A stretch of 55,112 bases of DNA, taken from contig JBMFMH010000002.1 in NCBI GenBank assembly GCA_049970775.1, positions 1 through 55,112 on the forward strand, in the 5' to 3' direction. This document shows, piece after piece, positions 1 through 55,112 of the stretch. Source of the DNA: a bacterium (GTDB taxonomy: Bacteria; Armatimonadota; JACIXR01). The number at the start of each line of letters is the position of its first letter. Position 1 is the stretch's first letter. The position numbers were made by a program, and so were the translations under genes. The notes beneath the pieces were generated by a model, which saw only the letters and a list, made by a program, of their open reading frames with translations, ran no database searches and was not told where the DNA came from.

Positions 1-57
1 ACACCTGCTTTTATCCTCATCTAATGATTCCAATATCTTTTTGAAATTTTTCAGCAT
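1..57 (-). CDS. 5' end of an unidentified ORF that runs off the window (MLKNFKKILESLDEDKSRC...)
   Basis: ATG at 57-55 lies 2 nt after the stop of the 60..305 ORF on the same strand. Only 19 codons are visible and no motif is recognisable. Confidence 0.25.
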   Translation of the reverse strand, partial: MLKNFKKILESLDEDKSRC

Positions 58-59
58 TT

Positions 60-305
60 TTAAGCTGTTTCGTGAGGAAATGCGCAGCATTTCCTGCGAG
101 TGGCACAAGCGAAGCGCGGTGACAGCTCTACCATTATGCCTTCTACCCAATCTCTCCTTTGACGCTGTAAATTCCTCATCTTTACCCAGATGGCGGTGAA
201 GTTCCTCACTCCCTCAAAGGCCAAGGGCAAATTCCCTGATAAGTCTGCTTTCCTTATTTTAAAAATTCGCATCATTTGAAACACTGCCATTTTGGGATTT
301 ACCAA
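60..305 (-). CDS. Hypothetical basic 81-aa protein (doubtful)
   Basis: Open frame with a TTG start and no clear SD. It is immediately followed by another minus-strand ATG. It contains a 9-bp-stem hairpin (75-95) and has no recognisable family. Confidence 0.3.
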   Translation of the reverse strand: MVNPKMAVFQMMRIFKIRKADLSGNLPLAFEGVRNFTAIWVKMRNLQRQRRDWVEGIMVELSPRFACATRRKCCAFPHETA

Positions 306-334
306 TTGTTGATTTTGTGTAAATAAATTATAAG
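306..334 (+). promoter_or_regulatory. Candidate sigma70 promoter for the DUF4438-like gene (TTGTTG-17-TATAAG)
   Basis: The hexamers were read directly. The spacer is 17 nt, about 40 nt upstream of the AAGGAGG SD and the ATG at 375. Confidence 0.3.
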
Positions 335-374
335 ATAAATATAGTTAAAAGAAACCCATAAGGAGGTAGAGCAT

Positions 375-1238
375 ATGCTTAAAACCAATGTTGATAGGTT
401 GATTGAAACCTCCGTGAGAGGGGAGGTCATTCAACCTCGTGTTTGGCTACCCCAGATAAGTCATAAGGGCGAACCTCTATTTCTTCCCTCTACCGGTGGC
501 ATAACTTACAATGTGAAAATAGGGGATAGCGCCTTCGGTTGGGTCGGCGACCATATAGAGCCAGGGGTAACCATAAGGGCAAAGGACGAAAGTGAGAATT
601 CGGCCCTCAACATCCTTGCCTGTATCGGAAATATAGCCAAGGTAGTAAGCGGCGATGCTAAAGGAGAAACCGGTTTCGTCACAGGAAAACATGGCGGGGC
701 TGAGCACATCCTCGTTTACTTTCCTCCCTCTGTTTTGGAAAAGTTGAACATAGGAGACCAGGTTTTAGTAATGGCAAAAGGGCAAGGATTGAGAATCATC
801 GGATGGGAAGATGTGTTCATCTGCAACATAGACCCTGGGCTTTTGGATAAGCTCAACATAGAGGAAAAGAATGGCAAGCTCATCGTCCCCGTTGTGGCTG
901 AGGTGCCTGCTCACTTAATGGGTTCGGGGATAGGTTCAACCCAGGTTGTGAGGGGAGATTATGACATAATGACCGCAGATAGAAGAGAGATTGAAGCCTA
1001 TGGATTACAAAACCTCCGCTTGGGAGATTTTGTGCTTTTACGGGATTGTGACAATACTTATGGAAGGGGATTTCTCAGAGGTGCTACTTCTGTGGGTGTA
1101 GTTATCCATAGCGATTGCGTATGGACGGGGCACGGTCCAGGGGTTACCGTTGTTATGTCCAGCAAAGAGGGGAAAATTGAGGGAAGGATAGATGAAAACG
1201 CAAACTTGGCGAACTACTTAAACATCGCCTCTATTTAA
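375..1238 (+). CDS. Conserved hypothetical protein, DUF4438-like (287 aa)
   Basis: Strong SD (AAGGAGGT) 7 nt upstream of the ATG and a long clean ORF. Length and sequence character match my recollection of the DUF4438 family. No catalytic motif was recognised. Confidence 0.8.
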   Translation: MLKTNVDRLIETSVRGEVIQPRVWLPQISHKGEPLFLPSTGGITYNVKIGDSAFGWVGDHIEPGVTIRAKDESENSALNILACIGNIAKVVSGDAKGETGFVTGKHGGAEHILVYFPPSVLEKLNIGDQVLVMAKGQGLRIIGWEDVFICNIDPGLLDKLNIEEKNGKLIVPVVAEVPAHLMGSGIGSTQVVRGDYDIMTADRREIEAYGLQNLRLGDFVLLRDCDNTYGRGFLRGATSVGVVIHSDCVWTGHGPGVTVVMSSKEGKIEGRIDENANLANYLNIASI

Positions 1239-1941
1239 AATATCGCTTGAGACCGATGACCTTCCCTATTATCCGTAAGCGCTTCTCCCTTATATCCACG
1301 ATTATAGGAGGATAAGATGGATTGAGGCTTTCCAACTTCACCTGGGTATCTTGTTTAATCACTTTCTTCACGGTTGTTTCAAATCCGTCTTCCGTCTCCA
1401 GAGAGACGACGGCGATGTCGCCGTTTTCAACATCGTCCTGCTGGCGAACGATTATGAAGTCCCCGTGCATTATCAATGGATACATACTATCGCCCGTGGC
1501 ACGGAGTGAGAAAGTGGCTCCTGGATATTCATCCTCATAGATCAAGATGTAGCCGAGCAATTCTTCCAGAGCTTCGTAGGGTTTTCCGCAGGGGACCTCA
1601 GCAATAACTTTAAGCAACTTCATACCCCTCGGCAGGGAAGGGGAGAGCTTATCCCCTGGAGGATAGCCGAGACGAAGCAGAAGAGGGGTAGGGTCTATTC
1701 CCATCTGGGCTCCGATTTCCTGAAAAAGGGATAAGACATCTATTCCCAATACGGAAGCTATCGCTTCAATAGTGGAGCGGCGGGGGAATGTGAAGCCTCT
1801 CTCAAGGCGGGAAAGCACGCTTGCGGAGATGCCAGCTTGGGAGGAAAGGTCGCTTAGACGCATTCCTCTTTCCTCCCTTAAAATGCGCAGGCGTTCTCCT
1901 AAAATCCTTTTAAATCTACCAGTTATTTCTCTCACACTCAT
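1231..1941 (-). CDS. XRE-type HTH plus S24 peptidase repressor (LexA / phage-CI-like)
   Basis: The N-terminal HTH is ILGERLRILREERGMRLSDLSSQAGISASVLSRLERG. The C-terminal S24 autopeptidase core is GDSMYPLIMHGDFIIVRQQ with a downstream ...GKVIGLKR. It overlaps the convergent DUF4438-like gene by 8 nt. Confidence 0.9.
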   Translation of the reverse strand: MSVREITGRFKRILGERLRILREERGMRLSDLSSQAGISASVLSRLERGFTFPRRSTIEAIASVLGIDVLSLFQEIGAQMGIDPTPLLLRLGYPPGDKLSPSLPRGMKLLKVIAEVPCGKPYEALEELLGYILIYEDEYPGATFSLRATGDSMYPLIMHGDFIIVRQQDDVENGDIAVVSLETEDGFETTVKKVIKQDTQVKLESLNPSYPPIIVDIREKRLRIIGKVIGLKRYFK

Positions 1942-1950
1942 TTTTTCTCA

Positions 1951-2288
1951 GAGAAGGTGGGTCTATAAGCCAGGTTCTGTACCAGCCATTAGCTGGCGAC
2001 GACCATTTATCTATGCGACCTACCCGAGGAGTCAGCGAGCAGCTTCCTTCTCCTCCTATTTGGTCTTGCTCCGGACGGGGTTTGCCTGGCCGGAAGGTCA
2101 CCCTTCCGCCGGTGGGCTCTTACCCCACCATTGCACCCTTGCCCCTGCCCCTTTAAAGGGGCGGTGGGCGGTATGTTTCTGTGGCACTTTCCATAGCTTT
2201 CGCTATCTGGAGTTGCCTCCAGCGTCCCGCTCTACGGAGCCTGGACTTTCCTCGCCTCAAAGGCGCGGTCGTCCGACCCACCTTCTCC
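1951..2288 (-). ncRNA. rnpB: RNase P RNA, bacterial type A
   Basis: On the minus strand, the 5' GGAGAAGGUGGGUC pairs with the 3' GACCCACCUUCUC to form P1. The hallmark blocks GAGGAAAGUCCAGGCUCC (P4 5'), GGUAAGAGCCCACC, GCAAACCCC, CAAGACCAAAUAGG and ACAGAACCUGGCUUA (P4 3') are all present in the correct order. Confidence 0.92.
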
Positions 2289-2332
2289 TATAATTAATTA
2301 TAACGGTTTGATTATCCTTTTTCAAAAAACGC

Positions 2333-2581
2333 CTATTCCTCTTCCTCCTCTTCCTCGTCTATCTCAATATCCTCAAATTCCTCTTCCTCCTCTTCCTCCC
2401 AGCCAATCTCAAATTCCTCTATTGCTCCCCTTATCTTCTCCATCAAAACCTCCAACTCCGAATCGCTCAACAAGTTCTCCGCTACCAACTCCTCATACAA
2501 CACATCCTCCACAACATCAAGGGCGTGTTCCACACCCTCAGCAAAACCTTCTTCGTAGAGATCCTTGTCTTCTTTCTCCAT
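2333..2581 (-). CDS. Extremely acidic 82-aa protein with a poly-Glu tail, function unknown
   Basis: An AGGAGGTG SD lies about 12 nt upstream of the ATG. About half the residues are D or E, and the protein ends in EEEEEEEFEDIEIDEEEEEEE. The helical-looking N-terminal half argues for real coding rather than the antisense Pro-rich frame. Confidence 0.65.
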   Translation of the reverse strand: MEKEDKDLYEEGFAEGVEHALDVVEDVLYEELVAENLLSDSELEVLMEKIRGAIEEFEIGWEEEEEEEFEDIEIDEEEEEEE

Positions 2582-2775
2582 AGCTAAATTTTGGCACCTC
2601 CTATTGCTTTAATTTTTATTGTGATTATAATAATTATGCCTTTTTGAAAGAAGTCAAGTTTTGCAATTGCTCTTTTTAAATAATTGCGATGATGAGAATT
2701 AAAATCAAACATTTTTTTATCTTTTGGCTTTCCTTTGTATCAATATTAACCCCTAAAGAAGGGAGGGCAATAGCT

Positions 2776-5421
2776 ATGAATTTTGAGGAAAAATTCCTCA
2801 ATCCACCTAATGACGCTCGCATTCTCAAAATAGTGCATAGCCTCCCGGATAGCCCAGAACAACAAGATGTTCTCTTCTCTCAGCTTCTTGCGCAAGGATT
2901 CGGAGGAATCGTCTGTAATGTCTCCTTCGTTGATTACTTGGAAAGCGAGGAGAAGTGGAAAGCCTTCGTTCGTGGGGTAAAAAGGGCAAAGGAGCTGGGA
3001 ATGGCGCTCTGGCTTTACGATGAAAAGGGTTACCCTTCGGGCACAGCGGGTGGATTGACCTTGAAAAATCATCCGGAATGGGAAGCGAGGGGTCTACTTT
3101 GTGTAGAGAGGGAAACGAAGGGCGGGGAAGATATAGCGCTTGAAGTGCCTCCGGGCAGACTGGTCTCCGCATTGGCTTTCCCAATAACAGAGACAGGAAT
3201 AGATATAAAAGGCAAAGTAGATTTGAGAAGTAAAGTAAAAGATGGCAAATTATCCTGGAGAGCCCCAAGAGGAGATTGGCGCATTTTGATTATCAGTGAA
3301 GACCGCTTATACGAGAGAACCCACGCCGCGGTCAGTTTGGGCGACCGCCTTCCTTACATCAATTTGTTGATGCCTGAACCTACTCGCAAATTCATAGAAT
3401 TAACTCACGAGAAATACGCAAAATACCTGGGGAATAATTTAGGGGAATATTTTATCGCTACTTTTACTGATGAACCCTCCCTTATGAGCTACTTTTTTCA
3501 ACCCTCACCCTATCGTCCTCTCCCCTGGTCCGTGAACCTTCCATTGGAATTCAAGAGAAGGAGAGGTTATGAGCTTGAACCCTTTATACCACTTCTTTTC
3601 AGCGATGGCGAAGGGGCAGAGAAGGTAAGATATGATTTTTGGCAAACGGTAGGGGAACTTGTAGGGGAAAACTTCTTCGGGCAAATAAGAGATTGGTGCA
3701 GAGCGCATAACATCGCTTCCGGTGGGCACCTTCTAATGGAGGAAAGCTTAGTATCTCATATCCCTCTTTATGGCAATTTCTTTCTTTGTTTGAAATCCCT
3801 TGATGCCCCAAGCATAGATTGTTTGACCAGCATCCCTAACGAAGTTCCCTGGCGCATCGCTCGCTATGTGGGCAGCGTGCGTGATTTAAATAAAAATGCA
3901 TATACAATGTGTGAAACCTCGGATTTCATCCAAGTTTACCGCCCTCAAGGGGATAATCGTCCAATAAGAGTTGTAACCGAAGAGGAAATCCGTGGAACCT
4001 GTAATCGCTTGATTTATGGAGGAGTGAATACTATCACGAGTTATTATACATTCACTAACTTATCAACGGAGCAAATCAAGAGATTGAACCTTTGGGTGGG
4101 GCGCTGCTGTGCTATGATGAGAGGTGGTCATCAAGTCTGCGATATCGCTGTGCTTTACCCAGTGGAAAGCTTGTGGGTTCATTTCCGTCCCGCAAGACAA
4201 GGAGCAACTGATTCCCACTTAGCCCAACGAATTGAGCAAACCTTTAATCAAATCTCTCAAACCCTCTACAACTCCAACAGGGATTTCCTTTACATAGATA
4301 CGCCTACTTTGCTCGATGCATCCATTAAGGGTGATACCCTGTCTTACAAGGACCTCACTTGGCGGGTCCTCATACTGCCTTGTGTGGATACTTTGCCTTT
4401 AGAGGCTTGGAAGAAGCTGGAGAGCTATTGGAAGGAAGGAGGAGTAGTAATTGCAGTGGGGGCACTGCCCCAAAATAGCGAAGAAGAGTTTCCCTCTGCT
4501 TATGTCCAAAGTCTTTCCAAGGAATTATTCGGTGGAAAGGAGAAGTTGAGCATAAAGAAAAACAAGAAGGGAGGAGTGGCTATATATCTGCCCTTCGGGG
4601 CAGAGACCCTTCTCCCCCTGCTACTTGACAGAGTGATAGAAAAAGATGTAGAAATCAATGAACCATCAAATTTGCGGGTAACTCACAGAAGAATTGAGGG
4701 GTGGGATGTTTACTTCGTCATCAACGATAGCGATAAAACCTGCAAGCATTCGCTTCGTTTCCGAGGGAAAGGCGAAGTGAGAATACTGGACCCCGGTAGC
4801 GGTGAGATTCGGTCTCTTTCAGATGGAAAAGAAATAGAGATGGAATTCGCCCCTTACGATGCTAAATTCGTCCTATTCACCGATGTGGAAAAACCGAAAA
4901 GGCTTATGCCTTCTGGAAGCATATTATCTATGTTGCTTCTAAAGAGCCTTGATATCTCGGGAGAGAATTTAAATAAGGGCGAGTTCGTTGTCGGCGAATT
5001 GGAGAAAGGGGAAATAGAGGGGAAAGAGGCTTTTAAAATAAAGGGAAAACTCACAAGGAGCAACGAGGATTGCTTTGCGTTTATTTCCTTTCTCCTTACT
5101 GCTCCCACCGACTTAAGAGGAACAAGTCATTTGTTTTTCAAGGTCGCAATACCCCAGAGGCAAAGATTTCCCGCCCATCTGTTTGTTATCGTTAGGGATA
5201 AAGAAGGGAATGAAGCCATAGCTGATACAGGCATATTGCTCTCCGACGAAGGCGAAAGGGAGTTATTTATTTCTCGATCTAAATTTAATCCCGTGCCCTG
5301 GGGAGGAGGAAAACCTGTTGATTGGGAAGAAGTTACAGCGATAAGTATTGGTTGGGGAGGATATTATGGAGAGATAGGAGAAGAATTGCTCTTTTCCACC
5401 AGCCCTCCTTATGTTTTTTAA
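2776..5421 (+). CDS. Putative glycoside hydrolase, possibly GH106-like (family uncertain)
   Basis: A GGAGGG SD lies 8 nt before the ATG at 2776. An alternative upstream start at 2689 would add a hydrophobic N-terminus. The N-terminal pattern is F..NPP...R...GFGGIV.NV...YL..EE.W..F...V..A.ELGM.LWLYDEKGYPSGTAGG, which I associate with GH106-type enzymes. Confidence 0.8.
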   Translation: MNFEEKFLNPPNDARILKIVHSLPDSPEQQDVLFSQLLAQGFGGIVCNVSFVDYLESEEKWKAFVRGVKRAKELGMALWLYDEKGYPSGTAGGLTLKNHPEWEARGLLCVERETKGGEDIALEVPPGRLVSALAFPITETGIDIKGKVDLRSKVKDGKLSWRAPRGDWRILIISEDRLYERTHAAVSLGDRLPYINLLMPEPTRKFIELTHEKYAKYLGNNLGEYFIATFTDEPSLMSYFFQPSPYRPLPWSVNLPLEFKRRRGYELEPFIPLLFSDGEGAEKVRYDFWQTVGELVGENFFGQIRDWCRAHNIASGGHLLMEESLVSHIPLYGNFFLCLKSLDAPSIDCLTSIPNEVPWRIARYVGSVRDLNKNAYTMCETSDFIQVYRPQGDNRPIRVVTEEEIRGTCNRLIYGGVNTITSYYTFTNLSTEQIKRLNLWVGRCCAMMRGGHQVCDIAVLYPVESLWVHFRPARQGATDSHLAQRIEQTFNQISQTLYNSNRDFLYIDTPTLLDASIKGDTLSYKDLTWRVLILPCVDTLPLEAWKKLESYWKEGGVVIAVGALPQNSEEEFPSAYVQSLSKELFGGKEKLSIKKNKKGGVAIYLPFGAETLLPLLLDRVIEKDVEINEPSNLRVTHRRIEGWDVYFVINDSDKTCKHSLRFRGKGEVRILDPGSGEIRSLSDGKEIEMEFAPYDAKFVLFTDVEKPKRLMPSGSILSMLLLKSLDISGENLNKGEFVVGELEKGEIEGKEAFKIKGKLTRSNEDCFAFISFLLTAPTDLRGTSHLFFKVAIPQRQRFPAHLFVIVRDKEGNEAIADTGILLSDEGERELFISRSKFNPVPWGGGKPVDWEEVTAISIGWGGYYGEIGEELLFSTSPPYVF

Positions 5422-5440
5422 GCTTTCATATAAGTGAAAT

Positions 5441-7081
5441 TTACTTGTTTTTAACCACAGGGAGAAGTATGTGGGAGGGATGTTCCTTGTCCATATAAAT
5501 TGTGTTATGGGCTAACCTTCCTTCCGTCTGATTGCGGATTAATTTAGGCACATTTGGATTAGCCTCCCATCCCGGTGAACTGCTAGAAGTTATGTGTAGA
5601 CGGACACGATGTCCCTTATTAAAGATTATGCTTGTTGACCAAAGGTCTATCTCAAAACGATAGATTTTGCCCGGCTTTAGCCATTTTGGCCGCTTATAGG
5701 ATTCCCTGAAGCAGGCTCTTATGATTCCCTCACAGATATTGTATGAACGACCATCGGGATAGACATCACATAACCTTGCTAAAAAATCGGTATCTGGGGC
5801 ATCACTTGACGCCCAGATTATCGCTTTGACCCTTCCTGTTACCTCCAAAGGTTCCCTCAAAGGCTCGCTTGTGAAAACTAAAACATCAGGTCGCTCCTCT
5901 ATCTTTCGTTGGTCCATTGGTCCAGCAGGTATAGTTAATTGATAGCCACCGATTGTGGGAACAGGATTTTTTGGGTCATAAGTGTAGCTTAACTTTCCAC
6001 CTATTGAGGGCTTATTCCATATGAGCTTCTTATCAGGATGTAGGTAAAGAGGGGTATATTCGGCTCTCACTGGTGGCCAGCTATCAGCTGTTCGCCACTC
6101 GTTGCCTGGTGCTTTAGGGTCGCTCAAATCGCCCATAACATAGTAAGTAACTGCCGGCTCCCTATCAACACCGTTGTCAACTCCTTTCAAATAATGGTCA
6201 AACCATTTCCAAGCATCATAGTAGGTTGTGGGTGGATTTTTAGCGTTTGGAAAAGTTAATTCGCCTGCTCTTTCACTGAAGACAGAATGTGTCCATGGAC
6301 CCATAATGAGCTTTTGTTTTCCCCTTGCAGATGGACCACCTTTCCCTTGATAACCCAGAAAAGCGTTAATCGTTCCTTGAGCAAATATATCAAACCATCC
6401 ACCGATGTGGACAGCGGGAGAATTTACATTTTGATACTTATCGCTTATGTCCATAGATTGCCAATAAATATCGTAGGTGGGATGTTTCCTGACGATGTCA
6501 TAGGCGATGGGATTAAATCTCGCCAAGCGAAGCCAATCACCGTATAGAGATTTGCGAAATTCTCCACCAGTATAAACACCATCCTGATAAAGGCTTGGAG
6601 CACCAACCGTTATGTGCTGGGCTGTGATATATTTCACGCCAGTTCCTGCCAAAAGCAGTTGGGTTATTCCTAGGGCAGAACCACCCCAAGTGCCAATTTT
6701 CCCGTTGCACCATTTCTGTCTTATAATCCATTGAACCGTATCATATCCATCCTGCGCATCCTTCTCAAAGGGCAAATTTGCCCCCTCTGAGGCATATCTT
6801 CCCCTTGTATCTTGAATAACCATTGCATAACCTTTCTGGGCACCTTCCATCCCTATGGTTGATAGCGCATTTTTGTCGTAAGGTGTGCGAATGAGAATAA
6901 CGGGGAAGGAACCATTGCCTTCCGGTAAATAGACATCAGTAGCAAGCCTCACCCTATCCCTCATAGGAACCATAAAACTCTCCTTGTTTGGAGAAGATTT
7001 AGCCGGCAGATAGACATAACTGATAACGAGCAACAAAACAAATGGAATGCAAAGACCTACCATCAAATTTTTTCTCATCAT
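5441..7081 (-). CDS. CocE/NonD family hydrolase (S15 X-Pro dipeptidyl-peptidase-like), secreted
   Basis: It has a signal-like N-terminus. VPMRDRVRLATDVYLP...PVILIRTPYDKN is the typical family start, followed by the GGSALG nucleophile elbow and a C-terminal jelly-roll. Confidence 0.9.
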   Translation of the reverse strand: MMRKNLMVGLCIPFVLLLVISYVYLPAKSSPNKESFMVPMRDRVRLATDVYLPEGNGSFPVILIRTPYDKNALSTIGMEGAQKGYAMVIQDTRGRYASEGANLPFEKDAQDGYDTVQWIIRQKWCNGKIGTWGGSALGITQLLLAGTGVKYITAQHITVGAPSLYQDGVYTGGEFRKSLYGDWLRLARFNPIAYDIVRKHPTYDIYWQSMDISDKYQNVNSPAVHIGGWFDIFAQGTINAFLGYQGKGGPSARGKQKLIMGPWTHSVFSERAGELTFPNAKNPPTTYYDAWKWFDHYLKGVDNGVDREPAVTYYVMGDLSDPKAPGNEWRTADSWPPVRAEYTPLYLHPDKKLIWNKPSIGGKLSYTYDPKNPVPTIGGYQLTIPAGPMDQRKIEERPDVLVFTSEPLREPLEVTGRVKAIIWASSDAPDTDFLARLCDVYPDGRSYNICEGIIRACFRESYKRPKWLKPGKIYRFEIDLWSTSIIFNKGHRVRLHITSSSSPGWEANPNVPKLIRNQTEGRLAHNTIYMDKEHPSHILLPVVKNK

Positions 7082-7134
7082 AATTTCCCTCCTTGCTACA
7101 ATGCTAAAATTGAACTACAATTTGCGTCAAGGAT

Positions 7135-9639
7135 ATGTTAGCACCTATGAATCGCCGTCTGCTTCTCTTACTTGTTTTATACTTAATCCTCTTTGAAGGA
7201 GGCTGGGCTATGGCTAATTTAAAACAACAAATAGGAAAAACCATCAATTGGGCTGCCTTTTCCTTCGCTGGCGAGAGACCTTTTCCTCCTCCCTTGGAAT
7301 TGAATTTGATAAGACAGGATTTTGCCCTTTTAAGCTTTGGAGAATCCTGTATGAACACGCCTTTGAAAATCGGCAGAACATCGTTTGCTCGGGGATTGGG
7401 AACTCACGCCAATAGCGAAATAAGGGTGAAGTTGCCGAAAGAAGCGGGCATCTTTAAGGCTTTCGTTGGTATTGACAATAACTTTGATACACAAGGATTC
7501 AGGGGGAGCGTCGTGTTCAGCGTGGAAATAGAAGGCAAGGAATTGATTAGAACTCCGGTTTTGAAGGGAGGAGATGAACCATATCCTATTGAGATAGCTA
7601 TCCCTGAGGGAGCAAAAGAATTGATATTAAAAGTTGATAGCACTCCCGACGGACCAGGCTGGGACCAAGCCGACTGGGCAGACGCCCAAATCATCACTAA
7701 AAGTGGTAAGCTGATTTACCTTGATGAGGGGCAGAACGACCTCCTGCTTCTTGATAAATTCACTCCTCCCTTTTCCTTCATTTACAATGATATGCCATCC
7801 AGCAACCTCTTAACTCATTGGCATAAGGAGGTAAGGAAAAGAGAAGAAAATGAGAAGATAGTTTACGATGTTTCTTGGCTTGACCCTTCAACCCAATTAA
7901 TGGTTAGCGCTGAGGTGAAAATATTCAAGGATTTCCCCGCTGTTGAGTGGGTGCTTTACTTTGAAAATAAAGGAGATACACCAACTCCCCTGATAAGGGA
8001 TATTCAGGCTTTAGATGTAAACCTAGCAACTGGGAATCTTTACAAGGAAGGAATTCTTCATCAGCTTCATGGGGATTCCTGCGACGAGAACTCGTTCTTG
8101 CCGATTGATACTCCCATAAGAATGGGCGATAGTTTAAAAATCACGCCCACTGGTGGACGCCCCTCCTCAATAAGTGGTTTCCCTTTTATGAATTTCCAAT
8201 ATGGAGACAAGGGCATCATCCTTGCGATAGGTTGGACTGGTCAATGGGCTGTTTCCCTTGAACGCCCCCAAACATCAACCTGTGAGACTCTCTTAAGAGC
8301 AGGTATGGAGTTGACGAATTTAAAGCTTTTGCCAGGCGAAAGGATAAGAACACCTCGTATCCTCCTGATGCCTTGGCGAGGAGATAGATGGGAGGCTCAT
8401 AATCTATTTAGAAAATTGTTGATTTCCCATTATGTGCCAAAGCTCAAGGGGAAAGCGCCAGAGCTTCCCATTGCCCTTCAAACATTTGACCGCTATAACT
8501 TCACTCTTCCTTATTGGGCAACTGAGAAAGGGCAGCTGGAAGCTGTGGAATCAGCTCATAAGTTAGGTTGTGATACATACTGGTTTGACGCCGGTTGGTT
8601 TGTAGGTGATTTCCCCAATGGTGTGGGGAATTGGTATCCGAAGCCTGATGCTTTCCCTCGTGGATTGAAGCCGATAAGCGACCTCTGCCATAAATACGGA
8701 ATGAAGTTCGTCCTTTGGGTTGAACCGGAGAGGGTGGCGAAAGGAACGCAAATAGCGAAGGAGCATCCCGAATGGGTATTTGGTGGAGAGAATGGAGGCT
8801 TATTCAAGTTGAATGAACCGGAAGCGAGGAGATGGCTCACCGAGCTTCTCTCCAAGATAATAGAGGATTATGGTTTGGACATTTATCGCAATGACTTCAA
8901 TATAGACCCTTTGCCATATTGGCGGGCAAACGATGAACCCGACCGGCAAGGAATAACGGAGATAAGATATGTTGAGGGTTTATATGAAATGTGGGATGAG
9001 CTATTGAGGAGACATCCAGGATTGATGATAGATAACTGCGCAAGCGGTGGTAGGAGAATAGATTTGGAAACACTTATGCGTTCTGTTCCTCTTTGGCGAA
9101 GTGATACCGGTTGTTCACCAGGGCATCCGGAATGGAATCAAAATCAAAGTATGGGCTTGGCACAGTTCATTCCACTCTTCACTGTTGGGATATGGTCGCC
9201 TGAACCATATGAGTTCAGGAGCGGTCAAACGGCGGGAGCTATCTGTGAGTTCCCTTATTTGGAAAAGGATTTTCAATGGGAATTAGCGAGGAAAATGATA
9301 GAGGAGGCACGGGAAAATAGGAAATATTGGCTCGGTGATTTTTACCCTTTAACCCCCGCAAGCAAATCACTGGAGCAGATAGTTGTATATCAATTTCATA
9401 GGCAGGACCTTAAGGAAGGAATCATCTATGCTTTTCGTCGTCCGGAGTGCGAATATATGGGAATAATAATCGCACCATATGCGTTGTCTTCATCTGCGAC
9501 TTACGAATTTGAATTCATTGACGATTCCCTGAGGAGAAAAAGGCAAACGATTAAAGGTGAGGACCTTCTGAAAAAGGGCTTGGAGATTCGCCTTCCGATG
9601 AAGAGGAGCAGTTTAATAATCCGCTATAAAGAAAAATAA
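7135..9639 (+). CDS. Alpha-galactosidase (GH36) with an N-terminal NPCBM carbohydrate-binding module
   Basis: It has a signal peptide. The NPCBM-like block is GLGTHANSEI...DGPGWDQADWADAQI. The GH36 blocks are YRNDFN (nucleophile region) and DNCASGGRRIDLE. Confidence 0.9.
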   Translation: MLAPMNRRLLLLLVLYLILFEGGWAMANLKQQIGKTINWAAFSFAGERPFPPPLELNLIRQDFALLSFGESCMNTPLKIGRTSFARGLGTHANSEIRVKLPKEAGIFKAFVGIDNNFDTQGFRGSVVFSVEIEGKELIRTPVLKGGDEPYPIEIAIPEGAKELILKVDSTPDGPGWDQADWADAQIITKSGKLIYLDEGQNDLLLLDKFTPPFSFIYNDMPSSNLLTHWHKEVRKREENEKIVYDVSWLDPSTQLMVSAEVKIFKDFPAVEWVLYFENKGDTPTPLIRDIQALDVNLATGNLYKEGILHQLHGDSCDENSFLPIDTPIRMGDSLKITPTGGRPSSISGFPFMNFQYGDKGIILAIGWTGQWAVSLERPQTSTCETLLRAGMELTNLKLLPGERIRTPRILLMPWRGDRWEAHNLFRKLLISHYVPKLKGKAPELPIALQTFDRYNFTLPYWATEKGQLEAVESAHKLGCDTYWFDAGWFVGDFPNGVGNWYPKPDAFPRGLKPISDLCHKYGMKFVLWVEPERVAKGTQIAKEHPEWVFGGENGGLFKLNEPEARRWLTELLSKIIEDYGLDIYRNDFNIDPLPYWRANDEPDRQGITEIRYVEGLYEMWDELLRRHPGLMIDNCASGGRRIDLETLMRSVPLWRSDTGCSPGHPEWNQNQSMGLAQFIPLFTVGIWSPEPYEFRSGQTAGAICEFPYLEKDFQWELARKMIEEARENRKYWLGDFYPLTPASKSLEQIVVYQFHRQDLKEGIIYAFRRPECEYMGIIIAPYALSSSATYEFEFIDDSLRRKRQTIKGEDLLKKGLEIRLPMKRSSLIIRYKEK

Positions 9640-9643
9640 CCTT

Positions 9644-10702
9644 TCATCGCCTACCATATTTGCGGACGAGCTCAAAATAATAAAGAGCGTTATCTATGGG
9701 GACATTGGGAGGGATATGATTCCCCACCGCCATTATGAAGCCCGGACACGGTTTCCCCTTCTCAAGACATCTCTTAACCTCTTTTTCTATATCCTCCTTA
9801 GTGCCAAATGTTAATACTCTACAATCAGCGTTGCCTACAATTATATGGGTCCGCCCGTATTTTTCCACGATGTAATCTAAATCAGTTAAGGGTTCAAAAA
9901 TGAACCCATCAGCGCCCGCATCAGCTAAATCATCCACAAATTCTGTGAAATCCCCATCGGAGCAAAAGAGAACTTTAATCCCTCTTTCCTTTAGGGGCTG
10001 CCATAGCTTTTTATAGCGTGGGAAAATGTATTTTCTATACCAAGCAGGATGTATGAAAGCCCCTTCCGTCCAAACCATATCATCGTGGCAGATGAAAACC
10101 TTTATTTCAGTTTTAGCCCAAGCTTTTATATTTGCCATTGTGATCTCATAAAATCCCTCTAAAACATATTCGCCGAAACGCACGGGGTCGTAGCCAACCG
10201 CTAAGAGGAACATTTCCCAGCCAAAGGATTGTATACAGCCAGATACAAGGGTTTTGTAATAACCACCAGGAAGAACAAGACTTGGATATGCTTTTTGTCC
10301 TTCCTCCCAAACTTTTTGGAAGAAGCTCGCCCTTTCCTCAACATCGGGCAAACCATATTCCTCAACCGCATTGAAAGAAAGCACATCCTCCGGCGTCTTA
10401 AAAGGGCAATGTATAGTGTCACGATAATCAATTCCACCCTCAGCGTAAACGGCGTGTCCCATATCCGTTACCCTCCCCAACGCTCCCCAGTCAACCGGTC
10501 CATCGTGCGTGAACCAAAGAATATCATACTCCGCCCATTCATAGAAAGTTCTCCATGCCCTATAGCTTTCCTCAGGGTTTGCGCTTAGCGGGTCATATCC
10601 TGTGATATAACGAACCAAAGCTGTATGGTCGCAGTATTCAGTTCGTCCTACTCTCTCAGTCCATTCCAAATTGAGGATTTTCATCCCGATTTCTTGCGAC
10701 AT
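9644..10702 (-). CDS. Uroporphyrinogen decarboxylase (URO-D)-like family protein
   Basis: The C-terminal half (FCSDGD...DAGADGFIFEP...VGNHIPPNVP) has URO-D/MtaA-like TIM-barrel character. Such genes are commonly found in glycan-utilisation loci. Confidence 0.8.
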   Translation of the reverse strand: MSQEIGMKILNLEWTERVGRTEYCDHTALVRYITGYDPLSANPEESYRAWRTFYEWAEYDILWFTHDGPVDWGALGRVTDMGHAVYAEGGIDYRDTIHCPFKTPEDVLSFNAVEEYGLPDVEERASFFQKVWEEGQKAYPSLVLPGGYYKTLVSGCIQSFGWEMFLLAVGYDPVRFGEYVLEGFYEITMANIKAWAKTEIKVFICHDDMVWTEGAFIHPAWYRKYIFPRYKKLWQPLKERGIKVLFCSDGDFTEFVDDLADAGADGFIFEPLTDLDYIVEKYGRTHIIVGNADCRVLTFGTKEDIEKEVKRCLEKGKPCPGFIMAVGNHIPPNVPIDNALYYFELVRKYGRR

Positions 10703-10750
10703 AAAAGTTTCTTTACCTCCTTTGAAAAAATCTTTTAAATTTTAATTCAA

Positions 10751-12370
10751 ATGAAAAAGGCGTTCATCATTTTTCTTGTTCTCCTGTCCTTTCCCTTGCT
10801 TTCCAAAGAACTGGAGTTAAGGGGTATCTGGATGCAAGCGACCCAAATTAAGGATGAGAGGTCAGCGGAGCAAATAGCTGAGAGAATCGCATCAGCAAAG
10901 CTCAATGCTGTATTTGTTTTGGTGTTTTATTGGGGTGGTAAGAGCTACTTTAAAACAGACCTTTCTCCTTTGGTTTACAATTCCCAAAATGCAGACCTAT
11001 TCGCCTATTTCATTGAGCAATGTCATAGAAGGGGGATAAAGGTTTATGCGAGGTTCTCAATCGGCAAAGAAGGAGGTCAAGGGGACGATGGCATCCTAAT
11101 TAAAAATCCTGATTGGCAAATGGAGAATCAAGCGGGAGAAAGAATCAGATGGTTCGACCTTGGGAAAAAGGATGTGAGGGAATTTCAACTTAAACTTATC
11201 TCGGATTTATTGGAGAGATATCCCATTGATGGAATTCAACTTGATTACATTCGCTATCCTTCAAGGGACTACTGCTACTGTCGGGAATGCAGAGAGAATT
11301 TCAAGCGTCTTTACGGATTTGACCCGCTCTATACTTCTTGTAAGCTTCCCCGCAAATTCAAAATATCCACAACCCCTCTGCTTCATCCTACATCCTCAAC
11401 GGCATTGGCTACCTTTGATAATGGCATACCGGCGATTACCCTGAGGCAGTTTAACTCTGGAACTCTCCTTTACTTTAATTTCACAATAAATTATTCGTCC
11501 GCTCCTCTTTTTCTTTATTCACTTGGGCAAGCTCTGACGACGAAAAAAGAAATCTTAATCATCGCCCCTGGCAAAGAGCTCGGTTATGAGGAAGAAAGCT
11601 ATGGTTTTGTGATTAGCTTATTGAGGAAAGTGGGTTTACAATGGAGGATGATAAGGGATATCGCTCAGATTGACCCGAAAGAATCGCTAATCATCTTGCC
11701 CGGCTTGATTAGGGTAAGCGATGATTTAGGGGATAAGTTGAAGCAATTTCTCTTCTTGGGTGGTAGCTTGTTCGTCAGTGCGGGGCGAAAAGGAATAGAG
11801 GAAAGCAAGGTAAGTGAGACATTGATAGGGGTTAAGGACAAGGGGAGATATATGGTGGGAAACTATCTCATAATCCCAAAAACTGAAAATCCTTTGCTCC
11901 TGTTTTCCGAAGATGTGGAGAGCAAATGGGTTGAATATAGGAAGGAGATAATCACTTCTTTGGTTAAGGAGTTTTATGAAACCACGAAGAGAAAAAATCC
12001 CTCCCTTCTTCTCAGCGCTGCGGTATTTTATGATAAGGCAAGGGCGGAAAAAGTCCTTCAGGATTGGTATAAATGGCTTGAATTGGGGATAGTTGATTTC
12101 GTTGCTCCTATGGCTTATGTTGATGATAATCGTTTGATTTCCGCCTTGAGGGAATGGAAAAGTTATGACTCCAATCTTGAAAAAATAATCCCTGGTTTAA
12201 GAATTTATGAAATAAAGAACGGAAAGGAAGTCGCGCGGGATTTAAAGCAGGTGATGAGACAAATAGAAATTATTAAGAAAGAAGGGGCGAAAGGTTTCAT
12301 CTTGTTTTCTCTCCCCTTCCTGACTGATGATTTATGCCAATATCTTGCTACCCTAGGTCTTGTTGCATAA
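10751..12370 (+). CDS. Glycosyl hydrolase-like 10 (GHL10, YngK-type) family protein with an inserted domain
   Basis: It has a signal peptide. LRGIWMQA...LNAVFVLV...IDGIQLDYIRYP is typical of GHL10. The last 4 sense codons and the stop lie inside a MITE terminal repeat. Confidence 0.85.
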   Translation: MKKAFIIFLVLLSFPLLSKELELRGIWMQATQIKDERSAEQIAERIASAKLNAVFVLVFYWGGKSYFKTDLSPLVYNSQNADLFAYFIEQCHRRGIKVYARFSIGKEGGQGDDGILIKNPDWQMENQAGERIRWFDLGKKDVREFQLKLISDLLERYPIDGIQLDYIRYPSRDYCYCRECRENFKRLYGFDPLYTSCKLPRKFKISTTPLLHPTSSTALATFDNGIPAITLRQFNSGTLLYFNFTINYSSAPLFLYSLGQALTTKKEILIIAPGKELGYEEESYGFVISLLRKVGLQWRMIRDIAQIDPKESLIILPGLIRVSDDLGDKLKQFLFLGGSLFVSAGRKGIEESKVSETLIGVKDKGRYMVGNYLIIPKTENPLLLFSEDVESKWVEYRKEIITSLVKEFYETTKRKNPSLLLSAAVFYDKARAEKVLQDWYKWLELGIVDFVAPMAYVDDNRLISALREWKSYDSNLEKIIPGLRIYEIKNGKEVARDLKQVMRQIEIIKKEGAKGFILFSLPFLTDDLCQYLATLGLVA

Positions 12371-12597
12371 ATCCTATAAAAATACATTTGTTTAAAATCC
12401 TGTAAAGCTCTAACTACTTTTACTTCAAATAAAACGAAGAAAATTGCTAAAATATGGATAAATTCATTTCATTTTCCCATTTAATTTCCCTAATCATCAC
12501 ATTTCTTCAAATTTTTTCCTTTATCGCTCCAATTGTTGGTTGTAAACAGGGGGAATAGAAGCTATTTTCATCTCTTTCTGAATTATGCAACAAAACC
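12356..12597 (+). mobile_element. MITE-like element, copy 1 (242 bp)
   Basis: The terminal inverted repeats are GGTCTTGTTGCATAA (12356-12370) and TTATGCAACAAAACC (12583-12597). An imperfect 8-bp flanking duplication is present: CTACCCTA versus CCACTCTA, 6/8. The internal sequence is shared with copies 2 and 3. Confidence 0.78.
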
Positions 12598-12602
12598 CCA
12601 CT

Positions 12603-15365
12603 CTATAGAAATACTCCCTGTTCAGAAGGTCTTAGCTCCTCACTGCATTCCTTTATTCTGCCGTTTTCCATAAATATGTAGTAATGGAAAAGATTGGGAT
12701 TGAGGAGTGGCGTGTGGCTTATAACGAATATTTGGTCAAATCTTTCCGCTATTTCACCTTCCGTAATCACCCTAATTAACGCCTCTTTTCTCTGCTCATC
12801 AAAAGAGGAGAGAGGTTCGTCAAGGAAGAGGAAGGAAGGGGCTGTTCCTCTCTCCTGAGGAAGAGAGGCGAGGGCAAAGGAGAGGCGAAGGGCAAGGGAC
12901 ATTTGGTCTCTTGTTCCTCCACTGAAGATATTCTTATCCTTCCAATCTCCCGCTCTCTCATCAAATACCCTGATTTTGAAGGTCTCAGCGTCAAGGTCAA
13001 CCTGCCGATATCTGTCATTGGTTATAAGAGGGAGGATACGCCACATATGGTCAATGGTGCGAGGGAGAATCTTCTGGGTTATATTTCTCCTCGCTGTCTC
13101 CAAAATCCTCACGCTCAGCTCCCTCACCTTATGTTCCCTCTTCAATTTCTCGTATTCCTCTCTACATTGTTCAAGAGGCGGTATATCACCTATTATCTGT
13201 TCCTTAAGTAGCTTTTTCTCCCTTTCTAATTGGATAAGTTCAGCCCTTTTCTCATTAAGGGTTCTGCTTATTTCCTCAAGTGGTGGGAGGTCGGAGGGGA
13301 ACTCTCCTCCCAACTCTTTGAGCTTTTCATCTGCTTTCTCCTCCAATTTGCTTGCTTCCTCCCTCAAAGAATCTATCTTCTGCCTTTGGGCACCTAAACG
13401 GGATATCGCCGATTGCAGTCTTTCCTCAGGTCGTTCCCTCTCCAATTCGTCCATTCTCTTTTTCAATTTTATTCTCAACCTTTCCCATTCCTCAAAGGAA
13501 AAGATGTCCGAAACCTCGCCCTCAAAAACCTTTGCATCCTCTTTTATTTTTTCTCTTACCTCCTCTATTTCCCTACCCATCTCTTCCTTCTTCCTGTTTA
13601 ATTCGCTTTCCTTTGAAATCAAATTCTCTAAGCTTCTGATTTCGCTATCAAGCTTTCCCAAATCTTTCGTTAAATCCTCCATTTCTAAAGATAGCCCATA
13701 CCTTACCGCTATTTCCTTTATTTTCTCGCTCCTTTCGCTTATTATTTTCTCCGTCTTTTCCTGTCTCTGGACCACCTGCTCCCGAGTGGAAGTCTGGAAG
13801 TAAGGAGGAAAATTAACGAGTTCTCTTTCAATGCTACCCACTTCTATCTCCAATCTCCTGATTTCCGTTGACAGTTTTTCTTTTTCATTTTCCAACTTAT
13901 TTTTCTCCTCTTCTTGCTTCACAAGCTCCCTTTCAATCCACTCTTCCTCTTCAGGAATCAACCCATAGCTTTCAAGTTGTCCCTTGATTTTCTCCCTCTC
14001 GTCAATATCAACCTTTCCAATTAATGGTTCTATTTTAGCGATTTTTATCAGGAGGTTTCCCCGTTTAATAAAGGCAACGATTCCACAGGCGAGGGGAAGG
14101 AGAGCAATTAAAGAGAGCCATTTCAATGGTGAGAGAATGAGCAGAAATAGAAGCACAGCGCTGCTTATCCCAGCAATACCACAGGTTTTATAAAAAGAAG
14201 CTCTCCCTTCCAGTTCCTTCTTTTTCTCTATATACGCCCTTTTCCCTTCTATATCCTTGAGCTTCTGCAGCAATTCCTTTATATTCTCTTTTTCCTTTAT
14301 CTTCTCCTCTTTGGCTTTTAAATTTAACTCCAATATACTTTTCTTGCTTTCTACCTCCTCCAACTGGCTTTGCAATTGCATCCACTTCTTAATCTCATCC
14401 CTTAGCTGAAAGAGCTCCTTTAACTTCTTTAAAATATTGAGCAAGGTGCTTGCCTTTCTCCTTTTTTCTTTGATGGAGGGAAGACTTTCCTTAGCCCCTG
14501 CTACTACCTCAATCTCCTTGCCTATGCTTTCTAATGTTGCCTCTTTCTCTTTAAGCAGACGAAGCGAGGAAATCAAGTTATCAACCTTGTGCTCCTTGTT
14601 TCTCAATTTCTTTAGTTCATCCGCTTTTTTCTGCCAATTGTTCCTTTCCTCCTCAAGGACAGGTATTTTCTTCTCTTCCTCATCTGCTTTCTTCCTATTA
14701 TCTTCCGCTTGGACTCGTAATTGTTTCACTTCCCAAAATCCTAAAAGTCTTTCATTACGGGAAATCTCTTCTTGGATTTCAGGGATTTTCTCCCCTATTT
14801 CCGCCAGCCGAACCTTCCGCTCCAAATCCTCTACTTGCCTCAAATCCTCCCTTTTCAAACTAAGCTCCTCCTCAATCGCTTGCATTCTATCCAAATTCAA
14901 CAGCTTCATAACAGCGCTCTCCCTAGCAGACCTATCCATTCCTTCCAGCCTTTCCAAAGCCTTTTGTTCAACAAAACAAGAATTAAGAAGGGTATCAGCA
15001 TCCAAATGGAGTTCCTCTTGTATTCTCCTATTGACTTCCCTAACGGTTGTCAACAATTCATTCCCGATACGAAGCTTCGCTACATTCGTTCTATTTCTCC
15101 TTATCCTCCGCTCCACTCTAAGCAAATCGTCGGCTAGCTCCAGTTCAAGATAAACAACCGCTTCATTCAGCCCATAACCTATTAACTCCTCCGTGCTTCT
15201 CGCTTGTAATGCCCTTCCGAAGAGTGCGAAGAAAACAGCTTCAAAAAGGGAGCTCTTACCCGCCTCATTGCTTCCTTGGATGAGAAATGTTCCCTTAGAA
15301 GGAAACCTAAGGTCTATCCCACGCAAGTGCTTAAATCCCTCAACAGCCAATCTCTTAATCCTCAT
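12603..15365 (-). CDS. rad50: Rad50/SbcC-like SMC-type ATPase; lacks a zinc hook and has a central hydrophobic hairpin
   Basis: Motifs seen: Walker A GSNEAGKSS, signature SGGTRDQMSLALRL, Walker B FLFLDEP and H-loop VISHTP. Long K/E-rich coiled-coil arms are present. It lies 3 nt downstream of mre11. Confidence 0.9.
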   Translation of the reverse strand: MRIKRLAVEGFKHLRGIDLRFPSKGTFLIQGSNEAGKSSLFEAVFFALFGRALQARSTEELIGYGLNEAVVYLELELADDLLRVERRIRRNRTNVAKLRIGNELLTTVREVNRRIQEELHLDADTLLNSCFVEQKALERLEGMDRSARESAVMKLLNLDRMQAIEEELSLKREDLRQVEDLERKVRLAEIGEKIPEIQEEISRNERLLGFWEVKQLRVQAEDNRKKADEEEKKIPVLEEERNNWQKKADELKKLRNKEHKVDNLISSLRLLKEKEATLESIGKEIEVVAGAKESLPSIKEKRRKASTLLNILKKLKELFQLRDEIKKWMQLQSQLEEVESKKSILELNLKAKEEKIKEKENIKELLQKLKDIEGKRAYIEKKKELEGRASFYKTCGIAGISSAVLLFLLILSPLKWLSLIALLPLACGIVAFIKRGNLLIKIAKIEPLIGKVDIDEREKIKGQLESYGLIPEEEEWIERELVKQEEEKNKLENEKEKLSTEIRRLEIEVGSIERELVNFPPYFQTSTREQVVQRQEKTEKIISERSEKIKEIAVRYGLSLEMEDLTKDLGKLDSEIRSLENLISKESELNRKKEEMGREIEEVREKIKEDAKVFEGEVSDIFSFEEWERLRIKLKKRMDELERERPEERLQSAISRLGAQRQKIDSLREEASKLEEKADEKLKELGGEFPSDLPPLEEISRTLNEKRAELIQLEREKKLLKEQIIGDIPPLEQCREEYEKLKREHKVRELSVRILETARRNITQKILPRTIDHMWRILPLITNDRYRQVDLDAETFKIRVFDERAGDWKDKNIFSGGTRDQMSLALRLSFALASLPQERGTAPSFLFLDEPLSSFDEQRKEALIRVITEGEIAERFDQIFVISHTPLLNPNLFHYYIFMENGRIKECSEELRPSEQGVFL

Positions 15366-15368
15366 TTC

Positions 15369-16535
15369 CTACCTAACCTCCCTCCACTTGGAGAGCGCCA
15401 AATCAAGAGCAGATTTAATAAGTTCCCTGTCCTCTTCAAGGCTCTCAGCGACGCTTTTGAGTTCCTCTTCAACACTCGTTGGACCATTATCTCTTCCCAC
15501 ATAACCAGCTCTCTTGAGCCTCAAACCTTGCCAATCAAAATCAAAGAAGAAGTTCATAGTGCTTCCTTCCCTGTAAATATGAACAAAGGGAATTTCCCTG
15601 AGGATATCGTTCTCTATTTCCCCCATCAACTTGCACTTCAACAGCTTTTCCGGATGGGAAACGCTCTTAATGCGAGATATTATATAATTTAGACGCTCAT
15701 CCTTTGGTCTATGTTTGAACTCTTCGCAGTGAATTTCTAGGTTTTGCATAGGTTGAGCGGATATTTTTTTATAGCTAATCCTCGGCTTCTCCGCTATCTC
15801 AAGGAGATAAAAACCAGTTTCGTTTTTCTCCTCACCGAAATCAATCCTCTCTGTGGCGCCTGGTATGATGACGAGTTTGTTTCCTAAATCAAAGTGGAAA
15901 TGAGGATGTAGGTGTCCAGCAATTAGGAGGTCAAAGGGAATGGCACGAAGGGTATGAAGGGAAACAACTGCGCCTTCATAATTCGGTGGCATCCTTCCTT
16001 CTATCGCATAGTGGAACATAAAGATACTGAAATCACTGTTTATAGAAGGGAACTGTAACTTCTCCAGGGGATTGCCATCCCTCACCCTTGGGTCGCAGGA
16101 AACCCCAGCTATGGTGATTCTCTTCCCCTTAACATCAATTACTTCCGTTTCAACTGAATATTGTTGCTTGAAAACTTTCACTGCACCGATAACATCCAAG
16201 AGATAGATACAAGGTGCGCCTCCTGCCTCATATCTTGCCTTAGGTATATCGTGGGTCCCGCCGATGAGAAACGACTTTATTCCTGCGGATTTCAATCTCA
16301 TAAACTCGTTAAGGACAAATATCAGTTCTGAATAGCGCGGGTCAGGCATATCAAATATATCGCCTGCGTGGAGGAAGATATCAGCTTTCTCCTCAATTGC
16401 AAAGTCAACGATTTGCTTAAAAGCGTTTCTAAGATATTCCCGCCTCTTCTCAAGCTGTTCCGGTCTCATCTTCGCGTAGTAGGCGTTAAGGTGCGTGTCG
16501 GCACAGATGACGATTTTCACCGCTTCAGACACCAA
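15369..16535 (-). CDS. mre11: Mre11/SbcD-type metallophosphoesterase nuclease
   Basis: Motifs seen: KIVICADTHL (motif I), FLHAGDIFD (motif II), GGTHD, and GHLH followed by HFH. The true start is probably the GTG at 16520 (MKIVICADTH). It is tightly coupled to the herA stop. Confidence 0.9.
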   Translation of the reverse strand: MVSEAVKIVICADTHLNAYYAKMRPEQLEKRREYLRNAFKQIVDFAIEEKADIFLHAGDIFDMPDPRYSELIFVLNEFMRLKSAGIKSFLIGGTHDIPKARYEAGGAPCIYLLDVIGAVKVFKQQYSVETEVIDVKGKRITIAGVSCDPRVRDGNPLEKLQFPSINSDFSIFMFHYAIEGRMPPNYEGAVVSLHTLRAIPFDLLIAGHLHPHFHFDLGNKLVIIPGATERIDFGEEKNETGFYLLEIAEKPRISYKKISAQPMQNLEIHCEEFKHRPKDERLNYIISRIKSVSHPEKLLKCKLMGEIENDILREIPFVHIYREGSTMNFFFDFDWQGLRLKRAGYVGRDNGPTSVEEELKSVAESLEEDRELIKSALDLALSKWREVR

Positions 16536-18234
16536 AATCCATCTCCCCTAATTCATCATCAATGAATGTTTTTCTCGTTGCCTTATCGGATATCGCCCTC
16601 TTTAGCTCCTGAACGATGTCAACATCGGCGCCACCCTCAGCTGATTCTCTTCTACCAACCTTAATCATAACGGGCACCCTCGTAAGCTCTCCCAGAACGA
16701 CCGCTTCCCCAGTATTCAAGCCCGGCAAATCAGCGAGAAGGGCTTCGGAAATGTTCTCGGAAGCCATACGAACTGCCTTCTGGTCCTCGGGATTGGTAAG
16801 TTTCATTATTATCTGGCTTCCGCATTGGGAGAGAGTATCTTGGTTAATCTTATAAGGACGCTGGGTTATAACCACGAGGAACACCTTGAATTTTCGTCCT
16901 TCCGCAGCGATTTTATTTATTATCTCGGCGCATCTGCTCGGTTTTCCTCTTCCGGGAACGAAGTTATGCGCCTCCTCAAGGAATACGAACAAAGGTCTTG
17001 GCAACTGTCCAAGCACCGCTTTTTCCCATATCCCTCTCAGCGTCCTATCAACGACTATCTCCATTGCCCTTTGCTGTAAACCGGCGAGGTCTATTACCGA
17101 GAGGGTTTGGGGAGAAATTATCTCGTCCAAGGGGAGGTCTTTATCGCCCCATATCTCCAAGGAGGCGAGACGGTCAACATAAGGCTTTACCCTCCTTAGT
17201 TCCTCATAGGAGGGAGCCGAGCCCTTATCCTTCTTCTTTTTCGCCTTGTTTTGCATCTCAGCGGTAATCCCCTCAAGCATCTCCTCGTTTACATCCTCAG
17301 CGATTTCCTCAAGCTCGCCTCCTAAATCATCTGAGCCCAACATTTCCTCAACCGCTTCCTTGAGCATTTGAGGGGTAAAATAGGGGCTTTGCTTTTTTAA
17401 GATGTTGAACAATATTGTTAAAGTATCCCTTATGCGAGTCCAGCTCTCTGGAATTTGTGCTATTTCAAATATATCCTCATCCTCCAAGGTCCAAAATCTT
17501 ATGGTGTATTCCTCACTTCCACCGATTTTGTCGTCGCTATACCTTCTTTCCGCTTTTAGGGGGACCCTATATACTCTAACGAAATGGGAGAAGGGGGTTC
17601 TCCTTCCATCAGGAGTTAAACGCATCATAACATAATCAGAGTTTGGGTCAAAAACAAGAATAGTTGCCCCGAGTTTCAATAGGTTTTCCAAGAGAAGACC
17701 AGCGAGGTAGGATTTTCCAGCGCCCGTTTGAGCGATTATAGCGAGGTGTCTTCTCAAGCCATTGGGGTTCAACACCACCTCAACGCCTTCCCTATTAATC
17801 AGGTTTCCAATTGGGATGCCGTATTCCACATCTTTGGAGAAGAAGTTGCGAAGGAAATCATCAGAGGCAAGGTAAACGGGCTGACCGGGAAGGGGGGTAT
17901 GGCGAGGCAATTTAACCGTTCCCTCAGGGGTAAGATAGCCCAATACATCGGCTGTTCCGATTATCTTTGGGCGAGGGGCAATTCCCTCCAAAATAGCCCT
18001 CGTTTCCTCAAATGTCAGTTCTTCTCCCAATATCTGAGATGCCACCTGAAGGCGGCTAACTTGAGCGAGGACATCAACTCGTTGAAGCCCAGGCTCAATT
18101 GCAGGGACATCCCTCACAACGAGATATTCAAGGCGAGGCGGGCAAATGCTCGGTTCAGTAACAAAGTTGAACCTTTGGGTTTCCACATTCCCAACTATAT
18201 ATCCCACTGGTTCATAGCTTTTCACAACCTCCAT
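16525..18234 (-). CDS. herA: HerA-type (DUF87/FtsK-like) hexameric ATPase/translocase
   Basis: Motifs seen: Walker A IIAQTGAGKSY and Walker B LFVFLEEAHNFVP, plus VVITQRP...IIMKLTN. The N-terminal barrel-like region has the pattern GYIVG......F. Confidence 0.9.
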   Translation of the reverse strand: MEVVKSYEPVGYIVGNVETQRFNFVTEPSICPPRLEYLVVRDVPAIEPGLQRVDVLAQVSRLQVASQILGEELTFEETRAILEGIAPRPKIIGTADVLGYLTPEGTVKLPRHTPLPGQPVYLASDDFLRNFFSKDVEYGIPIGNLINREGVEVVLNPNGLRRHLAIIAQTGAGKSYLAGLLLENLLKLGATILVFDPNSDYVMMRLTPDGRRTPFSHFVRVYRVPLKAERRYSDDKIGGSEEYTIRFWTLEDEDIFEIAQIPESWTRIRDTLTILFNILKKQSPYFTPQMLKEAVEEMLGSDDLGGELEEIAEDVNEEMLEGITAEMQNKAKKKKDKGSAPSYEELRRVKPYVDRLASLEIWGDKDLPLDEIISPQTLSVIDLAGLQQRAMEIVVDRTLRGIWEKAVLGQLPRPLFVFLEEAHNFVPGRGKPSRCAEIINKIAAEGRKFKVFLVVITQRPYKINQDTLSQCGSQIIMKLTNPEDQKAVRMASENISEALLADLPGLNTGEAVVLGELTRVPVMIKVGRRESAEGGADVDIVQELKRAISDKATRKTFIDDELGEMDFGV

Positions 18235-18241
18235 TTTCCTT

Positions 18242-19375
18242 TTAAAACCTCCTTCCGAATCTCGTATCCACTTTGCTCCTTCGTATGGGAAGCCTCGTGA
18301 GCTCCCTTAGGAGGGTAAGATAAACATCCTGGTCCCTATCCCTTAGGATAATCTCGTTATGGGCAGCGTAGAGAAGAGTTTGATAGACATTGAACCCTCC
18401 ATGGGAGGAAAGAAGCACGGAAAGGATTGGATAAATTAGTTCCTCATCCCGTATAGTTATCTCCTTTAATTCCTCTTCATCAGCCTTTATTCCAAGGGAG
18501 GAGGAAAGAACATCAACCCTATACACTTCATCGCCCTCCTCAAAGCGGATGTAGAAAATGACGACTGAGAGGAAAGGGAGTACTTTTTCAAGGCGGGAAG
18601 AAACCTCCTCACTCTTAGGGGAGGAAATAGAATCAAGGAAATCCCTTTTCACTCTCTCCCAGTCCCAGGGTTGAGGGATGACATAAGGACCAACGAGAAG
18701 GGGAGTTGAAAAACCGACGCCTTCCGTCCAAAAGGAGAAAACCTCCAAATCCGTTATATCGGTTTCCTTGTTCAATAACAGTCTCGGATAGAAGTGTCCC
18801 CGGCTCGTTTTGGATATCCCGATGAGCTTTATGTTGTATTGCATAGTAGCTTCAAGGAGGGAGAGGAAAGCTTCCAGCGCTCTCAGGGGCATATCCTCCA
18901 GTCCCTCCGGCATCCGCTGAGCGAACCTCGCCCAGCTAAGAAGGACGAGTGGTATGTAAAGGCTTCCATCAAGGAAGAGGAAGGAATTGCTGATTCTTTC
19001 TTTATAATCGCCACCGATTTTCCACTCCAACCACTGGCGGTGCACTTGATGAAACCTTTCCACATCAACCTTTTGGGTATCCCTGAAAGCCTCCACATCC
19101 ACTTCCACTTCCCTCCAATCCTTCCCTTGGAGAAGCGCCTGCACTATTGAAATGTATCTTCCACCCTGAACGGCAAGGCAAGCATTTGAACCATCTATTG
19201 CGTAAAGGGGAGAGTCGCAGGAGGGGAGAAGCTCGGGGAGGGGATGCCAAAAACGGGCGACCTCTTTTTTCAAGAAGGATTCATCTTCATTTCTTGGCTC
19301 ACGCATAAAAAGGGTGTAGAGTTTGTCTTTCTTGATATTTATATTCTCGGCGAACTTATTAGGGTAGCAGGGCAA
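18242..19375 (-). CDS. nurA: NurA-domain 5'-3' nuclease
   Basis: The catalytic-type motifs LYAIDGSN and FLFLDGSLYIP (NurA D...DGS pattern) are present. It has a TTG start with an AAGGAGGG SD 5 nt upstream and lies 7 nt upstream of herA. Confidence 0.8.
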   Translation of the reverse strand: MPCYPNKFAENINIKKDKLYTLFMREPRNEDESFLKKEVARFWHPLPELLPSCDSPLYAIDGSNACLAVQGGRYISIVQALLQGKDWREVEVDVEAFRDTQKVDVERFHQVHRQWLEWKIGGDYKERISNSFLFLDGSLYIPLVLLSWARFAQRMPEGLEDMPLRALEAFLSLLEATMQYNIKLIGISKTSRGHFYPRLLLNKETDITDLEVFSFWTEGVGFSTPLLVGPYVIPQPWDWERVKRDFLDSISSPKSEEVSSRLEKVLPFLSVVIFYIRFEEGDEVYRVDVLSSSLGIKADEEELKEITIRDEELIYPILSVLLSSHGGFNVYQTLLYAAHNEIILRDRDQDVYLTLLRELTRLPIRRSKVDTRFGRRF

Positions 19376-19397
19376 GGCTTCCCTCCTTTTTTAAAAA

Positions 19398-19426
19398 ATT
19401 ATATTTCCATACTCTTTCTCTGTCAA
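19398..19426 (-). promoter_or_regulatory. Perfect sigma70 consensus promoter (TTGACA-17-TATAAT) upstream of nurA
   Basis: On the minus strand, TTGACA is at 19426-19421, followed by a 17-nt spacer and TATAAT at 19403-19398. This is about 10 nt upstream of the SD of nurA. Confidence 0.68.
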
Positions 19427-19520
19427 AGAGGGGTAAGATTACATACTATAGTCTATACTTATTCTTTCGCCTAAGGAAAGATGTTACTTTAGTTCTGGTA
19501 TCTTTTATAACGAGGGGATT

Positions 19521-20576
19521 TTAAAGGATAATTAACTCTTTGGGAAATTTGGTCAAATTGCGGGAGGAATCCTTACTTATAACTACCATATCCTCTATCC
19601 TCACGCCACCAAGCCCCTCAATATAAACACCGGGCTCCACCGTCACCACCGTCGACGAACGAAGCTTTTCCTTGCTTCCAGGAGCTAATGAGGGAATTTC
19701 GTGAACTTCTCTTCCCACTCCGTGTCCCAAGGAGTGGGTGAAATGCTCCCCATAACCCTTTTCCTTTAAGCTTTCCCTTGCCAAACTATCAGCCTCCTCG
19801 CCTCTCATTCCCGCTTTTATCTTCTCTATGACAAGGTTCTGCGCCTCTAATACCGCCTCATATATCTTTAGTATTTCTTCATCAGGCTTTCCGAAGAAAA
19901 ACACCCTCGTGATATCCGAGCAGTAGCCGTCAATCCTCGCGCCGGTATCTATAAGGATTACATCACCTCTTTTCAATTTCCTATTCCCAGGCTTAGCGTG
20001 GGGAAGGGCGCTCCTTTCCCCGAAAGCAACGATGCTCTCAAAAGCCATTTCTCCACCTTCTCTTTTGATAAAAAACTCCAACTCCTCCGCTAAATCCCTC
20101 TCGCTCATCCCCTCTTTAATAATACCAAGGCAATGGGAAATCGCTTCCTCGCTTAACCGCAAGGCTCTTTCCATCCTCTCTAACTCCCACTCATTTTTAA
20201 TCATTCTTTCCCTCTCCACAATCTCGCTTAAAGGAACAAAAGAAGTTCCCTTCGCTTTTCTCCGCAGAAACCTGTATACACGATAGCTCATATGAGCTTC
20301 TTCAAAACCAAGCCTTTTAATTCCCCTGTTTTTCACGAACTCGCCAACGGTCTCCCAAAAGGAACCCTTCGCAAGCACAATCTCGCAGTCCTTCGCCTCC
20401 TCCTTTGCCTGTATATAGTACCTACCATCAACGAAAAGGAAGTTCCCATCGCCCAAGAGGAGAGCGCCCAGGGAACCATAGAACCCGCAAAGATAGGCTA
20501 TATTTTCCTTTTGGATTACAAGGAATGCATCGACTTTTTTCCTCTTCAACGCTTCCAAAACTTTGCGACTTTGCAT
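19521..20576 (-). CDS. pepP: M24B Xaa-Pro aminopeptidase/dipeptidase
   Basis: Metal-ligand blocks seen: DTGARIDGYCSDITR, HSLGHGVGREVHE and VTVEPGVY...GVRIEDMVV. The aroQ-pepP order is classic. Confidence 0.9.
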   Translation of the reverse strand: MQSRKVLEALKRKKVDAFLVIQKENIAYLCGFYGSLGALLLGDGNFLFVDGRYYIQAKEEAKDCEIVLAKGSFWETVGEFVKNRGIKRLGFEEAHMSYRVYRFLRRKAKGTSFVPLSEIVERERMIKNEWELERMERALRLSEEAISHCLGIIKEGMSERDLAEELEFFIKREGGEMAFESIVAFGERSALPHAKPGNRKLKRGDVILIDTGARIDGYCSDITRVFFFGKPDEEILKIYEAVLEAQNLVIEKIKAGMRGEEADSLARESLKEKGYGEHFTHSLGHGVGREVHEIPSLAPGSKEKLRSSTVVTVEPGVYIEGLGGVRIEDMVVISKDSSRNLTKFPKELIIL

Positions 20577-20578
20577 TT

Positions 20579-21016
20579 TTATTTCTCCTCCAAGAACATC
20601 TTCATCGCTTGCAGGGCAAGGATATAGCTAGCGCCTCCGAAACCATAGATTCCTCCAATGCATACGGGAGCGATAACAGAATGGCGCCTGAACTCCTCCC
20701 GTGAATGGATGTTTGAGAGATGAACCTCTATCGTGGGCAATCTCACGCTTGCTATAGCATCCCTTATGGCGAAACTGTAATGGGTATAAGCACCGGGATT
20801 CAAGATAATCCCTTGGACTTGCCCCAATGCGGAATGGATTTCCTCTATTATTTCTTTTTCCCCATTGTATTGGACTATCTTCACTTCCATACCCAGCTTT
20901 TTCGCTTCTTCTTCAATATGCCTGTTTATATCCTGAAGGCTTTGTCTTCCATAGACCTCCGGTTCCCTTGTTCCCAAGAGGTTCAGATTGGGTCCGTGAA
21001 TGACGAGGATTTTCAT
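20579..21016 (-). CDS. aroQ: Type II 3-dehydroquinate dehydratase
   Basis: [32 protein letters not shown] and [14 protein letters not shown] are textbook AroQ motifs. Confidence 0.95.
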
Positions 21017-22108
21017 TTATACACCTCCTCTTAGAGTTGATTTTACCACATTCAACCAGGCTTGTCGCCATAAATCAAGCGAAAAGTTCTCTAAAACTTG
21101 TTTTCTTTGCCACTCCCCTAACTCTTCTCTTTTAGGATAAATTTCCAAGATCTTCTCAGCAAGAGAGATGGGATTGGGTTGGCATTTGACTGTTGGAAGG
21201 TCAGCTAAGCCACCGATGGAGGTGGATATCGTCGCAACACCGCTTGCCATTGCCTCCAAGGCGGATAGGGAAGTTCCCTCCCCGAATAGGGAAGGAATAA
21301 GACAAATTCCAGCTCTGTGATATAGCAACCGCATATCCTCCCAGGCTATGTGCCCTAAAAAACGCACCCTGCCCTTAAGTCCAAGCTCATCCGTTATCTT
21401 AAACAAGCTTAGGGCATAACCAGGGTCGCCTAAGCCACCCGCAACAAGAAGACGAACGGAGGGAATGTCTCTTCTTATTAATGAAAAAGCTTGAATAGCG
21501 AGATGAACCCCACGGGAGAAATAGAGATTACGAGGAACTATGATGTCCATTCCTGCTCTTTCTTGGGGAGGAGAGAAAAAAGATGTATCAACGCAATTGG
21601 GTATAAGCCAACGGGAGGGAAGAACTTGGGAGAACATTTTCTCCCCTGGGGAAATATTGATGCCCATTTCCCGGAGGAAAAAGGAATCATTAGCTACAAA
21701 GGCGCTTGATTTCTCAAAGGCGAATTTTGCGAACCATTTTTTGATTTTGCTCGCCGTAGAGCGAGGGAAATCATCCCACACAACACCATGCGAGATGACG
21801 ATTGTTCTTGGATGCCATCTCAAGGGGAAGAAATAAGGGGAGTAATGGATAAGGAGGAGGTTATATTTTGAAAAACGCGGTGCTTGGAGTGCTACGAATA
21901 GGGGCACCAGCCAGAAACTATGCCCTTTTAATCTGGGTAGGGGTGGATAGGAATGGATATAATGAGGAATATGTTTTTCCCATTTTTGGAAGACCTCCTG
22001 CTCATATCCTTCATTTGCTAACAGCTTGAATAAATTGTCAAGATAGACATCCGCTCCTCCTCTGATGGGGTAATAAGAGTAAGTTATGTGAGCGATTCTT
22101 ACGCTCAT
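21017..22108 (-). CDS. Glycosyltransferase family 4 (GT-B fold)
   Basis: The C-terminal block EGTSLSALEAMASGVATISTSIGGLADL follows the E..G....EAMA.G pattern. Its stop abuts the aroQ ATG. Confidence 0.85.
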   Translation of the reverse strand: MSVRIAHITYSYYPIRGGADVYLDNLFKLLANEGYEQEVFQKWEKHIPHYIHSYPPLPRLKGHSFWLVPLFVALQAPRFSKYNLLLIHYSPYFFPLRWHPRTIVISHGVVWDDFPRSTASKIKKWFAKFAFEKSSAFVANDSFFLREMGINISPGEKMFSQVLPSRWLIPNCVDTSFFSPPQERAGMDIIVPRNLYFSRGVHLAIQAFSLIRRDIPSVRLLVAGGLGDPGYALSLFKITDELGLKGRVRFLGHIAWEDMRLLYHRAGICLIPSLFGEGTSLSALEAMASGVATISTSIGGLADLPTVKCQPNPISLAEKILEIYPKREELGEWQRKQVLENFSLDLWRQAWLNVVKSTLRGGV

Positions 22109-22293
22109 TTGCTTAAAGCTCGGGATAATTCGTTTAGGGCTGTGAGGGTAGGGGATTTATTAAAGGGTATTTTTAGCTCTTGAAGGATGGGAATGAAGTC
22201 GCTTTTTTCATCGGCGACGAGGAGCATTCCCTTGCCTAAACTCATTGCTATGGAAGATAACGAGAAAAGGAGAGAAAATCCCTTAGTGAGCAT
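22105..22293 (-). CDS. Small hypothetical protein (62 aa)
   Basis: A 4-nt ATGA overlap with the downstream GT4 gene suggests translational coupling. It has no SD but a promoter-like sequence positioned for a leaderless transcript. No family was recognised. Confidence 0.4.
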   Translation of the reverse strand: MLTKGFSLLFSLSSIAMSLGKGMLLVADEKSDFIPILQELKIPFNKSPTLTALNELSRALSK

Positions 22294-22300
22294 TGATTAA

Positions 22301-22329
22301 ATTTTAAAACTACCAAATTAAAGAGGCAA
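22301..22329 (-). promoter_or_regulatory. Candidate promoter (TTGCCT-17-TAAAAT) placed for a leaderless transcript of the 62-aa ORF / GT4 / aroQ / pepP string
   Basis: The hexamers were read on the minus strand. The -10 box ends 7 nt before the ATG at 22293, and there is no SD. Confidence 0.35.
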
Positions 22330-22345
22330 GCGATTCTCGAGTTTG

Positions 22346-22373
22346 TTGACAGGGATGAAAGTAGGTCTATAAT
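22346..22373 (+). promoter_or_regulatory. Sigma70-type promoter (TTGACA-16-TATAAT) for the sugar ABC operon
   Basis: TTGACA is at 22346-22351 and TATAAT at 22368-22373. The AAAGGAGG SD and the ATG at 22400 follow. Confidence 0.55.
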
Positions 22374-22399
22374 AGTTTTTAAAAAAGGAGGAATTTAAT

Positions 22400-23374
22400 A
22401 TGCGGCGTCTTGTAATTATCGTTGTCAGCCTCTTGATTGCCATTGCTCTAATCGGGATAGGCATCTGGTATTCCCGAGGCGGCAAGAAACAAAAGCCTTT
22501 AATCGGTGTGAGCCTGTTAACGAAACAGCATGTATTTTATAGGGATTTAGAACAAGGGATGAGGGAAGAAGCGAAGAAGATGAATGTTGATTTAGCGATA
22601 GAATCGGCAGAATTTGATAACGCTCAACAAACAACGCAAGTGGAAAACTTCATAACTATGGGCGTTGATGCAATCATCCTTTGTCCCGCTGATTCGGAGG
22701 GAATAGTGCAGGCAGTTAAATCGGCAAATAAGGCCGGTGTTCCCGTCTTCACCGCCGATATAGCTGCTAAAGGAGGAGATGTGGTCTGCCATATAGCTTC
22801 CAATAATGTTCAAGGTGGAAGGTTAGCAGGTGCTTATCTCGCCAAACTGCTTCACGGCAAAGGAAACATCGTGATAATAGACCATCCAGTTGTAACCTCG
22901 GTTCAGGAAAGAGTAAAAGGGTTCTTGGAGGAGATAAAGAAATATCCTGGCATAAAGGTGATAGCTCGCCAGTCGGGGGAAGGGCAGAAAGATAAAGCTA
23001 TGGCAGTGATGGAGAACCTTCTTCAAGCCTATCCAAATATAGACGCTGTGTTCGCTATTAACGATGATTCCGCTCTTGGTGCCTTATCAGCGATAAGGGG
23101 AAGCAAACTGCCAAATAAGGACAAAATCATAATCGTGGGCTACGATGCCACTCCGGAGGCTTGCAAAGCAATCCTAAATAAAACGAACCTCAAAGCGGAT
23201 GTAATCCAGTATCCCAAGAAAATCGGGCAGAAAGTGGTGGAGATAGCGGCTAAATACTTGGAGGCAAAAAGGAAAGGAGAAAAGCTCAACATCCCCAAAG
23301 TGATTTACATAGATGTCGGTATCGTTGATAACTCTCAGCCTGAACTTCTTAAATCCTTAGCTCAAGGAGGATGA
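22400..23374 (+). CDS. Monosaccharide (ribose-type, CUT2) ABC transporter substrate-binding protein, membrane-anchored
   Basis: Periplasmic-binding-protein type I character is seen (IGVSLLTKQHVFY..., VDAIILCPADS, IVGYDATPEA). The N-terminal hydrophobic anchor has no lipobox Cys. Confidence 0.9.
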   Translation: MRRLVIIVVSLLIAIALIGIGIWYSRGGKKQKPLIGVSLLTKQHVFYRDLEQGMREEAKKMNVDLAIESAEFDNAQQTTQVENFITMGVDAIILCPADSEGIVQAVKSANKAGVPVFTADIAAKGGDVVCHIASNNVQGGRLAGAYLAKLLHGKGNIVIIDHPVVTSVQERVKGFLEEIKKYPGIKVIARQSGEGQKDKAMAVMENLLQAYPNIDAVFAINDDSALGALSAIRGSKLPNKDKIIIVGYDATPEACKAILNKTNLKADVIQYPKKIGQKVVEIAAKYLEAKRKGEKLNIPKVIYIDVGIVDNSQPELLKSLAQGG

Positions 23375-23377
23375 GAT

Positions 23378-24871
23378 ATGCCCGTCCTTGAAATGAAGGG
23401 GATAACCAAGCAATTTCCCGGTGTATTAGCGCTTGATAATGTTAACTTTGAGGTAGAGAGAGGGGAGGTTCATGCCCTCGTAGGGGAGAATGGGGCAGGG
23501 AAGTCCACCCTCTTAAAGATTCTCGCTGGTGCATTGACGATGGATAAAGGAGAGATATTAATTAATGGGAAGCCCATTCGCTTTCATTCCCCTTTGGATG
23601 CGATACAGGCGGGAATAGCGGTCATTTATCAGGAGTTCAACCTCGTTCCCTACCTCTCAGCTGGTGAGAATATTTTCCTCGGCAGGGAACCAAGAAGGTT
23701 CAATGGCTTCGTTGATTTCAAGAAGCTTCATTCCGATGCCCAGCGAATACTTGACAGAATTGGCGCGAACTTTAGCTCTCGCACCCTTGTCTCCCAGCTT
23801 TCCGTAGCACAACAACAAATGACGGAAATCGCCAAAGCTCTATCCCAGAACGCCCAAATTATCGCAATGGATGAGCCTACATCAGCTCTTACCGATAGGG
23901 AAGTTGCCCATCTGTTTGATATCATCAAAAGCCTGAAAGAGGAAGGAGTAGCGATAATCTTCGTTTCCCATCGTTTAGAGGAGATTTTCCAAATAGCAGA
24001 GCGAATCACCGTTTTGCGGGATGGGAAATATGTGGGAACGAAACGGATAGAGGAAACGAATAGAGACGAGGTCATCGCTATGATGGTGGGCAGAGAGATT
24101 AAGGAGAAGATACCAAAGCGACCAGCTAAAATTGGAGAAGAGATATTGAGAGTGGAAGGATTAACTCGTGAGGGGGTTTTTAGGGATATTTCCTTTACTC
24201 TCCATAAAGGGGAGGTATTGGGATTGGCGGGGTTAGTAGGAGCGGGCAGGACGGAGATAGCTCGTGCGATATTCGGCGCTGACCCAATAGATAGAGGGAA
24301 GATTTACCTTGAGGGCAAGGAGGTGCGAATTCGCAGTCCACAAGATGCAATCAAATTAGGAATAGGGCTTCTGACGGAGGATAGGAAGCGATATGGACTC
24401 GTCCTTCCTATGACTGTTCGGGAGAACACCACTCTTGCTAATCTAGTGGAAGTAGCTATGCGAGGTTTCATAAACTTCTCCAAAGAAAGAGGGGTCGCGC
24501 GCAGATTGGTTGAGGATTTGGATATAAGGACTCCATCAATAGAGCAAATTGCCAGAAACCTCTCTGGAGGAAATCAACAGAAGCTTGTATTAGCAAAATG
24601 GCTCTTCACCAAGTGCAAGGTCCTCATATTTGATGAACCTACGAGAGGGATAGATGTGGGAGCGAAAGTGGAGATATACGAGTTGATGAATCAGTTGGCG
24701 GAGAAAGGGGTGGGGATAATTATGATTTCCTCTGAGCTTCCCGAGATTTTGGGAATGAGCGACCGCATTCTCGTCATTCACGAGGGAAGGATAACAGGAG
24801 AACTAAGGAGGGAAGAAGCAACGCAGGAGAGGGTTATGCATCTTGCAACAGGTGGGAGCCTTGCCTCCTGA
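23378..24871 (+). CDS. Sugar ABC transporter ATP-binding protein (tandem ABC domains, RbsA/MglA-type)
   Basis: Two Walker A / signature sets are present (GENGAGKST...; LSGGNQQK...[10 protein letters not shown]). The length of 497 aa is typical of CUT2 ATPases. Confidence 0.95.
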
Positions 24872-25883
24872 AAAACAAGCTTCCACCCGTCTTTCCTTGA
24901 CCGCTTCCTTCGCCAATTTGCTCCTTCGCTACGGCATCCCTCTTTTCATCATCCTTATCTCAATATATTTCTCTATCGCCGCCCCCAAATTCTTAACAAT
25001 TGATAATTTCCTGAATGTTTTGAGGCAGATTTCCATAAATACGATTGTGGCTCTCGGAATGACATTTGTGATAATAACAGCGGGAATAGACCTCTCCGTT
25101 GGCTCAATTGTTGCCCTCGCAGCGGTAATCTGCACCGGGGTTATGAAAAACGGCATCACCATTTCCCATTTTACCCTTTTACCTCCGCCCTCTGTGGCAG
25201 TAGGCGTTCCCTTGGGTATTCTCATAGGTCTGCTTCTTGGCGCCTTCCTCGGCGCTTTCAACGGTTTCTTCATCACCCGCTTCAATATTCCTCCCTTCGT
25301 TGTTACCCTCGCAATGATGACGATTGCAAGAGGCCTAGCTTTCATTTACACTGGCGGTTTCCCCGTTCCCGAGCTTCCCGAACCTTTCGTTAATTTAGGC
25401 ACTGGATACATTGGGAGCATTCCCGTGCCCGTTGTGATTATGATTATCCTTGCCTTTACTACCCATTACATTCTCACGAGAACCACTTTTGGACGCTATG
25501 TTTTCGCTATCGGAGGAAACGAGGAAGCAGCAAGGCTATCGGGAATTAACATAAATAGAGTTAAACTTTTAGTCTACACCTTAAGCGGTTTTCTCGCTGC
25601 CCTTGCGGGGATTATCCTTGCTGCTCGCCTTGGTTCAGGCGACCCGAAAACGGGATATATGTATGAGCTGAACGCAATCGCAGCGGTTGTTTTGGGTGGA
25701 ACGAGCCTATCCGGTGGAAAGGGCACCATTGGAGGAACTTTCCTCGGTGCGCTTTTGATAGGTATAATTGATAACGGTTTAGTTCTTATGCGTGTTTCCA
25801 CTTTCTATCAATATGTCGTCAAGGGAGGAATCATACTCGCCGCCGTCCTCTTGGATAGAATAAAGGAAATGCGCAGAGCCTGA
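24843..25883 (+). CDS. Sugar ABC transporter permease (RbsC-type)
   Basis: It is multi-pass hydrophobic, and [10 protein letters not shown] and [15 protein letters not shown] are typical of the family. The start is uncertain (TTG at 24843 overlaps the ATPase gene end). Confidence 0.9.
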
Positions 25884-26008
25884 AAAATTTCGCTCTTCAA
25901 TACAAGTTTTTGGTGAAATTTTTGCTATAATTGGTAAGTAGAGAATAGGTAACTGAAGTTGAGATAGAGGAAATATTCTTGTGATATGGTCTAAAGGGAA
26001 GCGCTATA

Positions 26009-26173
26009 ATGTTGCGTAATTCCAAAAAAGGAGAACAGCTTTCATTCCTCCCTATTCACCACCAACAAATGGAGCAATAACGAAAAAAAGAAAGATTAGG
26101 AAAATTAAATGGAAAAATGAAAAGGATTTATCGATTTTTTGGAATTTTTTTATAGGATTTATGCAACAAAACC
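26009..26173 (-). mobile_element. MITE-like element, copy 2 (about 165 bp, partly degraded, inverted relative to copy 1)
   Basis: The reverse complement begins GGTTTTGTTGCATAAATCCTATAAAAA. It shares an identical 23-nt run with the start of copy 1, then blocks such as CCATTTAATTTTCCTAATC and GCTCCATTTGTTGGTGGTGAATAGGGAGG. The far end, GAATTACGCAACAT, is degenerate, and no target duplication is recognisable. Confidence 0.65.
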
Positions 26174-26188
26174 ATAAACAGTGAAAAT

Positions 26189-27817
26189 TTGATGACGAGC
26201 TTCAGGGAATTCGTCCTCGTTTGTGAAAAAATAGAAAAAGAAAGTGGTAAGAAGGAAAAGGCGAGACTGATAGGGGAATTTCTTCAACAGCTCTCCCCTA
26301 TTGAAGCTAAAATCATTTCCTATCTTTTCCTCGGCCGCTTTCCGGCGGGAAAAAGAATATTTGTTTCCTGGAACACACTCATTGATGTCCTCGGCGATAT
26401 GTTCCCCATTTCACCGGAAGAGATGGCAAAGATAACTGAAAATGCGCTTGATGTAGGAGACATCGTTGAGGGGATATATAAGCGATGGGATAGATACACT
26501 TCCAAGGGGTTAAGCATTCAAGAGGTATACGAGCATCTTGAAGGATTGGCTGTTCTTGAGGGAAAAGGCGCTATGCAGAAAAGGAAAGCTGTATTGAAAA
26601 GACTTTTAGCGAGTATGGATGAGCTTGAAGCGAAATACCTCGCTAAAGTCATAGTGGGAGAAATGAGAATTGGGGTGAAAGAAGGAATGATTCTGGAGGG
26701 ATTAGCCAGCGCTGTTGGACTTCCCCTTAATGAAATAAGGAAGGGTTTTCTCCTTTTAGGTGATATAGGGGAGACGGTTCGGGCTTTTATAGAGAAAAAG
26801 GAAAAAACCTTGAAATCTACCTCCCTTACCCCTTTTAAACCTCTTCAGCCAATGCTTGCTCAGATGGCGTATTCCTTAAAGGAAGCTTTTGAGGAAATAG
26901 GGGATGAATTGGCACTTGAGTTCAAATATGATGGAGCAAGAGTGCAGATACATAAGGAAAAAGACAAGGTTATGATTTTCTCCCGCCGCCTGAACGATTT
27001 GACGCCTTCCCTCCCGGAGGTAGTGGAGGAAGTGAAAAGGGAGATAAAAGGAGATGTTATTTTGGAAGGGGAAGTAGTGGCTATAAAAGAGGGTAGGTTC
27101 CTCCCCTTTCAAGATATCCTTAGAAGGATAACGAGAAGGAAGGAAATAGAAAAGATACGGGGAGAAATCCCTTTAAAGCTCTTCCTGTTTGATTGTCTAT
27201 ATTTGGATGGTGAGTCCTTGTTGGATATCCCTTATGAGGAAAGATGGAAAAGATTAGAGGAAGTAGCGGGAGGAATTTCTCTTGCGGAAAGGATTTTACC
27301 GAGAAGCCTGGAGGAAGGAGAGCGCTTCCTACGGAAAGCCTTGGAAATGGGTGCCGAGGGAGTTATGGTTAAGGCTTTGAAAGGGATATATACCCCGGGA
27401 AGCAGGGGGAAACTCTGGCTTAAAGTGAAAAAGGCGATAACTTTGGATTTAGTGATAATAGGGGCGGAGTGGGGATATGGAAGGAGACATAACTGGCTAT
27501 CCGATTATCATCTTGCTTGTTGGGATAGAGAGCGGAAAGAGCTGCTAATGGTGGGGAAAACCTTTAAAGGATTGACCGATGAGGAATTTGAGGAGATGAC
27601 GAGGAGACTTCTATCCTTGAAAGTAAAAGAAGAGAAAGGGATAGTTTATGTCAAGCCTGAGGTTGTGGTGGAGGTAGCTTTCAGTGATGTTCAGAGGAGC
27701 TCAAAGTATAAATGCGGGTATGCCCTTCGCTTGGCGAGGATTTTGAGGATAAGGGATGATAAAAAGCCTGAGGAAGCGGACGATATCTCGGCGATTGAGA
27801 AGCTGTATCAAGCCTAA
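26189..27817 (+). CDS. lig: ATP-dependent DNA ligase, three-domain archaeal/eukaryal Lig1-like type
   Basis: Motif I is EFKYDGARVQIH (KxDG), followed by LEGEVVA, LFLFDCLYLDG, EGVMVK...LWLKVK and the C-terminal OB motif LRLARILRIRDDK. The probable start is the ATG at 26192. Confidence 0.9.
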   Translation: MMTSFREFVLVCEKIEKESGKKEKARLIGEFLQQLSPIEAKIISYLFLGRFPAGKRIFVSWNTLIDVLGDMFPISPEEMAKITENALDVGDIVEGIYKRWDRYTSKGLSIQEVYEHLEGLAVLEGKGAMQKRKAVLKRLLASMDELEAKYLAKVIVGEMRIGVKEGMILEGLASAVGLPLNEIRKGFLLLGDIGETVRAFIEKKEKTLKSTSLTPFKPLQPMLAQMAYSLKEAFEEIGDELALEFKYDGARVQIHKEKDKVMIFSRRLNDLTPSLPEVVEEVKREIKGDVILEGEVVAIKEGRFLPFQDILRRITRRKEIEKIRGEIPLKLFLFDCLYLDGESLLDIPYEERWKRLEEVAGGISLAERILPRSLEEGERFLRKALEMGAEGVMVKALKGIYTPGSRGKLWLKVKKAITLDLVIIGAEWGYGRRHNWLSDYHLACWDRERKELLMVGKTFKGLTDEEFEEMTRRLLSLKVKEEKGIVYVKPEVVVEVAFSDVQRSSKYKCGYALRLARILRIRDDKKPEEADDISAIEKLYQA

Positions 27818-27824
27818 GTGGGTC

Positions 27825-30485
27825 TTAGGGATTTTTCCCCTCCCCGAAAGCCATTATCTCTAAAACGGAAGCGTGCATATTAGTGTAGTGTTTGAAGTTA
27901 TCATCCACCATATACATCCAGCGACCATCCAAATGCCAGCCATCGTTTAACCTTGTTATCAAAAGGCGAAGAAATCTCGCTTTAACTTGTGGGAAAGAGA
28001 AGAAATATGCCCATTCTTCTGCATCCTTGACCTCTGCTACTTTCCGCCAATTTCTTCCATCCTCCGATATTTGGAATTGAAAATCCCTCGGAACAGCTGT
28101 TATCGCTGGCAGAGGAGTTAAAAGGATTATATGGCTGAGGTTATGAGTTTTAGGAAATTCCACCATTAACCACACTGGATTCGTCTCAGATGCTCCTTCG
28201 GTGCCCGCCTGCCAAAATGTTCCAATCCATTCCTCTTGACCAGGAGGAGTGGGGTAAAGAGTGAACCATTTCCCATCTATGGCATTTTCCGCTGGGTGAT
28301 GCTCCTCGCTTGATGATGCATAGGCTTTTGCTCCCTCTTCCTTACTTGCCCAATTCCTCCCTAATGTGGGGGAAATTATCTTTATTTTCTCTCCTTTTTT
28401 GACAAAGAAATAGCGAGGATAACCGTCTACATTCAGAAGATAATAACCCGCCTCATTCCTTAATCCAATTTTGTTTCCCATAAAATCCTCAGCATATTGG
28501 ATTTGTCCCGAGACCTTCAATCTGATGGGAAAATCAAGCGTCCAAATAGCCAAGACATCATCTTTCTCCCCGGAAAATCTCAGAATATATACACCGAATA
28601 TCGGCGATTCCAACGAGATTGGCTTTCTCCCTCCTATCTCCTCGTTCATTATTCTCAAAGCGATACCACCAGGCTCTATGGTGCCATTGTATCCTTCACT
28701 TGAGCCCATCTCTACCAAATACATCGCTTCAAACCCATGATGCACTACATAGTAGTAAAAATGCTTCTCAAGGGGAATTCCGCAAGCCAAGGCGTTAAGA
28801 AATTGGCGCACGACATATCTGGCAAACTTCTGCTTGCTCACATTATCCCACCAATATCCCTGCTCCGTTTGCCACAGGGGCTTGCCTGAAGCTATTTCCT
28901 GCATAAGCTTAAGATAATATGGATTTCCAAACATCTCCCAGGGTTCCCCTGGTCCGTTGTAAGTGTGAGTTGATATTGCATCTATGTAATTGATTGCATT
29001 AGCGTTCTTCATCGCTTCAAGAAAGCGGAGAGTTTGATGAACTGAAACGCAAGCTGGGGCAATGATTTGGCAATCTGGGTCAGCTCGTTTCGCGCCTTTA
29101 GCGAAAGGAATTAAGGTCTTTTGGATGTATTCTTGAGGCGAATAGGAGAAATTTGGCTCATTCTCCACTTCCCATACCTTACATTTGTCCTTATAACGAT
29201 TCACAAGCTCGTAAGCGATTTGTTCGTAATCCTCTTCACTGCACCACTTTGGACGGGAGTTCGCCTGGAAGAACCAATTTATTCCCCATTTCCTCGCTTC
29301 TTTATCCGCTGTTTCAAATATTTTATCCAACTCTTCCCAACGAGCTTTTCCTTTTTCTGGAAAATAATCCGAGATATTATGGCTTTCCCTTACACATTTG
29401 AGTCCCAAAAGGGCGGTGTAATAATAGTCGGACATATTGTATTGCTCGGAAGGAGAAACCCGCCTCGGGAAACCAGGCAAATCCTTGACGATGGCAAACC
29501 TAGCTCTAAATTGGGATGGAAGAAAGGCAAAAGATGTTTTCTCAGCTGGGCTTAGTGTAAATAAAATGCTGAACCATCCTCGCAAATTAAGATTAAAGGA
29601 AACCTCTACTTCCTTTGTCCCCAAGGCAAGCTCGGATTCAAACTCCTTCTTTCCCGTTGTTATTTTTTTATCCCAAAAATCCCTGACTTCCCATCCTATT
29701 CGCCATCTTCTTGATTGTTTCAATCTATCAGCTGTTTCTGGGGTAAATTTAATGAGGAAGCTGACAGGTTCTCCCTGATAGAAAAGATTGTGAGCTTTGT
29801 CCCCTACGGGGACAAAGGCAGGGGAGGGGATGAGCGATTTCGAGGGTTTCCCCTCTATTTGAAAGTAAACCTTCATCGCTTTATTATCCTCCAGGAGGTT
29901 TCGCTGATAAGTATAACCATAGAAACTGCCAATCTCGTCAAGGTTGAAGGGGGCACCCCAACCAGTGTGCCAAAAGATGATTTTTACGGCGTTTGAGAGA
30001 TAGAGACGAGCTCTTTGCACACGAGAGAGGCGAGGAATGGGAAGAGGGCGAATTTCCCCTTTTTCAAGATATTGGATTGCCTCTGCTCCCTTCACGGTAT
30101 TGTTTTGGAGATTTTCTACCCCGATAACATCCTGTGAAAAGTTTAGGCGCCAAGTTTGGAAACCTCCAAGATGATGGATTAGCAAGATGCGGATTTGATT
30201 ATCTTTGAACTCATAACTGACTTCCGCTCTTCCTCTTTTGCTCTGCAACATAAGGGTTAATTTATTCCCTTCCTCCGACTTGTTTTCTATTCTCCAGCTA
30301 ACGCCAGGGCAGAATTCTAAAGGGCTTTGAAGCACCTCAACACCGTAGATTTTGAGGGAAGATAGCATTCCCTCGTCGTTAATTACGACCTTATAAATGT
30401 TTTTCTCTATTTCCAGGTTAGCTTTTACGCTGGATAAAACGGCAAATATCATCAATGGGAGAAGGTAAAACCTCTTTTTTCCCAT
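27825..30485 (-). CDS. Secreted clan GH-A glycoside hydrolase with a C-terminal F5/8 type C (discoidin) domain
   Basis: The signal peptide MGKKRFYLLPLMIFAVLSSVKA starts at the ATG at 30485; the ORF-track start at 30524 is a TTG. WEVENEPN is an acid/base motif of (beta/alpha)8 clan A enzymes. The C-terminal block AENAIDGK...WLMVEFP...FQFQISEDGRNWRKV has discoidin character. Confidence 0.85.
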   Translation of the reverse strand: MGKKRFYLLPLMIFAVLSSVKANLEIEKNIYKVVINDEGMLSSLKIYGVEVLQSPLEFCPGVSWRIENKSEEGNKLTLMLQSKRGRAEVSYEFKDNQIRILLIHHLGGFQTWRLNFSQDVIGVENLQNNTVKGAEAIQYLEKGEIRPLPIPRLSRVQRARLYLSNAVKIIFWHTGWGAPFNLDEIGSFYGYTYQRNLLEDNKAMKVYFQIEGKPSKSLIPSPAFVPVGDKAHNLFYQGEPVSFLIKFTPETADRLKQSRRWRIGWEVRDFWDKKITTGKKEFESELALGTKEVEVSFNLNLRGWFSILFTLSPAEKTSFAFLPSQFRARFAIVKDLPGFPRRVSPSEQYNMSDYYYTALLGLKCVRESHNISDYFPEKGKARWEELDKIFETADKEARKWGINWFFQANSRPKWCSEEDYEQIAYELVNRYKDKCKVWEVENEPNFSYSPQEYIQKTLIPFAKGAKRADPDCQIIAPACVSVHQTLRFLEAMKNANAINYIDAISTHTYNGPGEPWEMFGNPYYLKLMQEIASGKPLWQTEQGYWWDNVSKQKFARYVVRQFLNALACGIPLEKHFYYYVVHHGFEAMYLVEMGSSEGYNGTIEPGGIALRIMNEEIGGRKPISLESPIFGVYILRFSGEKDDVLAIWTLDFPIRLKVSGQIQYAEDFMGNKIGLRNEAGYYLLNVDGYPRYFFVKKGEKIKIISPTLGRNWASKEEGAKAYASSSEEHHPAENAIDGKWFTLYPTPPGQEEWIGTFWQAGTEGASETNPVWLMVEFPKTHNLSHIILLTPLPAITAVPRDFQFQISEDGRNWRKVAEVKDAEEWAYFFSFPQVKARFLRLLITRLNDGWHLDGRWMYMVDDNFKHYTNMHASVLEIMAFGEGKNP

Positions 30486-30618
30486 ATATATATCATCACC
30501 TCTCTTTAAATTATATTGATTCAAAGAGAGGATGAAACTTTTAATAAAAAATTACTGCGGGTGAACGCGGGGCTTAATGAAAAAAAGAGGAGAGGAGGGT
30601 TGTTGTGGATTTTTTCTT

Positions 30619-30929
30619 CAGCGGAAATCAGGGTAGATGTTAGCGAGGAGAGTGTTGACGAAGTCAGAATTCGTGTTGCTTGGATTGTCCCACATATAAA
30701 CCGGATTAAGTGTTTGTGGCAACTTCAACCACTTGACATGCTCGTCGGCGAAAAACCAATTCAAGCCGTTGCTATGGACCGGGTAGGGTCTGTAGATACC
30801 GTACCAGCCGGGCCAGGTAACGGATACAGGACTTGCTGAGGGAAAGACAAAAGAGAATACCTGCCAAAATGGTTATAATCGCTATAACCACTAAAAGCTC
30901 AATAAGCGTAAGGCATTACGCAAACGCAA
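30619..30929 (-). pseudogene. Frameshifted prepilin-type (N-terminal cleavage/methylation, H-X9-D[GE]) small protein gene
   Basis: A GGAGGTG SD precedes a TTG start reading MRLRNA. The hydrophobic LTLIELLVVIAIITILAGILF helix lies in a different frame. The original frame then resumes with PSASPVSVTWPGWYGIYRPYPVHSNGLNWFFADEHVKWLK...PDFR*. Both shifts fall in T-runs (30910-30911 and 30849-30852). Confidence 0.6.
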
Positions 30930-31113
30930 TTTGAAAACACCTCCTTTCTATAGGTAGAAGATTAAAAAAGGAAAAAGTTCATTAATTTTCAGTTTGAGAA
31001 AAAACTGAACTTCTTAGGGGTGCTTCCGAACCTCTTCGGACTTATAAAAGACTTTCCAAACATTCTCAATTTCCTTATCATTACTTTGAAGACTAATCCA
31101 GGAGGTAGACGCT

Positions 31114-34100
31114 ATGGAGAAAAGGAGATTTTTCTTCATCCAACCGTTAATCATATCGTTTCTTATATTCGTCCTTGCCCCGAACATAGTAAGCGCCGCG
31201 ATTAAGAGGGAAGGGCAAAAGGTAATCGTTGGTGATGCTCGCTTTACCGTTATCTCCCCTACTTTGATAAGATTGGAGTATTCACCGGAAGGGAAGTTCG
31301 TTGATGAGCCCAGCATTCTCGTGCAGAATAGAGATTGGGGTAAGGTTGATTATCAAGTAAGTGAAGAAAAGGGATGGCTTGTTTTAAAGACGAGGATAAT
31401 GACTTTGAGGTATCTTTTAGGGAGTGGAGCTTTTAATCGGGGAAATTTGAGCATCTCCTGGCGAATTGGAAACAATGAGATGGTTTGGCATCCAGGCGAT
31501 AAGGATGAACAAAATTTAGGTGGGACTGTAGCAGCTTTGGATGGCGTTTCCAGAGATAACCTACCACCATTTCCTCCCGGTATACTAAGCCGCTCTGGCT
31601 ATTTCTTCCTTGACGATACTCCTCATCCTCTTTGGGATGCAAAAGATAAATGGTGGAAGCCTCGTCCCTCAACTTCCCAGCAGGACTGGTATTTCTTCTG
31701 CTATGGGCATAATTATCCCCTTGCTCTCAGCGAATACACCCGCCTCACAGGAAGCATACCGATGCTTCCACGCTATGCCTTCGGCGCCTGGTATTCCCGC
31801 TACTGGCCATATAGTGAGATAGAGGAAAGGGAAATAATAAACACCTTCCGCCAAAAGAAGATACCCCTTGATGTCTTGGTTATTGATGTTGATTGGCATT
31901 TATATGGTTGGGAAAGCTACGATTGGAATCCCCAGTATTTCCCTCGCCCGGAGGAATTTATAGATTGGTGCCATAAGCAGGGAATAAAGGTAACTCTCAA
32001 TACCCATCCCGGCACCCCCATCCCAGCTCAGGATAGTCATTTTAAGGATTTTTGCAAAGTGTTAGGTGTTGACCCAGAGGGGCGCCAATCCGTGGGGTAT
32101 AATCTGGCTAATAAAAGGGATGCGGAGGCTTTCGGCAATGTTCTGTTATGCTCGGTTCTCAAGCAGGGAGTGGATTTCCTCTGGATAGATGGGGCGGGAG
32201 CAAGTGCGCCTGGCATTGACCATTTCGCTTGGACGAATAAGGTTTATTACGAAACGGAACAGAACTTCACGGGCAAGAGGGCGCTTATTTTCGGCAGGCA
32301 AGGCTTAGTTGGCTCGGGAACCCATCGTTATCCCGTAGGCTTCAGCGGCGATACATTCTCCCAATGGGAGGTTTTGCGCTACGAGATTCCCTTCACCGTG
32401 AAGGGAGGAAATGTGGGGATTTACTGGTCTCACGATATAGGTGGTTTTCACGGGGATAAGCTTCCTGATGAGCTTTATGTTCGCTGGGTGCAATTCGGTG
32501 CATTCAGCCCCATCCTTCGCCTTCATAGCGACCATGGAAGGCGCCTTCCCTGGGATTATAGTCCCGAGGCGGAGGAAATCGTGAAGAAATATTTCCAAAT
32601 CCGCTACAGCCTATTCCCCTATATTTACAGCGTGTCCCGCATCGTTCACGACACTGGTGTTCCCCTTTGCCGAGGTCTATACATTCATTATCCCGAACTG
32701 AACGAGGCTTACAAGTATGAATACGAATATATGTTTGGTCCAAACATCCTTGTAGCTCCCATAGACCAACCAGCGAAAAATGGTTATGCGATTAAAGAAA
32801 TATATCTACCTCCCGGCATTTGGTATGATTTCTTCAAGAACAAAGTTTACAAGGGACCTCGCAGGCTTATCTATCGGGCGAAATTGGAGGAAATGCCCGT
32901 TTTCGCAAAAGCGGGTGCGATTATCCCGATGCAACCGGAAATGCAATATATAGGAGAGAAGCCCGTAGACCCTTTGATATTGAAAATCTATGCTGGCGCA
33001 AACGGTGAATTCAACCTATACGAGGATGACGGATTAAGCCTTGATTACCTTAAGGGCAGGTTCGCAACTACAAGGATAGTTTATCGGGAAAAGGAACAGG
33101 ATATCTTCCTCACGATAGGCGCAGCGAAGGGAGAATATGCTGGTCAATTGGCTAATCGCTCCTATGTAGTAGAGATAAACGGTGTTCCCAATCCTGTAGA
33201 GGTGAAAATAGATGGGAAGGTATTGCGGAAAGGAAATGAGTGGTTCTACGACCCCAAATTGATGAGACTTGACATTAAAACCCCACGCTATTCTATCAGG
33301 AAAGAAATAAAGGTGAGCGTGAAGGTTTCTAATAGGATTAATGAAGCTGTTGCTATAAATAGCGATTTGAGTGAACTTTCCCAAATTGTTTCTTCGCTGG
33401 GCGATTATTTCTCTTATTTGTCTCCCCTGGCACAGGTAGGTTTGACCGAACTCAATGTGACCGCTGATGTCGCGAGGGAAAAGCTGTCGTTTGGAGACTT
33501 AGCCTCTGCGAGGAAACGCTTGAAAATCGGGCGAGAGATTTACAACAAGTTTATAGAAGCTCTTTGGGAAATGCCGGAAAGCGAGGTAAAAAACAAAATA
33601 TTAAAGGAGGCACTGGGCATCAACCTTCAGCTTTCTAATGAAGATTTCAAAGTGAGATTTAACCTCTCCCTATCCGGAGATAAATCCCCGAAAATGGTCA
33701 GGGTATTTGTGGAGAAGGGAGAGGATGGATGGGAGATAGTAGGGAAGAGGGAATATGTTTTCATGGGAGGTAAAACGCCGACGGAGGGCAGTTTTGAGGC
33801 AAGATGGAAGGGGAAATTTCTGCCCTTAGGGGGGTTTATCGGTTCAGTAAATGCCCTAATAGAATTCTCGCCTGATAAAATCTTGCAAACAAGCGAAAGG
33901 TGGCTGATTGATTGTTCGTATGTTCAAGCATTTAGGCTTTTCGGCGTTTACGACAATACGAACAACCAGGGAATGGAGAAGTCTTATCCTCCTGAGGAAT
34001 GGCTTGGCAAAGGTATACCGACAAATTTAAGGGATGTAGAGGAGAAGAGAAGCCAATGGAGCATCCCACGAATTGATGAATCAACGGGTTCCGCTCCAGT

Positions 34101-34437
34101 TTATATTGACCTAACAGAGTATTTCGGAAGACGCAACAATGTCGTAGCTTATGCCTTTACTTATCTCTATTCACCAGAGGAAACGGATGCACAGATTCTT
34201 TTAGGAAGCGACGATGGTTGTGTCCTGTGGTTAAATGGGGAGAGAATTTATGCTTATCTTTCTCCAAGAGTAGCTAAACCCGATGAGGATAAAGTGCCAG
34301 TGCATCTCAAAAAGGGATGGAACGAGGTTGTCCTCAAAATCGGGCAATTGGGCGGCGATTGGGGATTTTATTTGCGTATACTCGGCAAGGATGGCAAGCC
34401 AATCTCGGGGCTTCTGGATTGGTATGAACCAATGTGA
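31114..34437 (+). CDS. GH31 alpha-glucosidase/alpha-xylosidase-type enzyme with a long C-terminal extension and galactose-binding-like jelly roll
   Basis: An AGGAGGT SD and a signal peptide are present. GH31 blocks seen: IPLDVLVIDVDWH, GVDFLWIDG (nucleophile region) and YWSHDIGGF. The C-terminus contains LLGSDDGCVLWLNGE...GWNEVVLKI. Confidence 0.9.
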   Translation: MEKRRFFFIQPLIISFLIFVLAPNIVSAAIKREGQKVIVGDARFTVISPTLIRLEYSPEGKFVDEPSILVQNRDWGKVDYQVSEEKGWLVLKTRIMTLRYLLGSGAFNRGNLSISWRIGNNEMVWHPGDKDEQNLGGTVAALDGVSRDNLPPFPPGILSRSGYFFLDDTPHPLWDAKDKWWKPRPSTSQQDWYFFCYGHNYPLALSEYTRLTGSIPMLPRYAFGAWYSRYWPYSEIEEREIINTFRQKKIPLDVLVIDVDWHLYGWESYDWNPQYFPRPEEFIDWCHKQGIKVTLNTHPGTPIPAQDSHFKDFCKVLGVDPEGRQSVGYNLANKRDAEAFGNVLLCSVLKQGVDFLWIDGAGASAPGIDHFAWTNKVYYETEQNFTGKRALIFGRQGLVGSGTHRYPVGFSGDTFSQWEVLRYEIPFTVKGGNVGIYWSHDIGGFHGDKLPDELYVRWVQFGAFSPILRLHSDHGRRLPWDYSPEAEEIVKKYFQIRYSLFPYIYSVSRIVHDTGVPLCRGLYIHYPELNEAYKYEYEYMFGPNILVAPIDQPAKNGYAIKEIYLPPGIWYDFFKNKVYKGPRRLIYRAKLEEMPVFAKAGAIIPMQPEMQYIGEKPVDPLILKIYAGANGEFNLYEDDGLSLDYLKGRFATTRIVYREKEQDIFLTIGAAKGEYAGQLANRSYVVEINGVPNPVEVKIDGKVLRKGNEWFYDPKLMRLDIKTPRYSIRKEIKVSVKVSNRINEAVAINSDLSELSQIVSSLGDYFSYLSPLAQVGLTELNVTADVAREKLSFGDLASARKRLKIGREIYNKFIEALWEMPESEVKNKILKEALGINLQLSNEDFKVRFNLSLSGDKSPKMVRVFVEKGEDGWEIVGKREYVFMGGKTPTEGSFEARWKGKFLPLGGFIGSVNALIEFSPDKILQTSERWLIDCSYVQAFRLFGVYDNTNNQGMEKSYPPEEWLGKGIPTNLRDVEEKRSQWSIPRIDESTGSAPVYIDLTEYFGRRNNVVAYAFTYLYSPEETDAQILLGSDDGCVLWLNGERIYAYLSPRVAKPDEDKVPVHLKKGWNEVVLKIGQLGGDWGFYLRILGKDGKPISGLLDWYEPM

Positions 34438-34438
34438 A

Positions 34439-36322
34439 TTACATCATTCCAATTCCCAGAGTTGAGTAGAGGACCAAGGAGATTGTTCTTCCAAGGTAGT
34501 GTCCCACTATCAGCCCGATGAAAAAAGGGGTTGCTTTATTGAAGGTCTTTAGCCCACCCCAGCGAAGGAGCGCCAACTTAACCAGCCAAGCGCAGAAGGC
34601 ACCCAGATAAACCGCATAAAGAGTGAAGGAAGAAGCAATCGCCAAACCTATGGGATGGATTGGCCACCATACGAAGCGAAGATGAAGAAATGTGAAAAGC
34701 CCCATCATCACCGCACCACCTAAAGCCCAGAGAAAATATTCTGCCTTAAAGCCAAAGGGATTTCTTATCTGGCTGAGCACTTGCTCGTAGGTGTTTGGTC
34801 CCCAGCCCTTGAATATCCAGGTGTTCCAGGTTAAGGTTCCCTGCTTGTATCCCGTGTAGATTATGAAAAGGGGAGCAACTATTAAGCCTATACCAGCGGA
34901 TAAGAAAAGGGATAGAGAGAAATGCCAGCCTTTTGCGCGCTTTGCCTCCCATAATCTTGCTCCCTCAGCGGAGAATACGGAGAAGACATCCTGAGTATCG
35001 CCATGCCAGGAATAAGATAAGCCGAGGGAGACCATCCCTTGATGACCGATGAATTTGCTACCGAAACCGAATATGCAGATATTCTGTGCTATGACAGGTG
35101 GAACTATGTAGAATATTCCCGATTGACAAACGATGCGAGAAAGTCCGATGTAGATGAGGATAACGAAGAGCAGGAAAAAGAAAGCTATTAGAAAAGACAT
35201 CCCTGAGCGATGAAGCCAGAAAAGGAGATAGGAAAAAGAGAGGAGAAGGAGAGGAAGGAGGAGGCGAGGGGGAATCAACTCCTCAACAGCTGATTCTTTT
35301 TTAAAGAAGCTTAAAAGGAGGTTGAAAATGTGGCGTCTTGCGAGGAGGATGGAGGAAATAGTGAAAACGAGGAAAGCGCCCAATGATTGCCAGGCAATTG
35401 CTGCGTTTCCCCAAACGAACATCCCTCCTGAGCCTAAAGCGATTGCGAAACGATGGAAGAGCGCCTCTTCAATTAAGGTGAGAACATAAAAGAACCAAAT
35501 TCCACACAATACATCGGTGGGAACGAAGAAGCCAACGCCAAAGGCAAGAAAATTGAAACATAAAAGGGGCTGGCTTCTAACCGGGGTCCATCCCCAATCC
35601 AAACACCCTATGTGGTCTACAGGTAAGGAAGGAAGGGCTGGAATGTAGAGATGAAGGGCTTGTTCAGCCATAATGAGAAAGGGAATGCTTACCCCAATCC
35701 AAAAGAGGGATTTGCGGAAGAGCCCTTCTCTTCCCCTTTCAACAAGGAAAATGGGAACTTGCATCAATGGATAGGAAAGCTTCTCGTTTTCCATCCAATA
35801 TCTTCTAAAAAGGGTTATCACTGTATAGGAAGCGATAAAGAGGATGAAAAAGAAAGGAAGCCAATGGGAAAGTGGGGTTAGCCAAGCTTTTATGGGGATA
35901 CTTTCTCCTTCAGGCAGCCCTTCAAAAAACCATTTCGCAGCAAGTTTATCATTTACAAATAAATTAGGTTTAATATAAGGAATGAGGTCTTTATGCCACT
36001 TATTTTCCGGGGAGGCGAAATATAAGGGAGAAGCAATTGCGGAAAGGAACATATAGATGAGGAAAATTGGGGTGGAGTTCGCCACGAGTGCCATCGCGAA
36101 GATTACGAGGAGCTCCCCTGAGGTCAAGCCGAGGCAAGGCTTAATGCGAGATATTATGAAATTGATAAGGAGAAGAAAGATGAAAGGTATGACCGCACCT
36201 TCGGGTAAATAGCTCCAAGAGAAATTGCTGAAGGCTCTGCTTTCCGTGAGGGGGGAAAGCGTGTTTACAAAGACAGAAAGGAGAATCCCGATGAAAATAG
36301 CCCTGAAAGTTACAGCTTTCAC
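34439..36322 (-). CDS. Polytopic membrane protein (about 16-18 TM segments), function unknown
   Basis: The 627-aa ORF is continuously hydrophobic. Its GTG start overlaps the stop of the upstream S55-like gene by 4 nt (GTGA). No transporter signature was recognised. Confidence 0.85.
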   Translation of the reverse strand: MKAVTFRAIFIGILLSVFVNTLSPLTESRAFSNFSWSYLPEGAVIPFIFLLLINFIISRIKPCLGLTSGELLVIFAMALVANSTPIFLIYMFLSAIASPLYFASPENKWHKDLIPYIKPNLFVNDKLAAKWFFEGLPEGESIPIKAWLTPLSHWLPFFFILFIASYTVITLFRRYWMENEKLSYPLMQVPIFLVERGREGLFRKSLFWIGVSIPFLIMAEQALHLYIPALPSLPVDHIGCLDWGWTPVRSQPLLCFNFLAFGVGFFVPTDVLCGIWFFYVLTLIEEALFHRFAIALGSGGMFVWGNAAIAWQSLGAFLVFTISSILLARRHIFNLLLSFFKKESAVEELIPPRLLLPLLLLSFSYLLFWLHRSGMSFLIAFFFLLFVILIYIGLSRIVCQSGIFYIVPPVIAQNICIFGFGSKFIGHQGMVSLGLSYSWHGDTQDVFSVFSAEGARLWEAKRAKGWHFSLSLFLSAGIGLIVAPLFIIYTGYKQGTLTWNTWIFKGWGPNTYEQVLSQIRNPFGFKAEYFLWALGGAVMMGLFTFLHLRFVWWPIHPIGLAIASSFTLYAVYLGAFCAWLVKLALLRWGGLKTFNKATPFFIGLIVGHYLGRTISLVLYSTLGIGMM

Positions 36323-39300
36323 ATCACTAAGAAATCCATCATATCTTCAATTGCATCATCTGCATCGCTTTGTTTTGGGCTCTTCTCATTTTGCGTTGAG
36401 GGCTTATTTTCTTTCTCTTTTTGTGCTTGGGGTGGCTGAGCTTCCTTCTTTGGAGGCACAACTTCTTCTATCTTCTCTATTTTTCCTTCCTTACCAATCG
36501 TTATCTTTTCCTCCAGGGTTGTTTCATTTTTTGCTGAATCCCTTGCCTTTATCTTCAAGGTAATTTGGGAAAGATTGCCCTCAGGAATTTGCGCCAAAAT
36601 CGTAAATGGCTCTTGCGTAGTGGAGAAAAGACCTTTGGATGGATTGGCACTGTAGAAGATATCTCCTCCGACGCTGTAGCTTACTTCTGTTACCGGGCTG
36701 AGGTTGTCCTCCGCTAAGCCCTCAAGATAAATCTTCCCATCAACAATCTTAACCGTGTCCTTATAAACGGTTATGCGTGGCGGTGTATTATCAATCTTTA
36801 TCTCAATCACCTTTTCCGCACTGAGTGCCCGAGAAGGAGGGTTACTACCGGCATCGGAAACCACGAGTTTGAGGAAATAGCGACCATCCTTTTTATCTTT
36901 AGTGTTAAATTGGTATTGATTCTTTCCCTCTACCTCGCCCACCTTCTGCCAATTTTTCCCATCCTCGGAAATATAAATCGTTGTTATGAGGGTATCGTTG
37001 TTAGGGTCCGCTGCTTGCCATTTTATCTCGGCTGAGCCGGATAGGGAATCCCCAAAAACAGGAGAAGAGATGGACAGGGTAGGGGGAAGGTTTTGCGGGA
37101 GGAGATAGACGGTAACACGGTGAAGGGAAGGCGTTTGTGAGGCGTCGTTTGTTGATAATTTAGCCCTGTATTGAAGGTAGCGAGCGGGGGGACTAAGGAT
37201 GCTTCCATCTGGTCCAAGCGGTGCCCAAAGACTCCATCCCTCATCGGGTAGAGGGGAATTTCCGCTCCTCGTTTCTATCTGCAACGAACAGGGGGAAGGG
37301 ATATCCGCCTCGTAGGTTATCCTTCCCCACTCACAAGTAATCCCACCATCAAATACGGAGGAAGTAAAAGTCCCTTCCTTCGCATAGGAGGAAGTTGAGA
37401 GAAAAATTGTAGGCGGATTACTTCCCAAAGCGATTATTCCCTTCCTTGCCCTTAAAAAACCGGTGATGTCAGAGCTATCCGCCTGAAAGGCGAAACCCCA
37501 TCTATCAGTGCGAGAAGGGTCAAGGAGGTAAATTCTTCCGTTGTTGCTTGTTCCAACAAGGATATGCCCAGATGTATCAATTAGGCTATAGATTGCTCTC
37601 TCCTTAGTATCCGCTATCTCAAAAAGCCCTCTATCCGTTATGCGGAGAATTTTTCCACCGGGAGCAGTGCCTATATACACATCTTTGCCCACGCTCAATA
37701 TAGCGCTCACCGTTTGGGAATTTGTGGAATAGAAGGAGCTCCCGCTTTCCCTATAGAAAATAACCAATCCTTGTGGTGATGTGCCGAGTATCAGAGCATC
37801 GTCTTTCTCTCCCAGCTTCACGATGTGCTGGTCGGGAGCGATGTATATAAGAGTGGCTTTTCCCTCGGGAGAAAGGGAATATAAGAACCCCTTTTCCCCA
37901 CCGGTAGCCACTATAAGCCTATTCTGTTGAGGAAGCAAATCCCAGATATAATCAACGGGAAGGGTGGCAAAAGGAGAGAGCGTTCTATTGCCGATATCAA
38001 CTGTGTAGATGTTGCCTCCAGGGAAGGAAGCAGCGATTATCTTCCCCTGCCAATTGATTAAGCGTAGACCTATTTCATTGGTCTTAATAATTTTTTCCAC
38101 CTTTCCATCCGAGGATATCTTGAAGATAGCGCCCGTGCCCAAGGTAGTAGCGAGGTAGTATTCACCCTCATCCAATGCCGAGAGGAAAAGGGAGCCGGGC
38201 AGGGTAGCTATTTTCTCCCATTTGGGAGCCAGGATTATCTCTCCTCCCTTTGTTACAACAACACTTTTTATCTCGCCTTGGGCGAAATCCTCGTATTTCG
38301 CTTGTATCCATACCCTCTTTGAGGGCACGGAGGGAGGTGCTGGAGCGCTCGGAGGAGCTTGAGGAACCTCCGCCTGCGGCTGGGGAGGAGGTTGCTGGGG
38401 TTGGGCTTGTTGCGGTTGTGCCATCCCCGTTCTCATAAGGGCGGAGATGAAAGAGGAGGTTTTCGCTGAATAAAAGAATATTTCCTCCTCTCCGCCAGTT
38501 GGAATGGAGGCTGGTGTTGGGACTTCCTCCTGAGGTGCACCGGAGGGCAAGGCAATTGCGGGCGCCTTACCCGTCTTTGAGATAATTATCGGTATGTTTT
38601 TAACCCCTGATATCACCCATTCCGTATCAAAGGAGGAAACTGAAACATAAGGAACACGACGAAGCGCTGTTTCCTTACTTGAAGTTATCATCTCCTCAAT
38701 TCCCGTGGGTAAAGGGGATAGTAGTTTATCCTCCAACTGTATGCGGGAACGAGACATAACTAATGAGACAACGAGATGATTATTTTGAGGAATGTCCTCA
38801 ATTAATTTGAGGAGGTCAAAAAGATTGGTCGGTGTTTTAAATCCCATTACCTGTGGCGGGATATAAGCCCCACCACCAACATAAATCATCGCTCTCCCCT
38901 CCGGTGCCTCGTAGGGGATGTTAAGGGCTATGGGGAAGGTTATCGGGTCCTCGCTTCCGTATTTTTTCAGATAAACTGTCAGAGAGACTTTATCCCCCGG
39001 TTTAACGATGTTCTTGTCAATGGATAACTTCTCAATCCTTGCCAACTTTCTTCCTTTGTCCACCTCAACTTGAACGCTAACCCTTTCCGGATAAACAGCC
39101 TGGAAAATGTTATCACGGAGCAAGGAGAGTATATCCTCAAGGAAATAGGAGGAATCTAAACCTGCCCCTATGGATGAATAGAAGATGTCCCTCTTCCTTA
39201 AGTGTTTTCCATCTTCCAGCTGAATATCCAATGAAACCTTGCTCATAACATCTACAGGGTCAGGGAAGGAAAGGAAGAGAGCGTTTTCCACAGCGGTCCC

Positions 39301-40311
39301 GATTAGGGCATTGGTTAAGGATGGATGCTTAACCACTTCCACATTGAACCTCTGCTTTTTATCCCCATTAATGATGATGATGGAGACGGGGACCATATGA
39401 GGAACTATCCCGGTTTTCCCGCTTATTGAGAAGTAGCCGTCCCTTGTTAGGGAGCCGATGACATCACCAGGCGAGCCCAATTTAGTTGAAATAGCCAAGC
39501 TCGGGATGATATCGTGTATATAGGCGGTTACAGCTGGCATCTGGGCATCTCCCATATCCATCATAGAGTGCCCGAAGGCGAGCCATTCTCCCTTTTCATT
39601 TATGTAAGTTAAAGTTCCTATCGCCGTTATCTGCATATCGCCGCTCATCAACTGACAACCAAGTGCAGCCCCTGGAACTAAAGGGGCTTTCACCTGCATC
39701 TTTCCTCCTCCTGGCGACTGCATAAAAATGAAACCCGCTTTCTCAAAAATGGAGGACGCCTTTTCCAACGCTTTAGGGTGAAAGCCTGAAGCTATCAAGG
39801 GAATGGCAATGGGAACCATAGTTACATATTCATCGTTTCCCGTCGTTTTTATCCCCATTTCCCTTAAGAGCGAGCTCTTCACCCTTAGCTGTGCACCGCC
39901 GATGGGAACTTCCTTGTTGGCTGAGACAATCATATTTTCTATCGGGGTTATGCCGGCAAGAGGTTCAAGGGAATAGCGCCAGGTCAAGGCTACTGCTCCT
40001 ATCAGCTTGCCGTTTATATAAACTGGGCTTCCGCTCATTCCCGCTATCACTTTGGCATTTCTTTGCGTTATGGGACCGCCTGAGAGGCGAGCCAAGATTA
40101 TATCTCCTGTGATGTTGTCCTTGGGGAGAACGCCTAAAATTTCCACATCAAACTTTTCTATTTTTGTTCCCTTGAATACAGTGAGACCATATCCCTTCAT
40201 TCCCGGCTTTATATCCTTCACCCGCATCATAGTTTTGGGGTCGAAGGACAAGGCGAAACCCAAAAGAGATAGCAAAATAGGAAAAATAAATCTCAAAACT
40301 TTTCTTGTCAA
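36319..40311 (-). CDS. Giant secreted protein: N-terminal SpoIVB-like S55 serine peptidase domain, PQ-rich linker, propeller-like repeats, Ig-like domains
   Basis: A TTG start has a GGAGGAG SD 6 nt upstream, and a signal peptide is present. MKGYGLTVFKGTKIEKFDVEILGV...AGMSGSPVYINGKLIGAV matches the S55 trypsin-like core. The linker is AQPQQAQPQQPPPQPQ. The tail is K/E-rich and ends acidic. Confidence 0.8.
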   Translation of the reverse strand: MTRKVLRFIFPILLSLLGFALSFDPKTMMRVKDIKPGMKGYGLTVFKGTKIEKFDVEILGVLPKDNITGDIILARLSGGPITQRNAKVIAGMSGSPVYINGKLIGAVALTWRYSLEPLAGITPIENMIVSANKEVPIGGAQLRVKSSLLREMGIKTTGNDEYVTMVPIAIPLIASGFHPKALEKASSIFEKAGFIFMQSPGGGKMQVKAPLVPGAALGCQLMSGDMQITAIGTLTYINEKGEWLAFGHSMMDMGDAQMPAVTAYIHDIIPSLAISTKLGSPGDVIGSLTRDGYFSISGKTGIVPHMVPVSIIIINGDKKQRFNVEVVKHPSLTNALIGTAVENALFLSFPDPVDVMSKVSLDIQLEDGKHLRKRDIFYSSIGAGLDSSYFLEDILSLLRDNIFQAVYPERVSVQVEVDKGRKLARIEKLSIDKNIVKPGDKVSLTVYLKKYGSEDPITFPIALNIPYEAPEGRAMIYVGGGAYIPPQVMGFKTPTNLFDLLKLIEDIPQNNHLVVSLVMSRSRIQLEDKLLSPLPTGIEEMITSSKETALRRVPYVSVSSFDTEWVISGVKNIPIIISKTGKAPAIALPSGAPQEEVPTPASIPTGGEEEIFFYSAKTSSFISALMRTGMAQPQQAQPQQPPPQPQAEVPQAPPSAPAPPSVPSKRVWIQAKYEDFAQGEIKSVVVTKGGEIILAPKWEKIATLPGSLFLSALDEGEYYLATTLGTGAIFKISSDGKVEKIIKTNEIGLRLINWQGKIIAASFPGGNIYTVDIGNRTLSPFATLPVDYIWDLLPQQNRLIVATGGEKGFLYSLSPEGKATLIYIAPDQHIVKLGEKDDALILGTSPQGLVIFYRESGSSFYSTNSQTVSAILSVGKDVYIGTAPGGKILRITDRGLFEIADTKERAIYSLIDTSGHILVGTSNNGRIYLLDPSRTDRWGFAFQADSSDITGFLRARKGIIALGSNPPTIFLSTSSYAKEGTFTSSVFDGGITCEWGRITYEADIPSPCSLQIETRSGNSPLPDEGWSLWAPLGPDGSILSPPARYLQYRAKLSTNDASQTPSLHRVTVYLLPQNLPPTLSISSPVFGDSLSGSAEIKWQAADPNNDTLITTIYISEDGKNWQKVGEVEGKNQYQFNTKDKKDGRYFLKLVVSDAGSNPPSRALSAEKVIEIKIDNTPPRITVYKDTVKIVDGKIYLEGLAEDNLSPVTEVSYSVGGDIFYSANPSKGLFSTTQEPFTILAQIPEGNLSQITLKIKARDSAKNETTLEEKITIGKEGKIEKIEEVVPPKKEAQPPQAQKEKENKPSTQNEKSPKQSDADDAIEDMMDFLVM

Positions 40312-40409
40312 GTTGGTCTCCTCCTCTTAAATTTTCTTTCTCAAAATTTTATAATAAATTCAACCATCTTGCAAAGCAAAAAGAAGTCCGGAAAAGGAGC
40401 GGAAAATTT

Positions 40410-43400
40410 ATGAGAAAGGCTTTCCTTTTCTTTGCTCTGTTTTGTTACCTATCAATAAACACCTCGTTTAGCCTCCCGAACTTCTCCGTTGTGAATCTTA
40501 GAGGCTATGGAAGAGTGCAAGCGACAATTGGAGGAGGGATTGTCAAATTTCTCTGTGAAAACCCGGAGAAAGCCGATATCCTTCTCGGAAAACTTCTCGC
40601 AGACCTCTTCTGGGATGCGAAAGATAAACATTTAGAAAGAGAGGTTAGCCTCTCCTCGGGTAAGAAAATTAAAATCCACCTCTACCCTCCCTTCGGCTGC
40701 ATCGCCCTTGGACGAAAGAACAACCTCGTCCTTGGGGTAGGTGGAAACACGGAGGAGGAAGTTATCCGAAAAATAAAGGAAAATAAAGAGCTACTTTCCT
40801 TCTTCTCCTCCGATATAAGGTTTTCCCCTGAAAAACCCTATCCAATCTACCTTGATTTCTATGATTTGCGAGCCTTTAAGTCCTATACGCATGCTATGTC
40901 CTCTCCCCATCAACTCGGTGTAGAGAACCATTGGAAATTCGTGAAGGATTTTTCGCTTGGTGGGCTTGCCACGCAATATACCGATTTTCAATTCACTAAT
41001 CCCGCTCCTGGCGTTTTTGAGCTTGTTCCTGCGGATTATGAAGTGAAGGAAGCGGAGAAAAACAAGGGTTTGTATGTTATTTGTTTCAATTTCGGTGGGA
41101 ATGTTCCCCTTTGGTTTTACAATAAATATTCCCAAGATATGATGGGGATTCCAGAGAATCTTCTCCTCGGTGGTTGGGGAAGAGAAGGAGCGGCTGGCGC
41201 TCACTATGAAAGCTGGGGGATAAGCTATGATAAAAGAAAAGAGGGAGGCTTGAGGTTTGCGGAGGAAGTTATGAAAAGATATGTGAAAAGTCCCTCGCTC
41301 GGCGGTTGGCACATATATGCGGGGGCGCCAGGAGGAGAGATGTCATATCATTCAAGAACCACTGCCTTCTACGATTTTTCTCCCCTTGGAGAGGAAAACT
41401 TCCGAGATTATTTGCGAAAAGTCAAGGGCTATACTCTCAAGCAATTGGGAGAGAGATGGTATGGAGATGCAAATCATTTCAAAAGCTGGAAGGAGGTAAA
41501 GCTTCCTAATCCGTTCAGTTTCTACGCCGATTTAGATGGTTCCTTTGTGATAAATAGGAACTGGAAATGGCATAAAGCGGAAACCGATAACCCACCGCAA
41601 GACGATAACTGGATAAGAATTGAAATGCCACCTTCTCAAGAGCAACTTTTCCTTCCTTGGACATCCGCTTTTTTCAAAACGATTTTTGATTGTCGGGATT
41701 GGCTCAACTCTAATAAGGGCAAGGATATATACCTGGTCTGCAATCTCTATGCTTACGATGGGGATGGAACATCCGTGTGGTTAAATGGGAAATTCCTTGG
41801 TAAATTCAAGTCCCCTATCGGGCTTGGACCATTCAGCCTGAAAGTAAACGGCGAATTAAAAGAAGGGTTTAACGAGCTCGTCTTAAAGGTTCCCGGTGAA
41901 GGAAAAATATTTGGACCCATTCTCTTGACGGCAAAGGAGCCTCGCTTTTATCCCTATTTGGGAAAGGGGAAGAACGCGATGTTCGTAGATTTTAAAGAGT
42001 GGCAAATCCATACCTATTGCTCCTATCACATTCCAGGATTGGAATTAGCAAGAAGAATAGACCCAGATAGACCGATAATCCTCAGCCCCGACCAAAACAC
42101 AGCGGGTTATGCCTTAAATTTCGCTGAGCGCTATGGTTTGGGATTACAGTTCACCGGACAGGGAGGATGGTATTATCCCTGGTGGACGGGATATGGATAT
42201 CTAAGGGGTATATATGGAACGAGCGAGCCGGGCGGAACCATAGAGGAAAAATGGATGGATAGAATGATGGGATGGATACTTATTAATGGGGAAAGTAATT
42301 TCAATCTCTTCTGGACCTTAGAGGATTATATGAAGATGGAGAAGGAAACCGGTTGGTTCAGCAAACATAAAAGACTCGTTCAACTGTTCGGGAAATCCAT
42401 AAGAGAGAAGCCGAGAATAGTAATCTTCCGTCCCACTCTTGAAATGCTCCTTGACCCCCAAGAGACCTTTTGGGTCTGGGACATAGGTAGAGGGGAATTG
42501 CAAGCCAGCCATTACGACAACCTTTATGCAACTGAGGAGGATGTAGAAAGGGGATTGGTCAATGAATATCCCGTTCTATTTGATTGTGGGACAACAATTA
42601 TGGACGATAAGATGATAGAAGCGATTAGAAAATATGTTGAGCAAGGCGGAACATTTATTGCTCTTCATAACACAGGAAGGCATAGCCTCCTGGAACCCGA
42701 TAGCTGGCCGATATCAAAGTTGACGGGGCTTAAGGTGATTTCCACTGATAAAAGGGGAAGGCTGAGATTTGAAGCTAATATTCCGATTTTCAGAGGCTGG
42801 GAGGGAAAGGAGTTTGAGGGGGAAGGAACGGCGTTGGATTATAGGGGCAAGGAGTTCGCTAAGGGTGTTGGCATTGCTATGAAGCCAGAGGGCAAGGATG
42901 TGATTCCCATAGCAAGATGGGAGGATGGCTCAATTGCCATCGGCTACACCAGATTGGGAAGAGGGAAAATAATAGTTCTTGGTTCCACTTTCTGGAGGAG
43001 TGGGAAAGATATCTCGGGGGTTTGGGTTAATCAATCTGAACTTCAAAGGGAGTTCTTTTGGAGATTGTTCAGTGACTTAGGAATTGAAAGAAACGCGAAT
43101 AGTTCCTCTGCTGATATTTGGACGAGGAAGTTCATCACGAAAAACGGCTTGGAAGAGTGGCTAATCGCTTTCAATTCCTCATCTTCAACTGTCAAAGCGA
43201 ATATCTCCTTCAGGGTTAACCTAAAACCAAACGAAGTGTGGGATAAGGTGGAAGAAAAGGCAATTGACTTCACTTGTGAGGATGGTTGGGTGAAGATTAA
43301 GGATTTGAAATTTAATCCCTTTGAGACGAAGGTATTTGCGGTTAAAAGAGCCGATATAGCAGATGCCATATCCTATTGGTGGTGGGAGAAGACCACCTAT

Positions 43401-44303
43401 TGGAAGGCTTCCGAGATTCCAAAGAAATTTGAAACAAAACCGAAAGAAAGCCTTGAAGATGTAATTTGCTTTGACAAGTGGCGATTCTACCCTGATAAAG
43501 ATGGGGTTGTGAGCGGAAGAGAAGAATGGAAATATCCCGATTATGACGATAGCTGCTGGAAAGTGGTCCCCTCAACGCTTTGGAATCTTATACCCGAATT
43601 GTCCAGTTATAAAGGCATCGGGCTTTATAGAGCTAAATTCAGGATACCCAAAGAATGGCAAAGGCATAGGATTATGCTGGAGCTTTACAGCTTTGACCAC
43701 CCAATCATCTATAATTCAGGGCAATTCTTCATCAACGGGAAAGAAGTAGCGAAATACCAGCAAAGGGGATGGAGCCAAACATTCGTTTATGACATAACTG
43801 ATTACCTGCGTGAAGGGGAGAATGTGTTGGCTATTAAGGTGCAAGGCGGAGACGAGTTTTTCACTCTTCAAGCGGGAGGAATTTGCGGTTCCATTTTCCT
43901 CTTTCCCGCTCTCAATTTATCTCCTTCAATTGACTTAAGCGGTAAATGGAAGGTGCTTAAGGGAGATTTCAGAGGATTAGAGGAAACCGAGCTTCCGGGA
44001 AGAGCGAGAGGGAAATGCCTCATTAGGGATATTGAGATACCCGAGGATTGGAAGGGCAAAGAAATATACATTCAGCTTGAAATACCACAACAATGGTTAA
44101 GGAGCATAGCAGTGAATGGAAGATTGATAAACTACAATTCCTACCTCCATCCATTTGGCACCATAAGCGAGGTAAACATCACGCCTTACATAAAGCCAGG
44201 CGAATTAAACAGAATTGAGCTATGGCCTGCTACAATAGCTACATTTAACGAGGAGGATATGGAGGTTAACAAAATAGTTATAGGCTGTAAAATTGAGAGG
44301 TGA
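40410..44303 (+). CDS. Giant secreted glycan-associated protein (GH42-like trimerisation / GATase1-like module plus GH2-type sugar-binding jelly rolls); family unassigned
   Basis: An AAGGAG SD lies 9 nt upstream of the ATG at 40410, followed by the signal peptide MRKAFLFFALFCYLSINTSFS. The ORF-track start at 40305 is rejected. The C-terminal block is YRAKFRIPKEW...FFINGKEV...ENVLAIKVQGG. Confidence 0.8.
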   Translation: MRKAFLFFALFCYLSINTSFSLPNFSVVNLRGYGRVQATIGGGIVKFLCENPEKADILLGKLLADLFWDAKDKHLEREVSLSSGKKIKIHLYPPFGCIALGRKNNLVLGVGGNTEEEVIRKIKENKELLSFFSSDIRFSPEKPYPIYLDFYDLRAFKSYTHAMSSPHQLGVENHWKFVKDFSLGGLATQYTDFQFTNPAPGVFELVPADYEVKEAEKNKGLYVICFNFGGNVPLWFYNKYSQDMMGIPENLLLGGWGREGAAGAHYESWGISYDKRKEGGLRFAEEVMKRYVKSPSLGGWHIYAGAPGGEMSYHSRTTAFYDFSPLGEENFRDYLRKVKGYTLKQLGERWYGDANHFKSWKEVKLPNPFSFYADLDGSFVINRNWKWHKAETDNPPQDDNWIRIEMPPSQEQLFLPWTSAFFKTIFDCRDWLNSNKGKDIYLVCNLYAYDGDGTSVWLNGKFLGKFKSPIGLGPFSLKVNGELKEGFNELVLKVPGEGKIFGPILLTAKEPRFYPYLGKGKNAMFVDFKEWQIHTYCSYHIPGLELARRIDPDRPIILSPDQNTAGYALNFAERYGLGLQFTGQGGWYYPWWTGYGYLRGIYGTSEPGGTIEEKWMDRMMGWILINGESNFNLFWTLEDYMKMEKETGWFSKHKRLVQLFGKSIREKPRIVIFRPTLEMLLDPQETFWVWDIGRGELQASHYDNLYATEEDVERGLVNEYPVLFDCGTTIMDDKMIEAIRKYVEQGGTFIALHNTGRHSLLEPDSWPISKLTGLKVISTDKRGRLRFEANIPIFRGWEGKEFEGEGTALDYRGKEFAKGVGIAMKPEGKDVIPIARWEDGSIAIGYTRLGRGKIIVLGSTFWRSGKDISGVWVNQSELQREFFWRLFSDLGIERNANSSSADIWTRKFITKNGLEEWLIAFNSSSSTVKANISFRVNLKPNEVWDKVEEKAIDFTCEDGWVKIKDLKFNPFETKVFAVKRADIADAISYWWWEKTTYWKASEIPKKFETKPKESLEDVICFDKWRFYPDKDGVVSGREEWKYPDYDDSCWKVVPSTLWNLIPELSSYKGIGLYRAKFRIPKEWQRHRIMLELYSFDHPIIYNSGQFFINGKEVAKYQQRGWSQTFVYDITDYLREGENVLAIKVQGGDEFFTLQAGGICGSIFLFPALNLSPSIDLSGKWKVLKGDFRGLEETELPGRARGKCLIRDIEIPEDWKGKEIYIQLEIPQQWLRSIAVNGRLINYNSYLHPFGTISEVNITPYIKPGELNRIELWPATIATFNEEDMEVNKIVIGCKIER

Positions 44304-44308
44304 GGGAA

Positions 44309-47300
44309 ATGAGGAAAATCTTCCTTTTGGTTTGTGGATTGTTTAGCATCGTCATTTGCCAACAAAAACCAGCTGTTCTTTTCCTCCAGACGGGGTTAGA
44401 GGATAGAGAGGTCGCTAAGAGGCTAATGCAAGCAGGGTTTGAGTTTGACTTCCGCTGGGATTTTCCCGAGGAGAGTTATATCAAGCAGTTCAATGTCGTT
44501 GTTCTGCAACGGGGAGGAGCATATTTAGGCGATAGGGAAAGGGAGATTCTCCTTCGTTTCGTGGCGGAAGGAGGTGGGCTCTTTATCAGCCTTTGGAAAG
44601 GAGAGCATTTGGAGGATTGGAATGGTCAGTTTCGCCTTTTAGAGCAAATAGATGCTCGCCTTCGTCCTGAAGCTGTCCACGACAAAGAAAGGGAGCGAGA
44701 AGGTGGAACTCCCTGGGGTATAATCTTCGCTTCAACCAGCAATATTTTCCCTTCACCCGTTAGCAAGGGGGTAAGCCTTATTTGGTACCCCGTTAGCGAG
44801 GGTGCAGGAGGGGCTTCCGCAACTCTAACATTTGATGTTGGCAATGAATGGCAAATAGTTGTTCGTGGTGAGGCATCAGCGAAAAGCATCCTCTGGGAAA
44901 GCAATGCGAGGGGACTACCGCCAGATATGATACCTCAAGAAGGCATCTCGGCTCCACCTATCTTTGCAATTCGCACCTATGGCGAGGGAAGAATAGCCCT
45001 CTGTTCAATTAATTCCTCCTATCATTTTTGGGGAGGATATGCCACTGCTTTGAAGGGGATAGTTATGGAAAAGGGAATAAATAATCAGCCGAGCCATTTC
45101 CTTCGGCTTCTCCTTAATACCCTTGACTGGCTCGCTGAACCGTCCTTGAAATCGGCTAAATTCGGGGGAGCGAAAACTCCTTCCCAATTACTCCAAGAAC
45201 CAAAACTCCCTTTGGTGCCACCCTGGAATTGGGAAAATCCAAGATTTCCACCTCCCCCAAAGGTCTTCAAGGGCATAGTGGGAGCCCAAACGGGGTTATC
45301 TGGAGGAAAGGGAAAGGTGGAGGATTACGCCAAAATCGCTCGCTCTTTAGGGTTGGATTTTATTGTTTTTCTTGAGGACTTCTCTAACTTGCCCAAGGAT
45401 AAATGGGAAGAGCTCGTTAGGGAATGTATGGCCGTATCGGGGAAAGATTTCCTTGCGGTTCCTGGATTTCGCTTTGAGGATGGATATGGCAACCATTATT
45501 TTTCCGCTGGCTATCGCACTCGCTATCCCGATGATTATCTCCTTGACGAGAAAAGGCGTTTCGCTACGACTCATCCAGATATTAAGGCACCGGGACAAGC
45601 TGGGCTTGTCATCTTGGATTGGATGCATAATCTCAACAGAATGAACCTCACGATAGGTTCCTGGTTGCATTCTCAAAATCCCTGCCCTTACTATGAATTC
45701 AGAGCCTACGACGCAGTTGCTCTTTTCAGCCAAGATTTCCGGAAGGACCCACCAAAGCTTTTAGATGAACTGGTTGAGGGATACAAACATCTCCAAAATA
45801 GGGGGGAGTCCCTTTGGCCGTTTGCTATAAGCCTTATTGATGAGCCAAAACAGCTTAAGAAGGCAATGGAGGAAGGATATTTGAACTTCTTTGAAGCGGC
45901 TGATTTGGATGACCTAAAGGAGCAGATTTCCTCTTGGCATGCCTCAATGCCACCTTATTGCCATCTTCGCTATGTCTCAAATGGACCTCGTATCCTTGAA
46001 TGGCGATTTATCGGTCCACGAGACTATGAAAATTTTGATTGGTTCGACTGGACGCATTGGCGTTGGAGGTTGCGACTCGTCGTGCAATCCGATGTTGGTT
46101 TACGAGAGATTATGGTATACGATGGAGAGGATTTAGTCAGGCATTTCTATCCAAAGGGAGAAAAAAATTTCGTTTGGGAAGAGGACTTCAATCACGGTCA
46201 ACAGCATAACCTCTTTGTAATCGCCCGGGACTTGAAGGGAAGACAGGCTATATCTATGGAGCTCTTTGACCGTCCTCAACCGCTGCTTGAGGAGTTTATG
46301 TGCGGAGATAGGATGAACCAGCTCTCTTATAGTATGCAAAGAAGGGATGATGGCACAGGAGCACAAAGCGGTTTCGTTTGGGGGATGACGCCAAATAAAG
46401 GACCTTGGAATGGAGCGGGGCAAATAGCCCCATCTTCAACTTATAAGCCTGATAATCGCCTTGGAGGAATGATACCCGGCTTTGATGGCGCACCCGGAGG
46501 CGACCCAACTCTTTATATAAATCCCGCCCTTGAATGCGATAAAGGAGAAGAAGACCTGAGTCAAGGAAGGATTTGGACCGATAGACTTCTTCATAGCGCT
46601 GATTTGATGATGGGTTATGGGAGAAGCGATGGCTTTTACCCACCAGGTGTTCCTGCCCTTAATGTCTGGAACACTTTGGCTCCCGCTTTTCCTTCAAAGC
46701 TTTTGGATGCGGAGATTAAACGCACATATTTCAATCTTAGACCGGGACTATTCTCATCAATTCTTGTTGATTTGGAGATAAAATTTAAAGAAGATGTTAA
46801 AGTGGACAAGCTCGTTTTAGGGCAATTCAACAAAGCGGGAGCTAAGAGCTGGTTCATTCGCACTCCTGAAGGGGAAATCATCTCAAGTGAGAAGAATCAC
46901 GACGCCTTTAAAGAATGGGGGAAGTTGAAATTTGTAAAGGACAATTATATTGCCTTTTGCGGCTCACCCCTGGGCTCAGTTGCGGTTTTCAATCTTGGCG
47001 ATGAACCCTTGGATGTTTATGTTCAGAGGGATAGCCCCAGTTGGGAAATCCGCTTTCCCATAGATGGTAAGGTTTTGAAGAAGGGGGATGTTTTAAGGGC
47101 TAAAATTCTGGTAGTGGGAACACCCTTCACGGTTGAACCTGATGAAAAGTGGGTGGAATGGGTGAGGTCCGAGATGGGTTTAGCTGGGAAGCCCGCTTAT
47201 CGTTTAGAAATTGAGAAAGGGAAGGTAATAAGTCAAGAATATATTTTGGAAGTGGATGGGAAAGGAGAAGGATTTGCAGGAAGGATAAGTAAATCCAACT

Positions 47301-47671
47301 TGCCTCTTACGCTTCCCATTGTTGTTAGAGGACTGCAGGAGCGGTGGAGCGTTTTTCTTTTGGAAAGGGATAAGAAAAGAGCGAGACCACTTGGGCAATT
47401 AAATGATAAGGCTTATGCCACAATTGACCTCCGGGAAGGAGACAAGGACATCTTTATTGGACACCCAATCGTTTGCGATGACAAAGAAATCTTTATAAAT
47501 GTGGTTCAAACTGGAGATAAGAGATTCAGTGTATATTTGCACAATCCAAGTTCAAAGAAGAAAAACATAATAATTAGGAGCAATAACTTATGGAGTTGGG
47601 GTAAGCTTCGCCCCCAGAAACTATCCCTCAATCCCGGAGAGGTTAAACAAATAGAATGGTTTGTTGATTGA
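44309..47671 (+). CDS. Giant secreted protein of unknown function (N-terminal GATase1/ThuA-like fold suspected)
   Basis: The ATG at 44309 is preceded by GAGGTGAGGG, and a signal peptide MRKIFLLVCGLFSIVICQ is present. It sits 5 nt after the upstream gene's stop (with the GTG at 44300, a 4-nt overlap). No catalytic motif was recognised. Confidence 0.8.
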   Translation: MRKIFLLVCGLFSIVICQQKPAVLFLQTGLEDREVAKRLMQAGFEFDFRWDFPEESYIKQFNVVVLQRGGAYLGDREREILLRFVAEGGGLFISLWKGEHLEDWNGQFRLLEQIDARLRPEAVHDKEREREGGTPWGIIFASTSNIFPSPVSKGVSLIWYPVSEGAGGASATLTFDVGNEWQIVVRGEASAKSILWESNARGLPPDMIPQEGISAPPIFAIRTYGEGRIALCSINSSYHFWGGYATALKGIVMEKGINNQPSHFLRLLLNTLDWLAEPSLKSAKFGGAKTPSQLLQEPKLPLVPPWNWENPRFPPPPKVFKGIVGAQTGLSGGKGKVEDYAKIARSLGLDFIVFLEDFSNLPKDKWEELVRECMAVSGKDFLAVPGFRFEDGYGNHYFSAGYRTRYPDDYLLDEKRRFATTHPDIKAPGQAGLVILDWMHNLNRMNLTIGSWLHSQNPCPYYEFRAYDAVALFSQDFRKDPPKLLDELVEGYKHLQNRGESLWPFAISLIDEPKQLKKAMEEGYLNFFEAADLDDLKEQISSWHASMPPYCHLRYVSNGPRILEWRFIGPRDYENFDWFDWTHWRWRLRLVVQSDVGLREIMVYDGEDLVRHFYPKGEKNFVWEEDFNHGQQHNLFVIARDLKGRQAISMELFDRPQPLLEEFMCGDRMNQLSYSMQRRDDGTGAQSGFVWGMTPNKGPWNGAGQIAPSSTYKPDNRLGGMIPGFDGAPGGDPTLYINPALECDKGEEDLSQGRIWTDRLLHSADLMMGYGRSDGFYPPGVPALNVWNTLAPAFPSKLLDAEIKRTYFNLRPGLFSSILVDLEIKFKEDVKVDKLVLGQFNKAGAKSWFIRTPEGEIISSEKNHDAFKEWGKLKFVKDNYIAFCGSPLGSVAVFNLGDEPLDVYVQRDSPSWEIRFPIDGKVLKKGDVLRAKILVVGTPFTVEPDEKWVEWVRSEMGLAGKPAYRLEIEKGKVISQEYILEVDGKGEGFAGRISKSNLPLTLPIVVRGLQERWSVFLLERDKKRARPLGQLNDKAYATIDLREGDKDIFIGHPIVCDDKEIFINVVQTGDKRFSVYLHNPSSKKKNIIIRSNNLWSWGKLRPQKLSLNPGEVKQIEWFVD

Positions 47672-47678
47672 AAAGAAG
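47671..47678. repeat. Left target-site duplication AAAAGAAG of MITE copy 3
   Basis: It is identical to 47877-47884 and lies immediately outside the left TIR. Confidence 0.85.
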
Positions 47679-47876
47679 GGCTTTGTTGAATAAATCGAAT
47701 AAAAACATATTTTCCTTACTTTCTGTAAATTTTGAACAAATCCTCCTCTTCGTAAATGAGGAAAATTCTTTAAAAGGAATATATTTCAAGATTTTTTTTA
47801 TTTTTCCTTTTGTTAGCAGTTGATAATGGGAAATATAAGGCTGTTTCCTTCTTTTTCGGAATTATTCAACAAAGCC
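47679..47876 (+). mobile_element. MITE-like element, copy 3 (198 bp)
   Basis: A perfect 15-bp TIR is present: GGCTTTGTTGAATAA (47679-47693) and TTATTCAACAAAGCC (47862-47876). It is flanked by a perfect 8-bp direct repeat. The 3' internal third aligns with copy 1. Confidence 0.88.
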
Positions 47877-47884
47877 AAAAGAAG
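47877..47884. repeat. Right target-site duplication AAAAGAAG of MITE copy 3
   Basis: It is identical to 47671-47678 and lies immediately outside the right TIR. Confidence 0.85.
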
Positions 47885-47893
47885 TAGCGATTG

Positions 47894-48640
47894 CTATCTT
47901 TCACCAAGCTCTCTCAAGAAAACATCCGTCTTCCCGCTTTTTTCCGCTCTTAAATCTATAAAGGGAGGTAAGATGGAGCGCAAATCTTCCCTTATCCTCT
48001 GAGGCATCTCTTCTTCTCGTAGTAGATGGGGCGGTGTTTTCATCAGCTTCTTCATATAATCCCTTGTTTCCTTTTCTATTTGAACGGCATCAGTTGAATG
48101 GGAGATACATTCTCCGCAAATGAGCCCTCCGCTTGCGGGTGAGAAGAAAATTCTGCCCTCCATTTTCCTCCTACAGAAAAGGCAATTATCAAGCTCGGGT
48201 TTAAACCCAAGGTGGGAAAGAAGCTTCAGCTCCCAGGAGCGAGCGATTAGCTCGGGGTCTTTAGCTTTCTCAATCACATAGAGGTGGGCGAGGAGAGAAT
48301 CAAATAAATCTTTGTCCGCTTCCTCTTCCTCAGTCATTCTGTCCAGCAGTTCAACAATTGAGGAAGCGAAGGCGAATTTTTCCATATCCTCAATCAAGGA
48401 AAGAAAACCGTGCTTAAGCCTTCCCTGAGTGATTATATGGAAGGTTTTGCCCTTAACGAGGAGAAGATGAGAATAAGCAAAGAGTTGTGTTAAAGGAGCA
48501 AGGCTGTTCTTCGGTTTTCTTGCCCCTTTCGCTATAGCGGAGAGTTTGCCCTTAGCCTCCGTGTAAAGGATAACTAAGCGGTCCGCTTCTCCTTGATTAA
48601 AGTTTCGTAGAACCACAGCATTTGTGGATAGGAAACGCAT
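47894..48640 (-). CDS. recO: DNA repair protein RecO
   Basis: The N-terminal OB region is AVVLRNFNQGEADRLVILYTEAKGKLSAIAKGARK. The C-terminal zinc motif is CLFCRRK...CGEC. Confidence 0.9.
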   Translation of the reverse strand: MRFLSTNAVVLRNFNQGEADRLVILYTEAKGKLSAIAKGARKPKNSLAPLTQLFAYSHLLLVKGKTFHIITQGRLKHGFLSLIEDMEKFAFASSIVELLDRMTEEEEADKDLFDSLLAHLYVIEKAKDPELIARSWELKLLSHLGFKPELDNCLFCRRKMEGRIFFSPASGGLICGECISHSTDAVQIEKETRDYMKKLMKTPPHLLREEEMPQRIREDLRSILPPFIDLRAEKSGKTDVFLRELGER

Positions 48641-48647
48641 TTATCTC

Positions 48648-49355
48648 TCAAGAACCTATCATTCTTCTGTATTCTTCCATTATTTGAACAGCGGAGCTCG
48701 TTCCTATCCTATCTGCTCCCGCTCCCAAAAAGGATATCACATCGTTCAGGCTCTTAATCCCTCCCGCTGCTTTTATCCTCATAGCTCCTCCCACGACATT
48801 CCTAATCGTTCTTACATCATCCAAAGATGTCCCACGAGGTCCAAAGCCAGTGGATGTCTTTATGAAATCTGCACCGGTTTCCAAAAGTAGCAAGGAAATC
48901 TGCCGGATTTCCTCTTTAGAAAGATAACCACATTCTATTATTATCTTCGTTAAGACATTTCCCTTTCTCAGTGTAAGGGAATGCATCCTGCAGGTTTCAA
49001 CGAGGGCGGTTATTTCATTGAGGAATTCCTCCTGCTTGCCTGATTTGAAAAGCCCGAGATTAGCGACGATGTCCAGCTCATCTGCCCCTAACGAAATAGC
49101 ATTTCTGGCTTCTGCGACCTTAATGCTTTTAGTGCTTGTCCCGAGGGGAAAGGCAACTACGCTACAAAGCTTAACATCCGAGCCTTGAAGATTTGTTCTC
49201 ACGAGGGGAATCCAGCAGGGGTGCACACATAGGGCTGCGAAATGCCATTTTTTCGCTTCCTCACAGGCTCTTATTATCGTCTCTTCATTCGTATCCGGAC
49301 GAAGCACGGCATAATCTATCATCTTCCCGAGTTCTTCAAGCGGTGGATAAGCCAT
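48648..49355 (-). CDS. deoC: Deoxyribose-phosphate aldolase
   Basis: IDYAVLRPDTNEE, ALCVHP and the Schiff-base region FIKTSTGF are present. The probable start is the ATG at 49355 (the ORF-track TTG is at 49361). Confidence 0.9.
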   Translation of the reverse strand: MAYPPLEELGKMIDYAVLRPDTNEETIIRACEEAKKWHFAALCVHPCWIPLVRTNLQGSDVKLCSVVAFPLGTSTKSIKVAEARNAISLGADELDIVANLGLFKSGKQEEFLNEITALVETCRMHSLTLRKGNVLTKIIIECGYLSKEEIRQISLLLLETGADFIKTSTGFGPRGTSLDDVRTIRNVVGGAMRIKAAGGIKSLNDVISFLGAGADRIGTSSAVQIMEEYRRMIGS

Positions 49356-49463
49356 AATCAAAATGAATTTTATATCTTTTTAAGGAAAGGTCAATTCAAG
49401 TATGATGCCTTTTTGTGATAGCAAATCCTAAAAATGATAAATGCTATTTCTTGTTTTGATTTT

Positions 49464-49928
49464 TTAAAACGAAATCTTAAAAATCGGGGTATCAACTGCT
49501 TGAACGAATGAGCCCGGTGGGGCAAGGAAGTGTAGCTGGCAATTTGCGGTCAGCACAACAATTGGTGAGATGAGAGGCAAGCCTTTCTCCGATATCTTCT
49601 CTATATCAAACTCAATTATCTTCTCGCCCATTTCTACCTCATCACCCTCTTTCACAAGGCAGTTAAATCCTTCTCCTTTCAATTTCACCGTATCTATGCC
49701 GATATGTATTAGCAATTCCAGACCATTCTCATCCTTAATCGCAATCGCATGCCCTCCCTTCACCACAGCAGAGACGAAACCATCAATTGGAGCATAAGCG
49801 ATGCTGGATGAAGGTTCAATAGCAACTCCATTGCCCACTATTTTTTGCGCAAATACAGGGTCGGGAACATCTTCTATTGAGAAAAGTCTTCCGGTAAGCG
49901 GAGCATACACTACCTTTTCTTTCTTCAT
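49464..49928 (-). CDS. PTS EIIA(Glc)-family domain protein (stand-alone)
   Basis: VPDPVFAQKIVGNGVAIEP, GHAIAI and LLIHIGIDTVKLKGEGF carry the two conserved His residues. The ATG at 49928 lies 1 nt after the upstream stop and is preceded by a GGTGAGG SD. Confidence 0.9.
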   Translation of the reverse strand: MKKEKVVYAPLTGRLFSIEDVPDPVFAQKIVGNGVAIEPSSSIAYAPIDGFVSAVVKGGHAIAIKDENGLELLIHIGIDTVKLKGEGFNCLVKEGDEVEMGEKIIEFDIEKISEKGLPLISPIVVLTANCQLHFLAPPGSFVQAVDTPIFKISF

Positions 49929-49929
49929 C

Positions 49930-50973
49930 TTATACCTCACCGGGATTTACCCAATAGTCTCCTCGCAGGAGCTCTTCGGGTGTCTCCTCAGCCACAATGG
50001 AAAGGGGAAAAGGCACTACTTTATCTGGTGGTCCCGGAAAACAAAAAGCTATTGAGAGGGAGGGAATGAGTGGATGAAGTAAAACGCTGAAAGCGCTAAC
50101 TGTGTTGTGATTGCAGATGGGGTAGCTTCCGCTTCTATCCCTTGCGGTCTCCCATATATCATCTAATTTTACCTTCCCTTTACCCCCAAGGAGCTCAAAC
50201 GCTCTTTTCAGGCGTTGCTGGGAAGAGATATCCTCTCTCTTATTTTCCAAAAGCAAAAAGCTATTGCTCCTGATAAGCATGCCCTCGCTTGCCATTTTCC
50301 ATCTCGCTTCCTTGGGGGTATATTCAATTACCATTCCACCTTCCCTATCCAAGAAAAGAAGAATGAAGCCACGATTCTCCCCCTCTGTGGAAAGGAAGCC
50401 CCTCCCTCTCATTTCCTCAACGATTTGAAGCGCTTCCCTGTTATTTTTCGCTTTCTCTGCGACTAACCTCATTATATGACGGTCAAGAAGGGCATCGGTT
50501 GGTTCCACATCGGTATAACCACCAGTGTTGCAAGCCCCAGCAAGCCCTGCCTCATTGAGGAAGTAGGCGATGCCGAGGTCTAAGGGTGACGCCCCAGCGA
50601 TAAATTTCAGGCATCCATCTATTTTCTTTATAAAGAAACTTTGTTTCTGAATAGCGAAATCCCTGTTCTTATGGAGAATAGGGAAACCATCCTTCGTGGA
50701 GAGAGCAATAAAGGAGGTGCAATCATCGCTATGGGAAGGGAGATTGTGAGCAAGGATAAGGGAGAAGTCAACGCCTGAAGCCTTAGCTATTGCTTCCCCT
50801 TCCTCAAGCCAATGAGGAGCCACCTCCTCCATTATCCTCTCCAATCTCTTTACCCTAACCTCCCAGTCCTTCGGAGGGTCAGTTGAAACAGCAATATCCC
50901 TGATGCTGTCCTTTGCTACTTTTCCAAACAAATAGCCTACTTCTTCCGCTTTGCCTCTTAGGGTTGTCATCAT
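49930..50973 (-). CDS. Peptidase C45 / Ntn-hydrolase family protein (acyl-CoA:6-APA acyltransferase-like)
   Basis: DDCTSFIAL carries the candidate N-terminal nucleophile Cys, followed by LHKNRD. The fold and length are typical of the C45/choloylglycine hydrolase superfamily. Confidence 0.7.
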   Translation of the reverse strand: MMTTLRGKAEEVGYLFGKVAKDSIRDIAVSTDPPKDWEVRVKRLERIMEEVAPHWLEEGEAIAKASGVDFSLILAHNLPSHSDDCTSFIALSTKDGFPILHKNRDFAIQKQSFFIKKIDGCLKFIAGASPLDLGIAYFLNEAGLAGACNTGGYTDVEPTDALLDRHIMRLVAEKAKNNREALQIVEEMRGRGFLSTEGENRGFILLFLDREGGMVIEYTPKEARWKMASEGMLIRSNSFLLLENKREDISSQQRLKRAFELLGGKGKVKLDDIWETARDRSGSYPICNHNTVSAFSVLLHPLIPSLSIAFCFPGPPDKVVPFPLSIVAEETPEELLRGDYWVNPGEV

Positions 50974-50976
50974 CCC

Positions 50977-53157
50977 TTATTTTATCAAGTAAAGTCGCAT
51001 CTCGTAAACATAAATTTTATCCCCGCCATTTGCGGAGAGAAAATCAACTCTCAATTTCCTTGCTTTGATATCGGGAAATCTTATGCGGAGGAAATATTTT
51101 GTGTTGTTTTTCACCTCCAAGATTTCTCTCCAATCCTCTCCCTCAAGTGCAAATAACTTAAAATCTTTGGGAATGTGAGGGGGAATATAGAAAGGTGGCA
51201 ATTGACTATATTCCTTATCAATAGAAGCATCAAAGATAAACTGAAGAAAATTGAATGTCTTTTCCTCACCTAAATCTATTTCTAAATTATGGGGGAAGCC
51301 TTTTTCTCCATCTGATATCCAAACATTCGTCCATCTCTCCGGGCGGGATACGCCCGAAACGATATTATCAGGTGAGAAGGGATATAGGGTTGGAATGAGT
51401 TTGAAAAAGAGATTTTTACCCAACTTGAACCTCCATAGATTTCCAGTTTTATATATTTCCGTTAATCCGGGAAACGCCTCGCTTGTTTCCCTAATGTAAA
51501 CATATTCGTTTGGCTCAAGATAAAACCAATAAATCCCTTTTTCAAATTTCCTTTGAATCTCTATTTCCACCTCCTGCTCCCCTTCTTTTAGATTTATTTC
51601 TCGCTGTAGTATATCTTCCTCAGCTGAGAAATCCCATAGGTCATAGGAACTTCTCAAATGGAAGGAAATGGAAGTGGCTTTTTCCGCCCTGAGGCTCAAA
51701 ATCAATTTCTCAAGATAGCCTTGCAGGGGCAATTTCTGTCCGATAGGTTGAAGTAATTTCGCCTCGCTATCCCATCTTTTGAATCGCAAAGGAAATGAGG
51801 AAGCAGAGATTCTCGCATTTCTCAGCAAATCGTTTTCATCCTCGTTCTTCACACCGGGAACGAAACAGCCATCCTTCAACAATGTCTGCTGGAGTTCCCT
51901 TATATGCTTGGGGAATATATCCCTTGGATAAACCCCGTGTTTCTTACAAATGGCAACAGCGGTCCCCACTGCTTGACCTAAAAGCGCACAAGTTCCCATA
52001 AGCCTTGTGCTTCCCAATGCTATATGAGTAACGCTAATGTTCCTGCCCGCCATTAAAAGATTCTTTATGTTTCTGGAATAAAGGCATCTGAAGGGAATTT
52101 GATAAATATAGACGAACCTTTTCTCCCATTCCTCAATTCTCCCACTCGTGCAAGGCTCGGGGTAATCTTCCCTGGCGAGAATTCCTCCCGGGGTATGAAG
52201 GTCTATGAACCAACCTCCGTAGGCTACCGCATCGGGAAAAGCTCTTCTCGTTTTCAAATCCTCTTCCTTCAAAATATAGTCGCCGATGAAGCGTCTTGAT
52301 TCCCTTTTTCCTGGCACCATTCCAACCCACTCAAGGGAGAAGTTCGCGAAGCCATGGTCGCCCTGATTCTTTAAGTGGTCCCAAACTCCCAGAAGGTGAG
52401 CGAGAAGGTTGTGCTTAATTTCCTCGTTATCGTATATTGTATCGTAAGGATAGCCGATTTCAATCCACCAATAGCCAGGCATTGAATTATGAGGTCTGAG
52501 TTTTAAAGTGATATCATCCTCCGGGTATTTGACTGCCCAGGAAGGAGGCTCAAAGGGGACGGGTTTTCCGCAATCTCTCACGAGGAACAGCAAGGAATTG
52601 CCCATTATGCCGTTATCTGGCTCATCCGGTGCGAGCTCCTCGCCAAATTCGGTTTTCCCTTCCCTGCCCATTCTGAATTCAGCGCCACAGGAAAAGGCGA
52701 GGGCACCATCTCCCGAGGCATCAACGAAATAATCCCCCTTTATTATCAGCTCTTTCTCCGAGCCGAGCTGAACGCAATGAACAGCTTCAATTAAATCCTT
52801 TTTCTTCATTATTCCCTTTCTACAAGATGTATTAAGAAACATATCCACTCCCTCTTCTCTGAGGGCATCGTAAAGGACGAGGTCGAGGACGGAGTTGGTT
52901 AAAGAGCTGTTGTGATACTGGAAATTCCTTCTTCTCTCCTCCAAGAATAGCTCGGCGATTATTCCCGTTTCCCTTGCCCAGGCGTTGAAAGAAGCAGCGC
53001 CGCCTATGGGGACTCTAATCTCAGAGCTGGCGTTTCCTCCGAATACGGGTCTATCCTGGATAATGCAAACGGAGAGCCCATGTCTGCGTCCCGCTAAAGC
53101 GGCACAGACGCCAGCCAGTCCTCCTCCAACGACAACAAGGTCATATTTTTCCTTCAT
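50977..53157 (-). CDS. FAD-dependent oxidoreductase (FAD_oxidored-type) with a C-terminal discoidin-like domain
   Basis: The dinucleotide-binding motif is YDLVVVGGGLAGVCAALAGRRHG...GGNASSE. The C-terminus reads NLEIDLGEEKTFNFLQFIF...ARKLRVDF. Confidence 0.85.
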   Translation of the reverse strand: MKEKYDLVVVGGGLAGVCAALAGRRHGLSVCIIQDRPVFGGNASSEIRVPIGGAASFNAWARETGIIAELFLEERRRNFQYHNSSLTNSVLDLVLYDALREEGVDMFLNTSCRKGIMKKKDLIEAVHCVQLGSEKELIIKGDYFVDASGDGALAFSCGAEFRMGREGKTEFGEELAPDEPDNGIMGNSLLFLVRDCGKPVPFEPPSWAVKYPEDDITLKLRPHNSMPGYWWIEIGYPYDTIYDNEEIKHNLLAHLLGVWDHLKNQGDHGFANFSLEWVGMVPGKRESRRFIGDYILKEEDLKTRRAFPDAVAYGGWFIDLHTPGGILAREDYPEPCTSGRIEEWEKRFVYIYQIPFRCLYSRNIKNLLMAGRNISVTHIALGSTRLMGTCALLGQAVGTAVAICKKHGVYPRDIFPKHIRELQQTLLKDGCFVPGVKNEDENDLLRNARISASSFPLRFKRWDSEAKLLQPIGQKLPLQGYLEKLILSLRAEKATSISFHLRSSYDLWDFSAEEDILQREINLKEGEQEVEIEIQRKFEKGIYWFYLEPNEYVYIRETSEAFPGLTEIYKTGNLWRFKLGKNLFFKLIPTLYPFSPDNIVSGVSRPERWTNVWISDGEKGFPHNLEIDLGEEKTFNFLQFIFDASIDKEYSQLPPFYIPPHIPKDFKLFALEGEDWREILEVKNNTKYFLRIRFPDIKARKLRVDFLSANGGDKIYVYEMRLYLIK

Positions 53158-53248
53158 TTTAAATCACTTACCTTTCCTATCAGTGCTTTCTCCTTTTGCA
53201 AATTTTAAGATGGTCATCCACAAGATGTCTATATCCTTTTAAAGGATT

Positions 53249-53734
53249 TTATCCCGCCAACTCCGAGGCTATTTTCCCAATCTTTTCTATCAAGGTATTG
53301 AAATCGCCTAAATTTCGGATTATCTCTTCCAGATATTCCTCCTTGAAAACCACAAAGCCATTCTCCAAGACGGTGAAATACTTATAGAAAGCTTCTAATC
53401 TTTTTTTGTAAACCTCCCTGTTTCTCGTGCGAGGATTTCTTATCCTCTTTTGTATTTCCTCCAAGTTATATACCGGATATGGCACCTGGACGATTTTTCT
53501 TCTTGTCTTGCCACTTCTCGCTTCCTTCCTCTCGCTTATCTTGGCTATCTGAAAACCTATATCTATATCCCGCACCATCGCATCTATTCCCTTTGCATCC
53601 AATTCAGCGTTGCAAATCAATTCATAGGGCATCCCTATCTTCGTGCAAACATATTCAAACATATAGCAGAAATCAAGTTGAGTAAGCAGAGAAACCCATG
53701 TTCTATACATTCTTGCTTTAAACCCTCTCAACAA
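53249..53734 (-). CDS. Candidate short restriction endonuclease partner of the TaqI-like methyltransferase (R.TaqI C-terminal-half-like by my recollection)
   Basis: The TTG start overlaps the methyltransferase stop by 7 nt, matching the M-then-R order with overlap seen in the TaqI system. The block ELDAKGIDAMVRDIDIGFQIAK is PD-(D/E)XK-like. An in-frame TAG lies one codon upstream of the start. Confidence 0.5.
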   Translation of the reverse strand: MLRGFKARMYRTWVSLLTQLDFCYMFEYVCTKIGMPYELICNAELDAKGIDAMVRDIDIGFQIAKISERKEARSGKTRRKIVQVPYPVYNLEEIQKRIRNPRTRNREVYKKRLEAFYKYFTVLENGFVVFKEEYLEEIIRNLGDFNTLIEKIGKIASELAG

Positions 53735-55112
53735 AATCTAAATATGGAAGCAAGAGGTAAAATTTCCTTTGGCAGGTCTTGCTCAAACCTAATGTCCCTC
53801 ACCTTTTCCCATTCTTCCCTCGTGGGCAGAGGAAGATTTTCTAACTGCGTTATGCTCAAATGATAGGTTATTTCTCTATAAGTCTCTTTTACATATCTTG
53901 AGACATAATCCGAGTTTAAATACTCAACCACTTCCTCCTCAGAGAGGTCAAAGGGAAACAAATTCTCTTTTTTTATCAAGTGGTAGACATCTCCCATCCA
54001 AGGATAGCCTATTTCGTCCATCGCCGCGGCCACTTTACCGCTTTCCCGAAAACCTAGTCCAACAACAATATGAGGAATGCCAAAAAAACTTCTTAGCTTT
54101 TGCACATCCTCTTTTCTTATCCAATAATCGGTATAATTCTCATAAATCACTTTGTATCGCTTTAGGTTCCTTCCATTCAGCAGGGGAAGAAATTTTTCCG
54201 TAGGCGGAGAATTAGATTTAATAATCAGAGGATTGTTCTTTATCTCTGGGGTGCGAGGAGAGATGCGGATATCGTAGATATCTCCCACCTTATAACTGCA
54301 AATCCTGTCTAACTTTCTGGTGAAGTCATTTTCAAAAGTGATGACCTCTCCCATCCAATGGGGATTTACCTTTATCTCCTTTATTTTCCCTCCTTGATGC
54401 TCAAATAGCTCCAATCTATGAGCGAACTGGGAAGATTTGATATAATTTAAGATAACGCAGGCGACATCGGCTTCTGGCTTAAACACATCTGCTCCAAGGT
54501 ATATTAGAGCGGTTCCACCATTGCAAGATAGGAAGTCCCTTAACTTCTTAAATTCGTCAAGAATCATAAATGTTGCCGGCACGATGAAGATAAGCTGCCC
54601 GTCCTCTTTCAGCAAATTTATCGCTTTCTCTATGAAGGCACCATAAACATTGTATTTTCCATACCAAGTTTTAAACAATTTTTTATAATTAGCCTTTGTT
54701 GCGGGGTCTACCTTAATAGTGTAATGCTCGGAATGGCTGGGTATACCGTAGGGTGGATTTCCGATTATTATATCAAAGCGCAAATCGCTATTCCATAAAA
54801 GAAAATCTCCTTTAATTATGTTTACTTCACTATCGATTCCCAGGGCGGAAAGAAACTGAACGATGTCATCCCTTATTTCAACACCATAAAGCCTTGCCTT
54901 TTTGAAAAGAGAAGGAAGGTTTCTTTTGATGCCGATTAAAAACTGAGCCAAACCGCAAGCTGGTTCCAATATATTTACTTCTTTTCCCTCAAATCGCTGA
55001 TAATCTATCAAACCGACCATAAGGTCTACAATGTGTTGAGGTGTGAAGAATATTCCATAATCCTTCCTTACTTTTCTTAAATTGGCGTTTAAAATTGTCT
55101 CATAGGTAAAAA
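53728..55112 (-). CDS. Gamma-class N6-adenine DNA methyltransferase, M.TaqI-like (5' end outside the window)
   Basis: There is close block-by-block resemblance to M.TaqI: TPQHIVDLM, ILEPACGLAQFL (motif I), IIIGNPPYG (motif IV), WYGKYNVYGAFIEKAINLL, FIVPATFMILDEF, and the C-terminal TaqI-type target-recognition domain. The frame stays open upstream of the ATG at 55020 to the window edge. Confidence 0.9.
   Translation of the reverse strand, partial: FTYETILNANLRKVRKDYGIFFTPQHIVDLMVGLIDYQRFEGKEVNILEPACGLAQFLIGIKRNLPSLFKKARLYGVEIRDDIVQFLSALGIDSEVNIIKGDFLLWNSDLRFDIIIGNPPYGIPSHSEHYTIKVDPATKANYKKLFKTWYGKYNVYGAFIEKAINLLKEDGQLIFIVPATFMILDEFKKLRDFLSCNGGTALIYLGADVFKPEADVACVILNYIKSSQFAHRLELFEHQGGKIKEIKVNPHWMGEVITFENDFTRKLDRICSYKVGDIYDIRISPRTPEIKNNPLIIKSNSPPTEKFLPLLNGRNLKRYKVIYENYTDYWIRKEDVQKLRSFFGIPHIVVGLGFRESGKVAAAMDEIGYPWMGDVYHLIKKENLFPFDLSEEEVVEYLNSDYVSRYVKETYREITYHLSITQLENLPLPTREEWEKVRDIRFEQDLPKEILPLASIFRFC

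Follow-up and report, generated by a model that had tools for sequence, protein, structure and literature searches.

A bacterial nurA-herA-mre11-rad50 operon of apparently native origin encodes a Rad50-like protein with a putative membrane hairpin in place of the zinc hook

Does a bacterial chromosome that carries nurA, herA, mre11 and a rad50-like gene side by side harbor an archaeal import or an end-processing system of its own, and what might such a system do? The locus lies in a stretch of 55,112 nucleotides, here called the window. ORF analysis of the window identified the four genes as co-oriented ORFs on the minus strand (Table 1), spaced by 7 nt between nurA and herA and by 3 nt between mre11 and the rad50-like gene, with herA and mre11 either overlapping by 11 nt or lying 4 nt apart. 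Alignment with relatives points to the GTG at 16520 as the probable true start of mre11. A perfect match to TTGACA-N17-TATAAT occurs only once in the 55 kb, the expectation from shuffled sequences being 0.01. Three related loci (L001-L003) have promoter-like sites at the corresponding place ahead of nurA, although the upstream genes of these relatives differ, and the same loci conserve both the Shine-Dalgarno sequence and the NurA N-terminus MPC(Y/F)P. As part of the explanation that we favor below, transcription of the operon would be driven by a strong sigma-70-type promoter of its own. ORFs, spacing, promoter and Shine-Dalgarno sequence of the cluster, all re-derived from the sequence, agree with a preliminary description of this DNA.

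Table 1. Features of the four-gene cluster, with positions in the window
Feature	Position	Strand	Remarks
-35 hexamer TTGACA	19421..19426	(-)	half of the sole 12/12 consensus promoter in the window
-10 hexamer TATAAT	19398..19403	(-)	17-nt spacer to -35
Shine-Dalgarno AAGGAGG	19382..19388	(-)	6 nt ahead of the nurA TTG start
nurA, 5'-3' nuclease family, 377 aa, TTG start	18242..19375	(-)	Pfam NurA PF09376
herA, hexameric FtsK/HerA-type DNA translocase, 569 aa	16525..18234	(-)	profiles, structures, motifs
mre11/sbcD-like nuclease, 388 aa from TTG at 16535	15369..16535	(-)	profile and structure-database matches
rad50/sbcC-like SMC-type ABC ATPase, 920 aa, without zinc hook	12603..15365	(-)	profiles, motifs, AlphaFold
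Rad50-like residues 394-433, TCGIAGISSAVLLFLLILSPLKWLSLIALLPLACGIVAFI, putative two-helix membrane anchor	14067..14186	(-)	hydropathy, AlphaFold

Profile searches upheld the earlier assignment of the first two genes to NurA and HerA, and likewise that of Mre11 and Rad50. NurA matched its Pfam family with E=4.5e-18 and 66 bits (cut-off 21); a sequence-level search of the PDB with NurA gave no match. In an alignment of 44 homologues D61 and D136 of NurA are invariant, and the third acidic/His position is H339, occupied by Asp in most homologues. HerA matched Pfam PF01935 (6.7e-34) and the NCBIfam models of double-strand-break HerA (2e-58), the latter with 198 bits against an equivalog cut-off of 970 bits; none of the four operon proteins reached its NCBIfam equivalog cut-off. 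Its best solved structures are the repair-type HerAs of Thermococcus kodakarensis (9x1l, 5.9e-47) and Sulfolobus (4d2i, 6.2e-42), with anti-phage HerA structures following at 1e-27 or weaker, and its Walker A (GAGKS), Walker B (EEAH) and GRKF motifs are all invariant in 81 sequences. Mre11 matched Metallophos (1.3e-11), Mre11_Sulfo (1.8e-25) and, in the PDB, M. jannaschii Mre11 (1.2e-13). In Mre11 the phosphoesterase motifs I-V can all be aligned, with D, H, GD and GHxH retained, but motif I reads DTH instead of DNH and motif III GTHD instead of GNHD. Because the Asn that serves as metal ligand in motif III is replaced by Thr, nuclease activity of Mre11 is not assured.

The preliminary description had taken the complete cluster for an archaeal hallmark, pointing either to horizontal acquisition or to an under-described bacterial lineage in which the whole module has been retained. 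Thermophilic archaea are indeed where the four-gene set was first described (PMC2288612), HerA, Mre11 and Rad50 have their best NCBIfam and PDB matches among archaeal proteins, and the same subfamily is carried by Bathyarchaeia. Nevertheless, a recent acquisition from thermophilic archaea can hardly be credited. The flanking genes are bacterial, as had been stated (RNase P class A with 249 bits, RecO, AroQ and an XRE-S24 repressor), and the composition of the cluster is native: in GC, GC3 and codon usage its genes stay within the range covered by the other 27 genes of the window. The downstream genes GHL10-UROD-melibiase-PepX keep their synteny in L001 and L003, and flank synteny persists among genomes whose amino-acid identity has fallen to 50-80%. 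Outside their own lineage, all four proteins have bacterial nearest neighbors, and the four genes correlate in their pairwise distances with r = 0.92-0.95. In the HerA tree the bacterial clades are phylum-coherent, the window groups with Armatimonadota and Caldisericota, and the Bathyarchaeia stand separately; the present trees do not place the clade of the window inside an archaeal clade.

The cluster is present in all three species-level relatives in the genome collection, and the contiguous order nurA-herA-mre11-rad50 was found in 15 loci labeled as bacterial (Dictyoglomota, Chloroflexota and others). Gene order is identical in Dictyoglomota, in three Chloroflexota classes, including a cultured Ktedonobacter, and in Bathyarchaeia; this nurA-first order is the bacterial one, as already published for Oceanithermus (PMC5448004). 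Full-length relatives of the window HerA were not found on plasmids, phages or viral contigs. Judged by its sequence, the cluster is native, vertically inherited and common in several bacterial phyla, which leaves the archaeal hallmark and horizontal acquisition unsupported while supporting the under-described bacterial lineage. It largely amounts to what the preliminary description had itself named as refuting its reading, a common arrangement inherited vertically. An ancient inter-domain transfer, in either direction, is possible. A native cluster that is widespread in Chloroflexota, Dictyoglomota and other lineages corrects the view of bacterial herA-nurA as a Deinococcus-Thermus peculiarity acquired from archaea, which was still being repeated in 2026 (PMC12977600).

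The four-gene cluster by itself is no surprise; the unusual feature of the locus is a hook-less Rad50 with a probable membrane-spanning hairpin. The zinc hook counts among the features that define Rad50/SbcC. The Rad50-like protein matched AAA_23 (2e-18), SMC_N and Rad50 models (about 4e-30) and contains Walker A (G31, K37, S38), the Q-loop (Q134), the signature motif (S815-G-G), Walker B (D849-E850), the D-loop (D856) and the H-loop (H884), all of them invariant in 32 homologues. As in Rad50/SbcC, these head motifs are split by a long antiparallel coiled coil, and the AlphaFold model (mean pLDDT 82) shows a long helical arm and has Rad50 as its top structural match in the PDB. A search for C-x-x-C along the entire protein found none, and the motif is likewise lacking in all 20 complete neighboring Rad50-like homologues; among the 120 best database homologues a central CxxC is present in just six, which are the six weakest matches. 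Since some hook-less homologues are encoded apart from HerA and NurA (L081 stands alone, L082 adjoins BrxL-like genes), the four-gene link is not obligatory. One hook-less homologue next to BrxL-like genes is from an Asgard archaeon. Both the absence of the zinc hook and the hydrophobic apex of this 'Rad50' had gone unremarked in the preliminary description.

At the apex of the coiled coil the protein has a 40-residue hydrophobic helical hairpin bordered by basic residues, which AlphaFold models as a helix (376-411), a turn (412-416) and a second helix (417-449). The apex is hydrophobic in 20 of 20 complete neighboring Rad50-like ORFs and in 101 of the 120 best database homologues, where the uncharged block has a median length of 38 residues. 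From hydropathy, flanking charge and the predicted helical hairpin we infer that the apical helices may be embedded in the cytoplasmic membrane or, failing that, take over apical dimerization from the hook. Tentatively, and with some doubt, we propose that a large Mre11-Rad50 subfamily has swapped the zinc hook, supposed to be universal in Rad50, for a two-helix transmembrane hairpin, ends being recognized and resected at the membrane; on this tentative reading the hook-swapped form would span several bacterial phyla, Bathyarchaeia and Asgard archaea and would often be hard-wired to HerA-NurA.

Alternatively, the apex might be a buried protein-protein dimerization knob, for instance a four-helix bundle, that replaces the hook in a soluble complex. 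One study describes the zinc hook as a module of constitutive dimerization for which an SMC hinge can be substituted (PMC6969161), so that any apical dimerizer could serve in its place. In addition, the central domain of Bacillus subtilis SbcE has been described as insoluble, not as membrane-inserted (PMC2811018). We consider a knob rather unlikely, as across the family only the hydrophobicity of the apex is conserved and not its sequence, which is typical of lipid-facing helices, and as the apex consists of two stretches of about 18 residues each with a short turn between them. Moreover, Lys and Arg are strongly enriched on both sides, fitting the positive-inside rule: the 10-residue flanks contain 31% and 18% K+R and 12% and 8% D+E, with a background of 15% and 17%.

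What the sequences themselves show are the identities, motifs and layout of the genes, their native composition, synteny and wide distribution in bacteria, and the loss of the hook together with a conserved hydrophobic apex; the biochemical activities, membrane insertion and physiological role are proposals that go beyond this. In our favored explanation, which we hold to be probable, the locus is a native chromosomal end-resection operon of an uncultivated bacterium whose Mre11-Rad50 module is membrane-tethered. By homology with their archaeal and Deinococcus counterparts, the Mre11 nuclease dimer would join the Rad50-like ATPase in binding DNA ends and trimming them; the HerA hexamer would then pump the duplex into the NurA dimer, and NurA would degrade either the 5' strand alone or the two strands together. 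The 3' tail left by this could pass to RecA via RecO, whose gene likewise lies in the window. The apical helices of the Rad50-like protein would hold the end-processing complex at the membrane, as we likewise propose for B. subtilis SbcE/SbcF (YhaN/YhaO). If this is true, membrane-tethered processing would be a distinct mode of processing double-strand breaks or of intercepting incoming DNA. The hook-swapping family is also a natural experiment on the purpose of the zinc hook, and it is experimentally approachable because a cultured carrier of the cluster exists, Ktedonobacter sp. SOSP1-85 (L063).

The role in resection is questioned by a 2026 study of T. kodakarensis HerA-NurA, which suggests degradation of foreign DNA (PMC12977600). 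In a defense system of this kind a membrane-tethered Mre11-Rad50 would sense the free ends of entering linear DNA, which HerA-NurA would destroy. Both strands are cut by the T. kodakarensis enzyme pair, for which an antiviral role was suggested in that study (PMC12977600); several anti-phage systems have a HerA ATPase at their core, and the window HerA matches PADLOC HerA models at 2.5e-48; Lamassu relies on Rad50-like/SMC proteins to sense DNA ends, and the window Rad50 matches the LmuB model at 3.5e-26. The putative membrane location would suit the interception of incoming DNA, and BrxL-like genes lie beside an Asgard hook-less homologue. We regard defense as unlikely, however, as the locus has a stable, syntenic chromosomal context among sugar-metabolism and housekeeping genes, a phylum-coherent phylogeny and co-variation of all four genes. 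Defense genes are typically patchy and mobile. The lack of full-length HerA relatives on plasmids, phages and viral contigs argues in the same direction, as does the PADLOC search, in which NurA and Mre11 had no match. HerA matches repair-type proteins far better (1e-58, 1e-47) than it does anti-phage ones (about 1e-27), and its neighbors are NurA and Mre11, with no Sir2, DUF4297 or other defense effector beside it.

Natural transformation offers a further role at the membrane, the processing of taken-up DNA in parallel with SbcE/SbcF at the competence pole of B. subtilis. In competent cells both proteins are located at the pole, and transformation is mildly lowered when sbcE is lost (PMC2811018). 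The hydrophobic apex of the Rad50-like protein makes membrane-proximal action plausible, but the window contains no competence genes. Furthermore, HerA-NurA acts on duplex ends, whereas natural transformation delivers single strands into the cell, and we deem this role most unlikely.

Among known systems the archaeal operon of Sulfolobus, Pyrococcus and Thermococcus combines the same four families in one co-oriented cluster, and the window HerA is nearest to the repair-type HerAs. The division of labor is presumably the same, with Mre11-Rad50 recognizing ends and HerA-NurA carrying out long-range resection. The cluster of the window differs in that nurA comes first, whereas the order in Sulfolobus and Pyrococcus, reportedly given by Constantinesco et al. 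in 2004, is herA-mre11-rad50-nurA. Archaeal Rad50 has a CxxC zinc hook where the window protein has a hydrophobic hairpin, and the host of the window is bacterial and uses RecO/RecA. Oceanithermus profundus has a bacterial four-gene arrangement in the same order, nurA-hepA(herA)-sbcD-sbcC; Blesa et al. 2017 noted sbcD-sbcC downstream of nurA-hepA and read this as an archaeal-like architecture of double-strand-break repair, the HepA of Thermales being about 27% identical to archaeal HerA (PMC5448004). The Oceanithermus HerA, however, belongs to another clade, and no Deinococcota were among the best 80 loci. NurA-HerA of Deinococcus radiodurans and Thermus thermophilus is likewise a bacterial helicase-nuclease pair acting on DNA ends (PMC9960219), but it is encoded by a two-gene operon unlinked to mre11/rad50 (PMC9960219, PMC5448004, PMC12977600). 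The anti-phage systems Sir2-HerA and DUF4297-HerA and Lamassu LmuB share a HerA-type hexameric ATPase with a nuclease-type effector and an SMC-like DNA-end sensor, respectively. They differ in their effectors Sir2, DUF4297 and LmuA, which are absent from the cluster, and the window HerA is more like the repair type, in a locus that is chromosomally stable and free of mobile-element association.

The nearest described analogue of the hook-less Rad50-like protein is B. subtilis SbcE/YhaN. SbcE is an SMC-like, SbcC-related ATPase without CxxC whose hydrophobic, insoluble central domain has a conserved proline, and sbcE lies directly downstream of an SbcD/Mre11-like nuclease gene (PMC2811018). Compared with that description, the window protein shares the absence of CxxC, the hydrophobic center and the upstream SbcD-like nuclease, and has an S-P turn at 411-412. 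It also has a partial N-terminal match to AAA_27 (YhaN-type, 1.6e-8), that to AAA_23 being stronger. SbcE/SbcF differ in being unlinked to HerA or NurA, with yhaM downstream instead, and membrane insertion is not proposed in the SbcE paper (PMC2811018). The hook-swapping family yields a testable hypothesis for the unexplained hydrophobic center of SbcE: if the membrane reading is correct, this uncharacterized domain would be one instance of the transmembrane hairpin swap.

The minus-strand gene cluster in the window belongs to a subfamily of the NurA-HerA-Mre11-Rad50 module that is widespread in bacteria and Bathyarchaeia, under-annotated, and distinguished by a hook-less Rad50 with a probable membrane anchor. 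Four consecutive ORFs span positions 12603 to 19375, with spacings of 7 nt, an 11-nt overlap and 3 nt; judging from an alignment of homologues, the true start of mre11 is probably the GTG at 16520, and a 4-nt gap would then follow herA. A perfect consensus promoter occurs just once in the 55 kb of the window, as TTGACA-17-TATAAT at 19426-19398 (shuffle expectation 0.01), and AAGGAGG lies 6 nt 5' of the nurA start codon. A search for an intrinsic terminator 3' of rad50 found none. The flanks are bacterial, comprising class A RNase P RNA, RecO, AroQ and an XRE-S24 repressor. ORF analysis, profile searches and a motif scan bear out every detail of the preliminary description concerning the four genes, their spacing, the promoter and the flanks.

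Coordinates of the cluster genes, the Rad50-like apex and other genes in the window
Feature	Position	Strand	Description
nurA	18242-19375	minus	377 aa, TTG start; Pfam NurA
herA	16525-18234	minus	569 aa
mre11	15369-16535	minus	388 aa; Mre11/SbcD-type phosphoesterase
rad50-like	12603-15365	minus	920 aa; Rad50/SbcC-type SMC-like ATPase
Rad50-like apex segment	14067-14186	minus	residues 394-433
Repressor	1231-2284	minus	XRE-HTH and S24 peptidase
DNA ligase	26189-27817	plus	DNA_ligase_A_N, _M and _C
Three very large genes	36319-47671		1330, 1332 and 1123 aa
TaqI-like restriction-modification pair	53249-55020	minus	methylase 430 aa; endonuclease ORF 161 aa

As to the other genes, that for RNase P RNA is followed directly downstream by that for the repressor, which is LexA-like without the LexA DNA-binding domain. 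The three-domain ATP-dependent DNA ligase (E down to 8e-57) gives this bacterium a second DNA-repair enzyme of archaeal/eukaryal type and is encoded at a distance of 7 kb from the operon. In the TaqI-like pair the methylase is seemingly complete, and the endonuclease ORF may be N-terminally truncated or mis-started, given its small size and a match that covers only profile positions 92-229 of 229. Among the products of the three very large genes the first matches only S55 peptidase and Ig-like profiles, the second contains GH2-type sugar-binding domains, and no Pfam profile matches the third.

Profile searches uphold the identities proposed for all four ORFs. NurA matches PF09376 (E=4.5e-18, 66 bits vs a gathering score of 21), and this assignment rests on Pfam, comparison with PDB sequences giving no match. 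HerA matches PF01935 (6.7e-34) and scores 2e-58 and 3e-55 with NCBIfam repair-type HerA models vs ~1e-27 with anti-phage HerA models; its closest solved structures by sequence are those of Thermococcus kodakarensis (9x1l, 5.9e-47) and Sulfolobus (4d2i, 6.2e-42). Mre11 is matched by Metallophos (1.3e-11) and Mre11_Sulfo (1.8e-25), the Rad50-like protein by AAA_23 (2e-18), SMC_N and Rad50 models (~4e-30), and for both the closest solved structures by sequence are from Methanocaldococcus jannaschii and Thermotoga. The following motifs are invariant: Walker A (GAGKS), Walker B (EEAH), GRKF and TQRP in HerA (81 homologues), D61 and D136 in NurA (44 homologues), and Walker A, Q-loop, signature SGG, Walker B DE, D-loop and H-loop in the Rad50-like protein (32 homologues). 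At the C-terminal metal-ligand position of NurA the window's clade has His in place of the Asp found elsewhere among the same 44 homologues. All five phosphoesterase motifs can be aligned in Mre11, with residues 14 and 94 (motifs I and III) giving DTH and GTHD in the window's clade and DNH and GNHD in most relatives. Of 55 homologues, 12 have Thr at the metal-ligand position of motif III, a caveat for the nuclease activity predicted from these motifs.

The preliminary description had offered horizontal acquisition as one explanation of the cluster. We reject this origin on grounds of composition, synteny and phylogeny: the four genes have a GC content of 0.43-0.48, their GC, GC3 and codon usage lie within the spread of the window's other 27 genes, one flank is syntenic, and trees place the window among bacteria. 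A HerA profile scan of one genome per species (GTDB), from which the best 80 loci were taken, identified three closest loci (L001-L003, MAGs labelled 'bacterium') whose HerA is 72-77% identical to the window's and which carry the four genes in identical order. Downstream, the window and its closest relatives share genes for GHL10, UROD-like, melibiase and PepX proteins; upstream the genes of L001-L003 differ, but a promoter-like site, an SD and the N-terminus MPC(Y/F)P have been kept. RecO relatives form ~13 clusters at 59-79% identity, all labelled '[bacterium]', beyond which identity is at most 42%. The synteny of L001-L003 and this drop in RecO identity point to a deep host lineage in which the cluster appears to be core, vertically inherited content. 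A neighbour-joining tree of HerA separates Bathyarchaeia, as a single clade, from phylum-coherent clades of bacteria and groups the window's lineage with Armatimonadota and Caldisericota; all four cluster proteins have bacterial nearest neighbours outside this lineage. Across 18 loci the four genes show correlated pairwise distances (r = 0.92-0.95), indicating that the module evolves as a unit.

The cluster had also been regarded as an archaeal hallmark, a view that the neighbourhood survey does not sustain. A contiguous, co-oriented NurA-HerA-Mre11-Rad50 set is present in 15 of the 61 bacterial-labelled loci among the best 80 HerA loci, namely in the unclassified lineage (L001-L003), Dictyoglomota (L042, L066), Ktedonobacteria (L063, from the cultured Ktedonobacter sp. 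SOSP1-85, L064, L071), Chloroflexia (L054), other Chloroflexota and Anaerolineae (L036, L052, L065, L067, L068) and a contig labelled Krumholzibacteriaceae (L049). The last (DATKWN010000071.1, labelled Candidatus Krumholzibacteriaceae) has a HerA within the Bathyarchaeia clade beside L059 and a layout as in L050 and L051, and is probably mis-binned archaeal DNA. The same gene order occurs in 17 Bathyarchaeia loci among these 80. Three loci truncated by contig ends (L040, L061, L074) are compatible with the arrangement, L009 keeps the gene order with a 1.8-kb insertion, and L070 has nurA-herA-mre11 followed by ~1 kb without a Rad50-like match. Many Anaerolineae carry this HerA clade without a detectable adjoining NurA. 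In some Anaerolineae and Caldisericota loci ORFs lie between herA and mre11, but they are mutually unrelated (AAA ATPase, deacetylase-like protein, others), and we therefore reject an extra conserved partner gene. In L009 (Anaerolineae, 10059-11767) the insert consists of a gene for an AAA-type ATPase (382 aa) and another of 233 aa, and it could represent a defence-like cassette integrated into the cluster. For Oceanithermus profundus sbcD and sbcC had already been reported downstream of nurA-hepA, hepA being the Thermales herA (PMC5448004). A paper of 2026 nevertheless still treats herA-nurA in bacteria as peculiar to Deinococcus-Thermus and derived from archaea (PMC12977600). In essence, then, the arrangement is common and vertically inherited, which the preliminary description had itself named as a refutation of its reading.

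The Rad50-like protein contains no C-x-x-C motif anywhere in its sequence. The reversal of its coiled coil, at relative position 0.45, coincides with TCGIAGISSAVLLFLLILS-PLKW-LSLIALLPLACGIVAFI, a stretch of 40 residues with a mean Kyte-Doolittle hydropathy of 2.09, preceded by K and followed by KR. An AlphaFold model built with 32 homologues (mean pLDDT 82), whose top PDB structural match as a whole is Rad50, shows a helix (376-411), a turn (412-416) and a second helix (417-449), so that the apex is predicted to be a helical hairpin. The apex is conserved in hydrophobicity, not in sequence. All 20 complete Rad50-like ORFs beside this HerA clade, from bacteria and Bathyarchaeia, combine a hydrophobic apex with the lack of CxxC, and the apex recurs in 101 of the 120 best database homologues, including those labelled Nitrospirota, Chloroflexota, Armatimonadota, Dictyoglomaceae, Lokiarchaeota and 'Candidatus Harpocratesius'. 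Among these 120 a central CxxC is found only in the six weakest matches (E 2.6e-14 or weaker) and never together with a hydrophobic apex. The uncharged block spans a median of 38 residues, and its 10-residue flanks contain 31% and 18% K+R vs 12% and 8% D+E (background 15% and 17%), the pattern expected under the positive-inside rule if the hairpin has its two ends in the cytoplasm. No comparable segment occurs in HerA, NurA or Mre11. Hook-less Rad50-like genes are also found without HerA or NurA, indicating that the apex variant predates the four-gene link or extends beyond it. One such homologue, of 1568 aa with a hydrophobic apex, is encoded in the Asgard Candidatus Harpocratesius sp. (L082, 5444-15535), flanked by a 393-aa gene without annotation and by BrxL-like and AAA_5 genes, a context that, unlike the window's, resembles a defence island.

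We think it reasonably likely that the cluster is a chromosomal DNA-end-processing operon. Mre11-Rad50 would detect and trim DNA ends, HerA-NurA would degrade the 5' strand (or the duplex) in an ATP-driven manner, and RecO/RecA would then take over, with the Rad50 apex sitting in the membrane or at least dimerising hydrophobically in place of the hook. Of this picture, the gene identities, the motifs and the way the cluster has evolved are demonstrated here, and the activities of the proteins, the membrane insertion and the role in the cell are inferred. The main rival, a module for defence or the degradation of foreign DNA, draws on the use of HerA and SMC-like proteins by immunity systems, the cutting of both strands by the T. 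kodakarensis complex and the BrxL-like genes beside the Asgard homologue, but is unlikely in view of the stable synteny and coherent phylogeny of the cluster. Moreover, PADLOC yielded only generic matches for HerA and the SMC-like protein and none for NurA or Mre11, and on this basis we reject a known defence system. Carriage by mobile elements or viruses is likewise rejected, as tblastn against plasmids and phages gave only partial ATPase-core matches, none covering at least 80% of HerA, and no relative was found among IMG/VR viral contigs.

In the literature within reach of our search, which lay short of the main classification papers, we found no account of a membrane-anchored Rad50 and none that connects SbcE-like proteins with HerA-NurA. 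The closest described analogue of the Rad50-like protein is SbcE (YhaN) of Bacillus subtilis, an SbcC-like SMC protein without CxxC, whose 'unique' central domain is hydrophobic and insoluble and has a conserved proline (PMC2811018). [quoted passage not shown] The window's protein gives a weak match to the YhaN-type AAA_27 profile (1.6e-8, Pfam) and, like SbcE, lacks CxxC and has a hydrophobic central part.

Follow-up and report, generated by a model that had tools for sequence, protein, structure and literature searches.

The 55,112-nucleotide stretch of DNA analysed here (the window) encodes a Rad50-like ATPase that has no zinc hook. The sequence of a 43-residue hydrophobic segment suggests that it probably forms a membrane-embedded two-helix hairpin, standing in for the hook at the apex of the antiparallel coiled coil. 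The features of this segment, their conservation across a family of relatives and the operon in which the gene lies are directly established. To our knowledge the zinc hook is treated as universal and functionally essential in Rad50/SbcC proteins. Present models of how Mre11-Rad50 works, by closing a rod or ring around DNA and by tethering ends, depend on joined arm tips, and a hookless family with a membrane hairpin would be a test case, provided by nature, of the hook's function.

The window protein has a Rad50-type head and long arms

The gene (12603–15365, minus strand) encodes 920 amino acids with a bipartite ABC ATPase head and a long coiled coil. Pfam matches the protein to AAA_23, SMC_N and SbcC_Walker_B, and its best NCBIfam models are those of archaeal Rad50, with scores far under their cutoffs. 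Searches against PDB sequences return archaeal Rad50 heads (E 6e-19), the nearest solved structures being the M. jannaschii and P. furiosus Rad50 heads and C. thermophilum Rad50. The latter is also the top Foldseek match (7zr1), among top matches that are full-length Rad50 and SMC proteins. The N-terminal half of the head (residues 1–170; 14856–15365, minus strand) carries the Walker A motif GSNEAGKS and the Q-loop glutamine Q134, and is modelled by AlphaFold2 with a pLDDT of ∼90. The C-terminal half (residues 761–920; 12603–13085, minus strand), which Pfam matches as SbcC_Walker_B, holds the signature SGG, the Walker B FLFLDE, the D-loop and H884. With its H-loop the head has the complete motif set of Rad50/SbcC. 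Across 79 relatives the residues G31, N33, E34, G36, K37 and S38 (within Walker A, G31–S38) and Q134 are invariant, as are S815, G816 and G817 of the signature, D849 and E850 of Walker B, D856 and H884.

Between the head halves lies the long coiled coil expected of Rad50/SbcC, with antiparallel pairing of its arms predicted. The ascending arm (residues 171–393; 14187–14855, minus strand) would span ∼33 nm if fully helical and is 48% charged. The descending arm (residues 434–760; 13086–14066, minus strand) conserves G447 and P472 close to the hairpin, and both arms are helical in the AlphaFold2 model. That model (pLDDT 83) shows a helix at 376–409, a loop at 410–416 and a helix at 417–449, so that the arms run without a break into a hairpin of helices at their tip. 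The arms themselves are unequal, as the ascending arm is modelled as a single helix (172–374) followed by 376–409, ∼238 residues in all (172–409), whereas 417–781 is broken into ∼11 helices over ∼365 residues, making the descending arm ∼100–125 residues longer.

A hydrophobic hairpin occupies the hook position

Residues 391–433 (14067–14195, minus strand) translate to FYKTCGIAGISSAVLLFLLILSPLKWLSLIALLPLACGIVAFI. The two-helix hydrophobic hairpin that the sequence-only reading had placed here is borne out by translation, Kyte-Doolittle and Hessa analysis, and it is the sole hydrophobic block in the protein, consisting of two helices of ∼17–19 residues joined by the turn S-P-L-K-W. Helix 1 (residues 394–411; 14133–14186, minus strand) reads TCGIAGISSAVLLFLLIL and is supported by Hessa dG, Eisenberg values and alignment columns. 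The turn (residues 412–416; 14118–14132, minus strand) falls in the modelled loop and is predicted to face outside the cytoplasm. Helix 2 (residues 417–433; 14067–14117, minus strand), supported by Hessa dG and Eisenberg values, reads LSLIALLPLACGIVAFI and is followed directly by K434-R435. The same reading had put the segment near the midpoint of the protein and between coiled-coil flanks; its centre indeed lies at 0.45 of the protein length, slightly N-terminal of the midpoint, the flanking sequence is 47–48% charged and AlphaFold2 models it as long helices.

The Kyte-Doolittle maximum of the protein over 19 residues is 2.32. On the Hessa scale the best 17-mers of helix 1 and helix 2 have summed dG values of –1.93 and –1.17, respectively, while the next best 19-mer elsewhere in the protein scores +8.3; helix 2, which contains a Pro, is marginal as a 19-mer (+1.84). 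Eisenberg <H>/muH values of 0.81/0.18 for helix 1 and 0.84/0.11 for helix 2 mark both as non-amphipathic. Family means equal those of the window hairpin, and 92–94% of the 79 relatives lie above the 0.68 transmembrane threshold. A 43-residue segment as hydrophobic as this one arose in only 2 of 20,000 shuffles of the protein. Family-wide, 82% of hairpin residues are L, I, V, F, A or G and 1.7% are charged, and the turn is Pro/Gly-rich with a median loop of 3 residues. In the 12-residue flanks K/R reaches 28% and 24% against 15% overall, and D/E falls to 12% and 7% against 18% overall, a bias that fits the positive-inside rule. In sequence, then, the segment has the features of a transmembrane two-helix hairpin: apolar helices of ∼17–22 residues, a short turn, K/R at the cytoplasmic flanks and no amphipathicity.

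The zinc hook itself is missing. The claim that the protein has five cysteines and no CxxC is correct (Cys 130, 395, 427, 734 and 907), and neither CxxC nor any Cx(1–5)C spacing occurs in the 920 residues. As had been anticipated, the Pfam Rad50_zn_hook profile finds no match in the central 189 residues even at E ≤ 10, and a hidden hook can be rejected on both counts. The window protein thus resembles canonical archaeal, bacterial and eukaryotic Rad50/SbcC proteins in its head motifs, in having an Mre11 partner and in its long antiparallel coiled coil, and differs from them in having a hydrophobic hairpin where they carry the hook at the apex. The sequence-only reading had also pointed to paired cysteine contexts in the two helices, TCGIAG and ACGIVA. 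Both are present in the window protein, but C395 and C427 are absent from the close relatives P0008, P0010 and P0011, and any Cys at all occurs in only 18 of 79 hairpins. We therefore reject a cysteine-based substitute for the hook, since the pair is not conserved.

The arm tips might still be joined outside the membrane, if two or more hairpins packed as a cytosolic hydrophobic helical bundle that does the work of a zinc hook. The hairpin occupies the exact hook site, some dimerisation of the tips is expected for Rad50 function, and small-xxx-small motifs, which favour helix packing, are present in 44 of 79 hairpins; furthermore, the apex of some relatives is a non-hydrophobic segment, which implies that a soluble apex can work. 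However, the helices are uniformly hydrophobic, with moments of 0.1–0.18 and few charges, so that a dimeric bundle would expose a greasy surface all round. Neither is the hairpin conserved as a specific interface would be, as its alignment columns are 85–100% hydrophobic with no conservation of residue identity except at the turn Pro413 (63% of the 79 relatives). Membrane signatures are seen in the length of the helices, in the tight turn with its Pro and in flanks rich in K/R (column 434, after helix 2, is K/R in 76% of relatives), and the analogous domain of Bacillus subtilis SbcE is completely insoluble (PMC2811018). We consider the cytosolic bundle unlikely. Between the two options originally offered, a membrane-inserted apex or a hydrophobic stand-in for the hook, every sequence-based test that we ran favours the former, and from these tests we infer insertion.

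Most members of a large family carry the hairpin

A survey of homologs, proposed together with the original observation, shows that the hookless hairpin is no singular oddity. A hydrophobic hairpin of 35–50 residues is found in ∼85% of the more than 200 relatives, at the same relative position (0.45 ± 0.01–0.03 of the length), and none of the relatives has a CxxC. The block is present in 105 of 120 matches clustered at 90% and, at 30 residues or more, in 106 of a further 126 representatives at 50% identity. CxxC was found in none of these 126 and in none of 232 relatives overall; proteins bearing a CxxC hook appear only among the weakest matches (P0114–P0119, E ∼1e-12 to 1e-14). At least 271 species of Chloroflexota, Nitrospirota, Dictyoglomota, Caldisericota, Armatimonadota, Bathyarchaeia and Asgard archaea are represented among the relatives, including the cultured thermophile Dictyoglomus turgidum. 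In two or three derived clades, ∼15% of the family, the hairpin has been lost and no hook gained; membrane anchoring is accordingly not indispensable to the family.

This distribution also disposes of the possibility that the hydrophobic stretch is spurious, the product of a frameshift, of a chimeric assembly or of an ORF called wrongly, an alternative that the sequence-only reading had allowed for and that we now regard as having next to no chance of being right. One uninterrupted 920-residue ORF carries both head halves, and hairpin-bearing relatives span at least eight phyla. The hairpin is not an assembly artefact because the same segment is found in P0001, a 99%-identical protein from a separate assembly, and in homologs at 50–62% identity.

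Comparison with B. subtilis SbcE

The closest precedent for the window protein is SbcE (YhaN) of B. subtilis, described together with its nuclease partner SbcF (YhaO) by Krishnamurthy et al. (Nucleic Acids Res 2010, PMC2811018). SbcE is a hookless SMC-like protein whose hydrophobic central domain contains a conserved proline and is insoluble when expressed; the domain is not called transmembrane in that paper. Both proteins are SMC/SbcC-like ATPases with ∼300-residue arms, no CxxC and a hydrophobic centre with a conserved proline, the counterpart in the window protein being Pro413, the sole conserved residue of the hairpin. Both are encoded beside an SbcD/Mre11-like nuclease, but SbcE has no HerA/NurA linkage, whereas the window gene lies in a nurA-herA-mre11 operon. 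A full-text literature search for a published description of a hairpin-bearing hookless Rad50, or of its link to NurA, HerA and Mre11, found none, the SbcE paper being the only relevant one.

The suggestion that a related YhaN/SbcE-type clade exists holds in that SbcE is hookless with a hydrophobic centre, with the correction that the window protein itself lies outside the YhaN family by Pfam. Against AAA_27 (PF13514, YhaN-type) the protein aligns only over the P-loop part (profile positions 1–93 of 206, 34.8 bits), whereas it covers AAA_23 (Rad50/SbcC) almost completely (positions 1–194 of 201, 68 bits). Eight diverse relatives show the same partial AAA_27 pattern and match AAA_23 end to end. 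By these Pfam profiles the window protein is not a member of the YhaN family proper, with SbcE itself compared by its published description.

An operon with NurA, HerA and Mre11

The Rad50-like gene is the last of four clustered and co-oriented genes on the minus strand. The first encodes a NurA nuclease of 377 residues (18242–19375; Pfam NurA, 4.5e-18), just upstream of which the sequence TTGACA-17-TATAAT (19398–19426, minus strand) matches a promoter consensus at 12 of 12 positions and is, as a consensus match only, promoter-like. It is followed by genes for a HerA-type hexameric helicase of 569 residues (16525–18234; Pfam DUF87/HerA, 6.7e-34; NCBIfam helicase_HerA, 2.2e-58) and an Mre11/SbcD-type nuclease of 388 residues (15369–16535; Pfam Metallophos; NCBIfam Mre11_Sulfo, 1.8e-25), which ends 3 nt upstream of the Rad50 start, so that an adjacent Mre11/SbcD gene, as is usual for Rad50/SbcC, is in place. 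The spacings from nurA to rad50 are 7, –11 and 3 nt, the negative value being the 11-nt overlap of herA and mre11. None of the four proteins reaches its NCBIfam equivalog cutoff (Rad50 104 bits against 700, HerA 198 against 970, Mre11 90 against 500, NurA 23 against 400), and they are divergent relatives of the archaeal repair proteins.

Archaea of the Sulfolobus and Pyrococcus type have a herA-mre11-rad50-nurA end-resection operon. The window operon has the same four gene families, equally tightly packed, and differs in its order (nurA-herA-mre11-rad50), its bacterial host, its hookless Rad50 and its sub-cutoff NCBIfam scores. The linkage to herA and nurA that the homolog survey was to look for recurs in several phyla: the same order is found in Dictyoglomota, Bathyarchaeia, Anaerolineae and the window's own clade, and the four-gene arrangement is seen at loci L001–L004, L013, L017, L034, L050, L053 and L062. 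An "archaeal" HerA-NurA-Mre11-Rad50 operon therefore exists, in hookless form, in several bacterial phyla. At 34 or more of the 79 related loci an Mre11 gene lies inside the 10-kb flanks; this is a minimum, since numerous contigs are short.

A proposed membrane-anchored arrangement

We infer from these data how the membrane may be engaged, how the tips may pair and where the complex may act. In the arrangement that we favour, both arms and the ATPase head would be cytoplasmic, and the two helices would cross or dip into the cytoplasmic membrane with the Pro-containing turn SPLKW facing outwards. Since both helices are rather short for spanning the whole bilayer, a re-entrant or monotopic hairpin is possible instead. 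The head and its bound Mre11 would be suspended ∼30 nm beneath the membrane, along with the HerA-NurA pair that the operon encodes. Co-anchoring in the bilayer would take over the hook's job of joining two Rad50 arm tips, which would be held by two-dimensional confinement and probably also by packing of the Gly/Ala/Ser-rich helices, although dimerisation of the tips inside the membrane is a purely conjectural part of the scheme. With the heads engaged, arms and membrane would still form a closed ring around DNA, and the complex would process DNA ends close to the membrane.

More tentatively, and more doubtful than the hairpin itself, the membrane may replace the zinc hook throughout a large and ancient Mre11-Rad50 clade (Chloroflexota, Dictyoglomota, Caldisericota, Nitrospirota, Bathyarchaeia and Asgard archaea). 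In such a clade bilayer-anchored tips, engaged heads and the membrane would make up the closed ring, a membrane-tethered Mre11-Rad50-HerA-NurA machine would carry out resection at the envelope (e.g. of imported or exported DNA, or at membrane-proximal breaks), and SbcE/SbcF would be another example. The family would then predict membrane-localised processing of double-strand-break ends in many bacteria and archaea, including D. turgidum. A membrane hairpin would also account structurally for two puzzling properties of SbcE, the insolubility of its "central domain" and its polar localisation in B. subtilis.

Genomic setting and DNA that crosses the membrane

A machine anchored in this way could serve DNA that crosses the membrane instead of chromosome repair, either taking incoming DNA into recombination, as has been suggested for SbcE at the competence pole, or acting in defence by destroying DNA of foreign origin. 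In competent B. subtilis both SbcE and SbcF gather at the cell pole, SbcE in the form of foci, and mutation of sbcE mildly impairs transformation (PMC2811018). HerA is related to membrane-associated DNA translocases, and the window HerA matches NCBIfam CedD (7.8e-20) and anti-phage HerA models (∼1e-27), while PADLOC reports cross-matches to LmuB, mad3, mad8 and HerA. Repair models nevertheless outscore the defence models (helicase_HerA 198 against 97 bits, archaeal Rad50 104 against 91 bits for LmuB), Mre11 and NurA have no PADLOC match, and competence or uptake genes are absent nearby. The operon's neighbours in the window are housekeeping sugar-metabolism and peptidase genes, with no defence island. 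We judge this role improbable.

Nor is assignment to a defence system or a mobile element supported. The Lamassu protein LmuB has a Rad50-like head and coiled coil as the window protein does (PADLOC LmuB, 3.5e-26), but unlike Lamassu the window locus has no LmuA or LmuC; its partners are Mre11, HerA and NurA and its setting is chromosomal and housekeeping. Neither the LmuA/LmuC or mad partners nor the defence-island or mobile context of a defence SMC protein is found, and the PADLOC cross-matches are generic. Among 72,556 plasmids tblastn gave one weak match and no close relatives of the family, and a scan of viral contigs gave remote relatives only (E ≥ 4e-9).

Around stand-alone members of the family, the recurrent neighbours are unrelated housekeeping genes, with no extra conserved partner among them. 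By sequence inspection their products resemble a solute-binding protein, an HD-domain dGTPase-like protein, a subtilisin-like protease, an inositol monophosphatase, a methyltransferase and a sugar-nucleotidyl transferase.

The Rad50-like protein carries a hydrophobic hairpin where the zinc hook is expected

The 920-aa Rad50-like protein contains a single hydrophobic block, residues 391–433 (FYKTCGIAGISSAVLLFLLILSPLKWLSLIALLPLACGIVAFI; 14067–14195, minus strand), with a Kyte-Doolittle maximum of 2.32 in a 19-residue window; an equally apolar 43-residue window arose in 2 of 20,000 shuffles. On the Hessa scale the best 17-mers of helix 1 and helix 2 have negative summed dG values (–1.93 and –1.17) and the best 19-mer outside the hairpin reaches +8.3; taken as a 19-mer, helix 2, which includes a proline, is marginal (+1.84). 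The sequence-only reading had described such a two-helix segment, and its count of five Cys with no CxxC in the whole protein agrees with ours (Cys at 130, 395, 427, 734 and 907). As it expected, the Pfam zinc-hook family matches neither the full-length protein (E ≤ 0.01) nor its central 189 residues (E ≤ 10).

An AlphaFold2 model built from a 79-sequence alignment (mean pLDDT 83) places a helix at 376–409, a loop at 410–416 and a second helix at 417–449, predicting a helical hairpin that prolongs both arms, and the nearest folds found by Foldseek are full-length Rad50 (7zr1) and SMC proteins. The descending arm (residues 434–760; 13086–14066, minus strand) exceeds the ascending arm by ∼100–125 residues, and AlphaFold2 splits it into ∼11 helices. 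Conserved positions border the hairpin on both sides, L366 and W369 (92–94%) ∼28 residues ahead of it and G447 (87%) and P472 (84%) shortly past it.

The hairpin is a conserved and widespread family trait

Of 120 relatives from a word-indexed search, 105 have a central hydrophobic block of 35–50 residues and no CxxC; a hook-type CxxC at mid-length occurs only in the six weakest matches (E ∼1e-12 to 1e-14). When 1.84 billion 50%-identity representatives were searched exhaustively with HMMER, 359 clusters matched at E ≤ 1e-30. Of the best 150 (all E ≤ 1e-61), 126 were new representatives: the central block spans at least 30 residues in 106, is shorter in 6 and is missing in 14, and none of the 126 has a CxxC. 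The hairpin is thus real, conserved and widespread, and an assembly artefact, which the sequence-only reading had named as a refuting case, is rejected because the trait is kept across a large family.

A scan that took a single genome for each GTDB species confirmed a relative in at least 271 species. The 79 loci that we fetched are mostly from Chloroflexota, with others from Nitrospirota, Caldisericota, Dictyoglomota, Armatimonadota, Acidobacteriota, Bathyarchaeia and Halobacteriota; source names of the protein matches add Lokiarchaeota and another Asgard lineage, and the cultured Dictyoglomus turgidum belongs to one of the clusters. Members lacking the hairpin fall into two derived clades of a rough neighbour-joining tree, indicating secondary loss. 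Derived sub-clades (relatives P0028, P0037, P0042, P0050, P0051, P0068, P0075 and P0101; also loci L019, L031, L047, L048, L076, L060 and L078) have lost the hairpin and gained no CxxC, and in P0028 the hairpin position is taken by a segment that is amphipathic and contains Pro.

Sequence signatures point to a probable membrane-embedded hairpin

The sequence-only reading had proposed either a membrane-inserted apex or a hydrophobic hook substitute, and the geometry, composition, hydrophobicity and conservation of the hairpin across 79 aligned relatives favour the former. A Pro/Gly-rich loop (SPLK, VQP, QP, GP and similar), with a median length of 3 residues, lies between the two best 17-residue apolar windows. 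In the 12-residue outer flanks of the two helices K/R make up 28% and 24% (15% overall) and D/E 12% and 7% (18% overall), which on sequence grounds is the positive-inside pattern of a putative in-out-in hairpin. L/I/V/F/A/G account for 82% of hairpin residues and charged residues for 1.7%. Eisenberg <H> values are 0.81 and 0.84 for the helices of the window protein (muH 0.18 and 0.11) and average 0.81 and 0.83 in the family (muH 0.11 and 0.10), with 92–94% of relatives above the 0.68 transmembrane threshold; in arm segments taken as controls, <H> is ∼–0.2 and muH ∼0.3. Hydrophobic character is 85–100% conserved per column and residue identity is variable, the exception being the turn proline P413 (63%). 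Together, these features suggest that the helices face lipid and do not form a specific soluble interface. A membrane-embedded hairpin replacing the zinc hook is therefore the best explanation, and one we regard as likely, although the helices are short and the hairpin may be re-entrant instead of fully crossing the bilayer.

A metal- or disulfide-based substitute for the hook is unsupported, since the hairpin Cys pair, whose similar context the sequence-only reading had singled out, is not conserved: C395 and C427 are absent even in relatives at 50–56% identity, and just 18 of the 79 hairpins have a Cys at all.

Comparison with SbcE and canonical Rad50

Among described proteins, B. subtilis SbcE (YhaN) comes closest. 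This SbcC-like protein without CxxC has an insoluble 'unique central domain' with a hydrophobic first half and a conserved proline; it is partnered by the SbcD-like SbcF (YhaO) and forms polar foci in competent cells (PMC2811018). The central domain is not termed transmembrane in that study. Of the relationship to a YhaN/SbcE clade suggested earlier, the hookless SbcE-like architecture stands, but family membership does not: the YhaN Pfam domain AAA_27 matches the window protein over the P-loop region only (positions 1–93 of 206). End to end, it is matched by the Rad50/SbcC domain AAA_23, the best NCBIfam models are archaeal Rad50, and it has every defining feature of canonical Rad50/SbcC except the hook. 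We group it with the hookless SbcE-like or Rad50-like ATPases. The full-text literature searched, in which subscription titles are incompletely covered, describes neither a Rad50 whose apex is transmembrane nor one linked to HerA/NurA; the sequence-only reading likewise knew of no HerA/NurA-linked case. The hairpin family challenges the assumed universality of the Rad50 zinc hook, and the membrane-hairpin reading gives a clear and cheap experimental prediction, for which a cultured host exists.

The hairpin protein is encoded with Mre11, HerA and NurA

Four co-oriented minus-strand genes, nurA (18242–19375; Pfam NurA), herA (16525–18234; HerA/DUF87), mre11 (15369–16535; Metallophos) and the Rad50-like gene (12603–15365; AAA_23/SMC_N/SbcC_Walker_B), are read as one operon because they are spaced by 7, –11 and 3 nt and a perfect TTGACA-17-TATAAT lies immediately upstream of nurA. 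Their top-ranked NCBIfam models are the archaeal Rad50, HerA, Mre11 and NurA repair models, with scores far under the equivalog cutoffs, making them divergent relatives.

Using tblastn with the window's proteins over a 10-kb range at the 79 loci, we found genes for Mre11 at at least 34, HerA at at least 18 (16 strong matches) and NurA at at least 13, which are lower bounds since many contigs are short. The co-occurrence raised by the sequence-only reading thus extends to several lineages: the full nurA-herA-mre11-rad50 arrangement is found in the window's own clade (loci L001–L003), Anaerolineae (L004, L050), Dictyoglomota (L013, L034, L053, L062) and Bathyarchaeia (L017), and in Caldisericota (L011) the four genes are all present but nurA is displaced. 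HerA/NurA-linked members lie near the base of the rough neighbour-joining tree, with others scattered within Anaerolineae, and many Chloroflexota Rad50-like genes stand alone amid housekeeping genes. At four loci of Anaerolineae/Chloroflexota, mre11 is separated from the Rad50-like gene by one or two large genes that sequence inspection assigns to secreted subtilisin-like proteases (L012 7523–9787; L055 6839–9811; L066 2645–8024; L074 7602–9860).

The data show a Rad50-type head and long helical arms tipped by a conserved apolar hairpin, in an operon with Mre11, HerA and NurA. Classic substrates of YidC/SRP include tight hairpins whose loop is short. The hairpin would insert so that both its ends stay on the inner side of the cytoplasmic membrane, leaving head and nuclease ∼30 nm away (222 arm residues × 0.15 nm). 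Co-anchoring in the bilayer would replace the hook in holding the arm tips together, possibly assisted by small-xxx-small packing (such motifs occur in 44 of 79 hairpins), so that arms plus membrane could still enclose DNA. The biological role may lie in repairing chromosomal breaks close to the envelope or in handling membrane-crossing DNA.

A defence or mobile-element system is disfavoured. PADLOC returned only generic LmuB, mad3, mad8 and HerA cross-matches on the operon, scoring below repair-type models, and none for Mre11 or NurA; the matches of the MADS models mad8 to HerA (3.4e-33) and mad3 to the Rad50-like head (1e-22) probably reflect generic homology, but they show the MADS components to be relatives of the HerA/Rad50 pair. 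No close relatives occur in 72,556 plasmids or in IMG/VR viral contigs.

With glycoside hydrolases, peptidases and a sugar ABC transporter as neighbours, the setting resembles an unremarkable stretch of chromosome in a saccharolytic bacterium. An archaeal/eukaryotic-type ATP-dependent DNA ligase with three domains (DNA_ligase_A_N/M/C; 26189–27817, plus strand) lies ∼7 kb from the operon in this apparently bacterial genome. Elsewhere the window encodes an HTH + Peptidase_S24 protein of the self-cleaving repressor type, like LexA or CI (1231–1941, minus), a DUF4438 protein complete with its N- and C-terminal domains (375–1238, plus), a DUF6785/DUF6784 protein (34439–36322, minus), a 1330-aa protein with SpoIVB-type S55 peptidase and Big_7 domains (36319–40311, minus) and a 1123-aa ORF without a Pfam match at 1e-5 (44300–47671, plus).

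What the first reader, a model, noticed from the sequence alone, without database searches (positions are those of the whole stretch)
47671..47884. Textbook MITE: 198-bp element with a perfect 15-bp TIR and a perfect 8-bp target-site duplication between two convergent genes
GGCTTTGTTGAATAA (47679-47693) is the exact reverse complement of TTATTCAACAAAGCC (47862-47876). The element is bracketed by AAAAGAAG on both sides (47671-47678 and 47877-47884). It has no coding capacity and is AT-rich inside. It shares its terminal repeat consensus (GGYTTTGTTGMATAA) and internal blocks with elements at 12356-12597 and 26009-26173, so it is a dispersed family rather than a chance palindrome. An 8-bp duplication and GG-initial TIRs are compatible with mobilisation by IS1595-, ISL3- or IS1-type transposases. 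None is encoded in this window, and I cannot assign the family. Removing the element and one repeat copy leaves only about 16 bp between the two convergent stop codons.
Basis: seen in the sequence. Interest (0 to 1): 0.6.

Follow-up and report, generated by a model that had tools for sequence, protein, structure and literature searches.

The report
IS903-type MITE between two converging genes
This is a real 198-bp non-coding jumping element (a MITE) with ends like those of insertion sequence IS903; a nearly identical strain lacks it at this exact spot, so it inserted recently, but it is an ordinary kind of selfish DNA.

Summary
There is a 198-bp AT-rich element (47679-47876) with perfect 15-nt terminal inverted repeats, flanked by AAAAGAAG on both sides. 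It sits in what was a 16-bp spacer between the stop codons of a 1123-aa ORF and recO.

A contig of another MAG (L004), 98.4-99.7% identical on both flanks, carries the empty site with one copy of the 8-bp target. This shows an insertion polymorphism and an 8-bp duplication.

The element belongs to a dispersed family. The window holds three copies. In a hot-spring metagenome more than 120 contigs with different flanks pile onto its ends, at 55-90 times the depth of the flanks.

The first 21 nt are identical to the left end of IS903B, and the family consensus matches the ends of ISAba12/MITEAba12. Full-length 1.05-kb elements with these ends in metagenomes encode the same IS5-family transposase model (NF033579) as IS903B. 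So this is an IS903-group-type MITE, moved in trans.

It makes 8-bp duplications, not the group's usual 9 bp. The autonomous partner was not found, because the tools for the window's own genome were closed.

It is a new member of a known kind, of modest interest.

The parts
47671..47678 (.). Left copy of the 8-bp target-site duplication AAAAGAAG. Its first base is the A of the TGA stop of the 1123-aa ORF.
   Evidence: In L004, bases 1374-1381 align to both duplication copies.
47679..47703 (+). Left terminal inverted repeat: 15 nt perfect, 25 nt at 84%. The first 21 nt, GGCTTTGTTGAATAAATCGAA, are identical to IS903B IRL.
47679..47876 (.). The whole 198-bp MITE: non-coding and 27.8% G+C.
   Evidence: Contigs of other copies diverge from the window's flanks at 47679/47682 and at 47878/47880 in metagenome contigs.
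47807..47820 (+). Internal block CCTTTTGTTAGCAG. It repeats the TTTGTTG core of the terminal repeat and is conserved in the other copies (12527-12542 CTCCAATTGTTGGTTG). It may be a subterminal transposase site; this is inferred only.
   Evidence: Alignment; inverted repeat I11.
47852..47876 (-). Right terminal inverted repeat (GGCTTTGTTGAATAATTCCGAAAAA on the minus strand).
   Evidence: Contigs L001-L003 of three other assemblies break 28-29 nt inside it.
47877..47884 (.). Right copy of the 8-bp target-site duplication AAAAGAAG.
12356..12597 (+). Second family member, 242 bp, between a 539-aa ORF and rad50. Its flanks CTACCCTA / CCACTCTA match at 6 of 8, a decayed 8-bp duplication. The TAA stop of the 539-aa ORF lies inside the left repeat.
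   Evidence: Contigs of other copies diverge from the window's flanks at 12355/12356 and at 12597.
26005..26173 (-). Third family member, 169 bp, in inverted orientation, 15 nt upstream of the ligase ORF. Its far end is decayed (TATAATGTTGCGTAA) and it has no duplication.

Best explanation
The 198-bp stretch is a miniature inverted-repeat transposable element with no transposase gene of its own.

What is shown:
- It has transposon ends and a target duplication.
- It is absent, to the base, from the same site in a nearly identical genome.
- It belongs to a high-copy family whose members lie in many different flanks.
- Its ends are those of IS903-group (IS5 family) insertion sequences.

What is inferred:
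- A DDE transposase of that group (NCBIfam NF033579 type), encoded elsewhere in the genome or community, binds the roughly 18-bp terminal repeats.
- It cuts at the terminal GG and joins the ends to target DNA through cuts staggered by 8 bp. Repair of the gaps gives the AAAAGAAG duplication.
- The insertion landed in the 16-bp spacer between two converging stop codons and changed neither protein, so it is probably neutral there.
- The element itself most likely has no cellular function.
For: Structure:
- 15-nt perfect terminal repeats (25 nt at 84%) and an 8-bp direct repeat.
- No comparable inverted repeat elsewhere in 55 kb apart from the RNase P stem.

Empty site:
- L004 (GCA_049701235.1) reads ...TTGATTGA-AGAGAAG-TAGCGATTG..., without the element.
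- It is 99.7% and 98.4% identical to the two flanks, and its bases 1374-1381 align to both duplication copies.

Family and copy number:
- Three copies in the window.
- In metagenome run X1 the flanks have depth about 11. The ends of the element sum to 620-920 over 132 contigs. For the 12356 copy the ends sum to 360-980 over 123 contigs.
- Contigs of other copies run on into different, poorly agreeing sequence exactly at the element's ends.
- Three independent assemblies break inside the right repeat.
- A further copy, 90.5% identical over 95 nt, lies elsewhere in assembly ERZ3623746.

Assignment to a transposon family:
- The first 21 nt equal IS903B IRL (PMC10569121).
- That end borders an annotated IS903B transposase gene in thousands of plasmids.
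- MITEAba12 and ISAba12 have ends GGCTTTGTTGCA(C/T)AAA (PMC6382973).
- Full-length elements of 1047-1156 bp with the same ends in metagenomes (L020, L041, L045) encode NF033579 transposases at 313-338 bits. IS903B's own transposase hits the same model at 356 bits.
Against: - No transposase with matching ends was found in this organism. None is in the window (tblastn).
- The duplication is 8 bp. IS903B, MITEAba12 and the metagenomic elements with these ends make 9 bp: six perfect cases and four at 8/9. The mobilising enzyme therefore differs from the canonical group, or this event was atypical.
- Only one perfect and one decayed duplication could be examined for this family.
- The depth ratio sums all organisms in the metagenome, so it is not a true copy number.
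- Run X1 may be the sample from which the window was assembled.
Confidence: 0.9

Rival explanations
1. It is a MITE, but it is mobilised by a transposase of a family that typically makes 8-bp duplications (IS1595, ISL3, IS256 or the ISH1 group of IS5). On this reading the likeness of the ends to IS903 is convergent or ancestral.
For: The duplication is 8 bp, fixed by the empty site. The decayed flanks of the second copy fit 8 bp better than 9 (6/8 against 2/9, from the flanks). All elements with these ends that I could check elsewhere make 9 bp.
Against: - 21 consecutive identical bases with IS903B IRL cannot be chance.
- The family consensus matches ISAba12-type ends.
- Every full-length element recovered with these ends encodes an NF033579 IS5-family transposase.
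- IS1-type ends (ISKpn14) are unlike.
Confidence: 0.07
2. The element is ancestral at this site, and L004 lost it by deletion between the two 8-bp repeats (precise excision). The polymorphism would then record loss, not a recent insertion.
For: Recombination or replication slippage between short direct repeats can remove an element precisely. The remaining target in L004 (AAGAGAAG) differs by one base from both copies in the window, so the direction of the change is not given by the sequences alone.
Against: - The two duplication copies are still identical and the terminal repeats are perfect over 15 nt, which points to a young insertion.
- Loss from the filled allele would leave AAAAGAAG, so a further mutation is needed.
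- Either way the thing is a mobile element, so this rival changes only the history.
Confidence: 0.1
3. It is a functional structured RNA or regulatory module that is merely repeated, for example a transcript-end hairpin or insulator between converging genes.
For: - The single strand folds better than shuffles (-26 kcal/mol, z -4.1).
- Two of the three copies in the window sit between converging stop codons in a genome with almost no spacer at such junctions.
Against: - The fold is carried by the terminal repeats alone.
- There is no Rfam match and no terminator- or promoter-like site in the element.
- The site is empty in a 98.4-99.7% identical strain.
- Copies lie in many unrelated flanks.
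- Interiors vary by indels and replaced segments.
Confidence: 0.04

Closest known systems
MITEAba12 and its proposed parent ISAba12 (Acinetobacter and other Moraxellaceae; PMC6382973)
   Same: Both are short, AT-rich, non-coding elements bounded by almost the same ends. MITEAba12 has GGCTTTGTTGCATAAA; here the ends are GGCTTTGTTGAATAAA and GGYYTTGTTGCATAAA. Both are dispersed, polymorphic between strains, and presumed to be moved in trans by an IS5-family transposase.
   Different: - MITEAba12 is 113 bp and highly uniform; this family is 169-242 bp with variable interiors.
- MITEAba12 makes 9-bp duplications; this element makes 8 bp.
- MITEAba12 has a co-resident parent with the same ends; none could be searched for here.
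- The host here is an uncultivated hot-spring bacterium.
- Similarity beyond the ends was not tested.
IS903 / IS903B (IS5 family, IS903 group)
   Same: The first 21 nt of the element equal IS903B IRL. Elements with these ends encode NF033579 transposases, as IS903B does.
   Different: IS903B is about 1.06 kb and carries its own transposase. It makes 9-bp duplications (CTCAGATGC). Beyond nucleotide 21 there is no similarity.
Unnamed short elements with IS903-type ends in JGI metagenomes (L014/L028/L030/L037, 100 bp; L023/L027/L038, 154 bp; L021/L026/L034/L047, 90 bp; L017/L043/L044, 113-115 bp)
   Same: They have the same terminal repeat, the same size class and no coding capacity.
   Different: There is no similarity beyond about 25-38 nt of the ends. 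Their duplications are 9 bp.

Membership tests
Bacterial MITE (non-autonomous DDE-transposon derivative) | Short (about 50-600 bp) and without a transposase gene | tested here: met
   198 bp. The longest stop-free frame is 61 codons and there are stops in all six frames.
Bacterial MITE (non-autonomous DDE-transposon derivative) | Terminal inverted repeats | tested here: met
   15 nt perfect, 25 nt at 84%. It is the strongest such repeat in the window.
Bacterial MITE (non-autonomous DDE-transposon derivative) | Target-site duplication, confirmed against an empty site | tested here: met
   AAAAGAAG on both sides. The 8 bases 1374-1381 of L004 align to both copies.
Bacterial MITE (non-autonomous DDE-transposon derivative) | Many dispersed copies in different flanks | tested here: met
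   Three copies in 55 kb. In run X1, 123-132 contigs lie on it, with summed depth 55-90 times that of the flanks and differing adjoining sequence at both ends.
Bacterial MITE (non-autonomous DDE-transposon derivative) | Autonomous partner with the same ends in the same genome | not testable with these tools
The genome is not in genome contigs. No transposase homologue is in the window.
IS5 family, IS903 group (as source of the ends) | Ends starting GGC and matching the roughly 18-bp IS903 inverted repeat | tested here: met
   21/21 nt match IS903B IRL. The identity of that end was verified in plasmid records.
IS5 family, IS903 group (as source of the ends) | 9-bp target duplication | tested here: not met
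   It is 8 bp here. It is 9 bp for IS903B, MITEAba12 and the metagenomic elements.
IS5 family, IS903 group (as source of the ends) | Elements with these ends encode an NF033579-type DDE transposase | tested here: met
   L020, L041 and L045 score 313-338 bits. IS903B scores 356 bits. This is shown for other hosts only, not for this organism.
   The ISKpn14 ends quoted share only the initial GG with this element.
   No reference ends for these families were at hand. The 8-bp duplication alone is compatible with them.
Structured RNA families (Rfam) | Match to a covariance model | tested here: not met
   The only Rfam match in the window is RNase P at 1950-2284.

The most novel reading that the evidence does not exclude
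The family may be driven by an IS903-like transposase variant that cuts its target 8 bp apart instead of 9. It may also land preferentially, or survive only, in the tiny spacers where two genes converge. There the long terminal-repeat hairpin might serve as a transcript-end structure in a genome that otherwise lacks intrinsic terminators.

Two of the three copies in the window lie in such junctions. By my rough count from the ORF table, these junctions make up about 2-4% of the intergenic DNA. This is a post hoc observation on three copies.
Probability: 0.08. Interest if true: 0.5.

Novelty: new member of a known kind. Interest (0 to 1): 0.25.

Why it matters
The element is a clean, base-resolved example of recent transposon activity in an uncultivated hot-spring bacterium.

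- It explains why short-read assemblies of this organism shatter. Three independent assemblies break inside this element.
- It marks strain-level polymorphism that can be used to tell populations apart.
- IS903-type ends turn out to be reused by many unrelated short elements in environmental metagenomes.
- The 8-bp duplication, where the group makes 9 bp, is a small mechanistic oddity worth a look once the parent element is known.
- It does not open a new question.

Tried and rejected
Copies in the genome could not be counted and the autonomous partner could not be sought.
- The genome-contig scan with the family's left end, TTGTTGMATAAATCNNATAAAAA, gave 8 single matches in unrelated organisms and none next to a transposase.
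- The metagenome-contig scan with GGYYTTGTTGMATAAWTCNNAWARA gave 35 loci. None resembles this family beyond the ends. They were still useful as a reference set for IS903-type ends.
- The viral-contig scan found nothing.
- Exact-protein look-ups for genes beside the other two copies and at the window's far end found nothing. Empty sites for copies 2 and 3 could therefore not be checked.
- No RNA runs hold the locus.
- No joint that skips the whole element appears in runs X1-X3. The empty allele comes from another MAG only.

Ideas rejected:
- A 9-bp duplication with a shifted boundary: the 9 bases on the left (GAAAAGAAG) and on the right (AAAAGAAGT) are out of register. Contigs from other copies stop matching exactly at GG and CC.
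- Promoter or terminator content of the element: none found.

Full report
**The observation**

- GGCTTTGTTGAATAA (47679-47693) and its exact reverse complement (47862-47876) bound a 198-bp stretch. The repeat extends to 25 nt at 84%.
- AAAAGAAG stands directly outside both ends (47671-47678 and 47877-47884).
- The upstream ORF (44300-47671, 1123 aa, no Pfam match) ends in TGA, and the last A of TGA is the first base of the left repeat copy.
- The downstream gene on the minus strand is recO (47894-48640; RecO_N and RecO_C).
- The element is 27.8% G+C against 44.5% for the window. It has stops in all six frames.
- A scan of the whole window for inverted repeats within 400 nt finds this pair as the strongest. 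The only other non-palindromic pair is the closing stem of the RNase P RNA gene.

**It is an insertion, to the base**

An exact-protein look-up of RecO returned four contigs from other assemblies.
- Three of them (an NCBI MAG, an ENA assembly and the Logan contigs of SRR6344962) are 99.8% identical to the window. All three stop 28-29 nt inside the right terminal repeat. That is how short-read assemblers behave at a repeat.
- The fourth, L004 from MAG GCA_049701235.1, runs straight from recO into the 1123-aa gene. It reads ...GGTTTGTTGATTGA-AGAGAAG-TAGCGATTGCTA....
- L004 is 99.7% identical to the window on the recO side and 98.4% on the other side. Its bases 1374-1381 align to both AAAAGAAG copies.

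The target in L004 differs by one base (AAGAGAAG). Neither flanking protein is changed by the insertion.

A 9-bp reading does not work. The nine bases on the left (GAAAAGAAG) and on the right (AAAAGAAGT) are out of register. Contigs from other copies diverge exactly at the GG and CC ends.

**It is a high-copy family**

In the window:
- The 12356-12597 and 26005-26173 elements are 75% identical over 157 nt (E 7e-24).
- Both share about 37 nt at the left end and about 110 nt at the right end with the 47679 copy.
- A profile of the three finds no further copy in the window.

In the metagenomes:
- The locus occurs in three hot-spring metagenome runs.
- In run X1 the flanks have a contig depth of about 11. 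The ends of the element sum to 620-920 over 132 contigs. The ends of the 12356 copy sum to 360-980 over 123 contigs.
- At 47679/47682, 47878/47880, 12355/12356 and 12597, groups of contigs run on into different, poorly agreeing sequence.
- This ratio sums everything in the community, so it is not a copy number. It does agree in order of magnitude with three copies per 55 kb.
- Interiors vary. Contigs skip 85-94 nt of the interior, and three of them carry 15-25 other letters in the gap.
- A further copy, 90.5% identical over 95 nt, lies upstream of the DUF4438 gene in assembly ERZ3623746, where the window has unrelated sequence.
- The Logan contig L003 comes from SRR6344962. One paper lists that run as its sample C03 and names C03 as Zavarzin spring, Kamchatka (PMC8468003).

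**Which transposon family**

- The first 21 nt, GGCTTTGTTGAATAAATCGAA, are identical to the left inverted repeat of IS903B as printed in PMC10569121.
- That 50-nt end matches thousands of plasmid records, where it borders an annotated 'IS5-like element IS903B family transposase' gene.
- The family consensus GGYYTTGTTGMATAAWTC also matches the ends of ISAba12 and MITEAba12, GGCTTTGTTGCA(C/T)AAA (PMC6382973).
- A metagenome scan with the consensus returned 35 loci. Sixteen are other short elements of 90-154 bp bounded by these ends. Three are full-length elements of 1047-1156 bp.
- The transposases of those three hit NCBIfam NF033579 at 313-338 bits against a cut-off of 140. IS903B's own transposase hits the same model at 356 bits.

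The ends therefore belong to the IS903 group of the IS5 family.

One defining habit of that group is not met. IS903B, MITEAba12 and the metagenomic elements make 9-bp duplications: six perfect cases and four at 8/9. This element made 8 bp. The decayed flanks of the second copy (CTACCCTA / CCACTCTA) also fit 8 bp better than 9.

**Mechanism**

Shown:
- transposon ends;
- a target duplication;
- an empty site;
- many copies;
- ends of IS903 type.

Inferred:
- an IS903-like DDE transposase supplied in trans binds the terminal repeats, excises or copies the element, and inserts it through 8-bp staggered cuts.

From my own knowledge of IS903 genetics (Derbyshire and Grindley), which I did not test here: the inner part of the 18-bp repeat binds the transposase and the outermost bases are needed for catalysis. 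This fits the pattern that the variable positions among copies are 3, 4, 11 and 16.

No such transposase is in the window.

**Rivals**

- A structured RNA or a terminator is unlikely. There is no Rfam match. No promoter- or terminator-like site lies in the element. The good fold (z -4.1) comes from the terminal repeats. The site is empty in a near-identical strain.
- Loss by deletion in L004, instead of gain here, cannot be excluded from two alleles. It would not change what the element is.
- Mobilisation by a family that makes 8-bp duplications would require the 21-nt identity with IS903B to be a coincidence.

**Earlier notes of this scan**

- Notes on the same window (e1-3329257, e1-3329258, e1-3329267, e1-3329268) describe the other copies and the tight convergent junctions. 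I confirmed the copies and the junction geometry. I did not confirm the suggested fourth copy.
- Notes on other hot-spring genomes (e1-986602, e1-1399010, e1-1454303, e1-1512312) report roughly 200-bp MITEs with IS903-like ends, 9-bp duplications and promoter-adjacent positions.
- This family differs from those. It makes an 8-bp duplication, two of three copies lie between converging stop codons, and no sequence match to those findings was returned.

**Verdict**

This is a correct call of an ordinary thing: a new family of IS903-type MITE that was recently active. Its one small deviation is the 8-bp duplication. The parent element is unknown.

Noticed in passing
window 25981-26192: The far end of the third copy is decayed to TATAATGTTGCGTAA. 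Its TATAAT forms a promoter-like site with GTGATA 18 nt upstream (10 of 12 matches, plus strand). That site would read through the whole element into the ligase ORF, which starts 15-18 nt past the intact end. The element may thus form the 5' leader of the ligase gene.
   Followed up: partly
L051 91-243 (ERZ3623746) against window 1-359: In this assembly the DNA upstream of the DUF4438 gene is unrelated to the window's, up to the ribosome-binding site at window 360. It carries another family copy: an intact end at 229-243, a decayed far end, and 90.5% identity to the left 95 nt of the 47679 copy. L050 and L052 share this arrangement at their first 18 nt. L049 shares the window's arrangement.
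   Followed up: partly
L049 9695-11264 against window 9641 onward: MAG GCA_049720205.1 is 99.45% identical to window 3-9641. It then continues with 1.57 kb that matches nothing in the window: a plus-strand gene of at least 519 aa instead of the minus-strand 352-aa gene. This is a strain difference exactly at a tight convergent junction. No MITE is involved.
   Followed up: no
L014, L017, L021, L023, L026-L028, L030, L033-L035, L037, L038, L043, L044, L047: At least five unrelated families of 90-154-bp elements bounded by IS903-type ends occur in JGI metagenomes. Most have 9-bp duplications, and several are present in 3-4 copies. These ends appear to be reused widely by MITEs.
   Followed up: partly
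window 12356-12597 and 47679-47876: Two of the three copies lie in spacers between converging stop codons. By my rough count from the ORF table, such spacers are about 2-4% of the window's intergenic DNA. This may reflect tolerance of insertions there or target choice. Three copies are too few to tell.
   Followed up: no
window 47807-47820, 12527-12542: A conserved internal block, CC(T/A)(T/A)TTGTT(A/G)G, lies about 55 nt inside the right end. It repeats the core of the terminal repeat in the orientation of the left end.
   Followed up: no
window 44300-47671: The 1123-aa ORF upstream of the element has no Pfam match at E 0.001.
   Followed up: no
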